From NCBI GenBank assembly GCA_035478255.1, contig DATIJV010000108.1, positions 1 through 61,194 of the forward strand: a stretch of 61,194 nt of DNA, read 5' to 3'. Shown here one piece after another: positions 1-61,194 of the stretch. The stretch's first letter is position 1, and each line of letters opens with the position of its first letter. Under the pieces are notes generated by a model. The model saw only the letters and a list, made by a program, of their open reading frames with translations. It was not told where the DNA came from and searched no databases. This stretch comes from Gammaproteobacteria bacterium. GTDB lineage: Bacteria; Pseudomonadota; Gammaproteobacteria; DSM-16500. The position numbers were made by a program, and so were the translations under genes.

Positions 1-140
1 TACTTAATGTCCGGGATCTACTTATCATTTGGGTGGATCCCGGACATTAACTCACTCTAAATTCGCGAAAAGCGCGAATTAAGACTGAGTAAATTCCGGG
101 ATGACGCTCTAATCAGCTTTCGCTTAACTTAATGGCAGTG
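1..140 (-). mobile_element. Window-truncated copy of MITE-like nested-palindrome element (family A)
   Basis: Hand-checked: 1-140 is the exact reverse complement (140/140) of 13881-14020. It ends in the terminal repeat ...aatggcagtg and contains internal hairpins (atgtccgggatc/gatcccggacat; aattcgcg/cgcgaatt). Confidence 0.85.
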
Positions 141-170
141 GGGGAAAGGGGAAGGAGGTATTAAAAATTA
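141..170. repeat. Right-arm fragment of G/A-rich palindromic repeat (family B)
   Basis: ggggaaaggggaaggaggtattaaaaatta is identical (30/30) to 50235-50264. Confidence 0.8.
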
Positions 171-188
171 ATGTGACAGTGTACTAAT

Positions 189-1529
189 ATGCGATATACA
201 GAAATTAAAAAAATTACCCGGCAAATAATAAGTTTTGCTGTTCCATTGCAATTAGGAAGCATGTTTGTTGTTTTTACTGCGCTAATCAATACAAAAATTT
301 TAGGAAAAAATCAGATGGATCTTTATTTATTTGCAATTTTCGCACCAATTTCTTATTTTATTATTGCCTTTCAAGAATCATTTCGAGCTGTTGCAACAGG
401 CATTGCTGCGACCTATCGTACTGCCCCAAATGTGCGTTCTCTCTTTATCTGCCTATTATTAACAGCCGCCATATTTGGATTATTGTTTTATGGAATTTTT
501 TTAGAGTTTAAAAATAACATTATTTCTTTTTTGCAAGTAAACCCTAAGTTTTCCATAAAATTTCAACAGTTTTGTGAGCAAATGATTTTTGTCAATGTGT
601 TATTGATCACTCTGTCAATTATTTTAAATTCATTTATTACCGGACTCGGATTTAAAAAAACAGGATTATTATTTAGTCTAACAGCATCATTATTGACATC
701 CTCTTTTTTATATTTCGGGATAGTCTATTTAAAAGAAGATATCCATGCGCTCGTTATTTCATTGCAATTAACAGGAGTTATACTATGCAGTAGTATATTT
801 TATTTTTTATTAAAACAAACTATTTTCCAGATAAAATTTATAAAAATAACCAAAGCAGATTTTTGTATTATCCTGGGATCGATTAAAAAAATATATGTGC
901 CTATTTTTACATCTTATCTAACAATATTTGGCGGATTAATTGCATACAATTCAATTTTAGCCGATTATGGTAATGATGTTTTGTCTGGATATTTTGTTGG
1001 ATATCGATTGCAAGCATTAGTTATTTTGCCCGCAATTAGCATTGGCAGTGCCATGGCTATCCTGGTCAATCATGAAAAAGCAAATAAAGCAAAAAATTTT
1101 TTGACAATCACGTATATTGGAATTATTCTCTCTCTAATTTTTTACATATTAATAGGCGAATGCATTTATTATTTTCGTCATGAATTGATAAATTATTTGG
1201 TTTCATCAGCAGAAATTAAAAAGTCTGCAGATCATTATTTACAATATGTTTCGCGCACTGATTGGTTGTTTGGTCCCATGCTGGTTTTTTTGACCATGCT
1301 AGAGCAGACAGGCTATGGTTTATATGTTTTAATTGCTAATATTTTGTATGTTGGTTTGGTAGCTTCAATCGGTAAATATTTTTCTGTAACACATCACAAT
1401 TACATTTCATTTTATCAAACAATTTTCTACGCAAATTGTATTTTCCCCCTCCTGATTTTCTCGTCATTTTGGTTTTTTAAACGCATTAAGCATAACAGGA
1501 GAAATCTATGTTTATTCCAACAAATTTAG
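189..1529 (+). CDS. MATE/MOP-superfamily efflux transporter (polytopic membrane protein)
   Basis: 446-aa ORF, hydrophobic throughout (about 12 predicted TM stretches). The N-terminus 'ISFAVPLQLGSMFVVFTALINTKILGK' resembles MATE N-termini. Its 3' end overlaps the next gene. Confidence 0.7.
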   Translation: MRYTEIKKITRQIISFAVPLQLGSMFVVFTALINTKILGKNQMDLYLFAIFAPISYFIIAFQESFRAVATGIAATYRTAPNVRSLFICLLLTAAIFGLLFYGIFLEFKNNIISFLQVNPKFSIKFQQFCEQMIFVNVLLITLSIILNSFITGLGFKKTGLLFSLTASLLTSSFLYFGIVYLKEDIHALVISLQLTGVILCSSIFYFLLKQTIFQIKFIKITKADFCIILGSIKKIYVPIFTSYLTIFGGLIAYNSILADYGNDVLSGYFVGYRLQALVILPAISIGSAMAILVNHEKANKAKNFLTITYIGIILSLIFYILIGECIYYFRHELINYLVSSAEIKKSADHYLQYVSRTDWLFGPMLVFLTMLEQTGYGLYVLIANILYVGLVASIGKYFSVTHHNYISFYQTIFYANCIFPLLIFSSFWFFKRIKHNRRNLCLFQQI

Positions 1530-3058
1530 TTGATTATTTAATTCAAGCAGAAAGAAATAATTCGGACAAAATAGCAATTATTTCTGAAAATAAAAAATAT
1601 ACTTATGCTTATTTGCATGACGCCAGTAACCGAATTGCCAATGCCTTAATTGATGCTAAATTATCAAGAGGCGATCGGGTTGTCTTGTGTCTTGATAATT
1701 GTATCGAGACTATTATTTTATTTTGGGCAGTCCTTAAGGCAAATGGAATCGTGACAATTATCAATCCCAGTACTATCTCTCAAAAATTAAGTTATATTAT
1801 TGAAGATTCTGCTGCAAAATTTATTTTTGTCAAAAATAGGGGTTTTTTAAAAACTGAAAAGAATGAATTGCTCTGCCATCCAGAGAAAATTATAGGGGTA
1901 AATGATAATGAAAATAGTAATTATATAACATATAAAACTTTACTCGAGCACTCAAACAATAAATTGCCTTTAAGAAAAGTGATTGATATTGATTTGGCAG
2001 TCATTGTTTATACTTCTGGATCAACAGGCGTTCCAAAAGGCGTTATGCTAACTCACCGTAATATGTTGACGGCATCAATTTCTATTAATACTTATTTGAA
2101 ATTACAAGCAGAAGACGTATTGATATCTGCTTTACCTCTTTCATTTGATTATGGTTTGTATCAGATGATATTAACCATTTTAAATGGCGCAAGCTTAGTG
2201 TTAGAAAAAGATTTTACATGGCCAATTCAATTCATTAAACGTATTTCTGAAGAAAGAGCGACAATTTTTCCCGGGGTACCTACCATGTTTTCTATTTTGG
2301 CAAATCATGTGTCGAAAATTTCATATGAATTAAATTCAATACGTAGCGTAACGAATACCGGCGCTGCGCTTTTAGTACGGCATATTCATATTATTGAAAA
2401 ATTATTTCCACAGGCAGAGATTTTTTCCATGTATGGTTTGACTGAATGCAAACGCTGTACTTATTTGCCGCCAGAAGATATTTATCGAAAACCGGAAAGT
2501 GTGGGAATCGCAATTCCAAACACTGAAATGTGGATTGTCGATGAAGATGGAAATTCTGTGCCGTCAGGACAAGTCGGGCAATTGGTGATTCGCGGAGCAA
2601 CAGTTATGCAGGGATATTGGAACAAACCATTTGAATCAAACAAAGTGCTAAAAGAGGGTGTATTACCTGGTGAAAAAATTCTTTATACAGGTGACTTCGG
2701 GTATTTGGATGTTGAGGGATATTTTTATTATCACGGCAGAATGGATGAAACGATAAAAAGATTGGGAGAAAAAGTCAGTTTAAAAGAAATAGAAAATACT
2801 ATTTATCTTTTACCTGAAGTCAATGAAGTCGCTGTTATTGATGTGCCGGATGAAATAATGGGAACGTCTATTATCGTATTTGTCGGATCAAACAATTCAG
2901 TCGAAACAATGAGAGATAAAATAATTAACTATTGCAAGAGTACATTGCCTCGGACACATTGGCCGAAAACCGTGTTTGTGATGAATGAATTGCCAAGAAA
3001 CATTAATGGAAAATTTGATAAGGTATTTTTGAAAAATCAGCTTAACGAAACATCATAA
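1508..3058 (+). CDS. AMP-dependent synthetase/ligase (acyl-CoA/acyl-AMP ligase family)
   Basis: Motifs 'YTSGSTGVPKGV' (A3/P-loop-like), 'SFDYGLYQ', 'MYGLTEC', 'YTGDFGYLD', 'GRMDETIKRLGEKVSLKEIE'. aggag RBS upstream. The start overlaps the MATE gene by 22 nt. Confidence 0.9.
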   Translation: MFIPTNLVDYLIQAERNNSDKIAIISENKKYTYAYLHDASNRIANALIDAKLSRGDRVVLCLDNCIETIILFWAVLKANGIVTIINPSTISQKLSYIIEDSAAKFIFVKNRGFLKTEKNELLCHPEKIIGVNDNENSNYITYKTLLEHSNNKLPLRKVIDIDLAVIVYTSGSTGVPKGVMLTHRNMLTASISINTYLKLQAEDVLISALPLSFDYGLYQMILTILNGASLVLEKDFTWPIQFIKRISEERATIFPGVPTMFSILANHVSKISYELNSIRSVTNTGAALLVRHIHIIEKLFPQAEIFSMYGLTECKRCTYLPPEDIYRKPESVGIAIPNTEMWIVDEDGNSVPSGQVGQLVIRGATVMQGYWNKPFESNKVLKEGVLPGEKILYTGDFGYLDVEGYFYYHGRMDETIKRLGEKVSLKEIENTIYLLPEVNEVAVIDVPDEIMGTSIIVFVGSNNSVETMRDKIINYCKSTLPRTHWPKTVFVMNELPRNINGKFDKVFLKNQLNETS

Positions 3059-3079
3059 AAAATCGAAAAGGAAATAGAA

Positions 3080-4102
3080 ATGCGTTTGTTTCTGGGAATT
3101 TTAAGTTTGTTAGCGATTATTATCGCTATAAAATTATTTTGTTTTCACCGAATGAATACAAGCAAAAAAGATTCTCTCGTTTCTACTGTTGATGTTACTT
3201 ACGTTAAGCCCTTGCGCATTCAAAAATATATTTCTGCCAATGGAATGATAAAATCTCCTTTATCGGTTGATATTGTGTCAGATGTTTCTGGAAAAATTTT
3301 AAAAGTCTTGTTTGAGTCAGGGCAGAAAGTTCAGGCCGGTGATGTTCTTCTCATATTAGACCATGATATAATTTCAGCTGAAATTGAACAAGCCGAAGCA
3401 AAATATGCTTATCAAAGACGAAATTATCAGCGATTTTTAGAGTTATCCAAACATGGACTGATATCTAAAGATAATATTGATAACCTCAAATCTCAGCTCG
3501 ATCAAGAGCTCGCACAAATACACAGTTTAAATGCAGAGCTTGAAAAAAGAATGATTCGCGCTCCTTTTGCTGGAACGCTTGGGATCAGTAATGTTGTGAT
3601 AGGTCAATATATTCAACCGGCAGAAAAAATAGTCAACTTACAAAATACTGAATCACTTATGCTGGATTTGCTAGTGCCTGCGCAATATTTTAATACTATA
3701 GCTTTAGGCCAATTTGTCAGTATAGAAAAAATTGAAAATAAATGCGGTAAAGTCGAAGCTATTGATACAAAAATAGATTCACATACACACAGCTTAATGG
3801 TTCGTGTTCAAATAAAAAATTGTCACACTGCTTCAATTACAGGCGCATTTGTTTCTGCTTTTATTTTTACTTCTAGTGATAATTTCCTTTCCGTGCCTGC
3901 CACAGCTTTAAATTATTCTCTCGATGGTACATCTATTTTTACAGTGCGCGGCGATATAGCACAACAAATTCCAGTCGATGCGGATATCAGTAATGATGTG
4001 GCAATTATTAAGCAGGGAAATTTGCATGCAGGGGATTTGGTAATAAGTGTTGGTCAGGAAAAAATATTTGATGGTCAAAAAATTAAAATTCAACAGGGAT
4101 AA
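3080..4102 (+). CDS. RND efflux periplasmic adaptor (membrane fusion protein, HlyD/AcrA family)
   Basis: N-terminal TM anchor, a coiled-coil hairpin region (AEIEQAEAKYAYQRRNYQRF...LKSQLDQELAQIHSLNAELEK) and 'IRAPFAGTLG', typical of MFPs. Immediately precedes the RND pump gene. Confidence 0.85.
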   Translation: MRLFLGILSLLAIIIAIKLFCFHRMNTSKKDSLVSTVDVTYVKPLRIQKYISANGMIKSPLSVDIVSDVSGKILKVLFESGQKVQAGDVLLILDHDIISAEIEQAEAKYAYQRRNYQRFLELSKHGLISKDNIDNLKSQLDQELAQIHSLNAELEKRMIRAPFAGTLGISNVVIGQYIQPAEKIVNLQNTESLMLDLLVPAQYFNTIALGQFVSIEKIENKCGKVEAIDTKIDSHTHSLMVRVQIKNCHTASITGAFVSAFIFTSSDNFLSVPATALNYSLDGTSIFTVRGDIAQQIPVDADISNDVAIIKQGNLHAGDLVISVGQEKIFDGQKIKIQQG

Positions 4103-4106
4103 ATAA

Positions 4107-7100
4107 ATGAATTGGACAAGTTATTTTATAAAAAAACCCATATTATCCTTATCTCTATGCATTTTTATTTTGTTTTTTGGCGGGATGGCATTCTATCAAT
4201 TACCCTTTCGACTTGTTCCTAAAATCACTATGCCCATCATTGATGTTGAAACTGAATATGCTGGCGCATCAGCAGAAACGATACAAAGTACTTTGACAAA
4301 TGTATTGCAAAATACTTTTTTTGATTTACAAGGTATCGATTATATTCAATCCAGCAGCTCATTTGGAAAAAGTGATATCCAGATTCATTTTAAACTGGGT
4401 TGCAATGACCAGCTTCTTCTCAATAATGTTATGAATAAAATTCATTCTGTCAAACAGTTATTGCCAAAAGAAAGCGGCGATTCTATTGTCAAGAAATTAT
4501 CAGGAGATGATAAACCTGCTTTTATCATTGCATTTATGGGCCGCTCACTTTCAAATTTGGAAATCAATGATTATATCAAGCGCATGATAAAACCACGTAT
4601 CGAATTAATTCCTGATATTGCGGAAGTTGAAGTGATGGGGGAATCACCGGCAATGCGGATTTGGCTTGATCCCCATCGGTTAGATGAAAATTTTTTAACG
4701 CCGATGGACGTAGCAGAAAGTTTAAAAAATCAGAACATCACATCAAGCATTGGCATTCAAAAAACTGGCAGCACACAGTTTTTGCTCGATGCAAATAGTG
4801 CATTATTATCAGAACAGCAATTTAACCAAATCATCGTTAAATCATTAGGTGATAACGTACTTCGTCTCAAGGATATCGGGCATGCGAGTCTTGGGCCTGA
4901 TGGTAATAACATTACAACGATAGTGAATGGCACGCCTGCTACGATGGTGTTTGTAAAATTACTTCCAGAAGCCAACCCATTCGCAGTATCTAAAAAAATG
5001 AATGCCAGTTTGTCAGAGATCGAGAAAATTTTGCCAAAAAATATTCGCGCATCGGTGGTGTATGATACAAGCCGCTACATCAAATTAGCATTGTCTGATT
5101 TGACTAAAACAATTTTTATGACTTTTTTCATCATAATTGCAGTGGTTTTACTATTTCTTGGAAGTTTACGCGCAGCACTCATTCCAATTGTTGCCATACC
5201 ATTATCAATTATTGGTATGGGTTGGATCTTATGGTTGGGAAACGCATCGATTAATACATTGACTTTGCTTGCCATGGTGATTGCAATTGGTTTGGTAGTT
5301 GATGATGCGATTGTGGTCCTTGAAAATATATACCGATACCTTGAAAAGGGGATGGGAAGCAACACAGCTGCGCTAAGAGGTATAGAAGAAATGATAATAC
5401 CAGTGATCAGTATGAGCATTCTTCTTTCTGTTGCTTATTTGCCAATAATTTTTATCGGTGGATTAACAGGGAAAATTTTTAGTGAATTTGCTTTAGCATT
5501 GGCTGCTTCAGTTTTAATTTCTTGTATCGTCTCGATTATATTAACGCCCATGATGTGCTCTAAATTATTATTTTATCATAACAATCATTTTAATGAAAAA
5601 CTTATGAAAATTTTTAACTGGATGAAAGAAAGATATCAAGTAATCCTGATGCGTGTGTTAAGTTTCCGTGATGGGCATCTACTGGTAGGTCTCTTTTTTA
5701 TAATTTTATTATTAAGCGGATTATTATATTGCTCACTCCCCAAAGAACTTGCTTCTCGTGAAGATCAGGGTTTTTTGCAAATATTAGGTAAAGCACCGGC
5801 TTCTACTACTGATGCTTATTTAAAAAAATATACCAATCAATTAAATTCAATTTATCAAAAAAATTCGGAAATTGATCGATATATTTATATTAATAATGTG
5901 CCAGAAGAACATCAATTCTTATCATTTATTACACTCAAGCCAGAAAATCAGAGAAAACATTCAGCTAGAGAATTACGTTTAACAATACAGCAGCAATTGG
6001 ATGAAATTACTGGAATCAATGGAACAGTGATTGAGCCTCCTGCTTTGCCAGTGAGTGGCAGTATGCCAATAGAATTTATTTTAAAAAGTGAAATGGATTA
6101 TGGAAAATTATATCAATTAAGTGATAATTTAAAATTGCAAGCCATGAAGTCAGGAAAATTTTTATTTCTTGAGCAAGATGTGCATTTTGAGAAACCCCAA
6201 TATAATTTGAATATTGATAGAAATATAGCGGCGAATTTTGGAATCAATATCAATGATATTACCAATAATTTAAATTTAATGTTGGGCGATACTAAAATTC
6301 AGCAATTTACTATGCGAGGTGAAAATTATCCTGTTATTTTGCACATTACAAATGAGGCTGATGCTATTAACAAAATATATTTAAGAAATCAATCTGGAAA
6401 TATTGTCCCTTTAATTTCATTGATTGATATAAAAAAATCAATTAAAGCAGATTATTTAAATCAATTTCAAAAAATGCAATCGATTACGCTAAGCGGAGTT
6501 ATGCGTCCTGGATTGAGTGTGTCAGATGGATTAAATACCTTACAAAATGCGTTAAAAAAACTTTCAGATAATAACCATGTTTTAATTGATTATTCAGGAG
6601 AATCACGCGAATTAATCAAAGAAGTCAATCAGGGGTGGATTTTGTTTTTAGCAGCGTTTGTATTGATATATCTATTGCTAGCAATATTGTTTGAAAGTTT
6701 TATTTTGCCAATAATTGTTTTGTTTTCTTGCTTGCCCGGCGCTTTTTTTTCTGTACTATTTTCATTATATTTTACAAATTCCAGCATAAATCTTTATACA
6801 GAAATTGGCATGCTCACTTTAATGGGGTTAATTTCCAAGCATGGCATATTAATTATTCAATTTGCAGAAAAAATCCGACAAGACAAGAATATTTCACATC
6901 GTGAAGCAATACTAGAATCAGCCGCATTGAGGTTGCGTCCAATCATGATGACAACAGCAGCTATGTTTTTTTCAGGGTTACCATTAATCTTTTCATCCGG
7001 TGTTGGCTCTAAAAGTCATTTTGATTTAGGAATTGTGATTGTGTCAGGTATATCGATAGGAACTTTATTTGCTTTAATTTTAGTGCCATTTTTTTATTGT

Positions 7101-7157
7101 TTATTTTTTACTTTACGCTCAAAAAAATCAGACGAGGAGAATCCATGTTATATATGA
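4107..7157 (+). CDS. RND efflux permease (AcrB/HAE family inner-membrane pump)
   Basis: 1016 aa with two large periplasmic loops and 12 TM segments. 'AIGLVVDDAIVVLENI' is the conserved RND TM4 motif. Confidence 0.92.
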   Translation: MNWTSYFIKKPILSLSLCIFILFFGGMAFYQLPFRLVPKITMPIIDVETEYAGASAETIQSTLTNVLQNTFFDLQGIDYIQSSSSFGKSDIQIHFKLGCNDQLLLNNVMNKIHSVKQLLPKESGDSIVKKLSGDDKPAFIIAFMGRSLSNLEINDYIKRMIKPRIELIPDIAEVEVMGESPAMRIWLDPHRLDENFLTPMDVAESLKNQNITSSIGIQKTGSTQFLLDANSALLSEQQFNQIIVKSLGDNVLRLKDIGHASLGPDGNNITTIVNGTPATMVFVKLLPEANPFAVSKKMNASLSEIEKILPKNIRASVVYDTSRYIKLALSDLTKTIFMTFFIIIAVVLLFLGSLRAALIPIVAIPLSIIGMGWILWLGNASINTLTLLAMVIAIGLVVDDAIVVLENIYRYLEKGMGSNTAALRGIEEMIIPVISMSILLSVAYLPIIFIGGLTGKIFSEFALALAASVLISCIVSIILTPMMCSKLLFYHNNHFNEKLMKIFNWMKERYQVILMRVLSFRDGHLLVGLFFIILLLSGLLYCSLPKELASREDQGFLQILGKAPASTTDAYLKKYTNQLNSIYQKNSEIDRYIYINNVPEEHQFLSFITLKPENQRKHSARELRLTIQQQLDEITGINGTVIEPPALPVSGSMPIEFILKSEMDYGKLYQLSDNLKLQAMKSGKFLFLEQDVHFEKPQYNLNIDRNIAANFGININDITNNLNLMLGDTKIQQFTMRGENYPVILHITNEADAINKIYLRNQSGNIVPLISLIDIKKSIKADYLNQFQKMQSITLSGVMRPGLSVSDGLNTLQNALKKLSDNNHVLIDYSGESRELIKEVNQGWILFLAAFVLIYLLLAILFESFILPIIVLFSCLPGAFFSVLFSLYFTNSSINLYTEIGMLTLMGLISKHGILIIQFAEKIRQDKNISHREAILESAALRLRPIMMTTAAMFFSGLPLIFSSGVGSKSHFDLGIVIVSGISIGTLFALILVPFFYCLFFTLRSKKSDEENPCYI

Positions 7158-8074
7158 ACGATGCAAAATATTTTATTCCAGAAAAATATTTAACCATAGA
7201 ACAAGCCGGAAAATTACTTAATCTAAACGATATCGAAATAAAAGTTTATAAAAAAATTTATGGCATAGAAAAAATCCCTATTGCTCAGGAAATTCCGTTA
7301 TTGGATTTTATTAAATATCCTGTTGAAGAAATTATCAAAAATAATAACCTTAAAAAAAGCAGCATCAAATATCTGATCCATTGCCACACGGCAAAAGTAA
7401 TCGCACCTTTTGGCGATTCACTGATACGAAAAGTCAAAGAAGACCTGGGATTAAATGATACCATCGCATTTGGAACATCCATCAATAATTGTGCATCTGC
7501 CATTTCTTCCATTGATATGTTATCTCATGTTTTAGCCAGCCATGATGAATGTAATGCGATTATAGTTTGTGGTGATTATGCTTTTACTCATGTGTTGCGA
7601 TACATTCCTAACACTGCTATTTTGGGAGATGCCTCAACAGCTATTTTACTCAGTAAACAAGGAAACAAAAATAAATTGCTATCCAGTTCAATTAAAATTG
7701 CTGGAGAATATGCAGAAGGAATTTGGTTATCAGGCGATAAATTACAATCATTTGAAACTCAATACGTCCATTTATTTTCAAGTGTTATTTTAGATGCAAT
7801 CAATAAAGCAGGTTTAAAAAAAGAGCAAATTAATCTTATTATTCCGCATAACGTCAACATTCCTTCCTGGAAACGTGTGGCAGATAATATCAATATTCCA
7901 TTAGAAAAAATTTATTTAGAAAACATAAAAAAATATTCACATTGTTTTGGTTCAGATACTTTTATTAATTATGTCAGTGCAAAAAATGAAAGTAAGTTTA
8001 ATTCGGGTGATTACTATCTTATGGCAACCGTTGGCTTAGGAGCCACATTTGCTGCTGCTGTTTTTCAACATTAA
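7145..8074 (+). CDS. KAS III (FabH)-like thiolase-fold enzyme, non-canonical third catalytic motif
   Basis: Thiolase-fold length. Nucleophile context 'GTSINNCASAISS', His context 'IIPHNVN', C-terminal 'GLGATFAAAVF'. The start was moved from track position 7097 to the ATG at 7145 (gaggag RBS), overlapping the pump stop by 13 nt. Confidence 0.75.
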   Translation: MLYMNDAKYFIPEKYLTIEQAGKLLNLNDIEIKVYKKIYGIEKIPIAQEIPLLDFIKYPVEEIIKNNNLKKSSIKYLIHCHTAKVIAPFGDSLIRKVKEDLGLNDTIAFGTSINNCASAISSIDMLSHVLASHDECNAIIVCGDYAFTHVLRYIPNTAILGDASTAILLSKQGNKNKLLSSSIKIAGEYAEGIWLSGDKLQSFETQYVHLFSSVILDAINKAGLKKEQINLIIPHNVNIPSWKRVADNINIPLEKIYLENIKKYSHCFGSDTFINYVSAKNESKFNSGDYYLMATVGLGATFAAAVFQH

Positions 8075-8092
8075 AATCAAATAGGATAAGTT

Positions 8093-10579
8093 ATGCAAGA
8101 ATTAAATAAATTATTAAAGATATACAGAGAATCGTTGCTGCATGGCTTTTTAAAATCTGTTGAAAATTTTCCAGAAAGAAATGCATTGTGGGTAGATGAT
8201 CAATATTATACTTATGAAAAATTGTATCTATCTTCATTAAGAATGGCAAAAGTGTTGAGCCATTTCCAAGATGAACGTTGTGTTATTTTAACCTCTCGTC
8301 ATGTTTCAGCTTATTCTGCTGTGATTTCCGTGTTGTTAGCTGGAAAGACATATGTTCCTCTCAATGCGCACTACCTTTCAGAAATTAATTTAACTCTCTT
8401 TAATGCAGTCAATACGAATTTGATCATCATTGATAACAACCCATTAGAAACAATCAAAAATTTCATTTTAAATTGTAAAAAATCACTCATTATTTTTTCT
8501 GAGAAAAAATCTTTTTTAGAAGAGGATTTTCGTTTTTCACATCATCAATTTGTCAATATCTCCGAGAATGCTGGCTTCAATTTTAATTTTAAAAATCTAT
8601 CCCAATATGCTTATCTCATGTTTACATCGGGCAGCACAGGGAACCCTAAAGGCATCAGGGTAAGTCATCAAAACGCACTGACGTATGTGAAAAATATGGT
8701 TAATCGGTCTCAGCCCACAGAAAAAGATAAATTTAGTCAATTAGCTGAATTGACATTTGATTTTTCCGTGCATGATTTATTTGTTGCTTGGTCAGTCGGT
8801 GCGTGTGTTTATTCAATCACGGGCGCTCATTTAATACACTGGAAAAATTTTATGGATAAGCATCAGTTGACTTTTTGGGCATCGGTTCCTTCGTCTGCAA
8901 ATTTTATAAAACAAACTGGCCAGTTGAAAGAAAATATTTTTCCATCGCTGAAGTATAGTATTTTTTGCGGAGAGGTTTTGTCCGCGTCTCTTACAAAATC
9001 CTGGCAAGAGGCAGCCCCTCGATCTGTTATTGATAATTTATATGGGCCGACGGAAGCGGCGGTGGCGTGCACTGGCTATCAATGGAAAATAATGCAAAGA
9101 AATGATGAAATATTACCGATCGGAAAGCCTTTTCCATTGCAGCGCATTAAAATTATTAATAATGAATTTGAAGAAGTCAAGAAAGGTGAAATAGGCGAGC
9201 TGTGTTTATCGGGCCCGCAAGTAGTCGATTCTTATTGGCAAGATTCAAAATTAACTCATGATCGATTTATTTATTTTCCTGACGATGAACAATGCTGGTA
9301 TCGCACGCAGGATTGGGTGAAATGGGATGATACAGTCGGTTTAATTTATCAAGGAAGATTGGATGATCAGCTGAAAATTCGCGGACGATGTGTTTCAAGA
9401 TTGGAAATAGAAATGGCATTGAAAAAAATTGCTGAAACCGATTCTGTTGCAATTTTGCCTGAATCAAATTCCTCTGATGGTTTGGTGATAAATGTCATTG
9501 CATTTGTTAGTCATTCGAAGTTTTCTGCTGAATATATCAAAAAAACCGCCAGAAATATTTTGGCTGACTATATGATACCTGTGCATATCTTTGTTTTGCC
9601 AGAATTACCCAAAAATGCGAATGGAAAACTGGATTACACAGCAATGAGACATATTATGCAAGAAAATGCATTAACGAATTATTATAGTCAACAAAGTCTT
9701 ATTTCAGATCCTGGAATTTATCAATCTTATTTTGAAAATCTTTCAGACGATATCAGTCAATTATGCGAAATTCTGCATGGAATTCTTTTGCATTTTTTAG
9801 ATGCAAAATCATTTAATTGTGATGTCTTGCCTTCCCGGTTAGCCGAAATGGATTGTCGTCAAATTAAGCAAATCATACAAAAAGTTATTGAGTTGGATGA
9901 TACTCTGTTTCATAGTCCTCGAGAAATATCGAAAAAAATATTAAGTTCATGTCGTGATTTTTCACTTTTGCTCTGTTCTGTCCTGAGACATAAAAAAATT
10001 CCTGCACGGTTGCGATTTGGATTTACTGCTTTTTTATTTCCAGGATTTCATCATGACCAAACATTGATGGAATATTGGGATGAAAATAAAAAATCATGGT
10101 GTTTGATAAATGCCCGGATGAATTCTCTATTTATAAAAAAATATCATGTGAAAGCAGAAGACGATTTTTATAATGTTTCGAGGAATTCTTTTTTTGTTGC
10201 GGGTGATGCTTGGCTTCGTTGTCGTTCGGGAACCAAGCAAGCTGATCAATTTGGCACAGGAAATATTAATCGAGTGACGGGCTGGAGATATATTCGTAAT
10301 AAATTGCTGCAGGATTTCGCTGCTTTAAATAAAGTAGAAATGCTGCCTTGGGATTGTTGGGGAGTTATGTTGAGTGGTCCAGAAGATGATTTTATTCATG
10401 ATAGTAAGCAAATGGATCTATTGGATCACATTGCAGAATTGACGTTAAACCCTGATAAAAATCTTGAACAGATAAATCGAATTTACGCGGCGGAAAAAGA
10501 CTTGCAAGTTGGCAGTGAAGTTTTTTGTGATAGCTTGACAGGTGCGGGAAAGTGGGTTGCTGTCACTCGGTCGGAATAA
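8093..10579 (+). CDS. Adenylation (NRPS A-domain/DltA-like) enzyme fused to a C-terminal transglutaminase-like cysteine-protease-fold domain
   Basis: N-terminal ~520 aa: 'FTSGSTGNPKGI', 'TFDFSVHDL' (FDxS), 'NLYGPTEAAV', 'YRTQDW', 'GRLDDQLKIRG', 'PKNANGKLD'. C-terminal ~250 aa: 'SCRDFSLLLCSVLRHKKIPARLRFGF' (transglutaminase-core CRDF...IPAR motif), then 'HHDQTLMEYWDENKKSWCLIN'. No carrier (..DSL..) motif seen. Confidence 0.8.
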   Translation: MQELNKLLKIYRESLLHGFLKSVENFPERNALWVDDQYYTYEKLYLSSLRMAKVLSHFQDERCVILTSRHVSAYSAVISVLLAGKTYVPLNAHYLSEINLTLFNAVNTNLIIIDNNPLETIKNFILNCKKSLIIFSEKKSFLEEDFRFSHHQFVNISENAGFNFNFKNLSQYAYLMFTSGSTGNPKGIRVSHQNALTYVKNMVNRSQPTEKDKFSQLAELTFDFSVHDLFVAWSVGACVYSITGAHLIHWKNFMDKHQLTFWASVPSSANFIKQTGQLKENIFPSLKYSIFCGEVLSASLTKSWQEAAPRSVIDNLYGPTEAAVACTGYQWKIMQRNDEILPIGKPFPLQRIKIINNEFEEVKKGEIGELCLSGPQVVDSYWQDSKLTHDRFIYFPDDEQCWYRTQDWVKWDDTVGLIYQGRLDDQLKIRGRCVSRLEIEMALKKIAETDSVAILPESNSSDGLVINVIAFVSHSKFSAEYIKKTARNILADYMIPVHIFVLPELPKNANGKLDYTAMRHIMQENALTNYYSQQSLISDPGIYQSYFENLSDDISQLCEILHGILLHFLDAKSFNCDVLPSRLAEMDCRQIKQIIQKVIELDDTLFHSPREISKKILSSCRDFSLLLCSVLRHKKIPARLRFGFTAFLFPGFHHDQTLMEYWDENKKSWCLINARMNSLFIKKYHVKAEDDFYNVSRNSFFVAGDAWLRCRSGTKQADQFGTGNINRVTGWRYIRNKLLQDFAALNKVEMLPWDCWGVMLSGPEDDFIHDSKQMDLLDHIAELTLNPDKNLEQINRIYAAEKDLQVGSEVFCDSLTGAGKWVAVTRSE

Positions 10580-10599
10580 TTTTACTTCTTTATTTTAAG

Positions 10600-10655
10600 A
10601 AAAAATTAAAAATTCGTCATTGCGGACCTGCAAAAAGCGCAGGTTTGCAATGACG
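10600..10655 (-). terminator. Rho-independent terminator downstream of ppiB
   Basis: Imperfect ~16-bp stem cgtcattgcggacctgc / gcaggtttgcaatgacg (10615-10655). On the minus strand it is followed by aatttttaatttttt. It lies between convergent genes. Confidence 0.55.
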
Positions 10656-10663
10656 GACTTCAA

Positions 10664-11185
10664 TTACGCGCCAGTGACGATGTCTGATGTTTCCGCATTC
10701 ACCACAACTTTCTCAATAATCACATCATCCACTGGTACATCCTGGTGGCCTGCTTTCCGCGTCGTCGAAACTATTTTGATTTTATCTACTACTTCCATCC
10801 CTGCAATCACTTTCCCAAACACACAATAACCCCAGCCTTCCATCGTTTTAGATTTAAAGTTTAAAAAGGCATTATCTGCGACATTAATAAAAAATTGTGA
10901 AGTAGCAGAATGAGGGTCAGCAGTCCGCGCCATTGCAATGGTATATCGCTTGTTAGTCCCGCCTTTATCTGCTTCATTTTCAATAGCCGCAGAAGATTTT
11001 TTTTGTTGCATATGGGGCCCAAAACCCCCTCCTTGGATCATAAACCCATTGATAATTCGATGAAAAATCGTATTATCATAAAAACCGTTTTTGGCAAGCG
11101 TTAAAAAATTTTTCGCGGTAGCCGGAGTATTTTCAAAATCCAACTCAATCGAAATATCTCCATAATTTGTTTGTAATATAATCAT
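10664..11185 (-). CDS. ppiB: Peptidyl-prolyl cis-trans isomerase B (cyclophilin type)
   Basis: '[15 protein letters not shown]', '[22 protein letters not shown]', 'GYCVFGKV' are cyclophilin signatures. Confidence 0.95.
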
Positions 11186-11268
11186 TTATCATGCCTCTTA
11201 AGTAAACCAGCAAAAATGCATTTCTTACTCTATAATAAAGGTGTTGCAAGTGCTCAATTAAATCGAGG

Positions 11269-13308
11269 ATGTCAGTAATGCTCGAATATTTGATTCGACA
11301 ATCCAAAAAAATAGTCGTGACCTTAAAGTTCAGTATCCTCGCCATATTTGTGACGCTATTTGTGTTGTCTATGTTAACACTTATCGCTATTACTCACATC
11401 AGATTTACGCGCAGCATGGAAGACTTTTCATTTGGTTTAATGAAGCAGGCTTCTTATACGGCATTCACTCAAATTCAGAATGAATTAAAAAATGCTGAAA
11501 TTGAAAGTCATGCGCTTGCCGAGCTTATAAAATTAGACGTGCTCGATTCAACCAGTGAAGTGGAAACTTATATTCAGAGTCTCATGAGAAATGAAATCGA
11601 TTTATTTCCCAGTGTGCAATCAATTGTTTGGGCTGACACCGCTGGTCATTATGTTTCTGTAGAGAAAACAGATGATGGCAAGCTTCATTCAGAGATTGTC
11701 CAATACAATCCAGATAACCCAAGTTATGATCCACGTTTACGGCCTTGGTATATTATCGCTAAAAATGAAAAAAAACCTGTGTGGATGGGAATTTACGCAT
11801 ACGAGATGACAAAATATAGGGGAACCAGTGTAGCGACACCTGTTTATAAAAATGATAATACCTTGCTAGGTGTCGTAAATTTAAGAGTTCGACTGGATAA
11901 TATGCGTGATCTGGTTGAGCAAACTCAGGTGAGTGCGCACAGCATTACATTTATAGTCTCCTCAGATGGGCAATTGATTGCTTTTCCGAATCTTGTTCAA
12001 TATAATCAATCGGCATTGTTAAACATAAAAAATTTAGAAAAATCTCCCTGGATTGCAGAATCATTTGATATATACAACAAAACTCACAGCGCAGAATTTA
12101 TTTATGAATATAACAAAAAAGATTATCTCGCATCTTATTTGCCTCTCACTTCTTTTGGCAGTAATAATCACTGGATCATAGGAGTCGTATCTCCCACTGA
12201 AGATTTTATGAGTGATGTTTACAAAACACATTTGCTCACATTATTAATCAATTTAACTATTTTAATTTTTGGTATCACTGCAGTTTCTATTTTAATTTCT
12301 CGTGTTGTGCATCCGCTGAATGAAATTACCAAAGAAATTCGTCGTATCAGAGATTTTGTTTTAACAGATGAGAAGCCAATTGTGTCACGTATTCTTGAAA
12401 TTAGTTATATAGCTGAAGCACTTTATTCAATGAAAAAAGGATTAAAAACATTTCAACGTTATGTTCCATCTGCATTGGTTCGACAATTGATTGAGACTGG
12501 CGAAGATGCACGAATTGGCGGAATAAAAAAACCGCTAGCGATTTTATTTTCTGATATTAAAGATTTTACTTCGCTTGCAGAAAAAATGGATCCTGAAAAA
12601 TTATCTCCTCATCTTTGCGATTATTTCGATGAATTATCGCAAGTCATAGTGATGAATCACGGCACGATTGATAAATACATGGGCGATGCCATCATGGCAT
12701 TTTGGGGGGCGCCATCGATTATCGAACAACCTTCATTGTATGCGGCAAAGGCGGCATTGCGCTGTTTGAATCTTTCTGAAGAATTAAATGAAACATGGCA
12801 AGAACAAGGCAAGCCTCTTTTGCACACTCGAATTGGAATTCATTTCGGCCAAGCGATTGTCGGAAATTTTGGATCGTCAGAACGAATTAGTTACACGGCG
12901 ATTGGTGATGCAATTAATATCGCTAGTCGTTTGGAAGGCATCAATAAAATTTATGGCACTCAAATTATCGTGAGTGATGTGGTTTATCATCAAATAAAGA
13001 ATGATTTTGTTTTGCGAATGTTGGACTGTATCACAGTAAAAGGGAGAAATGAGGCGCATTATATTTATGAGCTGGTTGCAGAAACCTACATGGAAATAAC
13101 TTATGATTTTGAAAAATATACGATGAATTTTGCGAAAGGGTTTGCTGCCTATCAAAAAAGACAATGGGATGAGGCTATTTCTTTCTTTGTAGAATGCTTA
13201 AAAATCTATCCAGCAGATACGGTAGCAGGGGTATTGATTAAACGATGTGAACACTTTAAGTCAGAGCCGCCTGAAGCAGATTGGAGTGGTATTTGGAAGT
13301 TAGAGTAA
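11269..13308 (+). CDS. Membrane sensor class III adenylate/guanylate cyclase (Cache-like periplasmic domain, HAMP, cyclase, C-terminal TPR-like tail)
   Basis: Two TM segments flank a ~270-aa extracytoplasmic domain. Cyclase motifs 'ILFSDIKDFTSLAE', 'KYMGDAIMAFWGAP', 'RIGIHFGQAIVGNFGS', 'YTAIGDAINIASRLEG'. Confidence 0.88.
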   Translation: MSVMLEYLIRQSKKIVVTLKFSILAIFVTLFVLSMLTLIAITHIRFTRSMEDFSFGLMKQASYTAFTQIQNELKNAEIESHALAELIKLDVLDSTSEVETYIQSLMRNEIDLFPSVQSIVWADTAGHYVSVEKTDDGKLHSEIVQYNPDNPSYDPRLRPWYIIAKNEKKPVWMGIYAYEMTKYRGTSVATPVYKNDNTLLGVVNLRVRLDNMRDLVEQTQVSAHSITFIVSSDGQLIAFPNLVQYNQSALLNIKNLEKSPWIAESFDIYNKTHSAEFIYEYNKKDYLASYLPLTSFGSNNHWIIGVVSPTEDFMSDVYKTHLLTLLINLTILIFGITAVSILISRVVHPLNEITKEIRRIRDFVLTDEKPIVSRILEISYIAEALYSMKKGLKTFQRYVPSALVRQLIETGEDARIGGIKKPLAILFSDIKDFTSLAEKMDPEKLSPHLCDYFDELSQVIVMNHGTIDKYMGDAIMAFWGAPSIIEQPSLYAAKAALRCLNLSEELNETWQEQGKPLLHTRIGIHFGQAIVGNFGSSERISYTAIGDAINIASRLEGINKIYGTQIIVSDVVYHQIKNDFVLRMLDCITVKGRNEAHYIYELVAETYMEITYDFEKYTMNFAKGFAAYQKRQWDEAISFFVECLKIYPADTVAGVLIKRCEHFKSEPPEADWSGIWKLE

Positions 13309-13427
13309 AAAATCCGCACAGATTTTTCTTCTTAGGTGATTTTCTAGCAAATTTATCCATTCATTAGTAATGTTATAATGTACTTAATAAATTCTTTTCT
13401 ATTGTTTTTATGATCGAGGAACTGGAC

Positions 13428-13697
13428 ATGAAAACACTCTTCGCATTTTTAATCATCATCTTTGGATTTTTATTTTCTGCTTCATGTTTTGCAAGTTGTA
13501 ATAGTTGTAGAGTTCAATCAGATTGTTATTCCTGCTCATCGTCTTACAATACCTGCGGTTCTTGTGGTACAGTCTGTGAGGATTGTGCGTGCAGCAGTTG
13601 TGCTTGTACAGAACCCTCATGCGGAAAAAATCCGTGTTTAAGCAGACGCGCATGCTGTCAAGTGTTTGGTAATGTAGGTGGTTATGACGATTATTAA
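13428..13697 (+). CDS. Small secreted cysteine-rich protein (about 16 Cys after the signal peptide)
   Basis: The track ORF 13410-13697 was trimmed to the ATG at 13428 (gagga RBS). Signal peptide 'MKTLFAFLIIIFGFLFSASCFA', then CxxC-dense sequence 'SCNSCRVQSDCYSCSSSYNTCGSCGTVCEDCACSSCACTEPSCGKNPC...'. Confidence 0.6.
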   Translation: MKTLFAFLIIIFGFLFSASCFASCNSCRVQSDCYSCSSSYNTCGSCGTVCEDCACSSCACTEPSCGKNPCLSRRACCQVFGNVGGYDDY

Positions 13698-13709
13698 AGG
13701 AGTTGTGTG

Positions 13710-13877
13710 ATGAGATTTGTGCAATCTGTATTAGGAGTTTTATTGGCTTCAACTTTTGTGCTGACAGGCTGTAATACGGCAAAAGGTTTTGGAGAGGACA
13801 TGCAGCAAGGCGGTGAGGCAATTCAAAAAGCGGCGCATGATGCGACGACTAATTCTAGTACGCCATCCCACTCCTAA
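13710..13877 (+). CDS. Entericidin EcnA/B-family small lipoprotein (55 aa; below the ORF-track cutoff)
   Basis: Hand translation: MRFVQSVLGVLLASTFVLTGCNTAKGFGEDMQQGGEAIQKAAHDATTNSSTPSHS. It has the lipobox L-T-G-C and the entericidin core 'CNTxxGxGxDxxxxGxxI'. aggag RBS at 13699. Confidence 0.75.
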   Translation: MRFVQSVLGVLLASTFVLTGCNTAKGFGEDMQQGGEAIQKAAHDATTNSSTPSHS

Positions 13878-13880
13878 GTA

Positions 13881-14107
13881 CACTGCCATTAAGTTAAGCG
13901 AAAGCTGATTAGAGCGTCATCCCGGAATTTACTCAGTCTTAATTCGCGCTTTTCGCGAATTTAGAGTGAGTTAATGTCCGGGATCCACCCAAATGATAAG
14001 TAGATCCCGGACATTAAGTAGCGCTAAACTCGCAAAGAGCGCGAATTAAGCGCTACTAAATTCCGGGATGACGCTCTAATCAGCTTTCGCTTAACTTAAT
14101 GGCAGTG
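13881..14107. mobile_element. 227-bp MITE-like element (family A) with 51-bp perfect terminal inverted repeats and an 11-bp target-site duplication
   Basis: TIRs 13881-13931 and 14057-14107 are exact reverse complements (cactgccattaagttaagcgaaagctgattagagcgtcatcccggaattta). The flanks 13870-13880 and 14108-14118 are both actcctaagta. No ORF. A second copy lies at 1-140. Confidence 0.85.
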
Positions 14108-14215
14108 ACTCCTAAGTAGAGGTATACTTCGCGGCTTTCTTCTCCCCTCAAGTAAATTTCAAGGTGCACAACACGAGCTCTTCAGATAAAATACTCTCCC
14201 ATTTTGGAGTTTGAC

Positions 14216-14944
14216 ATGAAGATACTCTGCGTGATCCCTAGCCGCATGGCATCGACCCGCATTAAGCGGAAGCCCTTGCTGTCCATTCAAGGTAAGCCCA
14301 TGATTCAATGGGTGTATGAAAATGCTTCCCGATGCAAAGTGCTGACAGATGTCGTGGTCGCGACAGACAGTGAAGAAATCGCTTCTGTTATTCATCGCAT
14401 AGGCGGCAAAGCCATCATGACTGACCCCGATCTTCCTACTGGCTCTGACCGAGTCGCAGCAGCGGCAAGTCATTATCCTGAAATGGATGTCATCATCAAC
14501 TTGCAAGGGGATGAGCCTTTTATCCGCCCGCGCATGTTAGAACAACTCGTTGCTCCGTATCTCAACGGCGAATCGCCGGAAATGACCACGCTTGCCTATC
14601 CTTTGGATCGAGAAACAGATTACACTCATCCCGGCGCAGTCAAGGTCATTACTGATTTGCAAGGCAATGCGCTTTATTTTTCCCGTGCACCTATTCCTTA
14701 TTTTCGTGTTCCTGGAAATGCTCCAGTTTTTCATCATATGGGTTTATATGCTTTTCGACGGGATTTTCTTTTGACTTACCAAACCCTCTCTCAAACACCG
14801 CTTGAAAAAACAGAATCTCTGGAACAATTACGCGTTCTGGAGCATGGTTACAAAATCCGAGTCTGTTTAACTTCCGATCGAACGCTGGAGATTAATACGC
14901 CCGAAGAATACGAGCTTGCACAGCAGTTTCAATATGTCGATTGA
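14216..14944 (+). CDS. kdsB: 3-deoxy-manno-octulosonate cytidylyltransferase (CMP-KDO synthetase)
   Basis: 'MKILCVIPSRMASTRIKRKPLLSIQGKPMIQWV' parallels the KdsB N-terminus. 'NLQGDEP' motif present. Start moved to the ATG at 14216 (ggag RBS). Confidence 0.93.
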   Translation: MKILCVIPSRMASTRIKRKPLLSIQGKPMIQWVYENASRCKVLTDVVVATDSEEIASVIHRIGGKAIMTDPDLPTGSDRVAAAASHYPEMDVIINLQGDEPFIRPRMLEQLVAPYLNGESPEMTTLAYPLDRETDYTHPGAVKVITDLQGNALYFSRAPIPYFRVPGNAPVFHHMGLYAFRRDFLLTYQTLSQTPLEKTESLEQLRVLEHGYKIRVCLTSDRTLEINTPEEYELAQQFQYVD

Positions 14945-15003
14945 CTTGTTAGGGAAAAATTAATTAGTGTATACCTCTTGGAACCAATTAAAGGGAATTT
15001 TAT

Positions 15004-15777
15004 ATGAACAAGATGTTTCGTTTATCCAAATTATGTTTAACACTCATTTCAATCCCCGTTTTTATATTTTCAACTAACGCATTTGCGCAGCCCAGCCATC
15101 ATACCTATAACAAAGGCTATGATCATGGTTACGACGATGGTTATGAAGATGGTTATGATGATGCAATGGATGATTGCCCCTGTCCTCCTTCACTTGGCTT
15201 GACTGGCGGTTTCTATGCCGGTGTTGGTGTTGGTTACGAAGGGTTTCAAATAAAACGTAATCCATGGGTTTTTGATGATCCTATTGGTTCATTGAATACA
15301 CATGCAAATGGCTGGAATGGCAGATTGTTCGGCGGTTATGGCAGATATTTCATGAGTCATTATTATTTAGCTGCTGAATTGTTTGCTGGCACAAGCGGTG
15401 CAAGCGGCAAAGACTCATTGAATACATCCGGGTTTCAATATGATGGAAAATTCTCTGCTGGTACGAGTCTCGGCGTATCTGTTTTACCCGGTTATAGATT
15501 CACTGAAACGGGACCTTTGGTCTATGGACGTTTGGGTTATATCGATACGGAATTTAAAGTGCAAGACTGGTCGGGGATGTCTGGTTCAAATTATACGCAT
15601 TGGACGGGTGGGTTTAATGCGGGTTTAGGTGTTGAAATTCCGCTTTATAAAAAACTGACGGGAAGATTGGAATACGATTATATGAATTATAATTCTTTCA
15701 ACAATAATGGAATGACAGGATCTAAAAATTCACCTACGGATAATCGCGGTTCGCTTGATTTTGTTTTCCATTTTTAA
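15004..15777 (+). CDS. Outer-membrane beta-barrel protein (OmpA-beta-barrel/Opa-like family) with an acidic GYD-repeat N-terminus
   Basis: Signal peptide ending 'NAFA'. 'YNKGYDHGYDDGYEDGYDDAMDD'. Alternating amphipathic Gly/aromatic strands. C-terminal '...LDFVFHF' (terminal Phe). Confidence 0.75.
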   Translation: MNKMFRLSKLCLTLISIPVFIFSTNAFAQPSHHTYNKGYDHGYDDGYEDGYDDAMDDCPCPPSLGLTGGFYAGVGVGYEGFQIKRNPWVFDDPIGSLNTHANGWNGRLFGGYGRYFMSHYYLAAELFAGTSGASGKDSLNTSGFQYDGKFSAGTSLGVSVLPGYRFTETGPLVYGRLGYIDTEFKVQDWSGMSGSNYTHWTGGFNAGLGVEIPLYKKLTGRLEYDYMNYNSFNNNGMTGSKNSPTDNRGSLDFVFHF

Positions 15778-15831
15778 ACTTTTAAATGTTTAACCGAGCC
15801 GCTATACCTTATGCGGCTCGGTCAAGAATGA

Positions 15832-16509
15832 TCACAGAAAATTATACGTCACACCCAGCGATGTCAAATCTGTGCTGCCTGTGCTTCCATTTCCTCGAGC
15901 TCGGGCCCATTGCAGCACTAACGCAGCTTGCGGTGTCACATTATACGAAAAACCTGCGCCATAATAAGGGCTATAAGTATTCGCACTGGCTGATGCACCT
16001 GTTGTTGTAAATACTTTTTTGGCATAACTGTACGCCACACCTAATTTGCCCAGCACGCTCAAATTATGAATCAGTGAAAACTGCCCGACTGCTGCCAGAT
16101 AAGCTGCAAAATGTTCTGTCGAAGCCACATTGGTGCCAGGGGTTGTTTCATTTGAATTGTGATATTGCGTATAACCTAATTCGCCTGCAAAGGTTGCCCG
16201 GTGATATTGATAAAAATTGTATCCTAAATCAGCTGTCCAACCTGGGCCAATTTGTGTAACGGAATCGCCTGAGCCTGGTGCTGCCTTATCATGCGTTCTT
16301 GAAACACCTACATGACCTCCAACATACCAGTTAGGCACAAAAGTATATACGGGCGTTTGATCTTTATAAACTGTTTCCACGGGCGGTGTGCAATGATGTT
16401 TTTTGCAGTGACGCGCAAACGCAGTTGAAGAAAAAGAACATGCCAGCGTGAATAAAACAATCAATTTTACGATGTTGTTTGTTTTTAACAATGAAATAGT
16501 CCATTTCAT
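15832..16509 (-). CDS. Outer-membrane beta-barrel protein (small porin/Opa-like family)
   Basis: Signal peptide '...SSTAFA'. Beta-strand pattern 'WYVGGHVGVS', 'GWTADLGYNF', 'LGVAYSYAK', 'YGAGFSYNV'. C-terminal 'LGVTYNFL'. Confidence 0.75.
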   Translation of the reverse strand: MKWTISLLKTNNIVKLIVLFTLACSFSSTAFARHCKKHHCTPPVETVYKDQTPVYTFVPNWYVGGHVGVSRTHDKAAPGSGDSVTQIGPGWTADLGYNFYQYHRATFAGELGYTQYHNSNETTPGTNVASTEHFAAYLAAVGQFSLIHNLSVLGKLGVAYSYAKKVFTTTGASASANTYSPYYGAGFSYNVTPQAALVLQWARARGNGSTGSTDLTSLGVTYNFL

Positions 16510-16529
16510 GAGTGTATCCTTTTAATAGC

Positions 16530-16610
16530 TTATAAAATACCCGCCACAGCGCAGCTGGTTAATAAAATAGTGAGTGTGAGTAAAACAGAAATTCGAAAAA
16601 CAGTTTTCAT
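16530..16610 (-). CDS. Possible 26-aa hydrophobic micro-ORF (lipobox-like LLTSC) upstream of the OMP gene
   Basis: Hand translation: MKTVFRISVLLTLTILLTSCAVAGIL. agaggga RBS about 6 nt upstream. Not in the ORF track. Could be chance in AT-rich DNA. Confidence 0.25.
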   Translation of the reverse strand: MKTVFRISVLLTLTILLTSCAVAGIL

Positions 16611-16695
16611 AAAAATCCCTCTTAAGATAAATAAACGCTGACATGATACCAGACTATGTCAAATAGCGATAAAATTATTTCTAGTACAGCATCCG

Positions 16696-18147
16696 CTATG
16701 AATCCTTGCGTTTGCTGGGCTGGGGCGTCACGGACGGGCTTGATGTTGATTGACTCGAAGGGCTCGGAGAAAAAAAAGACATTGTTTTCCCTATCAAGCT
16801 TGTGTTCTTTTGTGCAACTTCACGTTTTTTAGCTTCAAGATTGTTTTCTAATTGTTGAATAAATTGCACCATATTACCGGCATTGGTAATTCCTGCTAAG
16901 CTTGCTAGATAAGTTTCACGAGTAGAGTCTCGTTTTTTTTGCGGCTCAAGACCAGCCAGTTGATCAATCAGGTTCTCTGCCCTTTGAAAATCCTCGTGCT
17001 CTGGGGGCTGGAGTTGTGGAACCAATTCTGTTAGTGTCTGAACATATTGACGGAGGTCACCTACATCGGTAAATGCTGCCAATGTGACGCGGCAACTTTC
17101 TTTATCAGCTTCTTCCTGCAATTGATTAATCAGCGCATTTGCCGCTTCTAAAAGTGGAGTCCCTTCTGTTTTGAAGGGTTCTTCTGCTCTTTTTTGAAGA
17201 ATATCTTTTTGTTCTTGATCTTTGGTATTTTTTTGTTCTTGCTGTTCCTTGATTTTCATGTCGTACACAGAGTGTATCGCATTCATGCAACCTTTTAATT
17301 GCTCAAAAGATTCAGCGGCGTCTATTTGTTGCTTCCAGTCTCTGCGGACGAGTGCTTGATTAAACGGTATTGTTTCAAGCTTAGCCAATACTTCTGCCGA
17401 TTGGTAAGCTTGTTGTTTGAGGACGTCAAATTCTATTGCGGGATGATCACTTTTAAATTTTTCAAGTTCAGGAAGAAGAGTATAATAAGTGTATTCTGAT
17501 AAACTCATTAGGTTATTGGCGCGCTTTGTGATTTCCCTAAGGCGCGCTTCATGATTCTTTGGATCAAATGATTCAAGTTCGTTAATTGCCTCGTTTGCCC
17601 GGTTTAGAACCTGTTGATATACCGGTACCGATAGCGGAGATTTGGTTTCTTCTTTTACATCGAGAAGCTGTGCTGGCGGATGGATTGTGACAGGAGCATT
17701 GTCTTGTTGATGTGGTGCAGTTAAAGTAGCTGCTGGCTGATCACTAAACTCTTTTGGCCCTTTTTTTGTATCATCAGGTGATATGCTTTCGGATATATAG
17801 CCCGTCAGCCATGTTACATGGATGTCTCGTTTTTTGTTTCTTTTTTTGACGCCTATTAGTCTTTTTAGATCCTTGGGCGGCGGCTCTAGGATTGTTATAA
17901 TGGCTTTTTGTTCCAATGATTCCATTTTTTTGAGAAGTGCCTGATAGGCAGCTGTCTGATCAATCTGAGATTCGGGGTCCTGTTCTAACATCCTAGTAAA
18001 ACTAGCATCCAATTGTGTGAGTGACTCCATAGTTTGCTTGGCGAGTATTGATTCGGCTTTACCTTTTTTGCATTTTAAAAACGCAGAACAAAAACCTTGT
18101 TTGTCTTTATCGTTAATAGCAGCATACTGATTATCTAAAATACCCAT
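16696..18147 (-). CDS. Hypothetical coiled-coil protein with Ser/Pro-rich C-terminus (no recognisable domain)
   Basis: 483-aa ORF with no signal peptide. Glu/Lys/Gln-rich helical repeats. C-terminus 'FFSPSPSSQSTSSPSVTPQPSKRKDS'. Confidence 0.6.
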   Translation of the reverse strand: MGILDNQYAAINDKDKQGFCSAFLKCKKGKAESILAKQTMESLTQLDASFTRMLEQDPESQIDQTAAYQALLKKMESLEQKAIITILEPPPKDLKRLIGVKKRNKKRDIHVTWLTGYISESISPDDTKKGPKEFSDQPAATLTAPHQQDNAPVTIHPPAQLLDVKEETKSPLSVPVYQQVLNRANEAINELESFDPKNHEARLREITKRANNLMSLSEYTYYTLLPELEKFKSDHPAIEFDVLKQQAYQSAEVLAKLETIPFNQALVRRDWKQQIDAAESFEQLKGCMNAIHSVYDMKIKEQQEQKNTKDQEQKDILQKRAEEPFKTEGTPLLEAANALINQLQEEADKESCRVTLAAFTDVGDLRQYVQTLTELVPQLQPPEHEDFQRAENLIDQLAGLEPQKKRDSTRETYLASLAGITNAGNMVQFIQQLENNLEAKKREVAQKNTSLIGKTMSFFSPSPSSQSTSSPSVTPQPSKRKDS

Positions 18148-18259
18148 ATCTCACTCTCATTCTTGATATGTTTATAGTATCAGTATATTATAATTTTATG
18201 TAAATTTATTGATCATTTCTGCCAAAAAGAGATTAATTTGAAACTATTAGAAAAATACT

Positions 18260-19576
18260 TTAACCTACTATTTTTACGGGAAAAACACGATATTTTGTTG
18301 ATGATTGAGGCAGGGGATCGTTTTTTCGTTCATAGCAATAGGGATCTGTCGCATTGATGTTTCCATAGGCTGAAAAAGAGCGCAAATAACATCCTCCTCT
18401 ACATCCTTGATAAGATGGACAGCTTTGGCAGGCACTACTGCCTTCTAGTCCTCTAAATAATTTCATTGCAGGCCCTGAAATCCATGCATCCAACAAACTG
18501 CGGTCACGCAAATTTCCATCCACATAATGAAGAGGGCCAAAGCTGGTACAAGGTTGAATCTGTCCTTCTGCTGTAATACAAAAACTTTCTTTTCCTGCAT
18601 AACAACCAAAACCTAAATCATCAATGACAGAAGCGCTATCGTCGCCAAACTTTTGATAAGGATTAACAGGTAAAACCAGTTTGATTTTGCTTTTTTTATT
18701 ATTATAAAAATCTGCTAATATTTTCATAGACTCAATATATTCATCTTGTGTTGGAATGAGAGAAGTATGTTCTCCAGCACGACCTGCCTCGCGGACACAA
18801 TTAAATTTCACCACATCAAATTTTAAATCTTCTGCCAGCTTAATGATTTGATCTAAATGTTTGATATTTGATGTCATTAAAGTGCATTTTGCAGCAATTT
18901 TTCCAGAATAATGTTTTCGTAAATTCTGAACACCTCGAAGCATATACTGATATCTGCCGCTCCCGCGTACTTGCTCGTACGAGGTTTGGTCATATCCGTC
19001 CAAACTGATGTTGATGGTGCGAATATCCAGTCCAGCTAATTTTTTAGCGGCTTTTTCAGTGATAGGTGTGCCGCTTGTAGAAAATGACACATCAATATGA
19101 TTTGCTATGGCTCGTTCTACAACGGGGAAAAAATCACGATCCACTAAGGGTTCTCCTCCAGCGATCGATAAACGAAAACAACCCATCGCAGCCATTTGGT
19201 CTATTATAGAAAATTTCTCGACTAACGACATTTCATTCGCTCTTCTTTTACCTGATTCTGTATAACAATGAGCACATTTTTCTGGGCATTCGTAAGTAAT
19301 TTCTAAAAAAATTCGAGTCGGCGCGGACAACATGCCTTCACGTGATTGATTTCCTAAAAAATGAGAATTATCGATTAAACCCATATGATTTAATTGGTTG
19401 GTTATATCAGAAATTTCTTTATCATCTGTTTCAAAAGAAATTTTCTCAGAAGCGGTAATATCTTTTTTCGGTTCGGTTAAAATTCGCATAGCAAGATGGT
19501 CTAAATGAAAATAATCTCTTTCGATACGATCATAGGCCAAACCGCCAAAGAATTCATTCCTGATTATAAATCGCAT
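18260..19576 (-). CDS. Radical SAM/SPASM-domain peptide-modifying maturase (N-terminal RRE-like extension)
   Basis: 'YECPEKCAHCY' (CX3CX2C). 'SIAGGEPL' SAM-binding motif. C-terminal auxiliary-cluster cysteines 'GCYAGKESFCITAEGQIQPC...CQSCPSYQGCRGGCYLRS...DPYCY'. ~90-aa N-terminal extension 'FFGGLAYDRIERDYFHLD'. Confidence 0.88.
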   Translation of the reverse strand: MRFIIRNEFFGGLAYDRIERDYFHLDHLAMRILTEPKKDITASEKISFETDDKEISDITNQLNHMGLIDNSHFLGNQSREGMLSAPTRIFLEITYECPEKCAHCYTESGKRRANEMSLVEKFSIIDQMAAMGCFRLSIAGGEPLVDRDFFPVVERAIANHIDVSFSTSGTPITEKAAKKLAGLDIRTINISLDGYDQTSYEQVRGSGRYQYMLRGVQNLRKHYSGKIAAKCTLMTSNIKHLDQIIKLAEDLKFDVVKFNCVREAGRAGEHTSLIPTQDEYIESMKILADFYNNKKSKIKLVLPVNPYQKFGDDSASVIDDLGFGCYAGKESFCITAEGQIQPCTSFGPLHYVDGNLRDRSLLDAWISGPAMKLFRGLEGSSACQSCPSYQGCRGGCYLRSFSAYGNINATDPYCYERKNDPLPQSSTKYRVFPVKIVG

Positions 19577-19632
19577 TCTATTGTCCTTATTGAAAATAGT
19601 GCGCGGCCATAATTTGAGAGAATGGGGATGAG

Positions 19633-19764
19633 TTAATGATGAAAAGTTGACACTTTAAAAATTCGGAATTTTTTGGGTTTTTTGACATCTATGGTATTTT
19701 TTTTTCTATCTGTTTTTGATTTGTTTTTCATTGAGATTTTCTGAGATTTTTTGATGTTCTGCAT
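19633..19764 (-). CDS. Candidate 43-aa Lys-rich precursor-like peptide between the kinase and rSAM genes (not in the ORF track)
   Basis: Hand translation, checked codon by codon: MQNIKKSQKISMKNKSKTDRKKNTIDVKKPKKFRIFKVSTFHH. aagga RBS about 9 nt upstream. It is the only sizeable same-strand ORF I found in the 263-bp gap. AAA-rich, so it could be compositional noise. Confidence 0.4.
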   Translation of the reverse strand: MQNIKKSQKISMKNKSKTDRKKNTIDVKKPKKFRIFKVSTFHH

Positions 19765-19839
19765 TGTGTGTTATCCTTTTAAAATTTGTTTAATACAAAC
19801 TAATTGATGACACGCTCTAATATTACAAAGCGAAACATT

Positions 19840-21279
19840 TTAAAATGCAAGCTTTTTCATTTTTTTTGAGCTCACAGTTTGTTGGTTTTTTTTATTATTT
19901 TCGTAATTTGTCTCTTTAAAAAACAAAAATCGCTTATTTATTTTAAGATTAAAACAATCTTTACCGATTTTAATATCCATTTTGACATTACATTCGTTTT
20001 TTAATAGGGTTTGAACCAGACGGCACAGAATTAAGAACGAGGATATGTTTTTTTGATAGTTATTAACAAATAAATGCATTAAGACATAGAAAGATAATGC
20101 TCTTATATCTTCATTCGTTTTAATCTGTCTGATATTTTTTTGAAGTTTATATAAAATTTCACGTTCTTGAAAAGGTAATAATGCAACTTGATAAATCTGA
20201 TTATATCGAGGATAGCGATTTAAGTTTTTGCTGATGACATCACGTACTGCATTTTCATATTCTGGAGAGTTTAGCAACATAAAAGCAGATTTTATCATTC
20301 TATAACTCATCTGATAATTTTCAACAGGTGTTAAATCCAGCAAAAACAAATTTGAAATAGGTTTTTCAAAATATTGGAATGGAACCAAATGATTTTCATC
20401 AGAAAAATTTATGTAAGGCCCATGTTTTGTATTAACGAAAATAAATCCCAAGGAATAAAACAAAGTTGCCTGAATTTTATTTAATAAAAATCGCCATTCT
20501 ATTTGTTTAGATAAATTGTCGCCGTAATATTGTTGCAATAGCATATTTTCTTGTTGATGATTGAATCGCAAATAAGCTGAAATGGTTGCAATATCATATA
20601 ATCCATCTCCAATACCGACACTTTCCCAATCGATAAAAAATACTTTTTCATTTTTTTTACAAAATAGTAAATTCCATGGATGCAAATCATAATGGCACAA
20701 ATCTGATTTATAGGGCGTGAGTATTTCTTCTATGAAATTGATTATATGAATTATTTTTCGATAAAAATGTAAATGCGGATAGTCGAGTGTTAATGTTTGT
20801 ATTTCATTTAATAAAAAAGGTAGAAATTTATTTTTATGAGGAAATAATGCCTGATATTTTGTTATGTCTAATCTATGAATGGATTTTAATATATCCGCTA
20901 TTGAAATAATTGTGGCAGGTTTAATATTTTCCAGGCCAGAAAAATCATGTTGTATATATTGAAGTAAAACAATACTGTTTTTAAAATCGGCTGCTTTTAA
21001 AAATGGCGAAGCATTAATATCCGAAGCCAATTTCATGGCTAATATTTCGCATGCTTTTTCTCTTAAATTAAATTTTTCAGTTTCCTTTAAAATGTATTTT
21101 TTATTGCGATGCTCTATTAAAATAATAGTTTTTTCAAAAACACCTCTTTTCTTAAATGGAATTATTTTAAGATCATTTATTGATTTTGGATTGAAGGCAG
21201 TCAACAACATGTCGGCTATTGGATGCTTAAGCTCGCCAATCACGCAATCTTCTATTTTTTTAACCAGCTGACGTTTCAT
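19840..21279 (-). CDS. APH/choline-kinase-fold phosphotransferase with a ~150-aa C-terminal extension
   Basis: 'KKYILKE' (catalytic Lys context), 'CHYDLHPWNLLF' (HxDxxxxN), 'FIDWESVGIGDGLYDIA' (DWE/D motif). The residues after about 330 have no recognisable domain. Confidence 0.75.
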   Translation of the reverse strand: MKRQLVKKIEDCVIGELKHPIADMLLTAFNPKSINDLKIIPFKKRGVFEKTIILIEHRNKKYILKETEKFNLREKACEILAMKLASDINASPFLKAADFKNSIVLLQYIQHDFSGLENIKPATIISIADILKSIHRLDITKYQALFPHKNKFLPFLLNEIQTLTLDYPHLHFYRKIIHIINFIEEILTPYKSDLCHYDLHPWNLLFCKKNEKVFFIDWESVGIGDGLYDIATISAYLRFNHQQENMLLQQYYGDNLSKQIEWRFLLNKIQATLFYSLGFIFVNTKHGPYINFSDENHLVPFQYFEKPISNLFLLDLTPVENYQMSYRMIKSAFMLLNSPEYENAVRDVISKNLNRYPRYNQIYQVALLPFQEREILYKLQKNIRQIKTNEDIRALSFYVLMHLFVNNYQKNISSFLILCRLVQTLLKNECNVKMDIKIGKDCFNLKINKRFLFFKETNYENNKKNQQTVSSKKMKKLAF

Positions 21280-21377
21280 GCTTTTTCTGCCGTTTGAGGT
21301 ACGATGGGTATATTATAATTACAGCTTTTTCTGTTATCATATATAATTATTTTGCAGGTTCGATACAAGGAAGATAA

Positions 21378-22064
21378 ATGAAAACACCCAGTTTAAAGAT
21401 GGAACCTAAAGAGCGCCTTCTCAGTGAAGTTTTAAAAGACCGGCGTGCCACGCCAAGTTTCGATGGTTCGCCTATTCCAGATGATATTCTATCAACCATT
21501 ATTCAAGCAGGAATCGAATCACCCAGCGGATATAATCTTCAACCCTGGCGATTCATTGTAGTTCGCAGTGCGGAACAGAAGCAACGTTTGCGTGAAGCTT
21601 CCATGGGTCAGCCTAAAGTAGAAGAGGCGGGTGCGGTTATTGTTTGTTGTGGTGATTTGAATGCGCCGAAAAACAATAATTTGGATGATGTGCTTGCAGA
21701 ATCTGAAAAACATGGTTTCACTGAAGACCAGAATCAAAAGGTAAAAGAAATAATAAACAAAACTTTTAACGCCCCGGCAGGCAATGCAATGGGAATCACC
21801 CCTGATTATGCAGTATGGGTCAACCGTCATGTCATGATTGCTTTTACGACTATGATGTGGACGGCAGAAACTTTAGGGTTTGACACAGCACCGATGGAGG
21901 GTTTTTTTGAAGACAAAGTAAAATCAGTGCTTGGTATTCCTGATCATGTGCGTGTGGTCGCGTTACTGGCTATTGGAAAGCAAAAAGGAAAGGACAAGCT
22001 CTATGCAGGTCGCCGTAAACTAAAAAAACTCTGTTTTATGGAAAAGTGGGGGGAAGATATTTAG
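21378..22064 (+). CDS. Nitroreductase-family (FMN) oxidoreductase
   Basis: 'RRATPSFDGSPIPDD...IESPSGYNLQPWRFIVV' is a typical nitroreductase N-terminal motif. 228 aa. Confidence 0.85.
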   Translation: MKTPSLKMEPKERLLSEVLKDRRATPSFDGSPIPDDILSTIIQAGIESPSGYNLQPWRFIVVRSAEQKQRLREASMGQPKVEEAGAVIVCCGDLNAPKNNNLDDVLAESEKHGFTEDQNQKVKEIINKTFNAPAGNAMGITPDYAVWVNRHVMIAFTTMMWTAETLGFDTAPMEGFFEDKVKSVLGIPDHVRVVALLAIGKQKGKDKLYAGRRKLKKLCFMEKWGEDI

Positions 22065-22072
22065 GAGGATTT

Positions 22073-22180
22073 ATGCGAACATTGATCATTACAATTTTCA
22101 TCAGTTTATTTGCTTTAAATTTAGCATTTGCAGATTCACCTCCTGGCTTATCAAAGAAAAGTATACCTCCTCATTATTAA
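22073..22180 (+). CDS. Possible 35-aa secreted micro-protein with a strong Shine-Dalgarno
   Basis: aggagg lies 4 nt upstream of the ATG. Hand translation: MRTLIITIFISLFALNLAFADSPPGLSKKSIPPHY (signal peptide plus a 15-aa Pro-rich tail). Not in the ORF track. Confidence 0.4.
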   Translation: MRTLIITIFISLFALNLAFADSPPGLSKKSIPPHY

Positions 22181-22186
22181 TAAATG

Positions 22187-23095
22187 TTAATTTTCCGGAA
22201 AAATATTTATCTTTTTTTGATTTCGCAAGATATTTTTTACATAACTAGCTATTTCTTTAAATAAAGAATGTTTGGCTGTAGTGTCACGCCAGGTCAAACA
22301 AATAGAACGAGTGGGCTTAGGTGCGCTAAATGGTATATAAGAAATATTTTTATTATTATCACAAGCCAATTGTGGCATGAGCGTCATTCCAATACCAGCA
22401 GCGACCATATGTCTTAATGTTTCTATGCTCGTCGCGCGAAAATGCTGTGTTTCTGTTGCCTTCATTTTTTGACAAAGTAACAAAGCTTGTTCTCGCATAC
22501 AATGACCTTCTTCGAGTAACATCAGTTCTTTATTATCAAGATTACTTTGCTTAATTATTTTGAGACGAGAGAATGCGTGATTTCTGGGAGTTGCCAATAA
22601 AAACTCTTCTTCGAATAATGGGACGGTTTTAAAGCTATTTTCAAATAAAGGAAGAGCCAAAAAAGCAGCATCTAGTTTTCCTTTTTTAAGCTTCTCAATC
22701 AAATTCTGCGTTTGTTCTTCAATCAAATATAAAGACAAATCAGGATATTTTTTTGCTAATGATGGAATAATCAGGGGTAAGAAATAGGGCGCTAATGTTG
22801 GGAAAATACCAATTTTTAAAGCACTGCCATAAGGTTTTTTTGCCAATTTTGCGAAATCATATATTTCTTCCACCTGATTGAGTATATGGCGCGCACGTTC
22901 GGCAATATTAATTCCTTCATCGGTAAACAATAAAGTCTTATTCGTACGCTCTAATAATTTAATTCCAAGCACCTTTTCCAATTTTTGGATTTGCATGCTC
23001 AATGCGGGCTGGCTCACAAAACAAGCTTCTGCTGCTTTCCCAAAATGCTGATTTTCGATTAAAGACACCAGATAGGTTAAATCACGAATATTCAT
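22187..23095 (-). CDS. oxyR: LysR-family redox regulator OxyR
   Basis: HTH 'FGKAAEACFVSQPALSMQIQKLE'. 'EEGHCMREQALLLC' reproduces the OxyR redox Cys pair with 9-residue spacing. Start set at 'MNIRDL' (23095), not the track's 23242. Confidence 0.85.
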   Translation of the reverse strand: MNIRDLTYLVSLIENQHFGKAAEACFVSQPALSMQIQKLEKVLGIKLLERTNKTLLFTDEGINIAERARHILNQVEEIYDFAKLAKKPYGSALKIGIFPTLAPYFLPLIIPSLAKKYPDLSLYLIEEQTQNLIEKLKKGKLDAAFLALPLFENSFKTVPLFEEEFLLATPRNHAFSRLKIIKQSNLDNKELMLLEEGHCMREQALLLCQKMKATETQHFRATSIETLRHMVAAGIGMTLMPQLACDNNKNISYIPFSAPKPTRSICLTWRDTTAKHSLFKEIASYVKNILRNQKKINIFPEN

Positions 23096-23265
23096 AACCA
23101 AGAACCATAATAATAAATGCTTATCGTTATTATAATAACAATATATTGTTATTATCAAATTAATTCGTCTATTTTTAATTCTTCTGGTATCAAAAAAGAA
23201 AACGGCAGAAAACGCACATGGGTCCACAGTTATAAACATCAATAATGTAATTGAGAGAAAAAATC

Positions 23266-24435
23266 ATGAGCATCTCCAGAACATACTACAATACGATTGT
23301 CATTGGCGCAGGTCCATCGGGATTAGCCGCAAGCTTTTGTTTAAAACAAAAAAGCATCGATTATACTGTGCTAGAGGGATCTGATCGTGTCGCTAATTCA
23401 TGGCATTTTGTTTGGCCAAATTTTCAGTTTGCACAAACTGTGGGTGAGATCGCTATGCCTGGTCTTAATCTAAGTGAATTCAATTCTGCTCATCATCTTA
23501 AACGGGATGAAATCATTACAGTTTTCGAACGTTATCAAAAACAGCATGATCTTAATATTAAATTCAACATAAAAGTGACTTCTATTCAAAAAGATCAACG
23601 TGAGATTTATCACGTCAACACATCACATGGTGAGTACACAACAAAAAATGTGATCCTGAGTATCGGAGCGCGTCAACAGCCAAAATTTCCTACATTTCTT
23701 GATGGCATTCAAATTAATACTCGGAAAAGTAAAATTATGCATAGCGCATGGTATCAGGGTGCTTATTGTTTTCCATTTAGTTCAAAAATATTGGTTGTAG
23801 GGAGCGGTCTTTCTGCTTTGGGCATTACAAAAGATTTAGCGAGTCAGTCAGATTTTAAGCATGATGTTTCTATTGCGTGTCGATATTGTGATGCACAAAT
23901 TAAAAAAAACAATCAGCATTTGCTCGATGTATCCACCACACTTGATGATCTTGCAAAAATGGGAATAAAGAATTGGGGCGAGTTACGTGATATCAATGTA
24001 GAAAAAAATGATTTAGTTTTTAGTGATAATCAAATAGTGAATTTATTTTGTTTTTATAAAATCATTTTTGCAACAGGTTATAATACATCATATGAGTTAT
24101 TGAATCAGTTGTTACAAGGTAACATACCTAAACAACAAAATGGTATTACGACAGAATCGGGATTGTATATGGTAGGCATTCCATCTGCCGAAGAAAAAAC
24201 AGTGACTATTACCAAAGGCGGGAAAGAAGCGGAAAATATAGTTACACATATTTATCAACGTTTGCAAATTACTTCATTCATGTTATCACACCAATTATCA
24301 AGTCCAACCAGCAAGACTTGTTTTGGTATGCGAAAAAAATCCTTATACGGGCACAATACACTGTTTGTGCCTGCTAGTAAAAAACAAAAAAAGACTAAAA
24401 CTGAGCAAAGCAATGTGTTGAAACTTACGCGTTAA
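23266..24435 (+). CDS. FAD/NAD(P)-binding oxidoreductase (flavin monooxygenase/CzcO-like), divergent from oxyR
   Basis: Two dinucleotide-binding motifs, 'VIGAGPSGLAAS' and 'VVGSGLSALG'. The likely start is the ATG at 23266 rather than the TTG at 23251. Confidence 0.75.
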   Translation: MSISRTYYNTIVIGAGPSGLAASFCLKQKSIDYTVLEGSDRVANSWHFVWPNFQFAQTVGEIAMPGLNLSEFNSAHHLKRDEIITVFERYQKQHDLNIKFNIKVTSIQKDQREIYHVNTSHGEYTTKNVILSIGARQQPKFPTFLDGIQINTRKSKIMHSAWYQGAYCFPFSSKILVVGSGLSALGITKDLASQSDFKHDVSIACRYCDAQIKKNNQHLLDVSTTLDDLAKMGIKNWGELRDINVEKNDLVFSDNQIVNLFCFYKIIFATGYNTSYELLNQLLQGNIPKQQNGITTESGLYMVGIPSAEEKTVTITKGGKEAENIVTHIYQRLQITSFMLSHQLSSPTSKTCFGMRKKSLYGHNTLFVPASKKQKKTKTEQSNVLKLTR

Positions 24436-24585
24436 TAGCAATATGATATTGTAGGAGTCAAACATTTTCTGAGCGAACATTGTAGAAAACTAATAACAAC
24501 ATTAGTTTCAATATTAAAGGTGGTGGAACTGAAACATTGCCATTAGGCCGATGATACTTGACACCACCTCGAAATTTTTTATCTT

Positions 24586-25173
24586 CTACGCTTGAGGCGG
24601 CACCGTTATAAACTGCGCATCAAAACTGGAATACATAATCATTAAAGTAGTATTGTTTTGAACGGAAGTACTAAAGGTCACCATATATTTCCCCGGTTGA
24701 ACATTATGCCAGTCCAATGAAGCCGTACCCGACTTTTCTGCCACAGTACCCGCATCAACTTGTATGACATCGCTAATATTCGAACACTGTTCTATGGGAA
24801 ATCCTTTATCGACTTCTTTTGCCGTGCAAATGGAACGGGTCACTGTGTAGATTTGATTCATTGATGTGTTGTTCATCAAATAATAGGAATGTTCTCCTGT
24901 TGCATTCACAAGTGTCGGATCATCTTTCGAAACTGCAATACTTTCGACTCTATCCCAGGTCTCAAGAAACTGATCATACTTTGACATGTTTGCTTTGTTC
25001 ATGACGTTAAAAAAAACACTATTGCCGGGTTGAGTTTCTTTATCTGTCAACTTGATATTGGGTAAATACCATTCCTTATGGGAAATTAAATTTCCACTGT
25101 TCATTCCGTTTGCAAAAATACTTGAAGTTGTGAAAGAGGCTAAAACTAGGATCAATAAAGATTTTACTTTCAT
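24586..25173 (-). CDS. Secreted hypothetical protein
   Basis: Signal peptide 'MKVKSLLILVLASFTTSSIFA'. No recognisable domain. Confidence 0.6.
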   Translation of the reverse strand: MKVKSLLILVLASFTTSSIFANGMNSGNLISHKEWYLPNIKLTDKETQPGNSVFFNVMNKANMSKYDQFLETWDRVESIAVSKDDPTLVNATGEHSYYLMNNTSMNQIYTVTRSICTAKEVDKGFPIEQCSNISDVIQVDAGTVAEKSGTASLDWHNVQPGKYMVTFSTSVQNNTTLMIMYSSFDAQFITVPPQA

Positions 25174-25389
25174 AGTTACGTTTCCTTAATATAAATAACA
25201 TTCCAAAATATGTCCGCTGAAGCATCGCATGACAGGAATCGCATCCGCAACATTTTTTATATTTTTTTTCTACGCAAATGCATGTTGCTCCCCATTCGTA
25301 TCCTGATTATGCACAATAGCACTTTATTGATGAAAAGGAATGCTTACCGTCTCACACGTTTAGAATTTAGAGTTAGTTAATAATTAAAA

Positions 25390-26844
25390 TCAAATAAAAG
25401 AATATGCAAATAACAATCTAGCGTCCCAAAGATCATAATTTTTTTGTCCAATGCTTAGATAACTCGCGCTTGCCTGAATTAATAATTTTTTTGAATATAA
25501 TGTTCTTAATCCTAACGTAAATAATCCTGACGTTTTTGGAAGACTTGCGAGAGCAAGATTGCCGCTATAAACCTGATCGTTAGATGGTCTTGTAAAGGCA
25601 TAATCAATACCAATTTCAGTATACGGCTGAATAAGAGTACCTTTTTTTGTTTTTTTCGTATAATTGCCTTCAATTTTAAATTCTGCTAATCCGAGTGCAA
25701 AATGTTCTGATTGTCGTGTAATTTGAGTCGGAATATTATTGATTGCTCCGTTAAAATCATAGGTGGGGTTTTTAAAATAAGTATAACTAATGAGTGGTTG
25801 GGGTCTGATTTGAAAACTTCCGAATTGATATAACCCCGTAGAATGCAATGTTGCATTTATTAACTTGGTAACATATTCACTATTTAGAGTAACAATAGTA
25901 TTTTTATTTTGAAACTGCCCATAATTGACAGAACCGTCAATTGCCCACTTTGGAGAAAACTGATATCCAACATACGGTCCGATTTTATAACCGCTCACAT
26001 TATTTTCTAATCCGTTATTAAACGCTGTCGTATCTAAGTGAATGGAAGATAAGGTTAAGCCGCCCACTAATTTAGTCGTAATATGACGATCAGCTCCAAT
26101 AACGAAATTAGTCGCGTCACCCGTTGTATTAACAAAATTGCGACCATCTCTGATGCCAAAATAATAATTGTCACTCCATACGTTCCAGGATTTATCTTCA
26201 TCGAGTTGTCGAGCGTGTGTAATAGGAGCAGATTGGGTGAAATTCTCTCCCCCATTATTGAGTGATTCTTGTGATACCTGTGAAGTAGGTTCAGGAATAG
26301 GATAACCTTTTTCTGGTGACCCGGGCGAGATCACAATCGGATGAGTTGGCGTTCCCGGTGACTCGGGTGGAATCACAATTGGATGTGTGGGTGTTCCTGG
26401 TGATTCAGGTGGAATTACAATCGGATGACTGGGTGTTCCTGGTGATCCGGGTGGAATTACAATCGGATGACTGGGTTCGCCAGGTTGCCAAGGTGGAAAG
26501 GGTGGGAATACGATATCACTGTTTTGATTTTGTGAATCCAGTTTTTTATTATTAGCGCTATTTATTAAATGATGTGTTCCACCATTTCCTTGTGAAACAA
26601 AAGGAGATAAGGATAATCTGAGACCTCTTTGATTTTCACTCCATTCATCAACTAATTGATTGCCCGGACCTTCAAGCTTGAATGAGCCTGCCGCATTCGT
26701 CAGGGATAGCCAGACAGATTTAGTTGAAGTGTGATTAACACCGAGAAATATCAAATTTCCTTGTAGGCCATTATCGGGAGGAGCAGCAAAACATGCAATA
26801 CTGCTTATCCATATAAGAAAAAGAGAATATCGCTTCTTAAGCAC
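25390..26844 (-). CDS. Autotransporter-type outer-membrane protein (short Pro-rich repeat passenger plus C-terminal beta-barrel)
   Basis: Signal peptide '...SSIACFA'. Four 14-aa repeats (HPIVIPPxSPGTPx). C-terminal ~270 aa of alternating beta-strand pattern ending 'LLFAYSFI'. Confidence 0.75.
   Translation of the reverse strand: MLKKRYSLFLIWISSIACFAAPPDNGLQGNLIFLGVNHTSTKSVWLSLTNAAGSFKLEGPGNQLVDEWSENQRGLRLSLSPFVSQGNGGTHHLINSANNKKLDSQNQNSDIVFPPFPPWQPGEPSHPIVIPPGSPGTPSHPIVIPPESPGTPTHPIVIPPESPGTPTHPIVISPGSPEKGYPIPEPTSQVSQESLNNGGENFTQSAPITHARQLDEDKSWNVWSDNYYFGIRDGRNFVNTTGDATNFVIGADRHITTKLVGGLTLSSIHLDTTAFNNGLENNVSGYKIGPYVGYQFSPKWAIDGSVNYGQFQNKNTIVTLNSEYVTKLINATLHSTGLYQFGSFQIRPQPLISYTYFKNPTYDFNGAINNIPTQITRQSEHFALGLAEFKIEGNYTKKTKKGTLIQPYTEIGIDYAFTRPSNDQVYSGNLALASLPKTSGLFTLGLRTLYSKKLLIQASASYLSIGQKNYDLWDARLLFAYSFI
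26315..26482. repeat. Four tandem 42-bp coding repeats (in-frame, within the autotransporter passenger)
   Basis: Units 26315-26356, 26357-26398, 26399-26440 and 26441-26482 (ggtgaYNNRggNgRaatYacaatYggatgNNtgggNgttccY). They encode the HPIVIPP(G/E)SPGTP repeats. Confidence 0.9.
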
Positions 26845-26908
26845 ATTCTATCCATGAATTAAAAGAAATACGAGTCCCATTACAGCTTAAACGATCATAA
26901 CATAATAT

Positions 26909-27084
26909 AACCTGAGTTATGGATAAGAACCCTTTTAAAACGTCGTCTTTATTGCAAGTACGGCGTTGAAAACTTAAAAAAATGAGTCATATAGAAAGTG
27001 CTACACTCCTCATTTTTTTAAGTTTTCGCCTTGTACTTACAATAAATACTTGTTTTAAAAGGGTTATTATCCATAACTCAGGTT
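26909..27084. repeat. ~176-bp imperfect palindrome (MITE-like/IS-end relic)
   Basis: Outer arms are aacctgagttatggataagaacccttttaaaac (26909-26941) and its reverse complement with one mismatch (27052-27084). The inner arms (ttattgcaagtac...aaaacttaaaaaaatgag) are also complementary with small indels. Confidence 0.8.
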
Positions 27085-27150
27085 AATATAAATGAAACAA
27101 TAACTTTTCAGATCACAGATCTCAGGGTCATAAACATCCGATTTTTTTAA

Positions 27151-27263
27151 GATGCGTTACAACTAAAAAGAGAAGGTCAACATCGCGTTTTTAATGGAAT
27201 TGCGAAAAAATCGAGATCTACTATGGGCTGGTTTTTCGGTTTAAAATTGCACTTAGTCATTAA
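27151..27263 (+). pseudogene. Internal fragment of an IS982/IS4-like DDE transposase gene
   Basis: Hand translation 'DALQLKREGQHRVFNGIAKKSRSTMGWFFGLKLHLVIN'. The '...GWF(F/Y)G(L/F)KLHL(V/I)IN' block is characteristic of IS982-type transposases (from memory). There is no start codon, and the fragment is cut off exactly at the tRNA-derived repeat. Confidence 0.6.
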
Positions 27264-27306
27264 TGGGCCCACTAGGACTCGAACCTAGGACCAAGGGATT
27301 ATGAGT
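27264..27306. repeat. att-type direct repeat DR1 (43-bp copy of the tRNA 3' half)
   Basis: tgggcccactaggactcgaacctaggaccaagggattatgagt matches 46109-46151 with one mismatch (c/t) and matches 35332-35374. Confidence 0.92.
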
Positions 27307-27358
27307 TCCAAAAATATGGGTTCTATCTATTTCTACGATTTTCTGAATTTTTCTTAAT

Positions 27359-28006
27359 ATGCTGTTATTTCAGTTATTTTTAACATATAATGCGTTCCAA
27401 TTTCTTCTAACGGAATCTAGTTATTCTTTCTACATGGATTCTACATGGAATTGGAGCCAATACCTGATTTTGCTTATTTTCACTGGGTTGCGCCGTCAAG
27501 AAGCCGCTACATTAAAATGGAATCAGATTGATTTTAAGCAAAAAACACTTACAATAGTTGATACTAAAAACCACGATTCACACACTCTTCCACTTTCCGA
27601 TTATCTCTACGATTTGCTAACGCAACGTAAAAATATCGCGACAACAGAATACGTTTTTCCAAGCAGCGGTGCTGGCGGTTATATTGTCGAACCACGCAAA
27701 CAAATGGAAAAGGTTATTCAATCCTCTGGTATTCCATTCATCATTCACGATTTGCGTAGAACTTTTATAACGATTGCTGAAGGTTTAGATATTTCAGCAT
27801 ATGCAGTTAAGCGATTAGCAAATCACAAAATGAAACAAGACATTACTTCTGGCTACATCATCACTGATGTTGAGCGATTGCGAAAACCTATGCAGCAAAT
27901 TACAGATTATTTGTTGAAGTGCATGGGAATGAAGAAATCTGTTGATGTGTTTGAAATTAAACAACATAGAAAAGGTAATTATTACAAAATATTGAATGAG
28001 GGATAA
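27359..28006 (+). pseudogene. int: Internally deleted P4-type tyrosine integrase (only the C-terminal catalytic ~180 aa retained)
   Basis: 27307-27460 parallels 35375-35529 (att-proximal non-coding leader). At 27461 it jumps to the equivalent of 36232, a deletion of ~700 bp covering the N-terminal two-fifths. The retained part includes 'HDLRRTF' and 'ANH...SGYI'. The N-terminus of the track ORF is translated leader. Confidence 0.85.
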
Positions 28007-28007
28007 A

Positions 28008-28823
28008 ATGAAAATGTGGTTTAAAATGGTCATTGGTATTGCGGTTTTGCCTTGCTTGGCTGCAGCATTATTTTTTGTGTGCCAACCCTCTTTTTCAGAA
28101 AGAAAAGCCCTTATGATGATTTATGGAAATTATGATCCTATTAATAAGTCTTCTTTATGGGTGAATATACCATTTCCTGATAAGGAAGATATCAGCAGTT
28201 ATTTTGAAAAAAGAAAAGGATTCGTCCAAGCGATATTTTTCAAATCTTATCGTGAAAATAAAAAAAATAAAATTTTTCTTTTAACAAAGACCATTCCCAC
28301 TAATATTCCTTTTGATTGTCACGCTTGTCTCCCATTAATTGGAGCCGCTGTTTTTGTGAAAAAACGAAATCATTGGCAAATTGAAGCGCAAAATCAATTT
28401 ATTATGTATGACGGTGAATATGGTGAATTTCCTGTTATGAAATTAATTGAGATTGGAAAGGATAGGTTCGGATTATCGTTGGAATTTGAGCATGGCGTTG
28501 TGAGGGATCGAGAGCTGAGCATCCTTGTCCCTTATAAAAATAGTATTGTAAATGCTTACAAAGAAGTTATTTATTATGAAAATTTTAATGACTGTGAATA
28601 TGCAAAAACGATTCCATGTGAAGCTTATACAGCGGATATTGCGTTTGATAAATCTGAAAAAGGTGATTTTTATGGTCTTCAAGTAAAAAAATTTGGGACT
28701 ATTTACAGCGATCAAAAAAGAAAAACGATGCCAGTTGATCAAAGAATTTTATATCAATTTATTAATGGAGCGTATTCAACAGTTAGTTGGGTAGGAGAAA
28801 ATTATATTCTGAAAAATAAATGA
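28008..28823 (+). CDS. Hypothetical membrane-anchored/secreted protein
   Basis: N-terminal hydrophobic segment 'MVIGIAVLPCLAAALFFVC'. No recognisable domain. Start chosen at the ATG at 28008 (gaggga RBS). Confidence 0.5.
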   Translation: MKMWFKMVIGIAVLPCLAAALFFVCQPSFSERKALMMIYGNYDPINKSSLWVNIPFPDKEDISSYFEKRKGFVQAIFFKSYRENKKNKIFLLTKTIPTNIPFDCHACLPLIGAAVFVKKRNHWQIEAQNQFIMYDGEYGEFPVMKLIEIGKDRFGLSLEFEHGVVRDRELSILVPYKNSIVNAYKEVIYYENFNDCEYAKTIPCEAYTADIAFDKSEKGDFYGLQVKKFGTIYSDQKRKTMPVDQRILYQFINGAYSTVSWVGENYILKNK

Positions 28824-28916
28824 ATTTGCTCCGCAATACATTGCTGACAAAGTAAAAAAAATCTTGAAAATGCACCTGCCAATGAATTTTAACGACTTGC
28901 TTAAAGAAAATTACAC

Positions 28917-29753
28917 ATGGACAAATTGCTTGAGAAAACCGAAGAATCATTAACATTAGACCCTAATTATAGAGAGTTTTTATCTCGTGTTAAAGCTCGT
29001 TTAAAGACGGCGCAGATAAGAGCTGCTTTAGCATCCAATAGCGAGCAAATACAATTTTATTGGGAGTTGGGCGGTGAATTGATTGAAAAACAAAAGGCTC
29101 ACAAATGGGGAGAAAGTTTTTTAACCCAGTTTTCGCATGATATGCGCACTGCCAACCCAGGTATGCAGGGTTTTTCTAAGCGAAATTTGGAGCATATGCG
29201 CCGTTTTGCTACTGTTTACCCCCGTTCTGAATTTGCGAAACAAGCTGTTTCGCAATTGCCGTGGGGACATATAGTGCGGCTTATGCAGCTGATTAAAAAT
29301 GAACCAGAAAGGAGTTGGTATGCCCAGCAGGTCATTAAAAATGGCTGGTCTCGCTCAGTGATGGAGATGCAGATTGAATCAGGACTATATGAGCGCCAAG
29401 GTATCACTAGCAATAAAATAACTAATTACCACGAACACTTACCTGCCAGTCAATCAGATTTGGCGCGAGACATTTTATAAGACCTCTACAATTTTGATTT
29501 TCTCACGATCAGTGACGAAGCGCATGAGCGTGACATTGAAAATGCACTTGTCACGCATGTGCGTGATTTTCTCATTGAATTAGGCCAAGGTTTTGCGTTC
29601 GTTGGTTCGCAAGTGCCGCTTTCAATCGATGATCAGGAATTTTTTATTGATTTACTTTTTTATCACTTACATCTTCGATGCTTTGTCGTTGTTGAACTTA
29701 AGGCATTATCGGGCTTTCCCTGGACTTCAATGTGGATCAATACCCATTTTTAA
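28917..29753 (+). pseudogene. yhcG: Disrupted DUF1016/YhcG-family (PDDEXK nuclease-fold) gene
   Basis: Collinear with the intact copy at 36755-37807. An in-frame nonsense codon at 29478-29480 (taa where the intact copy has aaa, 'ILKDPYNFDF'). Homology resumes and is then lost after '...CFVVVELKA' (~29705), so the 3' third is deleted. Confidence 0.85.
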
Positions 29754-29788
29754 TCAAAAGTGAGAAGTAAAATGGTTATTTTGATTAC

Positions 29789-30916
29789 TTAGATGATTTC
29801 TCGACTGATTTTTGCAAGTTGAGAATTGCTCTCAGTTAATAATTCACTAAATACTTCTGAAGCAGATTGGTTGCGACAAAGCGAGCTTGCCTGTCCTCCC
29901 CATAACGACATGTATTCAGGATTATTTTGTTTTTTTGATTCTTCACGGATATCTTTTACTAAAGCGCTCTGGACTGGAAAATCTAAGATAGAGAAATTTC
30001 TTTTTTCCATTTCGATAAGAAATTCATTTTTTAATGAACGTGCCATTCGACCAGTAAATACTTTTGTTAATCGAGTGCTTTCATCAGTGCTTGAAATCAA
30101 ACGTTTTCGATGTTCTGGATGAATGCTGGATTCAGGGCAGGCTAAAAATGCAGTGCCCATTTGTACTCCCGATGCACCGAGTGCAAGTGCTGCAATAATT
30201 CCGCGTCCGTCCATAATGCCGCCGGAGGCAATCACTGGAATTTTAACAGCGTCAACAACCTGAGGAACGAGAGCCATTGTTCCAATGAATGCATCATCAA
30301 TTGAAATAATTTTCAAATCGGTTCCGCGATGGCCGCCTGCTTCATAACCTTGTACCACAATGGCATCTACACCATTTTTTTCTAACAGCCTGGCTTCTCG
30401 GACGGTTGTTGCAGTTCCAATGACTTTTATTCCATGTGTTTTGATTTTTTTGATTGTCTCAATAGATAAAACGCCAAATGTAAAACTAAAAACCGGTATT
30501 TTCTCTTCCAAAATAACACTTAATTTCTCATCAAAATTAGCAGAAGGATTGATTTCAATAATTTCTTGCGGAGGTATGCCTAATTTTTTTCGAAAGTAAT
30601 TCAATGCTGCCATGGCTTTTTTTATATCTTCTTTGGAGTATGCGGGAGTCTCTGTGGGTGCAAAAAGATTAATATTAAATGGTTTATTTGTAAGGTGACG
30701 AATTTCCTTAATTTTTTGTCGAATCTGTTCAGGATCAAAAAGTGCTGCGCCAAGAGATCCTAATCCTCCTTGATTGGAAATCGCTGCAACTAAGGCAGGG
30801 CTATCAGCAAGTGCCATGGGCGCTTGTATAATGGGATGTTTTATTTTTAAATCCATTAACAATTGATTCATCTTCATTCCTGCATGTTTAAATAAATCCC
30901 TGAATATTGCTACCAT
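29789..30916 (-). CDS. Nitronate monooxygenase (NMO/2-nitropropane dioxygenase; FabK-like FMN TIM-barrel) family protein
   Basis: 'IKHPIIQAPMA', 'GGLGSLGA', 'GVDAIVVQGYEAGGHRG', 'PVIASGGIMDGRGIIAALALGASGVQMGTAF'. The true start is probably an internal Met (MKMNQL, ~30877/30871). Confidence 0.88.
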   Translation of the reverse strand: MVAIFRDLFKHAGMKMNQLLMDLKIKHPIIQAPMALADSPALVAAISNQGGLGSLGAALFDPEQIRQKIKEIRHLTNKPFNINLFAPTETPAYSKEDIKKAMAALNYFRKKLGIPPQEIIEINPSANFDEKLSVILEEKIPVFSFTFGVLSIETIKKIKTHGIKVIGTATTVREARLLEKNGVDAIVVQGYEAGGHRGTDLKIISIDDAFIGTMALVPQVVDAVKIPVIASGGIMDGRGIIAALALGASGVQMGTAFLACPESSIHPEHRKRLISSTDESTRLTKVFTGRMARSLKNEFLIEMEKRNFSILDFPVQSALVKDIREESKKQNNPEYMSLWGGQASSLCRNQSASEVFSELLTESNSQLAKISREII

Positions 30917-31126
30917 TAACCTATTTCATCACAGTATTGATATATTTCCAACGTTCTGTAGGCATGATGGATGTATAATGGGAACACTACATTTTTGCCT
31001 AATAATAATTGAATTTAGTATAATGTGAGTTCATTTAAACGCATGTTTTAATGAGCTTGTCAAAAGGATAAAAAAGATGTAATACATTTTCTTGAAAAAT
31101 CCCCTACTTGATATAAAGGAAATTAT

Positions 31127-31507
31127 ATGCATTTTACAATAGAAGAAATTATCGATTTTACCCAGACTTGGATTGTTAAAGGAGATTTAAATCCTGATAT
31201 GCTGGCGGATAATTTTCAATTTATTTCTCCATTTTGGAAATCAAATGATAAAGCTACATTTTTAGAAAAATTTTTGGATCCAACGGAATATATAAAAGTA
31301 AGTTTATCGAATATTACCAAGTTTGACCCCTATTTAAATTTTAAAGGGCTAGATGGCAAACATTTTTCGATGGTCTTGCAGTATTTCACTAAAAACGGCA
31401 GTAATGTTTGGGAAGCTGTTTTGGGAAAAGTTGAGGATGGAAAGCTTGTGGAGTTGCGTTCAATTTACGATTTGGAAGCGACTAAACATGCGCATGGATT
31501 GAAATAA
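31127..31507 (+). CDS. Small hypothetical protein (possibly NTF2/SnoaL-like fold)
   Basis: 126-aa ORF with a ggaaat RBS-like sequence upstream. The fold guess rests on size and pattern only. Confidence 0.45.
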   Translation: MHFTIEEIIDFTQTWIVKGDLNPDMLADNFQFISPFWKSNDKATFLEKFLDPTEYIKVSLSNITKFDPYLNFKGLDGKHFSMVLQYFTKNGSNVWEAVLGKVEDGKLVELRSIYDLEATKHAHGLK

Positions 31508-31626
31508 GTTGACGAACTCAGACGAAAAAATTGCACATTAACGTAAACGTTCGTAACAGTTCAGCTAAATGCACTTAGCTGAACTGAATGGTTGCGTGAA
31601 CCACCCCTACACAAGATAGGAATTTT

Positions 31627-32499
31627 TTATAATTTACCCGTTATCGCATTAATTGCATAAAGTGATCCAGATTCTGTTATAAAATAAACAATCCCTTTAT
31701 CAGCGATCGGAGCAGATCTGACATAACCATCTGCTTCAAATTTCCATTTAATGTTACCTTGTAAATCCAATGCGTAGAGGTAATCTTTAGGGTCTGCTGG
31801 GTAAGGAGGATATTCTATTGATCCAAAATAAATTGAACCATTATTGATATATGGGGGAGACGCTCTTTCTTCCGTGTTATATTGCCATTTCAACTTTCCG
31901 GTTTTTGCATTTATTGCATAAAGCACGCCTTTCTTATAATCCACACCTGTTCCGATATAGACGGTATCGTCAGAGCAAATTGGTGTATCACGCGGATCAT
32001 CAGTTGTATAAGCATATTTCCATTTTAGAGAACCCGTATTAGCATTTATAGCATATACATTTCCAAAGGAACCAGAAGCATAGACTGTGTTACCTATCAC
32101 ACATGACGCATTGGGAAAGTCTTCGTTTATATCATTGCCATCATTATTTTTTTTATGACCACCATCAAAAGTCCATTGTATCGTTCCTGTCATTTTATTT
32201 ATAGAATAAACACCATGCCCAGCAGGAGGAAAAGTAGTTTGAGAACCACCAAAAATTATATCATCGTTATATATGACACCTGGCGAAAATTTCATTTTGC
32301 TATCGACAAAATTCCACTCAATTTTTCTCGTATTTTTATTCACCGCCGTAAATACCATGTCATCTCCATAATAAAGAAGATTACCATCGATAACGATCGG
32401 TGTGCGATGCTCGTAACCATCTTTGAATTTCCAGTGTTCTTCACCGGTTAAATTATTTAAGCTATAGACCGTATTGTAAGGGGAACTTTTTTTATTCAT
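31627..32499 (-). CDS. PQQ-like/BamB-like beta-propeller repeat protein
   Basis: Repeated blades 'VY(A/S)(I/L)N..TG...W(K/Q)(F/Y)' (YAINANTGSLKWKY, YAINAKTGKLKWQY, YALDLQGNIKWKF, YAINAITGKL). No signal peptide visible. Confidence 0.75.
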   Translation of the reverse strand: MNKKSSPYNTVYSLNNLTGEEHWKFKDGYEHRTPIVIDGNLLYYGDDMVFTAVNKNTRKIEWNFVDSKMKFSPGVIYNDDIIFGGSQTTFPPAGHGVYSINKMTGTIQWTFDGGHKKNNDGNDINEDFPNASCVIGNTVYASGSFGNVYAINANTGSLKWKYAYTTDDPRDTPICSDDTVYIGTGVDYKKGVLYAINAKTGKLKWQYNTEERASPPYINNGSIYFGSIEYPPYPADPKDYLYALDLQGNIKWKFEADGYVRSAPIADKGIVYFITESGSLYAINAITGKL

Positions 32500-32512
32500 T
32501 CACTAATAATCC

Positions 32513-32656
32513 TTATGTAACCTGATAGGCCGTGTCGCGGTTGTAATATGCCAAAGCATAATACGGATCCAATCGAATGGCTTCGTTATAGTTGCTGATA
32601 GCATTTCGAAAATCGCGTTGGGCTAGAGCTGGATGCTCGAAACATATCCCTTTGAT
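32513..32656 (-). pseudogene. Start-less remnant of a TPR-repeat gene
   Basis: Hand translation '...EHPALAQRDFRNAISNYNEAIRLDPYYALAYYNRDTAYQVT*' has the TPR consensus pattern (A..Y..AI.LDP....AYYNR). No ATG, with a stop codon directly upstream. Confidence 0.4.
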
Positions 32657-32819
32657 TTATATAAACTTTTAAGGCTGGTTGGCCATTGCAAATAGCACAA
32701 CTGAGCATAACGAAGCATAACTCAATCACGAAAAAATCACGAATGGTTTTTTAGTTTCTTCTCAGAAATAGACTCTGAAGCATAGACTTTTGTTTCTCTT
32801 CAGAGTATAATTCAGAGTT

Positions 32820-34190
32820 ATGGACATTACTCAAATTTTAAAATTATCAGAGAGCAAGACTCTCGAATTTAAACAGGATCTATCCTCTCCTGAAGGTGTC
32901 TTACGTACTTTGGTTGCATTCGCCAATACTTCAGGTGGTACTTTAGTTATTGGAGTAGAGGATAAAACTCGCCATGTACGTGGAATTAGTGATCCATTGT
33001 TATTGGAAGAGCGTCTTGCAAATATTATTAGTGATAGCATCAGCCCACGATTAGTTCCTAATATTGAATTGTCTCCCTGGCGAGATACGTACATCATTTT
33101 AGTACAGATATATCCTAGTAATAATAGACCGCATTACTTAAAAAATAAGGGAGTTGAAAAAGGCACATATGTCCGTATTGGATCGACCAATCGTGTAGCC
33201 GATTCAATATTAATTAAAGAACTCAGTCGGTATACACTCTCTGAAAGTTATGATGAAGAGCCCATGCCAGCACTAAGCTCTGAAGCAATTGACTTCAGAG
33301 TGGCTTCTGAGTTGTTTTCAGAGTATCGCAAATTAAAAGTATCCGATCTTGAAACATTAAAAGTAATGACCAAATATCAAGGGCGAATGGTGCCTACAGT
33401 GGGCGGCATGATTTTGTTTGGGGAAAATCGGGAGCGTTATTTTCCAGATGCATGGATACAAGCTGGGCGTTTTAAAGGTACTCATAAAAAAGATATTTTG
33501 GACTCGCAAGAAATACGTGCTTATCCCGTCATTGCAGTAGATGAAGCTGCTAGTTTTATCAAAAAACATCTGATGCATTCAGTTGAAATTAGTGGATTGA
33601 GAAGAAAAGAGCAATGGACTATTCCCTTAATTGCAATCCGAGAAGCCATTATTAATGCGATAGTCCATGCAGATTATTCACAGCGTGGCGCACCCATTCG
33701 AATCGCAATTTTTGATGACAGAATTGAAATTGAAAATCCTGGGTTAATTCCTTTTAATCTTACATTGGATGATTTGTATCATGGAATATCTAAATTGCGA
33801 AATCCTGTTATAGGACGGATTTTTCATGAACTCAAGTTGATTGAGCGCTGGGGCAGCGGTATTAAAAGAATGATAGAAGCATGTTTAGATGCTGGTTTAG
33901 AGAAACCTTTTTTGGAAGAGATCGGAACACATTTTCGAGTAACATTTTTTACAGAAAAAAAACATGCTAAGCGTGATTTTCAATTGGATAAAATAGATGA
34001 AGCAATTTTGCGTTCATTAAAAAATGGTAAGGGATTATCAACACAACAGATTGCAGATGAAATTGATCGCTCATCAAGATCTACTCGCTCACGTTTAATA
34101 ATTTTAGTCGCGCGGGGGCTCGTTGTGGAAATAGGTTCTAGTCCAAAAGATCCCAAGCGAAAATATTATTTGGCTGAAAATCTTCGTTGA
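32820..34190 (+). CDS. AlbA_2 (Schlafen-like DNA-binding) / HATPase_c_4 / C-terminal wHTH protein ('RecG-like' putative regulator family)
   Basis: N-terminal 'ESKTLEFKQDL...LVAFANTSGGTLVIGVED' (AlbA_2 signature). Middle 'REAIINAIVHADYS...I.IFDDRIEIENPG' (ATPase-like). C-terminal HTH 'GLSTQQIADEIDRSSRSTRSRL'. Confidence 0.8.
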   Translation: MDITQILKLSESKTLEFKQDLSSPEGVLRTLVAFANTSGGTLVIGVEDKTRHVRGISDPLLLEERLANIISDSISPRLVPNIELSPWRDTYIILVQIYPSNNRPHYLKNKGVEKGTYVRIGSTNRVADSILIKELSRYTLSESYDEEPMPALSSEAIDFRVASELFSEYRKLKVSDLETLKVMTKYQGRMVPTVGGMILFGENRERYFPDAWIQAGRFKGTHKKDILDSQEIRAYPVIAVDEAASFIKKHLMHSVEISGLRRKEQWTIPLIAIREAIINAIVHADYSQRGAPIRIAIFDDRIEIENPGLIPFNLTLDDLYHGISKLRNPVIGRIFHELKLIERWGSGIKRMIEACLDAGLEKPFLEEIGTHFRVTFFTEKKHAKRDFQLDKIDEAILRSLKNGKGLSTQQIADEIDRSSRSTRSRLIILVARGLVVEIGSSPKDPKRKYYLAENLR

Positions 34191-34351
34191 GTGAATAAGA
34201 TAAATAATCCCATGTAAAAAATAATTAATCTTTTGATTGATATGAATTTTAGTTGTTGATAATCTTCAATTGGGACACTTAAGGGGCATTCAAAGGAAAA
34301 AAACAGCGAAAATAGAATAATAATTGCTCAGATTAGGCGATAGGATAGAAA

Positions 34352-34999
34352 ATGGTATTTAAAAATTCTGGTCGATATTCCGTTCCTTCCGATGAAGGCT
34401 TTGAGCCAGATTCAAACAATGAAGTGATCAAAAATTATCTGGGTGTTAAATCGAAAGAGATAATGGATGAGCTTGAGCAAAGTGAGTTGAAGCGCACTGA
34501 ATTAGAACTGGTAAAATTTTATGGCAAAGATTACCAGTTCAAAGCCGAGGATATCTGCAATATTCATGAGCTTTGGTTGGGGGATCTCTATCCAATGGCT
34601 GGTAAGTATAGAGAAGTAAGTATGGAAAAGGGTGGTTTCCTTTTTGCTGCATCAGGACAAATAGAAAAATTGATGTTGGTTTTAGAGAAGAAGTATTTAA
34701 AAAAATATACGCCTTGCCATTTTACTGACTCCTCTCAGTTGGCTTATGCTTTGGGAATGGTGCATGTGGAGCTAATTTTGATTCATCCTTTCCGTGAGGG
34801 TAATGGTAGAGTTGCCCGCTTATTAGCTGACTTGATGGCTGCACAGGCTAATATGCCGCCGCTAAATTATATGGCGATAGATCAAATTGAAAACCCACAG
34901 GGATTTGAGCGCTACATTGAAGCAATTCATGCTGGATTTAATGGGGATTATTTGCCGATACAGAACATTTTTACTACTTTGCTACAGCAGTCTGTTTAA
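34352..34999 (+). CDS. fic: Fic-family protein (AMPylase/toxin type)
   Basis: Canonical Fic motif 'HPFREGNGRVARLL' = HxFx(D/E)GNGRxxR. 215 aa, similar in size to class I Fic. Confidence 0.9.
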   Translation: MVFKNSGRYSVPSDEGFEPDSNNEVIKNYLGVKSKEIMDELEQSELKRTELELVKFYGKDYQFKAEDICNIHELWLGDLYPMAGKYREVSMEKGGFLFAASGQIEKLMLVLEKKYLKKYTPCHFTDSSQLAYALGMVHVELILIHPFREGNGRVARLLADLMAAQANMPPLNYMAIDQIENPQGFERYIEAIHAGFNGDYLPIQNIFTTLLQQSV

Positions 35000-35177
35000 C
35001 CAGATATATTTTCTTGCCTTCTCTTCGCGGGATTTCAATATGTCCGCTCTTAGAGCGACCAACAACTTTAATACCCTCTACACCACCTGATGTTCTTACT
35101 GAACGATCAATAAGCTCCTGCCTTTTAGTAGGATCTTTTAAATAGGGGTTGGTTTCAATCAATGATTTTGTTTTCAT
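34974..35177 (-). CDS. Small protein with the Fic-inhibitory (S/T)xxxE(G/N) motif: candidate class I Fic antitoxin (VbhA/YhfG-like)
   Basis: 67 aa. 'RSVRTSGGVEGI' contains S-G-G-V-E-G, which fits SxxxEG. It is convergent with fic and their 3' ends overlap by 26 bp. Confidence 0.5.
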   Translation of the reverse strand: MKTKSLIETNPYLKDPTKRQELIDRSVRTSGGVEGIKVVGRSKSGHIEIPRREGKKIYLVKQTAVAK

Positions 35178-35331
35178 AGTGTAATTATAGCAGTTTTAGG
35201 CTCATCTGTAATTCATTATTGCTTGTTGTGGGTTGTTGTTTTTAACTGTCCCAAGAATGTCCCTTTTCGCTAAATTTAGGGTATTTTTGATGCCATGAAA
35301 ATGGGTGATTTGTATTTATTATTCAATGAGT

Positions 35332-35374
35332 TGGGCCCACTAGGACTTGAACCTAGGACCAAGGGATTATGAGT
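35332..35374. repeat. att-type direct repeat DR2 (43-bp copy of the tRNA 3' half)
   Basis: tgggcccactaggacttgaacctaggaccaagggattatgagt is identical to 46109-46151. Confidence 0.92.
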
Positions 35375-35495
35375 TCCAAAAATATGGGTTCTATTCGTTT
35401 CTACGATTTTCTAATTTTTTCTTAATATACTGTTATTTAAGTATTATTTAACATATAATGCGTTCCAATTTCTTCTAACGGAATCTAGTTATTCT

Positions 35496-35517
35496 TTCTA
35501 CATGGATTCTACATGGA
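35496..35517 (+). promoter_or_regulatory. Tandem 11-mer TTCTACATGGA x2: candidate integrase arm-type binding sites
   Basis: Perfect tandem copies at 35496-35506 and 35507-35517. The same pair occurs at 27428-27449 in island A. A degenerate pair (ttctacattgt ttctacatgaa) at 46040-46061 sits next to the tRNA end. Confidence 0.5.
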
Positions 35518-35529
35518 ATTGGAGCCAAG

Positions 35530-36780
35530 ATGAAACTGACAAAAGGGTTTATCGACAAAAAGGCTATAGCGCCTACAAATAAAGATCAGGCTTTCTATAG
35601 AGATGATGAGTTGAAAGGGTTTGCGCTGCGAGTTACTTCAAGCGGGGTTAAAAGCTTTGTTGTTGAAACAGTCATCGGCAACAAAGTGCGCCGTATGACA
35701 ATTGGCCGCTATGGAAAGTTGACGGCAGAAGAAGCGCGTATTGAAGCAAAAAAGATTTTAGGGAAAATCGCTGCTGGGGGTGATCCGGTTGCTGACAAAA
35801 AACAGGCGAGAGCCAAGTCTGTTACTTTGAAAGAAGTGTTTGAGGAATATCTTAAAACACGCAAAGCATTAAAGCTCACAACGGTATTTGATTACCAGCG
35901 AGTGATGAAAGAAGCTTTTTCGACATGGCTTTATAAACCGTTGCTCGACATTAATAAAGATATGGTGGCGCGCAGGCATAGCAAATTAGGTGAAAGCAGT
36001 CATGCTAGAGCTAACTTGGCAATGCGAGTGCTGCGAGCTTTATTTAATTTTGCCATGACACAATATGAAGATTCGCAAGGCCGCTCGCTAATTACTGATA
36101 ATCCTGTTAAACGGCTGTCACAAACCCGCGCATGGTATCGTGTAGAGCGTCGACAAAGTTTTATTAAAGCACATGAATTGGTGCTGTGGCATGAGGGCGT
36201 GCAAAAGCTAGAAAATAAAACCTTACGAGATTACCTGCTTTTGCTAGTTTTCACGGGATTACGCCGTCAAGAAGCCGCGACATTAAAATGGAATCAAGTT
36301 GATTTCAAGCAGAAAACGCTTACAATCATCGATACTAAAAATCATGAGCCACATACCCTTCCAATTTCCGATTATCTTTACGACTTGCTAATGCAGCGTA
36401 AAAATATCGCGACAACAGAATATGTTTTTCCAAGCAGCGGTGTTGGTGGTTATATTGTTGAGCCACGCAAGCAAATGGAAAAAGTTATTCAGCATTCTGG
36501 TATCTCCTTCATAATTCATGATTTGCGCAGGACGTTTCTAACTATTGCGGAAGGACTTGATATTTCCGCATATGCAGTTAAGCGATTAGCAAATCACAAA
36601 ATGAAACAAGACATTACTTCTGGTTACATCATCACTGATGTTGAGCGATTGCGAAAGCCCATGCAGCAAATTACAGATTATTTATTGAAGTGCATGGGGG
36701 TGATTAAGTCGGCAGATGTAATGAGTATTGAACAATTAAAAAAAGGAATTATTCATGAACATATTAGCGAATCAAAATAA
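35530..36780 (+). CDS. int: Tyrosine recombinase/integrase, P4/CP4-57 type (N-terminal DUF4102 arm-binding domain)
   Basis: 'FYRDDELKGFALRVTSSGVKSFVV' (DUF4102), 'LLVFTGLRRQEA', 'HDLRRTF', 'ANHK...SGYI'. ggag RBS. Adjacent to DR2. Confidence 0.93.
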   Translation: MKLTKGFIDKKAIAPTNKDQAFYRDDELKGFALRVTSSGVKSFVVETVIGNKVRRMTIGRYGKLTAEEARIEAKKILGKIAAGGDPVADKKQARAKSVTLKEVFEEYLKTRKALKLTTVFDYQRVMKEAFSTWLYKPLLDINKDMVARRHSKLGESSHARANLAMRVLRALFNFAMTQYEDSQGRSLITDNPVKRLSQTRAWYRVERRQSFIKAHELVLWHEGVQKLENKTLRDYLLLLVFTGLRRQEAATLKWNQVDFKQKTLTIIDTKNHEPHTLPISDYLYDLLMQRKNIATTEYVFPSSGVGGYIVEPRKQMEKVIQHSGISFIIHDLRRTFLTIAEGLDISAYAVKRLANHKMKQDITSGYIITDVERLRKPMQQITDYLLKCMGVIKSADVMSIEQLKKGIIHEHISESK

Positions 36781-37807
36781 CGAATCTTTGAGTCTGGATG
36801 GGAATTACAAAGACTTTTTACATGGTATAAAAGAACGATTAAAGAAAGCACAAATCAGAGCGGCTCTTGCTGCCAATACTGAGCTTGTCCGATTTTATTG
36901 GCAGCTCGGAGCTGACCTGATAGAACAGCAGAAAAAATATCAATGGGGTGAGAATTTTCTTGAGCAATTCTCTCGCGATTTGCGTAGCTCTTTTCCTGCT
37001 ATGCAGGGTTTTTCTGTTACAAACCTAAAACGTATGCGCTTGTTTGCTAAAGCTTATCCAAAAAGTCCACAGGCTGTGGACCAATTACCTTGGGGGCATA
37101 TTTCTCTATTAATTCATGCAGTTAAAGATGAGCTGATTCGAGGTTGGTACGCACAGCAAACTACTCAAAATGGCTGGTCACGGTCTGTATTAGAAATGCA
37201 GATTGAATCAGGGTTATATGAGCGCCAAGGTGTTATCAGCAATAAAGTAACCAATTACCACGAACACTTGCCTGCCAGTCAATCAGATTTGGCGCGAGAT
37301 ATATTAAAAGACCCCTACAATTTTGATTTTCTCACAATCAGTGACGAAGCGCATGAACGTGATATTGAAAATGCACTTGTCACGCATGTGCGTGATTTTC
37401 TCATTGAATTGGGTCAAGGTTTTGCATTTGTGGGTTCACAGGTGCCGCTCTCAATAGATGATCAGGAATTTTTTATTGATTTGCTTTTTTATCACTTACA
37501 TCTTCGATGTTTTGTCGTTGTTGAACTTAAGGCAAATAGTTTTAAACCAGAGCATACGGGGCAGTTAGGTTTTTATCTTGCTGTTGTTGACGATTTAATG
37601 AAGAAAGAAAGCGACAATCCGAGTATTGGAATTTTATTGTGTAAATCAAAAAGCAAAATTGTTGCTGAATATGCATTGCGTGGAATGAAAGCGCCGATTG
37701 GTATTTCAGAATATGTATTATCTAAAGTGGTGCCAAAAGAATTAAAATCAAATTTACCAACAATTGAACAAATTGAATTAGCATTGAACGAAAATGGAGA
37801 TAATTAA
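36755..37807 (+). CDS. yhcG: DUF1016/YhcG-family PDDEXK nuclease-fold protein
   Basis: 'LPWGHI..L', 'WYAQQ...NGWSRSVLEMQIESGLYERQG', 'FAFVGSQ...IDLLFYH..LRCFVVVELK' (PD-(D/E)xK-like core). Overlaps the int 3' end by 26 nt. Confidence 0.85.
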   Translation: MNILANQNNESLSLDGNYKDFLHGIKERLKKAQIRAALAANTELVRFYWQLGADLIEQQKKYQWGENFLEQFSRDLRSSFPAMQGFSVTNLKRMRLFAKAYPKSPQAVDQLPWGHISLLIHAVKDELIRGWYAQQTTQNGWSRSVLEMQIESGLYERQGVISNKVTNYHEHLPASQSDLARDILKDPYNFDFLTISDEAHERDIENALVTHVRDFLIELGQGFAFVGSQVPLSIDDQEFFIDLLFYHLHLRCFVVVELKANSFKPEHTGQLGFYLAVVDDLMKKESDNPSIGILLCKSKSKIVAEYALRGMKAPIGISEYVLSKVVPKELKSNLPTIEQIELALNENGDN

Positions 37808-38608
37808 ATGAAAAAAGAGAAAAAACCAGCGTCCTTTGAATGTAAAAAAAATTTTTATTCAGCAACCAGCTCAGAGATTTTTTTTAATTTTTTTACAGAA
37901 GATGATGTTGATAATATCATAAAATTACTATTTAAAAATCAATGCAAAATTCAAAAAACTGAGCTTTGTATATTATTAAATAATGTCACTCGTTTTGTAT
38001 CTATGATGAGACATAAAAAATTAAAACCTGGAAAAACTGATAATGCAAATATAATTGAAAAGATTTTTGATCATGCGAAAGAGTTAAAAAAATATATTGA
38101 TATTTTAGCTAAACAGTATGGTTACGAGCCTGTTGGAGAGATAACTTTGGCTATGCGTGAAAATCAAGTGTTAAAGAATATGAGTCTTAATGATTTTCTC
38201 GAAAAACTTGCCAATGATCTGTTTTATTTATCATTCGCTCGTGCAGCAGTAGAAAAAAGAATAGATGCTAGTCCGGGCAAGAGAACGGGCGGCAACTCAA
38301 GGGATTCCATTCCAAATCTAATACTTAATTTAATTTCTGTTTATGAGCGAATAACAGATAAAACCGCAGAAGAAAATTTTCAGCAAGACCCAACGGAAGA
38401 TCCTCCTTATGTGGGTCAATTTTATGAATTTTTACATCTTATATTCAAAATAATTAACGAAAATTACTCTATACGTTATCCAAATACAAAGGAGCCTAAC
38501 CCATTCAGAATAGATTTTGAAAATGAAAATAAAGAAAAATCTCATTCGCTTGGTAAATATGTTCGAAAAGTATTTGAGTCTCTTTTAGTCAGTGAAATAG
38601 ATTTCTAG
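37808..38608 (+). CDS. Hypothetical protein (no recognisable domain), abutting yhcG
   Basis: 266-aa ORF. Its ATG directly follows the yhcG TAA (taaatg). Confidence 0.55.
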   Translation: MKKEKKPASFECKKNFYSATSSEIFFNFFTEDDVDNIIKLLFKNQCKIQKTELCILLNNVTRFVSMMRHKKLKPGKTDNANIIEKIFDHAKELKKYIDILAKQYGYEPVGEITLAMRENQVLKNMSLNDFLEKLANDLFYLSFARAAVEKRIDASPGKRTGGNSRDSIPNLILNLISVYERITDKTAEENFQQDPTEDPPYVGQFYEFLHLIFKIINENYSIRYPNTKEPNPFRIDFENENKEKSHSLGKYVRKVFESLLVSEIDF

Positions 38609-38726
38609 CAATACGGAAGAAGCCAACTTTTTCTTTTTTTTAAGAAGCAACTTGGCTTATGCAAATCAAATTAATGTTTCGTAAGATGATCTTCTTAGTA
38701 TGTTTATTTTTTATGAAGGAGATCTT

Positions 38727-39029
38727 ATGAATACTTTAGATTCAAGGAAGAAGCGTTTTTGTTCTAAGCCAAAAAAAACTGAACAAGAACAAAGCAAAAT
38801 ATTTTGGGAAGCTCATCCAGAGACATTTTTTGGCGACCCAACGATTTCTGTGGTTACAGGGCGCAGTGTCAAGACCCTCCAATGCGATAGGTGGCGAAAG
38901 TCAGGTATACCCTTTAGAAAAGTTGGCGGCAGAATCCTTTATAAAAAATCTGATGTGATTGTTTGGTTGGAAAGTCACCCCCTTGTTCAATCAACAAGTG
39001 AATATAAGCACGAGGTGGGTGATGAGTAA
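38727..39029 (+). CDS. AlpA/excisionase-family helix-turn-helix protein
   Basis: 'ISVVTGRSVKTLQCDRWRKSGIPFRKVGGRILYKKSDVIVWLES' fits the AlpA/MerR-type HTH_17 pattern. aaggag RBS upstream of the ATG at 38727. Confidence 0.7.
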   Translation: MNTLDSRKKRFCSKPKKTEQEQSKIFWEAHPETFFGDPTISVVTGRSVKTLQCDRWRKSGIPFRKVGGRILYKKSDVIVWLESHPLVQSTSEYKHEVGDE

Positions 39030-39375
39030 TTTATGCAGTCAGGCGCCGCTATCAACGACGCCTATCAAGAAAAAATTCCAAGTAAAGTATGACATAAATT
39101 ATGTCTCCAAAAAAGCAGAAAATGTTTGGGAAGATATATGGGATAGTCTGGGTATTCCTTGCTCTTGTCTGAGTGGCAAATGCCCACAATGCAAACAACT
39201 TCACACATTCCAGCTTTTGGACGCATCAAGAGGTATTTTTTATTGTTCACACTGCAAAATACGCGGCAATGGGTTTGCTCTGCTTCAATATTTCAATCAA
39301 TGGGATCAAGACGAAGTGCTAGAGCGGGTTGGTAGATGTTTACGTTTACGAGATAAGGAGTTCATATATGGATAA
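39022..39375 (+). CDS. Small zinc-finger protein (primase/P4-alpha-like Zn-binding domain)
   Basis: 'CPQCKQLHTFQLLDASRGIFYCSHCKIRGNGFALLQYF' (CxxC...CxxC followed by GxGF.L). Start set at the internal ATG at 39022. Confidence 0.6.
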   Translation: MSNLCSQAPLSTTPIKKKFQVKYDINYVSKKAENVWEDIWDSLGIPCSCLSGKCPQCKQLHTFQLLDASRGIFYCSHCKIRGNGFALLQYFNQWDQDEVLERVGRCLRLRDKEFIYG

Positions 39376-40477
39376 GATGTCTCGTGACGATGGATTCGCG
39401 TCCTGTAAAATCGAACCACATCCAGAACCTGTTTTACTTGCTGAATTGTTAACAAACATCTCTCAGATTATAAAAAATTGCGTCGTTCTTTCTGAGCAAG
39501 AAGCAGATGCGATTGCTTTGTGGGTTGTTTTTACATATTGCATTGATGCTGTAAATTTTGCGCCTATCCTTAATATTACTTCGCCAGAAAAACGTTGTGG
39601 CAAGTCAACATTAGCAGCCTTATTAACACGGTTGGTTTACAAACCAATCGTGGCTTCTAATATTACGCCCGCGGCATTATTTCGCATTATAGAAAAATTG
39701 TCGCCTACGTTGATTATTGATGAAAGTGACAGTTTTCTTAACTTAAATGAGGAATTGCGCGGGATTTTAAACTCAGGACATTCTCGAGATTTGGCTTATA
39801 TTATTCGATGTGACGGTAAAAATTATGATCCCAAGCAATTTAAAACGTGGTGTGCAAAAGTTATCGTTGGCATTGGTAATATGCCTGATACTATCGCAGA
39901 TCGTTCGATTATTGTTCGTCTACGCCGTAAATTAGTCGGTGATACGATTCAAAGTTTTAGACGATATTCCAATGCTGAAATAAATGAACTAATCAGTAAA
40001 TGTCTGCGTTTTAGAAACGATTCCTTAGAGCAAATTAAAAATATTCAGGTTTTGATCCCGGAGTCGTTGCATGATCGGTCAGCAGACAATTGGGAGCCGC
40101 TTTTATCTATCGCGTATCTGGCAGGTGAAGAATGGATAAAGCGTGCCAATGAAGCTGCAATTTATCATTCAAAATTAGATGCCGAGGTGATAAGTACCGG
40201 CGTTGAATTGTTGCAGGATATCAAAAACATCTTTAATACAAAGGAGTTGTGGGGAATGTATACGTACGAATTGATAAATGAACTATGCGCAGACTTGGAG
40301 GCTCCATGGGCAACTTACAACCGCGGTAATCCATTGTCACCAAGACAGTTAGCCAAAAAATTAAAAGAATTTGATATTCGTAGCAAAGATATGAGATTGC
40401 CACCAGCCAAAAAAAATGCAAAAGGATATCTTTTAAAAGATTTTGAGGAGGCATTCACACGTTATATACCAACTTAG
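39368..40477 (+). CDS. DUF3631-like protein (common partner of P4-type primase/Zn-finger genes in integrative elements)
   Basis: 'ITSPEKRCGKSTLAALLTRLVYKPIVASNITPAALFRIIEK..PTLIIDESD' is a P-loop-like block, recalled from DUF3631 family members. aaggag RBS upstream of the ATG at 39368. Confidence 0.6.
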   Translation: MDKMSRDDGFASCKIEPHPEPVLLAELLTNISQIIKNCVVLSEQEADAIALWVVFTYCIDAVNFAPILNITSPEKRCGKSTLAALLTRLVYKPIVASNITPAALFRIIEKLSPTLIIDESDSFLNLNEELRGILNSGHSRDLAYIIRCDGKNYDPKQFKTWCAKVIVGIGNMPDTIADRSIIVRLRRKLVGDTIQSFRRYSNAEINELISKCLRFRNDSLEQIKNIQVLIPESLHDRSADNWEPLLSIAYLAGEEWIKRANEAAIYHSKLDAEVISTGVELLQDIKNIFNTKELWGMYTYELINELCADLEAPWATYNRGNPLSPRQLAKKLKEFDIRSKDMRLPPAKKNAKGYLLKDFEEAFTRYIPT

Positions 40478-40486
40478 CATTATTAT

Positions 40487-40613
40487 GCGCGACAGCGCGA
40501 CAAGTGGCTTTCTATAAGAGTTGTATTGATATTTGATGCGCGACAAATAAAGACATGTCGCGGAAAGAAATCGTCTAAAACTCTTGTCGCTGCTGGATTG
40601 TCGCGTTGTCGCG
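40487..40613. promoter_or_regulatory. Iteron-like cluster of CGCGACA/TGTCGCG heptamers (candidate ori or operator of the island)
   Basis: Forward gcgcgaca at 40487, 40495 and 40538. Reverse tgtcgcg at 40556, 40599 and 40607, plus a partial tgtcgc at 40585. Intergenic between the DUF3631-like and DUF5681-like genes. Confidence 0.6.
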
Positions 40614-40669
40614 GATAAAAAGCTTATTTGAGGAGTGTCATTTAATAAATGGAAATAAATGGAGATTTT

Positions 40670-41101
40670 ATGCCTAAATTTAAAATGGGAGAAATAAATA
40701 ATCCGAAGGGCAGGCCACGGAATACGGGCTATCGACAAAAACTATTTAACAGTTTGGTTGAGCCGCACAAGGATGCTTTATTCGATAAAGCCATCAACCT
40801 TGCTCTTGATGGAAACGAGCCGATGTTAAGAATATTTCTTGAGCGAATGCTGCCTGCTAAACCAACAGATGACGAATTGTCAGTGGAAATTTCACTCTGC
40901 GACTTAGGCAGTTCGGAAAGTTTGACCGCTTTGGGTAAAACTATTTTGCGATCGGTGGCGAGCGGCGACCTTACGCCATCTCAAGGACAGGCGATAATGT
41001 CAGTAATCGAATCTCAACATAAAAATATTGAAACATCGGAATTGGCAATCAGGCTTACAGAAATTGAACAAGTTTTTAAACAAAGAGATCAGGAGAAATA
41101 A
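40670..41101 (+). CDS. DUF5681-like phage/island protein
   Basis: N-terminal 'NNPKGRPRNTG' motif and helical remainder. ggag RBS upstream of the ATG at 40670. The family assignment is from memory. Confidence 0.5.
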   Translation: MPKFKMGEINNPKGRPRNTGYRQKLFNSLVEPHKDALFDKAINLALDGNEPMLRIFLERMLPAKPTDDELSVEISLCDLGSSESLTALGKTILRSVASGDLTPSQGQAIMSVIESQHKNIETSELAIRLTEIEQVFKQRDQEK

Positions 41102-41103
41102 AT

Positions 41104-41634
41104 ATGCGTCAAATTCACGATAAACATTATACGAATTTCACTTCAAAAGAACGCTTAAACTTAACCTTAGCTGCTCTTGCGCGTGGCGATGAAATAGAAG
41201 CTGATAAATTATGGCAAACATGCCCGCGTTATTTGTATCGCGCTCATGATTTTCTATACACGCTCAGTTTAAATGCGCTCACTATATTAAATTCATTTTT
41301 ATTTGAGAAATGTGTTTTGCACTATAATCACATTAAAAAAATTGATGAATTTATTTTGGAAGCGGGGCAAGATTTATCTTTTGAAGAAAATGAAAAATTG
41401 ATCGAGTCACTGGAAAAATCCCGAAATATACAAATATCCCGCCTTAAGGGCTTACTTGAAGGATTCAAATTATTTTGCACTGATGTGAATCTTGATTATG
41501 AAAATGCAATAAACATTATGCCAATTCGCGACTGCTGCCATGACCTTGATTATTTGCTTGAGTCTAGCGTGAGCGCAAATATGGAATATGTTGAGCAAGT
41601 GAAGTGTTTCTTTTTGCAACAATGGGGGTGTTAG
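41104..41634 (+). CDS. Hypothetical protein
   Basis: 176-aa ORF starting 2 nt after the preceding stop. No recognisable domain. Confidence 0.55.
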   Translation: MRQIHDKHYTNFTSKERLNLTLAALARGDEIEADKLWQTCPRYLYRAHDFLYTLSLNALTILNSFLFEKCVLHYNHIKKIDEFILEAGQDLSFEENEKLIESLEKSRNIQISRLKGLLEGFKLFCTDVNLDYENAINIMPIRDCCHDLDYLLESSVSANMEYVEQVKCFFLQQWGC

Positions 41635-41658
41635 TTTTAAGTGCCAATGATTGGCGAG

Positions 41659-41904
41659 CTATTTTTGATCAGTCGAAAGTGTTCTGACAGATGGAAATAG
41701 CTCACCCACTTCTACTTTTAAAGCTTTTGCAATTCGTATGATGTTAATGGCAGCGATGTTGCGTTCCCCGCGCTCAACGGAACCCATGTACGTACGATCC
41801 AAGCCTACTTCATGGGCGAAATTTTCTTGAGAAAACCCTTTTTCTTTGCGGAGTTCTCTAATTCTCTTGCCGATTCTAATAAGTGCTGGATGTTTTCTGC
41901 GCAT
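41659..41904 (-). CDS. XRE-family (HTH_3) transcriptional regulator
   Basis: 'IRELRKEKGFSQENFAHEVGLDRTYMGSVERGERNIAAINIIRIAKAL' is a canonical Cro/C1 HTH. Confidence 0.9.
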   Translation of the reverse strand: MRRKHPALIRIGKRIRELRKEKGFSQENFAHEVGLDRTYMGSVERGERNIAAINIIRIAKALKVEVGELFPSVRTLSTDQK

Positions 41905-41981
41905 TCATATAGAATATGCGCCTCATACCTATAGAACCACGGACTATGAGTATCAAATAATTTACTGTCGAGGTGTTTTAA

Positions 41982-42884
41982 GTGTTCAGGCAATATTTAT
42001 TGTTTTCAGTTATGTTGTTTTTTTCAAGTTCTTTATTAGCTGAAAATTTATCAGTTTCTTGCAAAAGCTATGTTGATGACAAGAAAACCTTTAGTAAGAA
42101 TCAAGGAATATATTTTTTTAATATTGGAATGTGTCAGTTACCAACAGTAACTAATAAAAAAGAGTTTGATTTACTTGCTGAGATTTTCAAACAATCTGCC
42201 AATAGTGGATATATGCCCTCTAATTATGCCTTGGGCATGCTTTATGAAAACAAGTTTTATGATGGCTCTCACTGGTTACATAGCCACGGCGAAATGATTG
42301 ATTTAGAAAATGCTTTGAAATACTTTAAAAAAATTGCACCTTCATCCGCTGTTGCCCAAAATAAACTTGGAGAAATTTATTTGGCCTACGCTAACATACA
42401 TAGCGAGGATCGGCAACTGGGCGATACTCAACAAATAGAAAATGTAGAAAGCGTACTACCTGATATTGATAAGGCAATATTTTGGTTAAATCTTGCGGCA
42501 AAACATGGGAATGCTGCAGCCCAAGGTACGTTAGCTGATTTATATTTTCAAGGTATTGGTGTGCCGCAGGACTTTGTTACAGCATATGTTTGGCAAAATA
42601 TATCTGTAGCTTCTCAGCTTAGATTCAATAAAAGATTTCAAAAAGGCGAAATAGGGAAACAACTTACTGAAAGCCAGATAGAAAATACGAAAAAACAATA
42701 TGATAATTTAACAATAATGCAAAAAAATGAAGCGCAAGCTATGTTAAAAAAATATTCTGATTTATATTTTTTGGCGCCTAAAAAAATAGATGAAGATTGT
42801 TCAGATGTACAGTCGTATATTGCAGCAACATTCGTTTTGAAAAAAATAAATGAAATTAAGAAAAATTTAAATGATAAAAATTAA
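41982..42884 (+). CDS. Secreted Sel1-repeat (SLR/TPR-like) protein
   Basis: Signal peptide '...FFSSSLLA'. Sel1 units 'ANSGYMPSNYALGMLYEN' and 'AAKHGNAAAQGTLADLYFQGIGVPQDFVTAYVW'. GTG start, or the ATG at 42012. Confidence 0.8.
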   Translation: MFRQYLLFSVMLFFSSSLLAENLSVSCKSYVDDKKTFSKNQGIYFFNIGMCQLPTVTNKKEFDLLAEIFKQSANSGYMPSNYALGMLYENKFYDGSHWLHSHGEMIDLENALKYFKKIAPSSAVAQNKLGEIYLAYANIHSEDRQLGDTQQIENVESVLPDIDKAIFWLNLAAKHGNAAAQGTLADLYFQGIGVPQDFVTAYVWQNISVASQLRFNKRFQKGEIGKQLTESQIENTKKQYDNLTIMQKNEAQAMLKKYSDLYFLAPKKIDEDCSDVQSYIAATFVLKKINEIKKNLNDKN

Positions 42885-42885
42885 T

Positions 42886-43119
42886 ATGGCCAATCCGATG
42901 CCGCGAATATGTTTAGGTTTTTTGATTGTTTACTGTGCTGTTAGTCCCGTGATGGCAAAGAGCAGCCATTATGGCTATCGCTCATTTTATCGACATGCTG
43001 CCTTAGGACGTACGCATAATGTTAAAACCCATTATAGAAGAAATCATGGAGTAATTTTCGGTCATAGGGCGGGGAATCCTCGATCTAATATCCATTGCCA
43101 AAATAATATTTGTTATTGA
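42886..43119 (+). CDS. Small secreted basic His/Arg/Tyr-rich protein
   Basis: Signal peptide 'ICLGFLIVYCAVSPVMA', then 'KSSHYGYRSFYRHAALGRTHNVKTHYRRNHG...'. No known domain. Confidence 0.45.
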   Translation: MANPMPRICLGFLIVYCAVSPVMAKSSHYGYRSFYRHAALGRTHNVKTHYRRNHGVIFGHRAGNPRSNIHCQNNICY

Positions 43120-43183
43120 AAAATTATACCGTAATGAAAAAAGTCAAATCAGTTATTTAAAATTTAAATGAGACGAGAATTAT

Positions 43184-61194: not shown

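Follow-up and report, generated by a model that had tools for sequence, protein, structure and literature searches.

The DNA analysed here (hereafter the window) is one whole 61-kb contig that begins inside a repeat. An ORF check identified six plus-strand ORFs packed into positions 189 to 10579, and the block and its surroundings comprise the following features:

1..140, no strand: MITE A, contig-truncated copy of a MITE-like element (100% reverse-complement match to 13881-14020)
141..171, no strand: repeat B, right arm of a small palindromic repeat, immediately 5' of the MATE start
189..1529, plus strand: MATE-family exporter, 446 aa (PF01554 MatE, E = 7.8e-13)
1508..3058, plus strand: VinN/AfcQ-type adenylating enzyme, 516 aa (AMP-binding; best NCBIfam match TIGR03098)
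3080..4102, plus strand: RND periplasmic adaptor (membrane-fusion protein), 340 aa (TIGR01730, 188.5 bits, above cut-off)
4107..7157, plus strand: RND inner-membrane pump, 1016 aa (PF00873 ACR_tran, E = 1.7e-229)
7145..8074, plus strand: KAS III (FabH)-fold enzyme, 309 aa (PF08541 ACP_syn_III_C; open frame back to TTG 7097)
8093..9679, plus strand: stand-alone-type amino-acid adenylation (A) enzyme, N-terminal ~529 aa of 828 (TIGR01733, DltA models)
9680..10579, plus strand: transglutaminase-fold (TG) domain, C-terminal ~300 aa (weak PF01841 Transglut_core match)
10615..10655, no strand: inverted repeat, possible terminator, read from the sequence between the convergent A::TG and ppiB genes
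13881..14107, no strand: MITE A, full 227-nt palindromic copy, not adjacent to the block

The ORF coordinates bore out the close packing that a first-pass annotation had described: the MATE and ligase genes overlap by 22 nt, the KAS III gene starts inside the 3' end of the RND gene, and the later gaps are 21, 4 and 18 nt. The KAS III ORF is listed as 7097/7145-8074, and orthologue comparison places its true start at ATG 7145, a 13-nt overlap with the RND gene. The six ORFs are all intact in length and align collinearly with their orthologues; no frameshift or stop interrupts the 10.4 kb, and the block is supported as a single co-oriented, tightly coupled unit. The inverted repeat at 10615-10655, which possibly acts as a terminator, would mark the 3' end of this unit; a consensus terminator scan made no call there. 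Domain searches found MatE, AMP-binding (twice), the RND adaptor, ACR_tran and ACP_syn_III_C, as well as a weak Transglut_core match in the C-terminal 300 aa. As had been noted, the block encodes no ACP or PCP, condensation domain, thioesterase, outer-membrane channel or regulator. The reported AT-richness is mild: GC content is 33.5% in the block compared with 37.7% across the window, and other stretches are lower still (27.8% at 20-21 kb, for example).

The same gene arrangement is found again in about ten related loci from metagenome-assembled genomes or contigs (L001-L003, L005-L010, L085-L089 and L092); the encoded proteins are 31-73% identical to those of the window within the Coxiellaceae clade, and in the distant L092 the figure is 31-38%. 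The gene order in ten loci is decarboxylase, ACP, KAS-fold protein, unassigned protein, acyl-CoA dehydrogenase (ACAD), MATE, ligase, adaptor, RND pump, KAS III, A and TG, where the adaptor, RND pump and A genes are not in every cluster. In every relative that extends that far, an ACP and four more genes lie directly 5' of MATE. The decarboxylase is a BtrK-like PLP enzyme that matches BtrK, the L-glutamyl-[BtrI ACP] decarboxylase, with 292 bits (E = 7e-86; best diaminopimelate decarboxylase 207), and its best NCBIfam model, TIGR03099, is the partner of the TIGR03098 model matched by the ligase. The ACP (84-90 aa) has an LGLDS phosphopantetheine site and is followed by a Cys-less protein of 289 aa that was assigned a KAS III fold using AlphaFold2 and Foldseek (E about 1e-11, TMq 0.6-0.68), a 234-aa protein for which searches detected no relatives, and the acyl-CoA dehydrogenase. 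Directly 3' of the cluster, relatives carry kdsB (CMP-Kdo synthetase family) on the opposite strand, a gene that is relocated in the window. A literature search on the cluster family found no paper and no characterised or experimentally studied member. Similar enzyme sets occur on a plasmid of Rahnella and on a replicon of Burkholderia. The block is probably the rear two-thirds of a longer small-molecule pathway in uncultured Coxiellaceae bacteria, and it occupies a conserved chromosomal locus rather than a MITE-bounded island.

Homologues of the relatives' upstream proteins, including the ACP, decarboxylase and dehydrogenase, are absent from the whole 61-kb window, and the apparent lack of a carrier protein, from which the block had been called carrier-protein-less, very probably arises because the contig starts in a repeat that cuts off the upstream genes. 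The assembly break falls in the truncated MITE A copy (bases 1-140), and L004, a second assembly of the same DNA, breaks at both MITE A copies. The block had also been placed between two inverted copies of this element, but one is the contig-truncated copy, the other is separated from the end of the block by 3.3 kb that include ppiB and a cyclase gene, and the element itself is palindromic (two 108-nt arms, 88% complementary and 11 nt apart). The arm of repeat B at 141-171 is identical to 50235-50265, and L087, a 3-kb contig carrying the ACP-to-dehydrogenase genes, terminates in the left arm of repeat B, 3' of its acyl-CoA dehydrogenase gene. In a comparison against 1.68 Mb of fetched loci, the window's intergenic repeats were shared only by L087 and L088 (20-30-nt exact matches, E = 1e-10 to 5e-5). 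These two contigs (ACP to ACAD) represent a distinct orthologue set that is nearest to L086, which is paralleled by the window genes being nearest to L086 and L089. Because the window's private repeats occur in L087, this contig is very probably the missing upstream piece of the window's cluster, where the link to L087 and L088 consists of shared repeats and matching phylogenetic position, not a sequence join. The ACP and three or four further enzymes would lie just outside the contig edge, with the ACP gene of the window organism very probably across the assembly break in the repeat. A point against the link is that, in L088, the end of the decarboxylase gene is absent within the 171 nt 5' of its ACP. 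The ACAD-MATE junction spans 0-25 nt in relatives, whereas nested repeats precede MATE in the window; in this genome the two genes appear to have been parted by nested MITE insertions.

The second gene had been read as a fatty-acyl-CoA ligase, but its pocket (D, Y, T, K-R) is that of the amino-acid enzyme VinN, not a fatty-acid tunnel, and its best PDB matches are adenylation domains (230-239 bits, FadD13 167 bits). The best PDB match to the substrate-pocket segment is VinN (97.7 bits versus 52.8 for the next), in an ungapped alignment that sets SFDYGLY opposite SWDFGLY and in which TECKR is identical. Judged by these residues (D214, Y215, T284, K315 and R316), the ligase carries all the VinN substrate-site signatures, using published determinants (PMC11253843). 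VinN-type enzymes put Asp-like amino acids on a free-standing ACP (PMC11284099), and the ligase is predicted to load such an amino acid in the same way, via its side-chain carboxylate. An acylated amino acid or small lipid, the product suggested previously, consequently has no lipid-activating enzyme to support it.

The KAS III enzyme features a Cys116-His235-His266 triad. In comparison with Escherichia coli FabH, Cys112 and His244 are kept while Asn274 is replaced by His in all orthologues, including that of the distant L092; this Cys-His-His arrangement differs from both Cys-His-Asn in FabH and Cys-His-Asp in AfcL. MATE orthologues occupy the same position in L001-L003, L085 and L086 (31-50% identity), and the RND pump is 51-62% identical to its orthologues in L001, L003 and L089, while the adaptor is missing from L002, L009 and L092. 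The earlier proposal of a pathway that is dedicated to a small molecule and brings its own exporters is supported.

The final gene encodes an A::TG fusion. The A part has no carrier domain, a conserved specificity code, DFHA(I/V/F)CL(V/I)AK, and best PDB matches to AlmE (4oxi), 8k4r (adenylation enzyme in a cross-linked complex with its ACP) and IdnL7 (6akd). The A gene is accessory within the cluster family and is absent from L005, L010 and L089, the last being the closest relative, all of which retain the TG protein. In L001-L003, A and TG are separate genes that overlap by ATGA; these genes have fused in the window genome, where an internal ATG at 9656 is the ancestral TG start. The TG domain retains Cys620, has Gln656 where the canonical His would be (His653 and His654 come just before it) and carries Asn673 in place of the canonical Asp. 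Motif comparison indicated that the Cys is invariant and the canonical His is lost in all cluster-linked TG members (Gly in L092), while Asn at the Asp position occurs in the window only. The AlphaFold2 model (mean pLDDT 94) matches only transglutaminase cores in the PDB (TM about 0.3), and the family forms a separate clade of proteins about 300 aa long whose solved relatives are limited to the core. Owing to the loss of the canonical His, and of Asp in the window, the TG-fold protein may lack catalytic activity.

The fusion could alternatively be a self-contained, carrier-free amide synthetase in which an aminoacyl group passes to a Cys620 thioester and then to an amine. Fusions exist in two distant lineages, one being the window and the other L092 (P0263), where identity to the window proteins is 31-38%. 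Elsewhere the separate genes are coupled by the ATGA overlap, the Cys is invariant even though the activating His is lost, and α/β-hydrolase domains are another fusion partner seen among relatives of the A domain. However, retention of TG in A-less clusters indicates that its main role is independent of A, and VinM-type enzymes already account for an A domain without a carrier; we therefore regard this activity as unlikely.

A function in envelope modification, in which AlmEFG- or Dlt-like aminoacylation of lipid A, LPS or another polymer is coupled to movement of the lipid or precursor by MATE and RND, would fit the similarity to AlmE, the stand-alone LPS glycine ligase of Vibrio cholerae and best solved relative of the A domain, as well as the DltA matches and the kdsB gene directly 3' in relatives. 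The dispensability of A argues against this, as do the absence of any AlmG/LpxL-type or DltB/DltD-type transferase and the opposite orientation and relocation of kdsB. In addition, neither the Alm nor the Dlt system has a use for the core genes, namely those of the VinN-like ligase, the BtrK-like decarboxylase, the ACAD and the two KAS III-fold proteins. This role is quite improbable. A further difference from AlmEFG is that the ACP sits with the ligase and decarboxylase module, away from the A gene.

There is a similarly small chance that the block is a decaying remnant that makes no product, with MITEs cutting it from its upstream genes and TG inactivated by Gln and Asn. The nested repeats at a junction that is otherwise 0-25 nt long and the Asn unique to the window are compatible with decay, but the six collinear ORFs are intact, Cys620 is invariant, and the His-to-Gln change is common to the whole cluster-linked clade, so it does not reflect decay; moreover, intergenic MITEs often leave transcription intact. 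Least credible is a carrier-free pathway in which a fatty-acyl-CoA ligase, an NRPS-like A enzyme and a FabH-like enzyme make an exported N-acyl amino acid, amine or small lipid, as the lack of any ACP or PCP in the 61-kb window and the generic AMP-binding, FabH and exporter domains are outweighed by the contig end inside a repeat, the ACP in every relative reaching upstream and the VinN-like pocket of gene 2.

We instead consider it probable that 189-10579 (MATE, ligase, RND adaptor, RND pump, KAS III and A::TG) is the distal part of an ~11-gene operon for the synthesis and export of a small β- or γ-amino-acid-derived metabolite, using free-standing enzymes on one ACP and no NRPS or PKS. The gene combination, previously unrecognised, matches the way in which vicenistatin, fluvirucin, butirosin, closthioamide and AFC-BC11 are built by stand-alone enzymes on a thiotemplate. 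NRPS and PKS play no part in making the vicenistatin starter unit, the butirosin side chain, closthioamide or AFC-BC11. In the afc system of the Burkholderia cepacia complex (AfcQ, AfcK, AfcP, AfcL and AfcE), too, autonomous enzymes share one carrier protein and condensation domains are lacking (PMC12186527). There, a VinN-like enzyme attaches L-Asp by its β-carboxylate, the tethered Asp is the substrate of a PLP decarboxylase, dehydro-β-alanine is the proposed product of an ACAD-type dehydrogenase, and one of two KAS III-like proteins releases the chain via an amide bond. In contrast, the fatty-acyl-AMP ligase, citrate synthase, O-methyltransferase, desaturases and glycosyltransferase-type gene of afc are absent here, and the TG-fold protein, 234-aa protein and MATE and RND exporters have no described afc counterpart. 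The Burkholderia locus with the same enzyme set (25-36% identity) may not be afc itself.

The β-amino-acid starter unit pathway of vicenistatin and related macrolactams (VinN, VinL, VinO, VinM, VinK and VinJ; PMC11284099) shares the exact VinN determinants (D, an aromatic residue, S/T and K-R, with equal loop length), a free-standing ACP, a PLP decarboxylase acting on aminoacyl-ACP and a second carrier-less A enzyme, which here resembles the VinM/IdnL7 type that aminoacylates the tethered amine. Unlike this actinomycete pathway, the Coxiellaceae gammaproteobacterial cluster has no VinK acyltransferase, VinJ amidohydrolase or modular PKS, the last being replaced by the KAS III pair, ACAD and TG-fold protein. 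The decarboxylase is closest to BtrK of the butirosin AHBA side chain pathway (BtrI, BtrJ, BtrK, BtrH and BtrG), where BtrH, a Cys-protease-fold transacylase that moves an ACP-tethered amino acid, would be a functional analogue of the TG-fold protein, although searches showed no sequence or structural match between them. This pathway differs in its loader, ATP-grasp BtrJ as opposed to an adenylate-forming enzyme, and the BtrG, monooxygenase and aminoglycoside acceptor genes are absent here. Papain- or transglutaminase-fold transacylases also act on thioesters in andrimid (AdmF) and closthioamide (CtaG and CtaJ) biosynthesis (PMC7183216); these are Cys-nucleophile folds in carrier-dependent non-NRPS pathways alongside adenylating or ligating enzymes and a decarboxylase on tethered amino acids, but they have a verified Cys-His-Asp triad. 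The Cys-His-His KAS III, the two dedicated exporters, and a TG protein that keeps Cys, has lost His and is fused to an adenylation enzyme in two distant lineages are all features without precedent.

Based on homology, and with steps 2, 3 and 5 using genes seen in relatives and L087 outside the window, a pathway can be proposed. The VinN/AfcQ-type ligase would adenylate an Asp-like amino acid at its side-chain carboxylate (step 1) and transfer it to the ACP (step 2), where the BtrK/VinO/AfcP-type decarboxylase would strip the α-carboxylate to give β-alanyl-S-ACP or a homologous ω-aminoacyl-S-ACP (step 3). Where the A gene is present, the AlmE/VinM/IdnL7-like enzyme could activate a small α-amino acid and acylate the free amine directly (step 4), which would account for its absent carrier domain. 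The acyl-CoA-dehydrogenase homologue may then desaturate the ACP-tethered unit, as proposed for BolQ and AfcE in forming dehydro-β-alanine (step 5). The Cys-His-His KAS III, probably partnered by the Cys-less KAS III-fold protein, would either perform a Claisen condensation that lengthens the chain or act as AfcL does, accepting the chain as a thioester and releasing it onto an amine (step 6). In the least certain step, the TG-fold protein could use its invariant Cys for further acyl transfer or deprotection (step 7), before export by the MATE pump, and the RND pair where present (step 8). Because the gene set lacks a fatty-acyl-AMP ligase, an acyltransferase (VinK), an ATP-grasp enzyme (BtrJ) and a PKS, the downstream chemistry is not transferable from any single known pathway. 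The cluster is probably an uncharacterised variant of a known assembly logic rather than a carrier-protein-free pathway; in that logic, an amino acid held on an ACP undergoes decarboxylation and dehydrogenation, in some cases also aminoacylation, and is then released and exported.

The six genes of the block, all present in the ORF table, are arranged as follows:

189-1529, plus strand, MATE gene (MatE domain)
1508-3058, plus strand, ligase gene (AMP-binding and AMP-binding_C)
3080-4102, plus strand, RND adaptor gene (RND_mfp)
4107-7157, plus strand, RND pump gene (ACR_tran)
7097-8074 as an open frame, 7145-8074 with the start indicated by orthologues, plus strand, KAS III gene (ACP_syn_III_C)
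8093-10579, plus strand, gene for the 828-aa A::TG fusion (AMP-binding and AMP-binding_C, weak Transglut_core C-terminally)

The ORF table reproduced the tight same-strand packing described in the first-pass annotation, with a 22-nt overlap followed by gaps of 21, 4 and 18 nt, and Pfam and NCBIfam searches returned the domains proposed there: MatE, two AMP-binding units, an RND adaptor, ACR_tran, ACP_syn_III_C and, over the C-terminal 300 residues of the fusion, a weak Transglut_core match (E = 4.7e-4). Membership of the two exporters in the MATE and RND families is backed by scores above the curated cut-offs (MatE 48.9 bits against 24.9; RND_mfp 188.5 bits against 94.9; ACR_tran 764.7 bits). 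The KAS III gene does begin inside the RND gene, but its frame opens at TTG 7097 while all orthologues begin MLY(I/M)NDA, which matches the ATG at 7145; the overlap is therefore 13 nt. As had been noted, the block lacks genes for a carrier protein, a condensation or thioesterase function, an outer-membrane factor and a regulator, and modular NRPS features in cis (condensation, PCP, thioesterase) were absent from both ligases, which consist of AMP-binding and AMP-binding_C only in Pfam and NCBIfam. Rfam and tRNA scans gave no match in or near the block, and a promoter and terminator scan of 1-11300 performed at or below chance and was uninformative on operon structure.

The observation is real yet truncated. 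The window is an entire contig of 61,194 bases. Its first 140 bases match 13881-14020 exactly in reverse complement, a stretch of the full copy of the MITE-like element MITE A (13881-14107; a 227-nt palindrome of two 108-nt arms that are 88% complementary), and the contig therefore starts within a copy of this element. Another public assembly of this DNA (L004) is 100% identical to window 110-13935 and breaks at both MITE A copies. The apparent lack of a carrier protein is thus an assembly artefact, since the contig starts within this repeat and the clusters of relatives encode an ACP upstream. Neither is the block flanked by two inverted MITEs as proposed, because the right-hand copy lies 3.3 kb past it, after two further genes. 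The repeats and neighbouring genes concerned are:

141-171, 46314-46344, 50110-50165, 50196-50275 and 61143-61194, repeat B family, short palindromic and GGAAGG-rich, with a full copy at 50196-50275
10664-11185, minus strand, ppiB, between the block and MITE A
11269-13308, Cache-adenylate-cyclase gene (Cache-adenylate-cyclase-TPR), between ppiB and MITE A
14204-14944, plus strand, kdsB

The claimed AT-richness holds in that 1-10579 has 33.5% GC against 37.7% for the window, but it does not single out the block, as several other stretches are equally low or lower. The most AT-rich region is 16696-21279 (27.8% GC at 20-21 kb), where the minus strand carries a radical-SAM/SPASM gene (18260-19576) flanked on one side by a 483-aa ORF lacking Pfam matches and on the other by an APH/choline-kinase-like gene; the group is possibly a peptide-maturation locus. 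Elsewhere, 35530-46182 is probably an integrated element: upstream of tRNA-Met (46108-46182) it encodes a tyrosine integrase (35530-36780), a nuclease of the YhcG family and a DUF3631 protein.

Retrieval through the nearest homologues of the A (adenylation) and TG (transglutaminase-fold) domains, together with a genome scan, gave about ten related loci, mostly labelled uncultured Coxiellaceae and in two cases "Gammaproteobacteria bacterium". These share a longer gene order: PLP decarboxylase, ACP (84-90 aa, LGLDS site), a 289-aa protein, a 234-aa protein, acyl-CoA dehydrogenase (ACAD) and MATE, followed by ligase, an optional adaptor and RND pump, KAS III, an optional A gene and TG. The RND pair is absent from L002, L009 and L092, and the A gene from L005, L010 and the closest relative of the window, L086 + L089 (ligase 73% and KAS 70% identical), so that TG is retained even in clusters without an A gene. 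In the relatives, kdsB follows TG on the opposite (minus) strand. In the window kdsB, like ppiB, is inverted relative to this arrangement, which a local inversion would explain; the cluster thus occupies a conserved chromosomal locus, not a mobile island. The interval 10664-14944 also holds the Cache-adenylate-cyclase-TPR gene, an entericidin-like ORF and MITE A. No description of the cluster was found in the literature on this gene combination, on Coxiellaceae biosynthetic clusters or on TIGR03098/TIGR03099.

Homologues of the relatives' upstream proteins were found nowhere in the 61-kb window. Two short Logan contigs, L087 and L088, encode an ACP, a 295-aa protein, a 227-aa protein and an ACAD that form a distinct orthologue set, nearest to that of L086 (47-63% identity); the window MATE, too, has its closest counterpart in L086 (50%, against 31-37% for others). 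The non-coding ends of both contigs carry exact 20-30-nt matches to intergenic repeats of the window that, within the 1.68 Mb of fetched loci, occur in these two contigs only. L087 ends in the left arm of repeat B, 70-130 nt beyond the stop codon of its ACAD gene, and the right arm of this repeat is window 141-171, directly before the MATE gene. The simplest reading would be an order of ACAD, a repeat B interrupted by MITE A, and MATE, which we infer from these ends and not from a sequence join. Exact-sequence look-ups of the window MATE and ligase proteins, which might have tied the window to the samples behind L087 and L088, found neither protein on record. The 3' end of the window likewise stops in a repeat B copy (61143-61194), and both Logan contigs end in the repeat B family too.

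Against BtrK, which decarboxylates L-glutamyl-[ACP] in butirosin biosynthesis, the relatives' decarboxylase reaches 292 bits, compared with 207 for the best diaminopimelate decarboxylase, and TIGR03099 is its top NCBIfam model. In these relatives the ACP gene lies 125-145 nt downstream of it. Although the protein also exceeds the LysA cut-off, a housekeeping LysA was rejected given the higher BtrK and TIGR03099 scores and the persistence of the gene next to that of the ACP, also in the distant L009. The 289-aa and 234-aa proteins have no Pfam match. An AlphaFold2 model of the former (pLDDT 79) matches KAS III-fold enzymes, among them AbyA1, KAS III, OleA, StlD and ChlB3 (E ~1e-11), with FDVGDQG(S/T) where the active-site Cys would stand. 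Its similarity to a 303-aa hypothetical protein from Rahnella is marginal (E = 4e-4, hit probability 35%) and was not relied on. The 234-aa protein resembled neither the ACAD profile nor a Rahnella hypothetical protein (hhalign probability 0.1-0.3); its faint Pfam ACAD-C match (E = 0.18) was dropped on this account.

The window's ligase has TIGR03098 as its best NCBIfam model, and in the PDB it matches NRPS adenylation domains and the vicenistatin enzyme VinN best, not fatty-acid ligases. The pocket segment alone scores 97.7 bits against VinN and 52.8 against the next match, and aligns with VinN without gaps, including an identical TECKR motif, while a one-residue gap separates it from GrsA. 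In VinN, D230 (GrsA D235) binds the amino group, the β13β14 loop carrying K330 and R331 lacks one residue relative to A domains for α-amino acids, and the bulky F231 and S299 opposite this loop replace A236 and A301 of GrsA (PMC11253843). The ligase has equivalents throughout: D214 of SFDYGLY aligns with the Asp of SWDFGLY (VinN D230), K315 and R316 match the two loop residues, and Y215 and T284 occupy the bulkier positions. Even the L092 ligase, only 38% identical, retains FDYGLY and TECKR. With all VinN pocket determinants present, the predicted activity of the enzyme is that of VinN and AfcQ: activation of the side-chain carboxylate of an Asp-type amino acid, followed by loading onto an ACP. 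The KAS III (7145-8074) retains Cys116 and His235, with His266 at the Asn position, in the window, L001-L003 and L092; the FabH Cys-His-Asn triad was found in none of these.

The A domain (8093-9679) has as its nearest solved structure AlmE, the glycine ligase of Vibrio cholerae LPS modification (4oxi, E = 5.5e-78), followed by 8k4r, an adenylation enzyme cross-linked to its ACP (E = 4e-56), and IdnL7, which takes Gly, Ala or Ser (6akd, E = 6e-49). Its code, DFHA(I/V/F)CL(V/I)AK, is conserved, and we know of no recognised code that matches it. An AlmG-type lipid A aminoacyl transferase is absent from the block and from all related loci. Fusions are also seen in three A-domain relatives (P0019, P0080, P0006), the additional part being an α/β-hydrolase domain (~765 aa) or another AMP-binding unit (1006 aa).

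For the TG domain, a transglutaminase fold is supported by a confident model (pLDDT 94), the likeness to solved structures being limited to the transglutaminase core (TM ~0.3). Its Cys (Cys620 in the window) is invariant across 42 family members, but the Cys-His-Asp triad of PF01841 is not preserved: the D-H-W of the wider family is PGFHHDQ in the cluster-linked clade, which puts Gln at the canonical His position (Gln656; Gly in the L092 TG), and, in the window only, Asn673 replaces the canonical Asp. Neighbourhoods of the wider family in Streptomyces, Vibrio, Chloroflexi and others held no cluster genes and no functional clue. Six homologues of window 9680-10576 from other lineages (P0287, P0306, P0376, P0315, P0286, P0349) have an intact triad and carry N-terminal UvrA-like ABC ATPase domains or a DinB/mycothiol-S-transferase-like domain, which hints at a role of the wider family tied to DNA damage or xenobiotics.

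A and TG are separate genes in L001-L003, in different frames with an ATGA overlap, and are in frame in the window, with the ancestral ATG kept at 9656. A sequencing frameshift could produce such a fusion, and the two window assemblies, being 100% identical, are not independent support for the frame. A full-library search found one more fusion, P0263 (794 aa), encoded in L092, where ACAD, ligase, KAS and A::TG form a compact cluster and share 31-38% identity with the window proteins. A frameshift is therefore unlikely, and the fusion is biologically meaningful, tying both activities together.

By analogy, the putative core set of VinN-type ligase, ACP, BtrK-type decarboxylase and ACAD matches the β-alanyl/dehydro-β-alanyl module of AFC-BC11 and the bolagladins, as well as the module for macrolactam β-amino-acid starter units. 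VinM aminoacylates a carrier-tethered amine directly (PMC11284099), and enzymes of the VinM/IdnL7 type acylate the amine of an aminoacyl-ACP, not the carrier thiol, with a conserved Tyr contacting the pantoate group. This precedent would explain a second adenylation enzyme without a carrier domain. Release of such chains through an amide bond can be carried out by the KAS III-like AfcL (PMC12186527), and Cys-protease/transglutaminase folds serve as thioester-dependent transacylases in andrimid, butirosin and closthioamide biosynthesis (PMC7183216).

The enzyme types of the afc pathway, comprising a single carrier protein, a VinN-like Asp ligase, tethered decarboxylation and a KAS III-like enzyme, all occur in the cluster family, but identities to a candidate afc locus of Burkholderia are 25-36% and the KAS triad differs. 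The cluster has two AMP-binding proteins, the VinN-like ligase and the AlmE/VinM-like A domain; a third, corresponding to the AfcA-type fatty-acyl-AMP ligase that N-acylates the oligo-β-alanyl chain, was found in no related locus. The candidate afc cluster (L091), which is unannotated, lies on a 3.2-Mb replicon of Burkholderia cenocepacia (NZ_CP091013.1, 3067095-3098258) and includes, besides an ACAD and a pair of KAS III genes, a VinN-like ligase sharing 31% identity with that of the window and a decarboxylase sharing 36% with that of L002. An annotated, apparently uncharacterised cluster of like logic is found on Rahnella aquatilis plasmid pMEM40-1 (L090; CP036488.1, 160054-173300), in the order PLP decarboxylase, hypothetical 303-aa protein, KAS III, ligase, carrier protein, two more AMP enzymes, VOC protein, ACAD, α/β-hydrolase, second KAS III and second ACAD. 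Its ligase and decarboxylase are 39% and 42% identical, respectively. Neither the Rahnella plasmid set nor the Burkholderia replicon set contains a TG gene.

On the evidence of its genes, the cluster is a putative, uncharacterised variant of known non-canonical thiotemplate logic, made unusual by a rewired and repeatedly fused TG, a Cys-His-His KAS III and two exporters. We regard it as improbable that A::TG, or the coupled pair in relatives, is a new two-step amide synthetase and that the cluster product belongs to a previously unseen class. Under such a relay, the adenylation domain would form an aminoacyl-AMP, from which the acyl moiety would move to the invariant Cys of a TG without the canonical His, an E1-like "adenylate, then Cys-thioester" sequence that would replace a phosphopantetheinyl carrier and condensation domain.

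Pathways of free-standing thiotemplate enzymes (afc, closthioamide, the butirosin side chain, macrolactam starters) are a recently recognised source of peptide-like metabolites, mostly overlooked by standard NRPS/PKS genome mining. The present case adds a warning for such scanning, as a seemingly carrier-less pathway at a contig start arose from an assembly break caused by MITEs. To our knowledge, the Coxiellaceae are mostly host-associated and have almost no known secondary metabolism. The cluster carries free-standing thiotemplate logic into uncultured members of this family and adds three unprecedented parts: the Cys-His-His KAS III, a Cys-less KAS III-fold protein that is probably its partner, and a TG that has a rewired active site and repeatedly occurs as a fusion with an adenylation enzyme. 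If the relay were true, the cluster would yield, in host-associated Coxiellaceae, a class of (dehydro-)β-amino-acid metabolite not seen before.

Follow-up and report, generated by a model that had tools for sequence, protein, structure and literature searches.

An 828-aa protein (A2::TG) encoded in the 61,194-nt stretch of DNA analyzed here (the window) is an undescribed fusion of a stand-alone adenylation (A) domain with a transglutaminase-like domain; it belongs to an uncharacterized gene cluster and is not a new chemical logic. The best explanation is probably the fusion of an AlmE/DltA-like A domain and an AdmF-family acyltransferase within a type II (discrete-protein) thiotemplated pathway. 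The gene is a single ORF of 828 codons plus stop, located exactly where the original prediction had placed it, and its product comprises a complete stand-alone A domain (aa 1 to ~515), one helix, and a transglutaminase-like domain of ~307 aa (Table 1). The direct fusion of the two domains, as predicted, was confirmed by Pfam, family homologues, and fold search. Likewise, no thiolation domain lies between the halves: Pfam returned no PP-binding or Condensation match in A2::TG at E ≤ 1, and in the full-length model (pTM 0.77) the junction is a single continuous helix of high confidence (aa 515 to 532). A2::TG thus does not have the condensation and thiolation domains in cis that define a canonical NRPS module. 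A cryptic carrier was also searched for, both in the linker and in the helical region that opens the C-terminal domain, and was rejected, as no PP-binding match was obtained and stand-alone homologues in unrelated contexts have the same N-terminal region. Scanning of the sequence beyond the end of the ORF revealed no terminator.

Table 1. Positions in the window of the A2::TG gene, its domains and predicted active-site residues, and neighboring features
Feature	Position (nt)	Strand	Remarks
Contig-start repeat	1..140	.	Exact inverted copy of 13881-14020
Exporters interleaved in operon	189..7157	+	MatE 189-1529, membrane-fusion protein 3080-4102, RND pump 4107-7157
A1, second stand-alone adenylate-forming enzyme	1508..3058	+	Resembles fatty-acyl ligases; best NCBIfam match TIGR03098, below cut-off
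KAS III-like gene, 309 aa	7145..8074	+	Immediately upstream of A2::TG
A-domain::AdmF-like fusion (A2::TG)	8093..10579	+	ORF of 828 aa; identical protein on a second assembly contig
A-domain N-terminal core, Pfam AMP-binding, aa 21-382	8153..9238	+	A3 FTSGSTGNPKG, A4 FDFS, A5 NLYGPTE
A-domain C-terminal subdomain, AMP-binding_C, aa 438-512	9404..9628	+	Ends at A10 lysine, K512 in NGKLD
Fusion junction, aa 515-532, one helix in model	9635..9688	+	ATG at 9656-9658 (M522) is the separate-gene start in relatives
AdmF-family transglutaminase-like domain, aa 522-828	9656..10576	+	Homologues, fold search, AdmF homology
Cys620 (TGT), CRDF motif, predicted nucleophile	9950..9952	+	Invariant in all family members examined, AdmF included
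H653-H654-D655-Q656	10049..10060	+	Q656 at canonical His position; H654 invariant in Coxiellaceae-type clade
Asn673 (AAT) at canonical Asp position	10109..10111	+	Alignment with relatives

The A half matched the Pfam families AMP-binding (aa 21 to 382; E 9e-59) and AMP-binding_C (aa 438 to 512), and its best NCBIfam matches were the amino-acid adenylation domain and DltA. Every motif quoted in the original prediction (FTSGSTGNPKGI, FDFS, NLYGPTEAAV, GRLDDQLKIRG, and NGKLD) is present and kept in the homologues, and the core motifs A3 to A10, including the A10 lysine, place this half in the ANL superfamily. The A7 motif reads YRTQD as opposed to YxTGD, a variation common to close homologues. 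FDFS supplies an Asp at the α-amino-binding position, which we take to be that of Asp235 in GrsA; with positions placed by motif anchoring on the GrsA numbering that we assume, the pocket residues D-F-H-x-I-C-L-V-A-K are conserved throughout the A2 family. The best match among solved structures was 4oxi (E 6e-78; PDB name "Enterobactin synthetase component F-related protein"), which is presumably V. cholerae AlmE and has near-identical pocket motifs, and DltA matched at an E-value of 7e-43. Similar to the A half, AlmE and DltA are ~500 aa in length without a fused T domain and display the pocket motifs FD(F/L)SVHD, FCG(E/Q), and NLYGPTE. They load the free-standing carriers AlmF and DltC, the amino acid that AlmE loads onto AlmF being glycine (PMC12930378). 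However, neither is fused to a transglutaminase-like domain, and they serve lipid A and teichoic-acid modification, whereas A2::TG is found in an operon with KAS III, acyl-CoA dehydrogenase, and transglutaminase genes.

The C-terminal domain proved to be the transglutaminase-like domain that had been predicted, although it is larger than the ~250 residues proposed: aa 522 to 828 correspond over their whole length to homologous stand-alone proteins of ~300 aa. Pfam Transglut_core (PF01841) scored below its gathering threshold of 23 bits (18.7 for the whole protein and 20.8 for the domain alone). Despite this, the transglutaminase assignment is secure, because homologues carry PF01841 and because the fold search and a profile alignment with TgpA agree with it. 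Specifically, 46 homologues were collected at E-values down to 1e-107, nearly all of them with PF01841, and several exceed its threshold (27.9 bits in Photorhabdus, 24.1 in P0235, and 40.3 in P0183). Foldseek with the AlphaFold2 model of the domain (pLDDT 93) ranked transglutaminase-fold structures first (3isr, TglA, TgpA, TG2, TG3, and FXIII; probability ~1.0), with a TM of only ~0.3, indicating that the core is shared with known transglutaminases while the periphery is family-specific. The Cys, His, and Asp columns of the family profile line up with those of TgpA. A direct sequence search of the domain against the PDB gave nothing meaningful, whereas the family profile and the fold search did match. 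The stand-alone family amounts to 945 representative clusters at E ≤ 1e-30. Its members, annotated as "transglutaminase domain-containing protein" (e.g., WP_011428058.1 of R. etli p42e), share the whole domain, including the N- and C-terminal extensions, but keep the canonical Cys-His-Asp and reside in unrelated neighborhoods without A domains or carrier proteins.

By sequence, the C-terminal domain is a homologue of AdmF over most of its length. It aligned with AdmF by hhalign at 99.5% (E 8e-23) over 219 columns, reaching beyond the transglutaminase core, and by BLASTP at an E-value of 1e-20, with a pairwise identity of only ~29%; tblastn matched the gene that stands where admF is expected in the andrimid cluster of V. 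coralliilyticus, and this comparison gene is taken to be admF because of where it lies among the annotated adm genes. AdmF is a characterized transglutaminase-like condensation enzyme of the andrimid pathway (Fortin, Walsh and Magarvey, Nature 2007, as cited in PMC5216899), and CtaJ is its counterpart for closthioamide (PMC7898593). Both work on carrier-bound substrates, and they were the only transglutaminase-like enzymes counted in 2020 as acting on thiotemplated substrates (PMC7898593). Condensation enzymes of this type are rare. The earlier view that no pathway of this kind was known to form amides with a transglutaminase-like enzyme is not supported. AdmF shares with our domain the transglutaminase-like fold and the nucleophile Cys column, forms amides between carrier-bound partners, and belongs to a pathway in which the carrier protein and an A domain are likewise free-standing (AdmI and AdmJ, by annotation). 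In contrast to A2::TG, which is fused and carries Cys-Gln-Asn at the triad positions, AdmF is a separate 276-aa protein with canonical Cys-His-Asp, and the A2::TG-type cluster has no PKS or NRPS modules, unlike that of AdmF. CtaJ, compared here by its description, belongs to a thiotemplated pathway that does not depend on NRPSs, where it transfers an acyl group from a carrier to an amine; the spacing of its triad (C114, H148, and D165) resembles that of C620 and positions 656 and 673, and its cluster likewise includes a PLP-decarboxylase. However, CtaJ has and needs the full triad and is not fused to an A domain.

The genes surrounding A2::TG belong to a conserved operon present in Coxiellaceae MAGs and in two genera that can be cultured, Photorhabdus and Pseudoalteromonas, in the order PLP-decarboxylase, carrier protein, two unknowns, acyl-CoA dehydrogenase, acyl ligase, KAS III-like, A domain, and transglutaminase-like. 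The KAS III-like gene, with the active-site residues Cys-His-His versus Cys-His-Asn in FabH, adjoins A2/TG in every cluster that has sequence upstream of the match, and A1 sits between exporter genes, in the same order in L002 and L004. Since the contig starts at a repeat inside the cluster, the upstream half (decarboxylase, carrier, two unknowns, and acyl-CoA dehydrogenase) is missing, and tblastn found none of these genes elsewhere in the window. A free-standing PP-binding protein of 84 to 89 aa is encoded in three complete orthologous operons (L001, L014, and L025), the last of which belongs to a second fused lineage (see below); the carrier in the P0314 operon scored 25.0 bits against a cut-off of 20.8 and displays a DS serine motif. 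Searches of Pfam, NCBIfam, and PDB sequences returned no match for either of the two conserved unknowns, which are 289 and 234 aa long in L001. AdmF relatives thus sit in a widespread gammaproteobacterial operon without C domains or PKS modules, and literature searches for the Photorhabdus cluster or for the gene combination turned up no account of this cluster or of what it makes. We also considered a pyrrole-2-carboxyl cassette, in which a Pro-specific A domain works with a PCP and a prolyl-PCP dehydrogenase, and rejected it, as the dehydrogenase scored 53.5 bits against the RedW cut-off of 650 and A1 is fatty-acyl-ligase-like. A1 and the decarboxylase also match the exosortase-A-associated ligase and decarboxylase families, both below cut-offs.

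We propose that A2::TG arose naturally by fusion of two enzymes encoded next to each other in such a type II pathway. The AlmE/DltA-like half would adenylate a small α-amino acid and load it in trans onto the free-standing ~85-aa carrier. The AdmF-family half would then take an acyl group onto Cys620 from an acyl-S-carrier, which would be the joint product of A1, the acyl-CoA dehydrogenase, and the KAS III-like enzyme, and pass it to an amine, either that of the aminoacyl-S-carrier supplied by the A domain or the PLP-decarboxylase product. The resulting metabolite would be of the N-acyl amino acid or amine type and would leave the cell through the MatE and RND pumps, and the fusion would do no more than keep the acceptor-producing enzyme attached to the condensation catalyst. 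In this scheme, the domain architecture, the fold, the AdmF homology, the conservation of the operon, the carrier genes of orthologous operons, and the recurrent fusion are observed, whereas the substrates, the direction of transfer, and the use of a carrier are inferred, as is catalytic competence despite Q656 and N673.

Those two residues bring in an alternative, namely that the C-terminal domain is a catalytically dead adaptor or scaffold with a transglutaminase fold that might, for example, dock the carrier or the KAS III-like enzyme to the A domain. Such a fold without enzyme activity is known from Rad4/XPC, one of the weaker matches in the fold search. The predicted nucleophile is present, Cys620 aligning with the Cys of AdmF and TgpA, but AdmF has His and Asp where A2::TG has Q656 and N673, so that two of the three canonical triad residues are replaced. 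The original prediction was right about the Asn at the expected Asp position; its HH motif exists too, but lies 2 to 3 residues upstream of the canonical His position, which is occupied by Gln656 throughout the clade and by Gly in the other fused lineage (P0235 and P0314). At position 673, Asn occurs in A2::TG only; its close relatives all have Asp, and the Photorhabdus and Pseudoalteromonas proteins have Glu. Papain naturally has Asn as the third member of its triad, which speaks against a dead module, as does the retention of Cys-His-Glu in the cluster orthologues of Photorhabdus and Pseudoalteromonas. In CtaJ, the Ala mutant of each triad residue was impaired (PMC7898593), which favors a dead module. 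However, Cys620 and the CRD motif are invariant in all members examined, His-less ones included; the clade has H654 throughout, and nearly the whole family, AdmF included, has H567. With Cys620 invariant and all but one of the other near-invariant family residues retained, the domain is not decaying, and we regard a noncatalytic role as unlikely. The replacement of His alongside an invariant Cys presents a concrete mechanistic puzzle.

A further alternative would be a direct hand-off, in which the A domain passes its aminoacyl-adenylate straight to Cys620, in an E1-like manner and with Cys620 standing in for the phosphopantetheine thiol, before an amine attacks the thioester. The polypeptide has no T domain, its full-length model is fairly rigid, and the fusion arose at least twice, all of which would suit such a route; moreover, base catalysis is less needed when the adenylate is highly activated, which would fit the loss of the canonical His in A2-linked clades, and in vitro a free amine can trap the aminoacyl-AMP that AlmE and DltA make (PMC12930378). 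However, the carrier-independent logic advanced in the original prediction is not borne out: carrier genes occur in the orthologous operons described above, one of them of the fused lineage, and the contig break explains their absence from the window. In addition, L010 and L015 keep a His-less transglutaminase-like gene without any A2 gene, and we know of no ANL-family enzyme that thioesterifies a protein Cys. The closest solved relative of the A domain loads a free-standing carrier (PMC12930378), and the carrier-bound substrates of AdmF and CtaJ argue in the same direction. We therefore consider the direct hand-off improbable, and hold it equally doubtful that the AdmF-like domain of the His-less clade is a covalent acyl/aminoacyl shuttle whose Cys620 is charged by the fused A domain, bypassing phosphopantetheine; if true, such a shuttle would provide an E1-like, carrier-independent route to amide bonds.

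The preferred reading, a fusion of two pathway neighbors, is mirrored in the relatives of A2::TG. In most of them, the A2 and transglutaminase-like parts are separate genes, which in the closest ones (52 to 54% identity) overlap by 4 to 8 nt, suggesting translational coupling. There, the stop of the A gene overlaps the start of the transglutaminase-like gene (ATGA). This stop is absent in A2::TG, where the spacer from DY to the ATG is 2 nt shorter than in the relatives, and both parts are therefore in one frame. A second fused lineage comprises P0235 and P0314 (794 and 795 aa), which are 31% identical to A2::TG and separated from it in the tree by unfused members; the A2-transglutaminase fusion thus arose at least twice. 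A sequencing or assembly artefact, i.e., an indel of 1 to 2 nt at the ATGA overlap of two genes, would be in line with the two-gene state of all closest relatives, the 2-nt difference being enough to fuse them, and the only other assembly with A2::TG is 100% identical over 13.8 kb and hence not independent evidence, but this explanation is very improbable given that the same fusion occurs in a distant lineage (P0314 was seen on 19 contigs from several sources) and that the junction reads cleanly, with no stop or frame disruption nearby, and is modeled with high confidence as a continuous helix. Repeated fusion provides a Rosetta-stone argument that the A domain and the AdmF-like enzyme act together, and A2::TG, as one polypeptide, lends itself to work on how enzymes of this kind encounter their substrates. 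A2 has other fusion partners as well, namely A1 (P0052) and an α/β-hydrolase (P0065 and P0126), which suggests that these proteins act as one complex.

The 828-aa ORF that ends the operon was confirmed as a fusion, and every adenylation (A) domain motif quoted in the original prediction is there, among them the aspartate of FDxS and K512, the lysine of A10; homologues keep all of these motifs. Pfam placed AMP-binding at aa 21–382 (E 9e-59) and AMP-binding_C at aa 438–512, and the top NCBIfam matches were the amino-acid adenylation domain and DltA. As predicted, no thiolation domain separates the halves; the Pfam search (E ≤ 1) found no carrier or condensation domain in the ORF. The solved structure closest to the A half (A2) is 4oxi, which we take to be Vibrio cholerae AlmE (E 6e-78; pocket motifs almost identical). 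AlmE loads glycine onto AlmF, a free-standing carrier (PMC12930378).

Along its whole length, the C-terminal half (aa 522–828) aligns with 46 homologous proteins at E-values as low as 1e-107. Each is a stand-alone protein of ~300 aa, and PF01841 is present in nearly all; the Transglut_core match of the fusion ORF itself (aa 614–663) fell below threshold (18.7 bits, cut-off 23). Searching 1.84 billion representatives with a profile gave 945 clusters at E ≤ 1e-30, overwhelmingly ~300 aa in length. AlphaFold2 modelled the domain with high confidence (pLDDT 93, pTM 0.93), and the model's best PDB matches all have the transglutaminase fold (3isr, TglA, TgpA, TG2, TG3, FXIII), followed by an arylamine N-acetyltransferase and Rad4/PNGase; since TM is only ~0.3, the core is common and the periphery family-specific. 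When the family profile is aligned with TgpA, the Cys, His and Asp of TgpA pair with the cysteine of CRDF, the histidine of "DHxxxEYW" and the aspartate of "LVDA". These homologues, fold matches and alignment together bear out the proposed transglutaminase-like fold.

By tblastn against plasmids, the C-terminal domain matched a gene of the andrimid cluster carried by a plasmid of Vibrio coralliilyticus OCN008. The gene encodes a 276-aa "hypothetical protein" (BLASTP E 1e-20) and lies between a ketosynthase and the phenylalanine aminomutase; farther downstream come an 89-aa gene with a hypothetical annotation and a free-standing AMP-binding protein. By the adm gene order, the match occupies the position of admF and the 89-aa gene that of the carrier AdmI. 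Profile comparison with AdmF gave 99.5% probability (E 8e-23) over 219 columns, reaching well past the transglutaminase core. AdmF is credited, in a paper cited in PMC5216899 (Fortin, Walsh and Magarvey 2007), as a transglutaminase homologue shown to be a condensation catalyst in andrimid assembly; the other known case is CtaJ of closthioamide, which needs its Cys-His-Asp triad for full activity (PMC7898593). Given these precedents and its homology to AdmF, the domain belongs to the AdmF family, and amide-forming chemistry of this type, thought undescribed in the original prediction, is already known.

The catalytic triad is degenerate. Cys620 is invariant in all members examined, AdmF included. 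AdmF has the canonical His, but the window protein and the whole Coxiellaceae-type clade have Gln there, within an invariant HHDQ motif whose His lies two residues upstream of the canonical position. The other fused lineage has Gly, and two further branches have Leu or Phe. The canonical His is also kept in cluster members from Photorhabdus and Pseudoalteromonas, which carry Glu at the Asp position, and in stand-alone members with the canonical triad, which come from unrelated neighbourhoods. The predicted Asn at the Asp position proved correct and is confined to the window protein (Asn673; AAT, one nucleotide from GAT). Because this is its sole departure at near-invariant positions, and all invariant ones are kept, the domain is being maintained by selection and is not in decay. 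His567 is nearly invariant across the family, including AdmF, and might serve as an alternative base.

The whole fusion protein was also modelled confidently (pLDDT 92.4, pTM 0.77), with the junction as a continuous helix. In the closest relatives the two parts are separate genes overlapping by 4–8 nt; among more distant relatives the genes lie side by side or flank an alpha/beta-hydrolase gene. The spacer falls 2 nt short of that in the related locus L001 and the A-gene stop is lost, so that the two frames are merged; the ATG of the ancestral transglutaminase-like gene persists as M522. In the only other assembly with this protein, it lies in 13.8 kb of 100% identity and thus gives no independent evidence. 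P0235 (794 aa) represents a second fused lineage; it shares 31% identity with the window protein along its full length and is encoded in an operon with an acyl-CoA dehydrogenase, the fatty-acyl-ligase-like enzyme A1 and a KAS III-like protein. In a neighbour-joining tree, unfused members separate the two lineages, and the nearest relatives of both halves of the window protein are unfused, a pattern suggesting that fusion happened independently at least twice. P0314 (795 aa; "hypothetical protein" at NCBI), also of the second fused lineage, occurs on 19 contigs from several sources.

The fusion follows, co-directionally, MatE, A1, a membrane-fusion protein, an RND pump and the KAS III-like gene. 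Relatives share this order, preceded by a PLP-decarboxylase, an 84–89-aa PP-binding protein, two unknown proteins and an acyl-CoA dehydrogenase. Hosts are uncultured Coxiellaceae and other gammaproteobacterial MAGs, three Photorhabdus species and one Pseudoalteromonas; we found no literature on the cluster or its product. A2 varies: two loci (L010, L015) keep the transglutaminase-like gene without it, Pseudoalteromonas has two copies, and elsewhere A2 is fused to A1 (P0052) or to an alpha/beta-hydrolase (P0065, P0126).

Among the genes of the P0314 operon is one for a PP-binding protein of 89 aa (25.0 bits, cut-off 20.8) with a DS serine motif. This carrier, the AlmE-like A half, the A2-less clusters and the carrier-bound substrates of both AdmF and CtaJ favour a carrier acting in trans. 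The originally proposed carrier-independent hand-off, in which the adenylate passes directly to Cys620, is improbable on the same evidence. In the proposed mechanism, A1 would load onto the carrier an acid that the acyl-CoA dehydrogenase and KAS III-like protein would then tailor or extend; the A domain would provide a small amino acid, the AdmF-like domain would make the amide via an acyl-Cys620 intermediate, the PLP-decarboxylase would provide or trim an amine, and MatE and RND pumps would export the product. The original observation is confirmed and its interpretation supported in part: the fusion is an undescribed variant of a known enzyme kind, with a degenerate triad, in a widespread, uncharacterised cluster.

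Features of the window and of related loci (L)
Feature	Location	Strand	Length
A1	window 1508-3058		
KAS III-like	window 7145-8074		
Fusion ORF	window 8093-10579	+	828 aa
Cyclophilin-type peptidyl-prolyl isomerase	window 10664-11185	-	
dCache-sensor adenylate/guanylate cyclase, TPR tail	window 11269-13308	+	
PLP-decarboxylase	L001:242-1525		
Conserved protein 1	L001:1912-2781; L025:5003-5848		~285 aa
Conserved protein 2	L001:2778-3482; L025:5852-6505		~225 aa
IS200-type Y1 transposase gene adjoining shortened MatE gene	L023:2255-3349		MatE 189 aa

The KAS III-like protein and its orthologues (L001, L004, L005, L018, L022), aligned to E. coli FabH, keep the equivalents of Cys112 and His244, and His replaces Asn274 (HCFG[SA]D) in all; this Cys-His-His set is unusual for FabH-type enzymes, which have Cys-His-Asn. 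The two conserved proteins, encoded between the carrier and the acyl-CoA dehydrogenase, had no match in Pfam, NCBIfam or PDB sequences. In NCBIfam, A1 came closest to the "exosortase A system-associated" acyl-CoA ligase (TIGR03098) and the decarboxylase to its paired PLP-decarboxylase (TIGR03099), each with a score below cut-off. These matches hint at a connection with the ligase/carrier/decarboxylase cassette of PEP-CTERM loci, itself poorly understood. The transposase gene lies within the Photorhabdus akhurstii cluster, where the MatE exporter may be disrupted.

The AdmF-like family is also repeatedly fused, at the N terminus, to UvrA-like ABC ATPases (P0198, P0232, P0252, P0275, P0292; plasmid matches H34 and H35, "uvrA" of B. 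thuringiensis and Klebsiella grimontii), and once to a DinB/DUF1706 domain (P0178); this architecture is unrelated.

Downstream, the cyclophilin gene is convergent with the operon. Since relatives have different downstream neighbours, although L004 does carry a cyclophilin gene ~8 kb downstream, it and the cyclase probably lie outside the cluster. Window nt 1–140 are the perfect reverse complement of 13881–14020, and 13881–13988 with 14000–14107 form a 108-nt palindrome (88% identity). The assembly broke at this repeat, which is why the cluster's upstream half is missing from the window; L009, another assembly of this sequence, breaks at the repeat as well. Inverted repeats thus bracket a 13.7-kb operon-bearing segment; candidate explanations are an artefact of assembly, an invertible segment and a small repeated element.

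What the first reader, a model, noticed from the sequence alone, without database searches (positions are those of the whole stretch)
18260..21279. Kinase - small ORF - radical SAM/SPASM cluster: candidate unclassified RiPP-like system
On the minus strand a 479-aa APH/choline-kinase-fold phosphotransferase (HYDLHPWN, IDWE...D motifs, plus a ~150-aa extension of unknown function) is followed by a 263-bp gap. The gap contains a 43-aa ORF. Next comes a 438-aa radical SAM enzyme with CX3CX2C, a full SPASM Cys set (seven or more C-terminal cysteines) and a ~90-aa N-terminal extension of the kind that serves as a precursor-recognition element in peptide maturases. SPASM maturases almost always act on a neighbouring ribosomal peptide. 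A partner kinase is reminiscent of Ser/Thr phosphorylation-elimination chemistry in class III/IV lanthipeptides. I know of no described family that combines a stand-alone APH-fold kinase with an rSAM/SPASM enzyme. No protease or transporter is adjacent. A nitroreductase is divergently transcribed, and a Ser/Pro-rich coiled-coil protein (16696-18147) follows on the same strand.
Basis: partly seen in the sequence, partly recalled or inferred. Interest (0 to 1): 0.8.

Follow-up and report, generated by a model that had tools for sequence, protein, structure and literature searches.

The report
Reduced peptide/radical-SAM maturase pair; kinase unlinked
The tiny gene and the radical SAM enzyme next to it are a genuine peptide/modifying-enzyme pair from a rare, apparently undescribed, horizontally spread family, but this copy has lost the family's other genes, and the neighbouring kinase, which made the cluster look special, shows no link to it.

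Summary

**Supported**
- The 43-aa ORF is a real precursor peptide. Its tail RIFKVSTFHH* recurs, with synonymous codon changes, directly upstream of orthologous rSAM genes in 11 other lineages (GC 30-71%). A related tail (…LHM*, …SHN*) occurs in 6 Firmicute lineages.
- The rSAM has an RRE-like N-domain, CX3CX2C and a 7-Cys SPASM. Its model best matches the RiPP maturase SuiB.
- It reaches no curated family cutoff (MftC 171 bits against 265).

**Not supported**
- None of the 17 other lineages has an APH-type kinase nearby.
- The kinase's nearest relative (32% identity) sits next to unrelated genes.
- Its GC content differs from its neighbours, its relatives look like effectors, and its structural neighbours are small-molecule kinases.
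- There is no phospho-lyase gene and no Cys in the peptide.

**New**
- The canonical system also has a second rSAM (16/17 intact), a MazG-like gene (13/17), an HhH-GPD-like gene (12/17) and often a P-loop NMP-kinase-like gene (9/17).
- It is often carried on mobile elements.
- The window lacks all of these, so it holds a stripped-down two-gene module of uncertain activity.

The parts
19633..19764 (-). Precursor peptide gene (43 aa, net charge +13): MQNIKKSQKISMKNKSKTDRKKNTIDVKKPKKFRIFKVSTFHH*
   Evidence: It is an ORF with an AGGA Shine-Dalgarno sequence at 19774-19777. Orthologous peptides lie directly upstream of rSAM-A in all 17 other lineages. Gene callers called this ORF in independent assemblies.
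19636..19665 (-). Conserved C-terminal core RIFKVSTFHH, immediately followed by the stop codon (19633-19635)
   Evidence: In 12 clade-1 lineages, R(-10), H(-2) and H(-1) are invariant, and I(-9), F(-8), K(-7) and S(-5) are each found in 11 of 12. Codons differ synonymously across loci with GC from 0.30 to 0.71. His(-2) is invariant in all 18 lineages.
18260..19576 (-). rSAM-A: radical SAM/SPASM peptide maturase (438 aa)
   Evidence: Pfam Radical_SAM 4.6e-21 and SPASM 5e-8. The best NCBIfam hit is MftC at 170.6 bits, below its 265 cutoff. There are 57 family clusters with 36-77% identity over the full length. The AF2 model has pLDDT 91. Foldseek's best match is SuiB bound to SuiA, TM 0.71, E=1.4e-21. 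ω is about 0.14 and the window's branch is not accelerated.
19367..19576 (-). RRE-like N-terminal domain of rSAM-A (aa 1-70; β3-α3)
   Evidence: The model gives E3-8, E11-16, E21-25, H27-34, H42-47 and H52-65 at pLDDT of about 95. E8, G11 and D26 are invariant in 50 homologues. The full-length structural match to RRE-bearing SuiB and CteB includes this domain. Pfam's PqqD model does not detect it.
19265..19288 (-). CX3CX2C radical SAM cluster motif (C97, C101, C104)
   Evidence: The cysteines are invariant in alignments A1 and A3.
18329..18616 (-). SPASM domain with seven invariant Cys (C325, C343, C383, C386, C392, C396, C414)
19840..21279 (-). APH/choline-kinase-fold phosphotransferase (479 aa). 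It is a same-strand upstream neighbour, not shown to belong to the system.
   Evidence: Pfam APH. The word-indexed search found no homologue at E<=1e-5. The exhaustive search found 10 relatives at E<=1e-30, the best 32% identical. Relatives are Tmk-APH fusions or F-box plus tandem-APH proteins. GC is 0.277, against 0.376 for rSAM-A. Foldseek's best matches are choline/ethanolamine kinases and APH(9).
16696..18147 (-). 483-aa helical protein with a Ser/Pro-rich tail. It occupies the position where every other lineage has more system genes, and it is not part of the family.
   Evidence: No Pfam, NCBIfam or PADLOC hit. It is absent from all other loci. A tblastn search found no remnant of rSAM-B or other partner genes in the window.

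Best explanation
The 43-aa ORF and the downstream rSAM/SPASM gene (here called rSAM-A) are a genuine RiPP-type precursor/maturase pair. They belong to a rare family that is spread by horizontal transfer and appears to be undescribed.

**The family.** Its hallmark is a short, very basic, Cys-free peptide. The conserved core is the extreme C-terminus: …R-I-F-K-V-S-T-F-H-H-COOH in Proteobacteria and Actinobacteria, and …K-H-I-K-x-L-x-N-L-H-M-COOH or …F-F-K-V-S-T-S-H-N-COOH in Firmicutes. His(-2) is the only side chain invariant in all lineages.

**Inferred mechanism.**
1. The N-terminal RRE-like domain of rSAM-A binds the basic leader.
2. The 5'-deoxyadenosyl radical then abstracts a hydrogen from the C-terminal tail, with the two SPASM clusters handling the electrons.
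3. The result would be a C-C or C-N cross-link, or an oxidative C-terminal modification, centred on His(-2). It cannot be a thioether or a Trp/Tyr cross-link, because those residues are absent.

**What the window lacks.** In the complete system a second, paralogous rSAM adds a further modification. MazG-like, HhH-GPD-like and NMP-kinase-like proteins, which are nucleotide-handling folds, also take part or protect the producer. All of these are missing here, so the window holds a stripped-down two-gene module. The module is intact and shows no sign of relaxed constraint, but whether it makes a finished product is unknown.

**The flanking genes.** The APH-fold kinase upstream and the 483-aa protein downstream are lineage-specific, effector-like neighbours, not conserved components.

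**Shown:** peptide conservation, synteny, domain architecture and fold, absence of the partner genes, and lack of conserved kinase linkage. **Inferred:** leader binding by the RRE, the target residue and the chemistry.
For: **Peptide**
- The identical or near-identical C-terminal decapeptide lies 8-390 nt upstream of rSAM-A in 11 other clade-1 lineages. These include Bradyrhizobium, Rhizobium and Spirillospora.
- Codon differences are synonymous across loci with GC from 0.30 to 0.71.
- A related tail is found in 6 Firmicute lineages.

**Enzyme**
- It has rSAM and SPASM domains and reaches no curated family cutoff.
- The family has 57 clusters.
- The AF2 model has pLDDT 91 with a β3α3 N-domain.
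- The best structural matches are the RRE-bearing RiPP maturases SuiB, SkfB and CteB.
- The best sequence match in the PDB is PqqE.

**Canonical gene set** (counts are out of the 17 other lineages)
- Second rSAM: 16 intact, and 1 split by an IS element.
- MazG-like: 13.
- HhH-GPD-like: 12.
- P-loop NMP-kinase-like: 9.
- APH-type kinase: 0.

**Reduced state of the window**
- tblastn with all partner proteins finds nothing in the 61-kb window.
- No rSAM-B of the expected similarity exists in the 5.8-billion-protein database, which does contain this organism's proteins.

**The pair is still intact**
- Both genes have Shine-Dalgarno sequences, and no terminator lies between them.
- All invariant residues are kept.
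- ω is about 0.14. The window's branch (dN about 0.07) is no longer than that of its complete relative L003 (about 0.11).

**Kinase unlinked:**
Against: - No biochemical data exist for any family member, so the chemistry is inferred only from residue conservation and fold.
- Full-length similarity to MftC or PqqE is a poor predictor of rSAM chemistry. The StsB case in PMC10288494 shows this.
- Pfam's PqqD model does not detect the RRE.
- Most loci have no leader protease or exporter; only L103 has an ABC-2 exporter. This is atypical for a secreted RiPP.
- The window copy is the only lineage out of 18 that lacks the second rSAM without trace, so it may be inactive.
- The kinase lies on the same strand, only 75 bp upstream of the peptide gene, with no predicted terminator. 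Co-transcription and a recruited role therefore cannot be excluded.
- The rest of the MAG could not be searched directly.
Confidence: 0.68

Rival explanations
1. Kinase, peptide and rSAM form one three-gene RiPP system. The APH-fold kinase phosphorylates Ser or Thr in the core (…KVSTFHH) for elimination or as a final modification, and the rSAM cross-links the peptide.
For: - The three genes are on the same strand and tightly spaced (75 bp and 56 bp gaps) with no predicted terminator.
- The core contains a conserved Ser-Thr pair: S(-5) in 11 of 12 and T(-4) in 10 of 12 clade-1 lineages.
- Stand-alone APH-like kinases do phosphorylate RiPP precursors in class V lanthipeptides (PMC9486802).
- Canonical clusters often contain some kind of kinase (Tmk-like, ADK or AAA_28), so a non-orthologous kinase replacement is conceivable.
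Against: - None of the 17 other lineages has an APH-type kinase.
- The nearest kinase relative has no rSAM or peptide next to it.
- No HopA1/LanY-type or other lyase is present, and the peptide has no Cys to add to a dehydro residue.
- The kinase's sequence and structural neighbours are small-molecule kinases: choline/ethanolamine kinases and APH(9).
- Its relatives have effector-like architectures with F-box and tandem APH domains.
- Its GC of 0.277 differs from the 0.376 of rSAM-A.
- The kinases in canonical clusters are P-loop NMP kinases, which act on nucleotides rather than peptides.
Confidence: 0.1
2. The window's peptide/rSAM-A pair is a non-functional relic of a once-complete cluster. 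It was left behind after the second rSAM and the nucleotide-handling genes were deleted and replaced by lineage-specific genes.
For: - A second rSAM is present in 16 of 17 other lineages. The only other exception (L102) is visibly decaying: it is split by an IS element and has frameshifted Tmk and NTase genes, yet it still keeps an intact peptide and rSAM-A.
- All partner genes are absent from the window and apparently from the organism.
- The locus is flanked by composition-atypical orphan genes.
Against: - Both ORFs are intact, have Shine-Dalgarno sequences and keep every family-invariant residue.
- The sequence is identical in four independent assemblies.
- The window's rSAM-A branch is not accelerated relative to the complete L003 lineage.
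- No pseudogene remnants of the partners are left, so the loss is not recent. Even so, the pair has stayed intact.
Confidence: 0.25
3. The family is not a conventional secreted RiPP pathway. It is a nucleotide-directed system, either an antimetabolite or toxin module or an anti-phage or plasmid-competition module. The modified peptide tail would be conjugated to, converted into, or regulate a nucleoside- or nucleotide-like molecule. The MazG, NUDIX, HhH-GPD and NMP-kinase proteins would serve biosynthesis or self-protection.
For: - Nucleotide-handling folds recur in both clades:
  - MazG-like in 13 of 17 lineages, HhH-GPD-like in 12 of 17, and Tmk-like, ADK or AAA_28 in 9 of 17;
  - an ASCH-NUDIX fusion in L010;
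  - a nucleoside-deoxyribosyltransferase-like gene in L001;
  - an NTP_transf_2-like gene of about 300 aa.
- The system is frequently located on conjugative plasmids, ICEs or IS-rich regions, beside defence-type genes.
- Proteases and exporters are generally lacking.
- Peptide-nucleotide RiPPs have precedents: microcin C (from my own knowledge) and an ADP-ribosylated triceptide (PMC12912966, listed).
Against: - No PADLOC defence model matches, apart from generic rSAM-core similarity to viperins.
- No copies were found on viral contigs.
- Both rSAMs have the RRE and SPASM architecture of peptide maturases rather than nucleotide-modifying rSAMs.
- None of the nucleotide-handling genes is in the window, so this reading says little about the window's own copy.
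Confidence: 0.2

Closest known systems
Mycofactocin maturase MftC with its precursor MftA (TIGR03962)
   Same: MftC is the best-scoring curated family for both rSAM-A (170.6 bits) and rSAM-B (134 bits). Both are rSAM/SPASM enzymes. In both systems the conserved core is the extreme C-terminus of a short peptide, and there is no dedicated exporter.
   Different: The score is well below the 265-bit cutoff. The peptide ends in …FHH, …LHM or …SHN, not …GVY. The RRE is fused to the enzyme rather than being a separate MftB. No mftD, mftE or mftF genes are present. The system has two paralogous rSAMs plus nucleotide-handling genes.
Streptide maturase SuiB/StrB, and the other RRE-bearing rSAM/SPASM maturases CteB and SkfB
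   Same: SuiB is the best full-length structural match (TM 0.71, E=1.4e-21), and the match includes the N-terminal RRE domain. The three-part architecture of RRE, rSAM barrel and SPASM is the same, and the precursor gene lies directly upstream.
   Different: Sequence identity is only 17-20%. The precursor has no Trp or Lys-Trp motif and no Cys, so the cross-link chemistry must differ.
PqqE with PqqA (PQQ biosynthesis)
   Same: PqqE is the best sequence match among solved structures (6c8v, E=2e-16). It is an rSAM/SPASM enzyme that forms a C-C bond in a short peptide destined to become a small molecule.
   Different: The NCBIfam score of 126.7 bits is far below the 381-bit cutoff. There is no Glu…Tyr motif, and no pqqB, pqqC or pqqD genes are present.
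Class V lanthipeptide dehydration pair: LanK (an APH-like kinase) and LanY (a HopA1-like lyase)
   Same: In both cases a stand-alone APH-fold kinase is encoded next to a short peptide gene with Ser/Thr in its core (PMC9486802).
   Different: Here there is no LanY/HopA1 lyase and no Cys in the peptide, and kinase and peptide do not co-occur in any other genome. The kinase's nearest structural relatives are choline/ethanolamine kinases.
Prokaryotic viperins with associated nucleotide kinases (pVip)
   Same: Both are radical SAM enzymes that recur next to Tmk- or Cmk-type kinases. PADLOC gives weak pVip hits to the rSAM core (55-71 bits).
   Different: rSAM-A and rSAM-B have an RRE and a full SPASM domain and always come with a conserved peptide. 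Viperins have none of these. Foldseek ranks viperins far below the RiPP maturases.

Membership tests
RRE-dependent rSAM/SPASM RiPP maturase (generic class) | CX3CX2C radical SAM motif | tested here: met
   C97, C101 and C104 are invariant in 50 homologues. Pfam Radical_SAM E=4.6e-21.
RRE-dependent rSAM/SPASM RiPP maturase (generic class) | SPASM domain with seven Cys for two auxiliary Fe-S clusters | tested here: met
   Pfam SPASM 33.5 bits, above the 21.5 cutoff. Seven invariant Cys: 325, 343, 383, 386, 392, 396 and 414.
RRE-dependent rSAM/SPASM RiPP maturase (generic class) | PqqD-like RiPP recognition element (β3-α3 winged helix) | tested here: met
   The AF2 model has E3-8, E11-16, E21-25, H27-34, H42-47 and H52-65 at pLDDT of about 95. 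The full-length match to SuiB covers this domain. This holds at fold level only, because the Pfam PqqD HMM is negative.
RRE-dependent rSAM/SPASM RiPP maturase (generic class) | A conserved short precursor gene that co-occurs next to the enzyme | tested here: met
   All 18 lineages have one. Conservation is at the protein level.
RRE-dependent rSAM/SPASM RiPP maturase (generic class) | Demonstrated post-translational modification of the peptide | not testable with these tools
   Requires co-expression and mass spectrometry.
Mycofactocin system (MftC, TIGR03962) | HMM score at or above the curated cutoff (265 bits) | tested here: not met
   170.6 bits.
Mycofactocin system (MftC, TIGR03962) | MftA-type precursor (C-terminal Val-Tyr) and mftB, mftD, mftE and mftF neighbours | tested here: not met
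   The peptide ends in FHH. The neighbours are a kinase, a nitroreductase and a 483-aa unknown protein.
PqqE (TIGR02109) | HMM score at or above the cutoff (381 bits), and a PqqA precursor | tested here: not met
   126.7 bits. There is no Glu-x3-Tyr peptide.
Sactipeptide or ranthipeptide maturases | Cys donors in the precursor core | tested here: not met
   The window peptide has no Cys, and neither do 15 of the 17 precursors tabulated (L089 and L006 have one each). The L009 precursor found also has none.
Lanthipeptide-type phosphorylation-elimination (classes III, IV and V) | A kinase paired with a pSer/pThr lyase (a LanKC/LanL lyase domain or a LanY/HopA1 protein) | tested here: not met
   No lyase or HopA1 domain is found in the kinase or its neighbours. 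The LanK/LanY pairing requirement is described in PMC9486802.
Lanthipeptide-type phosphorylation-elimination (classes III, IV and V) | Conserved co-occurrence of the kinase with the precursor and maturase | tested here: not met
   No APH-type kinase in any of the 17 other lineages. The nearest kinase relative lies in an unrelated context.
   No NirJ, AhbD, MoaA or other family cutoff is reached. anSME ranks below the RiPP maturases in structure and sequence comparisons. The conserved neighbour is a peptide gene.
Canonical 'twin-rSAM / …H-x-COOH peptide' cluster (the family defined here) | A second paralogous rSAM next to rSAM-A | tested here: not met
   Absent from the window, and no candidate from this organism is in the protein database. 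It is present in 16 of 17 other lineages.
Canonical 'twin-rSAM / …H-x-COOH peptide' cluster (the family defined here) | MazG-like and HhH-GPD-like accessory genes | tested here: not met
   tblastn finds neither in the window. Elsewhere they are present in 13 and 12 of the 17 other lineages.

The most novel reading that the evidence does not exclude
The complete family would make a new kind of product in which the modified His-containing C-terminal tail of a ribosomal peptide is joined to, or converted into, a nucleoside- or nucleotide-like molecule. That product could be an antimetabolite, or a weapon in plasmid or phage competition. The MazG, NUDIX, HhH-GPD and NMP-kinase proteins would act in biosynthesis or in 'house-cleaning' self-protection.

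In the window's lineage, the APH-fold kinase would have been recruited as a non-orthologous replacement for the P-loop kinases. Some members of this kinase subfamily are fused to Tmk domains elsewhere. The three genes would then form a minimal functional variant.
Probability: 0.1. Interest if true: 0.85.

Novelty: new variant of a known kind. Interest (0 to 1): 0.55.

Why it matters
rSAM/SPASM RiPP systems are a known kind, but this family appears to be uncharacterised.

- **No existing classification.** No NCBIfam, Pfam or PADLOC model claims the peptide or reaches the cutoff for either rSAM. RefSeq uses only generic names. The open literature held here contains neither the motif nor the accessions.
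- **Room for new chemistry.** The precursor has no Cys, Trp or Tyr. Its invariant features are a His at position -2 and a free C-terminus, which suggests rSAM chemistry not yet described for peptides.
- **Unusual gene association.** The persistent link with MazG-, HhH-GPD- and NMP-kinase-type genes on mobile elements, across three phyla, is unusual for RiPPs. It hints at a connection between peptide modification and nucleotide metabolism.
- **Practical value.** The C-terminal motif [IF]-x-K-[VIL]-x-x-x-H-x-stop, directly upstream of an RRE-bearing rSAM, is a usable handle for genome mining. Complete clusters that could be cloned exist, for example on the conjugative plasmid NZ_CP149876.1.
- **For this window.** The practical message is a caution. 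The feature that drew attention, the kinase, is probably coincidental, and the local copy is incomplete.

Tried and rejected
- **Curated classification of the rSAM:** no NCBIfam family cutoff is reached.
- **RRE by HMM:** Pfam's PqqD model found nothing in the N-terminal 86 aa, even at E<=10. The fold was recovered only by structure prediction.
- **Genome-collection scan with the full-length alignment:** A rescan of metagenomes with a trimmed, family-specific alignment gave only 6 loci. The viral scan gave none.
- **Kinase as an orphan:** the word-indexed search found only the query itself. The exhaustive search corrected this to a small family of distant relatives.
- **Rosetta-stone idea:** two kinase relatives are fused to Tmk domains. 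However, those domains resemble housekeeping Tmk more than the cluster-type Tmk-like protein. I treat the link as generic only.
- **Downstream gene of the nearest kinase relative:** it has the same length (438 codons) and gap (264 bp) as in the window, but it proved to be a haemagglutinin-type exoprotein, not an rSAM.
- **dN/dS:** dS is saturated for most pairs, so only a rough ω of about 0.14 and a three-taxon branch comparison were usable.
- **Defence-system models:** PADLOC gave only generic viperin-core similarity.
- **Rfam scan of the gap:** nothing.
- **Accessory proteins against the PDB:** only remote hits or none.
- **Taxonomic placement from housekeeping protein clusters:** no named relatives at 90% identity.
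- **Literature:** searches for the motif, the gene combination and the RefSeq accessions returned nothing relevant.
- **Vibrio tubiashii homologue:** the contig look-up for P0034 failed.

Full report
**1. Observation**

- The APH-like ORF is 479 aa (19840-21279). It has the CHYDLHPWN and IDWE…GD motifs, and Pfam APH scores E=5.5e-12.
- A 263-bp gap follows. It holds a 43-aa ORF at 19633-19764.
- The rSAM ORF is 438 aa (18260-19576). It has C97-x3-C101-x2-C104 and Pfam Radical_SAM and SPASM domains.
- Seven Cys downstream of the barrel are invariant in 50 homologues.
- The 43-aa ORF and the rSAM each have an AGGA/AAGGA Shine-Dalgarno sequence 8-9 nt before the ATG.
- No terminator-like site separates kinase, peptide and rSAM.
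- The same gene order occurs in four independent contigs, so it is not a misassembly.
- The window is chromosomal: it carries rpoD, dnaG, mutL and an AcrB-type pump. It comes from an AT-rich uncultured bacterium with no named close relative.

**2. The small ORF is a real, conserved precursor**

The rSAM, here called rSAM-A, has 57 full-length family clusters with 36-77% identity. They come from Bradyrhizobium, Rhizobium, Burkholderia, Vibrio, the actinomycete Spirillospora, Clostridia and many metagenomes. Scores then drop sharply to generic SPASM proteins.

I could read the DNA of 17 other lineages. In every one, a short ORF lies on the same strand next to rSAM-A. It is 8-390 nt upstream in all but L009, where it follows the second rSAM.

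| Clade | Lineage | C-terminal tail |
|---|---|---|
| 1 | window | KKFRIFKVSTFHH* |
| 1 | closest relative, L003 | KKKRIFKVSTFHH* |
| 1 | Bradyrhizobium | KKRRIYKISTFHH* |
| 1 | Spirillospora | KRKRIFKVSTFHH* |
| 1 | others | RIFKISTMHH*, RIFRISMFHH*, RIFKVSTLHH*, RFFKVRTDHH* |
| Firmicutes | four lineages | KKHIK[KV]L[SK]NLHM* |
| Firmicutes | one lineage | KIKPLDELHM* |
| Firmicutes | one lineage (L009) | KKRFFKVSTSHN* |

- The codons of the conserved tail differ synonymously between loci whose GC content runs from 0.25 to 0.71. Selection therefore acts on the peptide, not on the DNA.
- The leaders are very basic: net +5 to +14 in all but the 12-residue L006 peptide. The window's is +13.
- The peptides are essentially free of Cys and have no Trp.
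- The features shared by all 18 lineages are His at -2, an aliphatic residue at -6, Ile or Phe at -9, and a stop codon directly after position -1.

**3. rSAM-A is built like a RiPP maturase but belongs to no curated family**

- The best NCBIfam hit is MftC at 170.6 bits (cutoff 265), followed by NirJ2, PqqE and WgkB, all far below their cutoffs.
- An AlphaFold2 model built from 50 homologues has mean pLDDT 91.
- Residues 1-65 fold as β-β-β-α-α-α, which is the topology of a PqqD-like RiPP recognition element. Pfam's PqqD HMM does not see it.
- Foldseek's best full-length matches are SuiB bound to its peptide (TM 0.71, E=1.4e-21), then SkfB and CteB. PqqE and anSME follow, and viperins and MoaA rank much lower.

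**4. The family's true partners are missing from the window**

I annotated all loci against a reference panel and with Pfam and NCBIfam. This gives the following core gene set.

| Component | Other lineages with it (of 17) | Notes |
|---|---|---|
| Peptide | 17 | |
| Second rSAM | 16 intact | Split by an ISL3 insertion in L102. A paralogue of about 390 aa with the same N-domain in clade 1; about 300-330 aa without it in Firmicutes |
| MazG/PRA-PH-like protein of about 110-120 aa | 13 | |
| HhH-GPD-like protein (TIGR03252-like) | 12 | |
| P-loop NMP-kinase-like gene | 9 | Tmk-like in 6 (including one between the two rSAMs in L009), ADK in 2, AAA_28 in 1 |
| APH-type kinase | 0 | |

Further details:
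- Often present as well are a TPR protein and a protein of about 300 aa weakly similar to NTP_transf_2.
- Occasionally present are an ASCH-NUDIX fusion, a nucleoside-deoxyribosyltransferase-like gene and, in one locus, an ABC-2 exporter.
- Several loci lie beside MobA/TraD, relaxase/TrwB or IS elements.
- One complete cluster sits on a conjugative Rhizobium plasmid, where RefSeq names the genes only generically.
- PADLOC has no model for the system, and no viral contig carries it.
- In the window, tblastn with all partner proteins finds nothing.
- A database search with the closest relative's rSAM-B finds no protein of the similarity expected from this organism. The best non-self hit is 55% identical and belongs to another lineage. 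At least 12 of the 21 hits share a contig with an rSAM-A hit.

The window therefore holds only the peptide and rSAM-A.

**5. Is the reduced pair alive?**

- dS is saturated. Where it can be calculated, ω is about 0.10-0.15.
- In a three-taxon comparison, the window's rSAM-A branch (dN about 0.07) is no longer than that of L003, which has the complete core (about 0.11).
- All family-invariant residues, both ribosome-binding sites and the peptide's invariant tail are intact.
- Against this, the only other lineage without an intact second rSAM (L102) is visibly decaying, yet it also still has an intact peptide and rSAM-A. Intactness alone is therefore weak evidence.
- I rate 'still active on its own' at roughly even odds.

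**6. The kinase**

- The word-indexed search found no homologue.
- The exhaustive HMMER search found 790 relatives at E<=1e-3 but only 10 at E<=1e-30. The best is 32% identical over residues 25-390.
- That relative lies between rpmB, an unknown gene and a haemagglutinin-type exoprotein, with no peptide in the 264-bp gap.
- Other relatives are tandem APH proteins with F-box domains, or APH-Tmk fusions. The fused Tmk domains look like housekeeping Tmk rather than the cluster type (low weight).
- The AF2 model has pLDDT 83.6 and is confident to about residue 350. It matches choline/ethanolamine kinases, LicA, APH(9) and APH(2''). The sequence-level PDB search agrees.
- The gene's GC of 0.277 (GC3 0.231) contrasts with 0.376 for rSAM-A and 0.41-0.43 for the flanking genes.
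- Stand-alone APH-like kinases do dehydrate RiPP precursors in class V lanthipeptides, but only with a HopA1-like lyase partner (PMC9486802). No such lyase is present here, and the peptide has no Cys.
- The kinase is thus most simply a lineage-specific small-molecule or effector-type kinase that happens to be adjacent.
- A recruited role cannot be excluded, because it is co-oriented with the peptide gene and only 75 bp upstream of it.

**7. Mechanism (inferred)**

1. The RRE-like domain binds the basic leader.
2. rSAM-A generates a 5'-deoxyadenosyl radical and abstracts a hydrogen from the C-terminal tail.
3. The SPASM clusters complete an oxidative cross-link or a C-terminal modification involving His(-2).
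4. In complete systems the second rSAM adds another modification, and the nucleotide-handling proteins either extend the chemistry or protect the producer.

The absence of Cys, Trp and Tyr excludes thioether, streptide-type and darobactin-type links. Similarity to MftC or PqqE cannot be taken as evidence for their chemistry; the StsB case in PMC10288494 shows this.

**8. Comparison and novelty**

- The pair meets every sequence- and structure-level criterion of an RRE-dependent rSAM/SPASM RiPP maturase with a cognate precursor.
- It fails the membership tests for mycofactocin, PQQ, sactipeptides and ranthipeptides, lanthipeptide-type dehydration, viperins and anSME.
- I found no NCBIfam, Pfam or PADLOC model for the family. 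The open literature held here contains neither the motif, the gene combination nor the accessions. Non-open-access RaS-RiPP atlases could not be searched and may list it as an uncharacterised cluster.
- I classify it as a new variant of a known kind.
- Interest is moderate. The family is real and chemically intriguing, but the kinase link that motivated the finding is unsupported and the window's copy is incomplete.

Noticed in passing
window 16552-16570 and 21252-21270: A 19-nt inverted repeat with 18 of 19 bases complementary (CAGCTGGTTAATAAAATAG / CTATTTTTTTAACCAGCTG) brackets the four-gene block of the 483-aa protein, rSAM-A, the peptide and the kinase. The right arm lies inside the first codons of the kinase (I6). 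It could mark a former mobile unit, or it could be chance in AT-rich DNA.
   Followed up: no
window 19840-21279: The kinase gene has much lower GC (0.277, GC3 0.231) than rSAM-A (0.376) and the flanking genes (0.41-0.43). This suggests a separate, probably horizontal, origin.
   Followed up: partly
proteins P0083-P0090 (relatives of the window kinase): The kinase's small subfamily includes APH-thymidylate-kinase fusions (P0084 and P0089) and proteins with F-box domains plus two or three tandem APH domains (P0083, P0085, P0087, P0090). These are effector-like architectures typical of bacteria that live in eukaryotic hosts.
   Followed up: partly
window 16696-18147: A 483-aa, largely helical protein with a Ser/Pro-rich C-terminal tail has no Pfam, NCBIfam or PADLOC match. 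It sits exactly where other lineages carry the second rSAM. The tails of kinase relatives P0082 and P0084 are similarly Ser/Pro-rich.
   Followed up: no
window 25390-26844: An autotransporter β-domain protein with tandem P-x-H-P-I-V-I-[PS]-P-[GE]-S-P-G-T-P repeats in its passenger region.
   Followed up: no
window 32820-34190: A protein with Schlafen/AlbA_2 and HATPase_c_4 domains, an architecture often seen in defence or regulatory contexts.
   Followed up: no
window 1508-10579: Two AMP-binding (acyl-adenylate-forming) enzymes flank an AcrB-type RND pump, and a MatE transporter lies upstream. This may be a small-molecule synthesis and export locus.
   Followed up: no
L102 11015-14378: This copy of the canonical cluster is caught in decay. 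The NTase-like and Tmk-like genes are frameshifted and rSAM-B is split by an ISL3 transposase, while the peptide and rSAM-A remain intact.
   Followed up: yes
L107 (Rhizobium sp. T1473 plasmid NZ_CP149876.1, 153446-159693): A complete canonical cluster lies on a conjugative MOBQ/MPF_T plasmid from a cultured strain. It is annotated only as hypothetical proteins, dTMP kinase, radical SAM proteins and a pyrophosphatase. The peptide gene is not in the distributed gene table. It is a practical source for experiments.
   Followed up: partly
L009 11254-12957: In Clostridiaceae bacterium M8S5 the operon order differs: rSAM-A, Tmk-like, second rSAM, peptide, HhH-GPD-like, MazG-like. Its peptide tail (FFKVSTSHN*) resembles the proteobacterial type more than the other Firmicute tails.
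   Followed up: partly
L007 11779-12520: An NTP_transf_2 and HEPN pair, which is toxin-antitoxin-like (MNT/HEPN), lies just downstream of the Firmicute operon. Its relation to the system is unknown.
   Followed up: no
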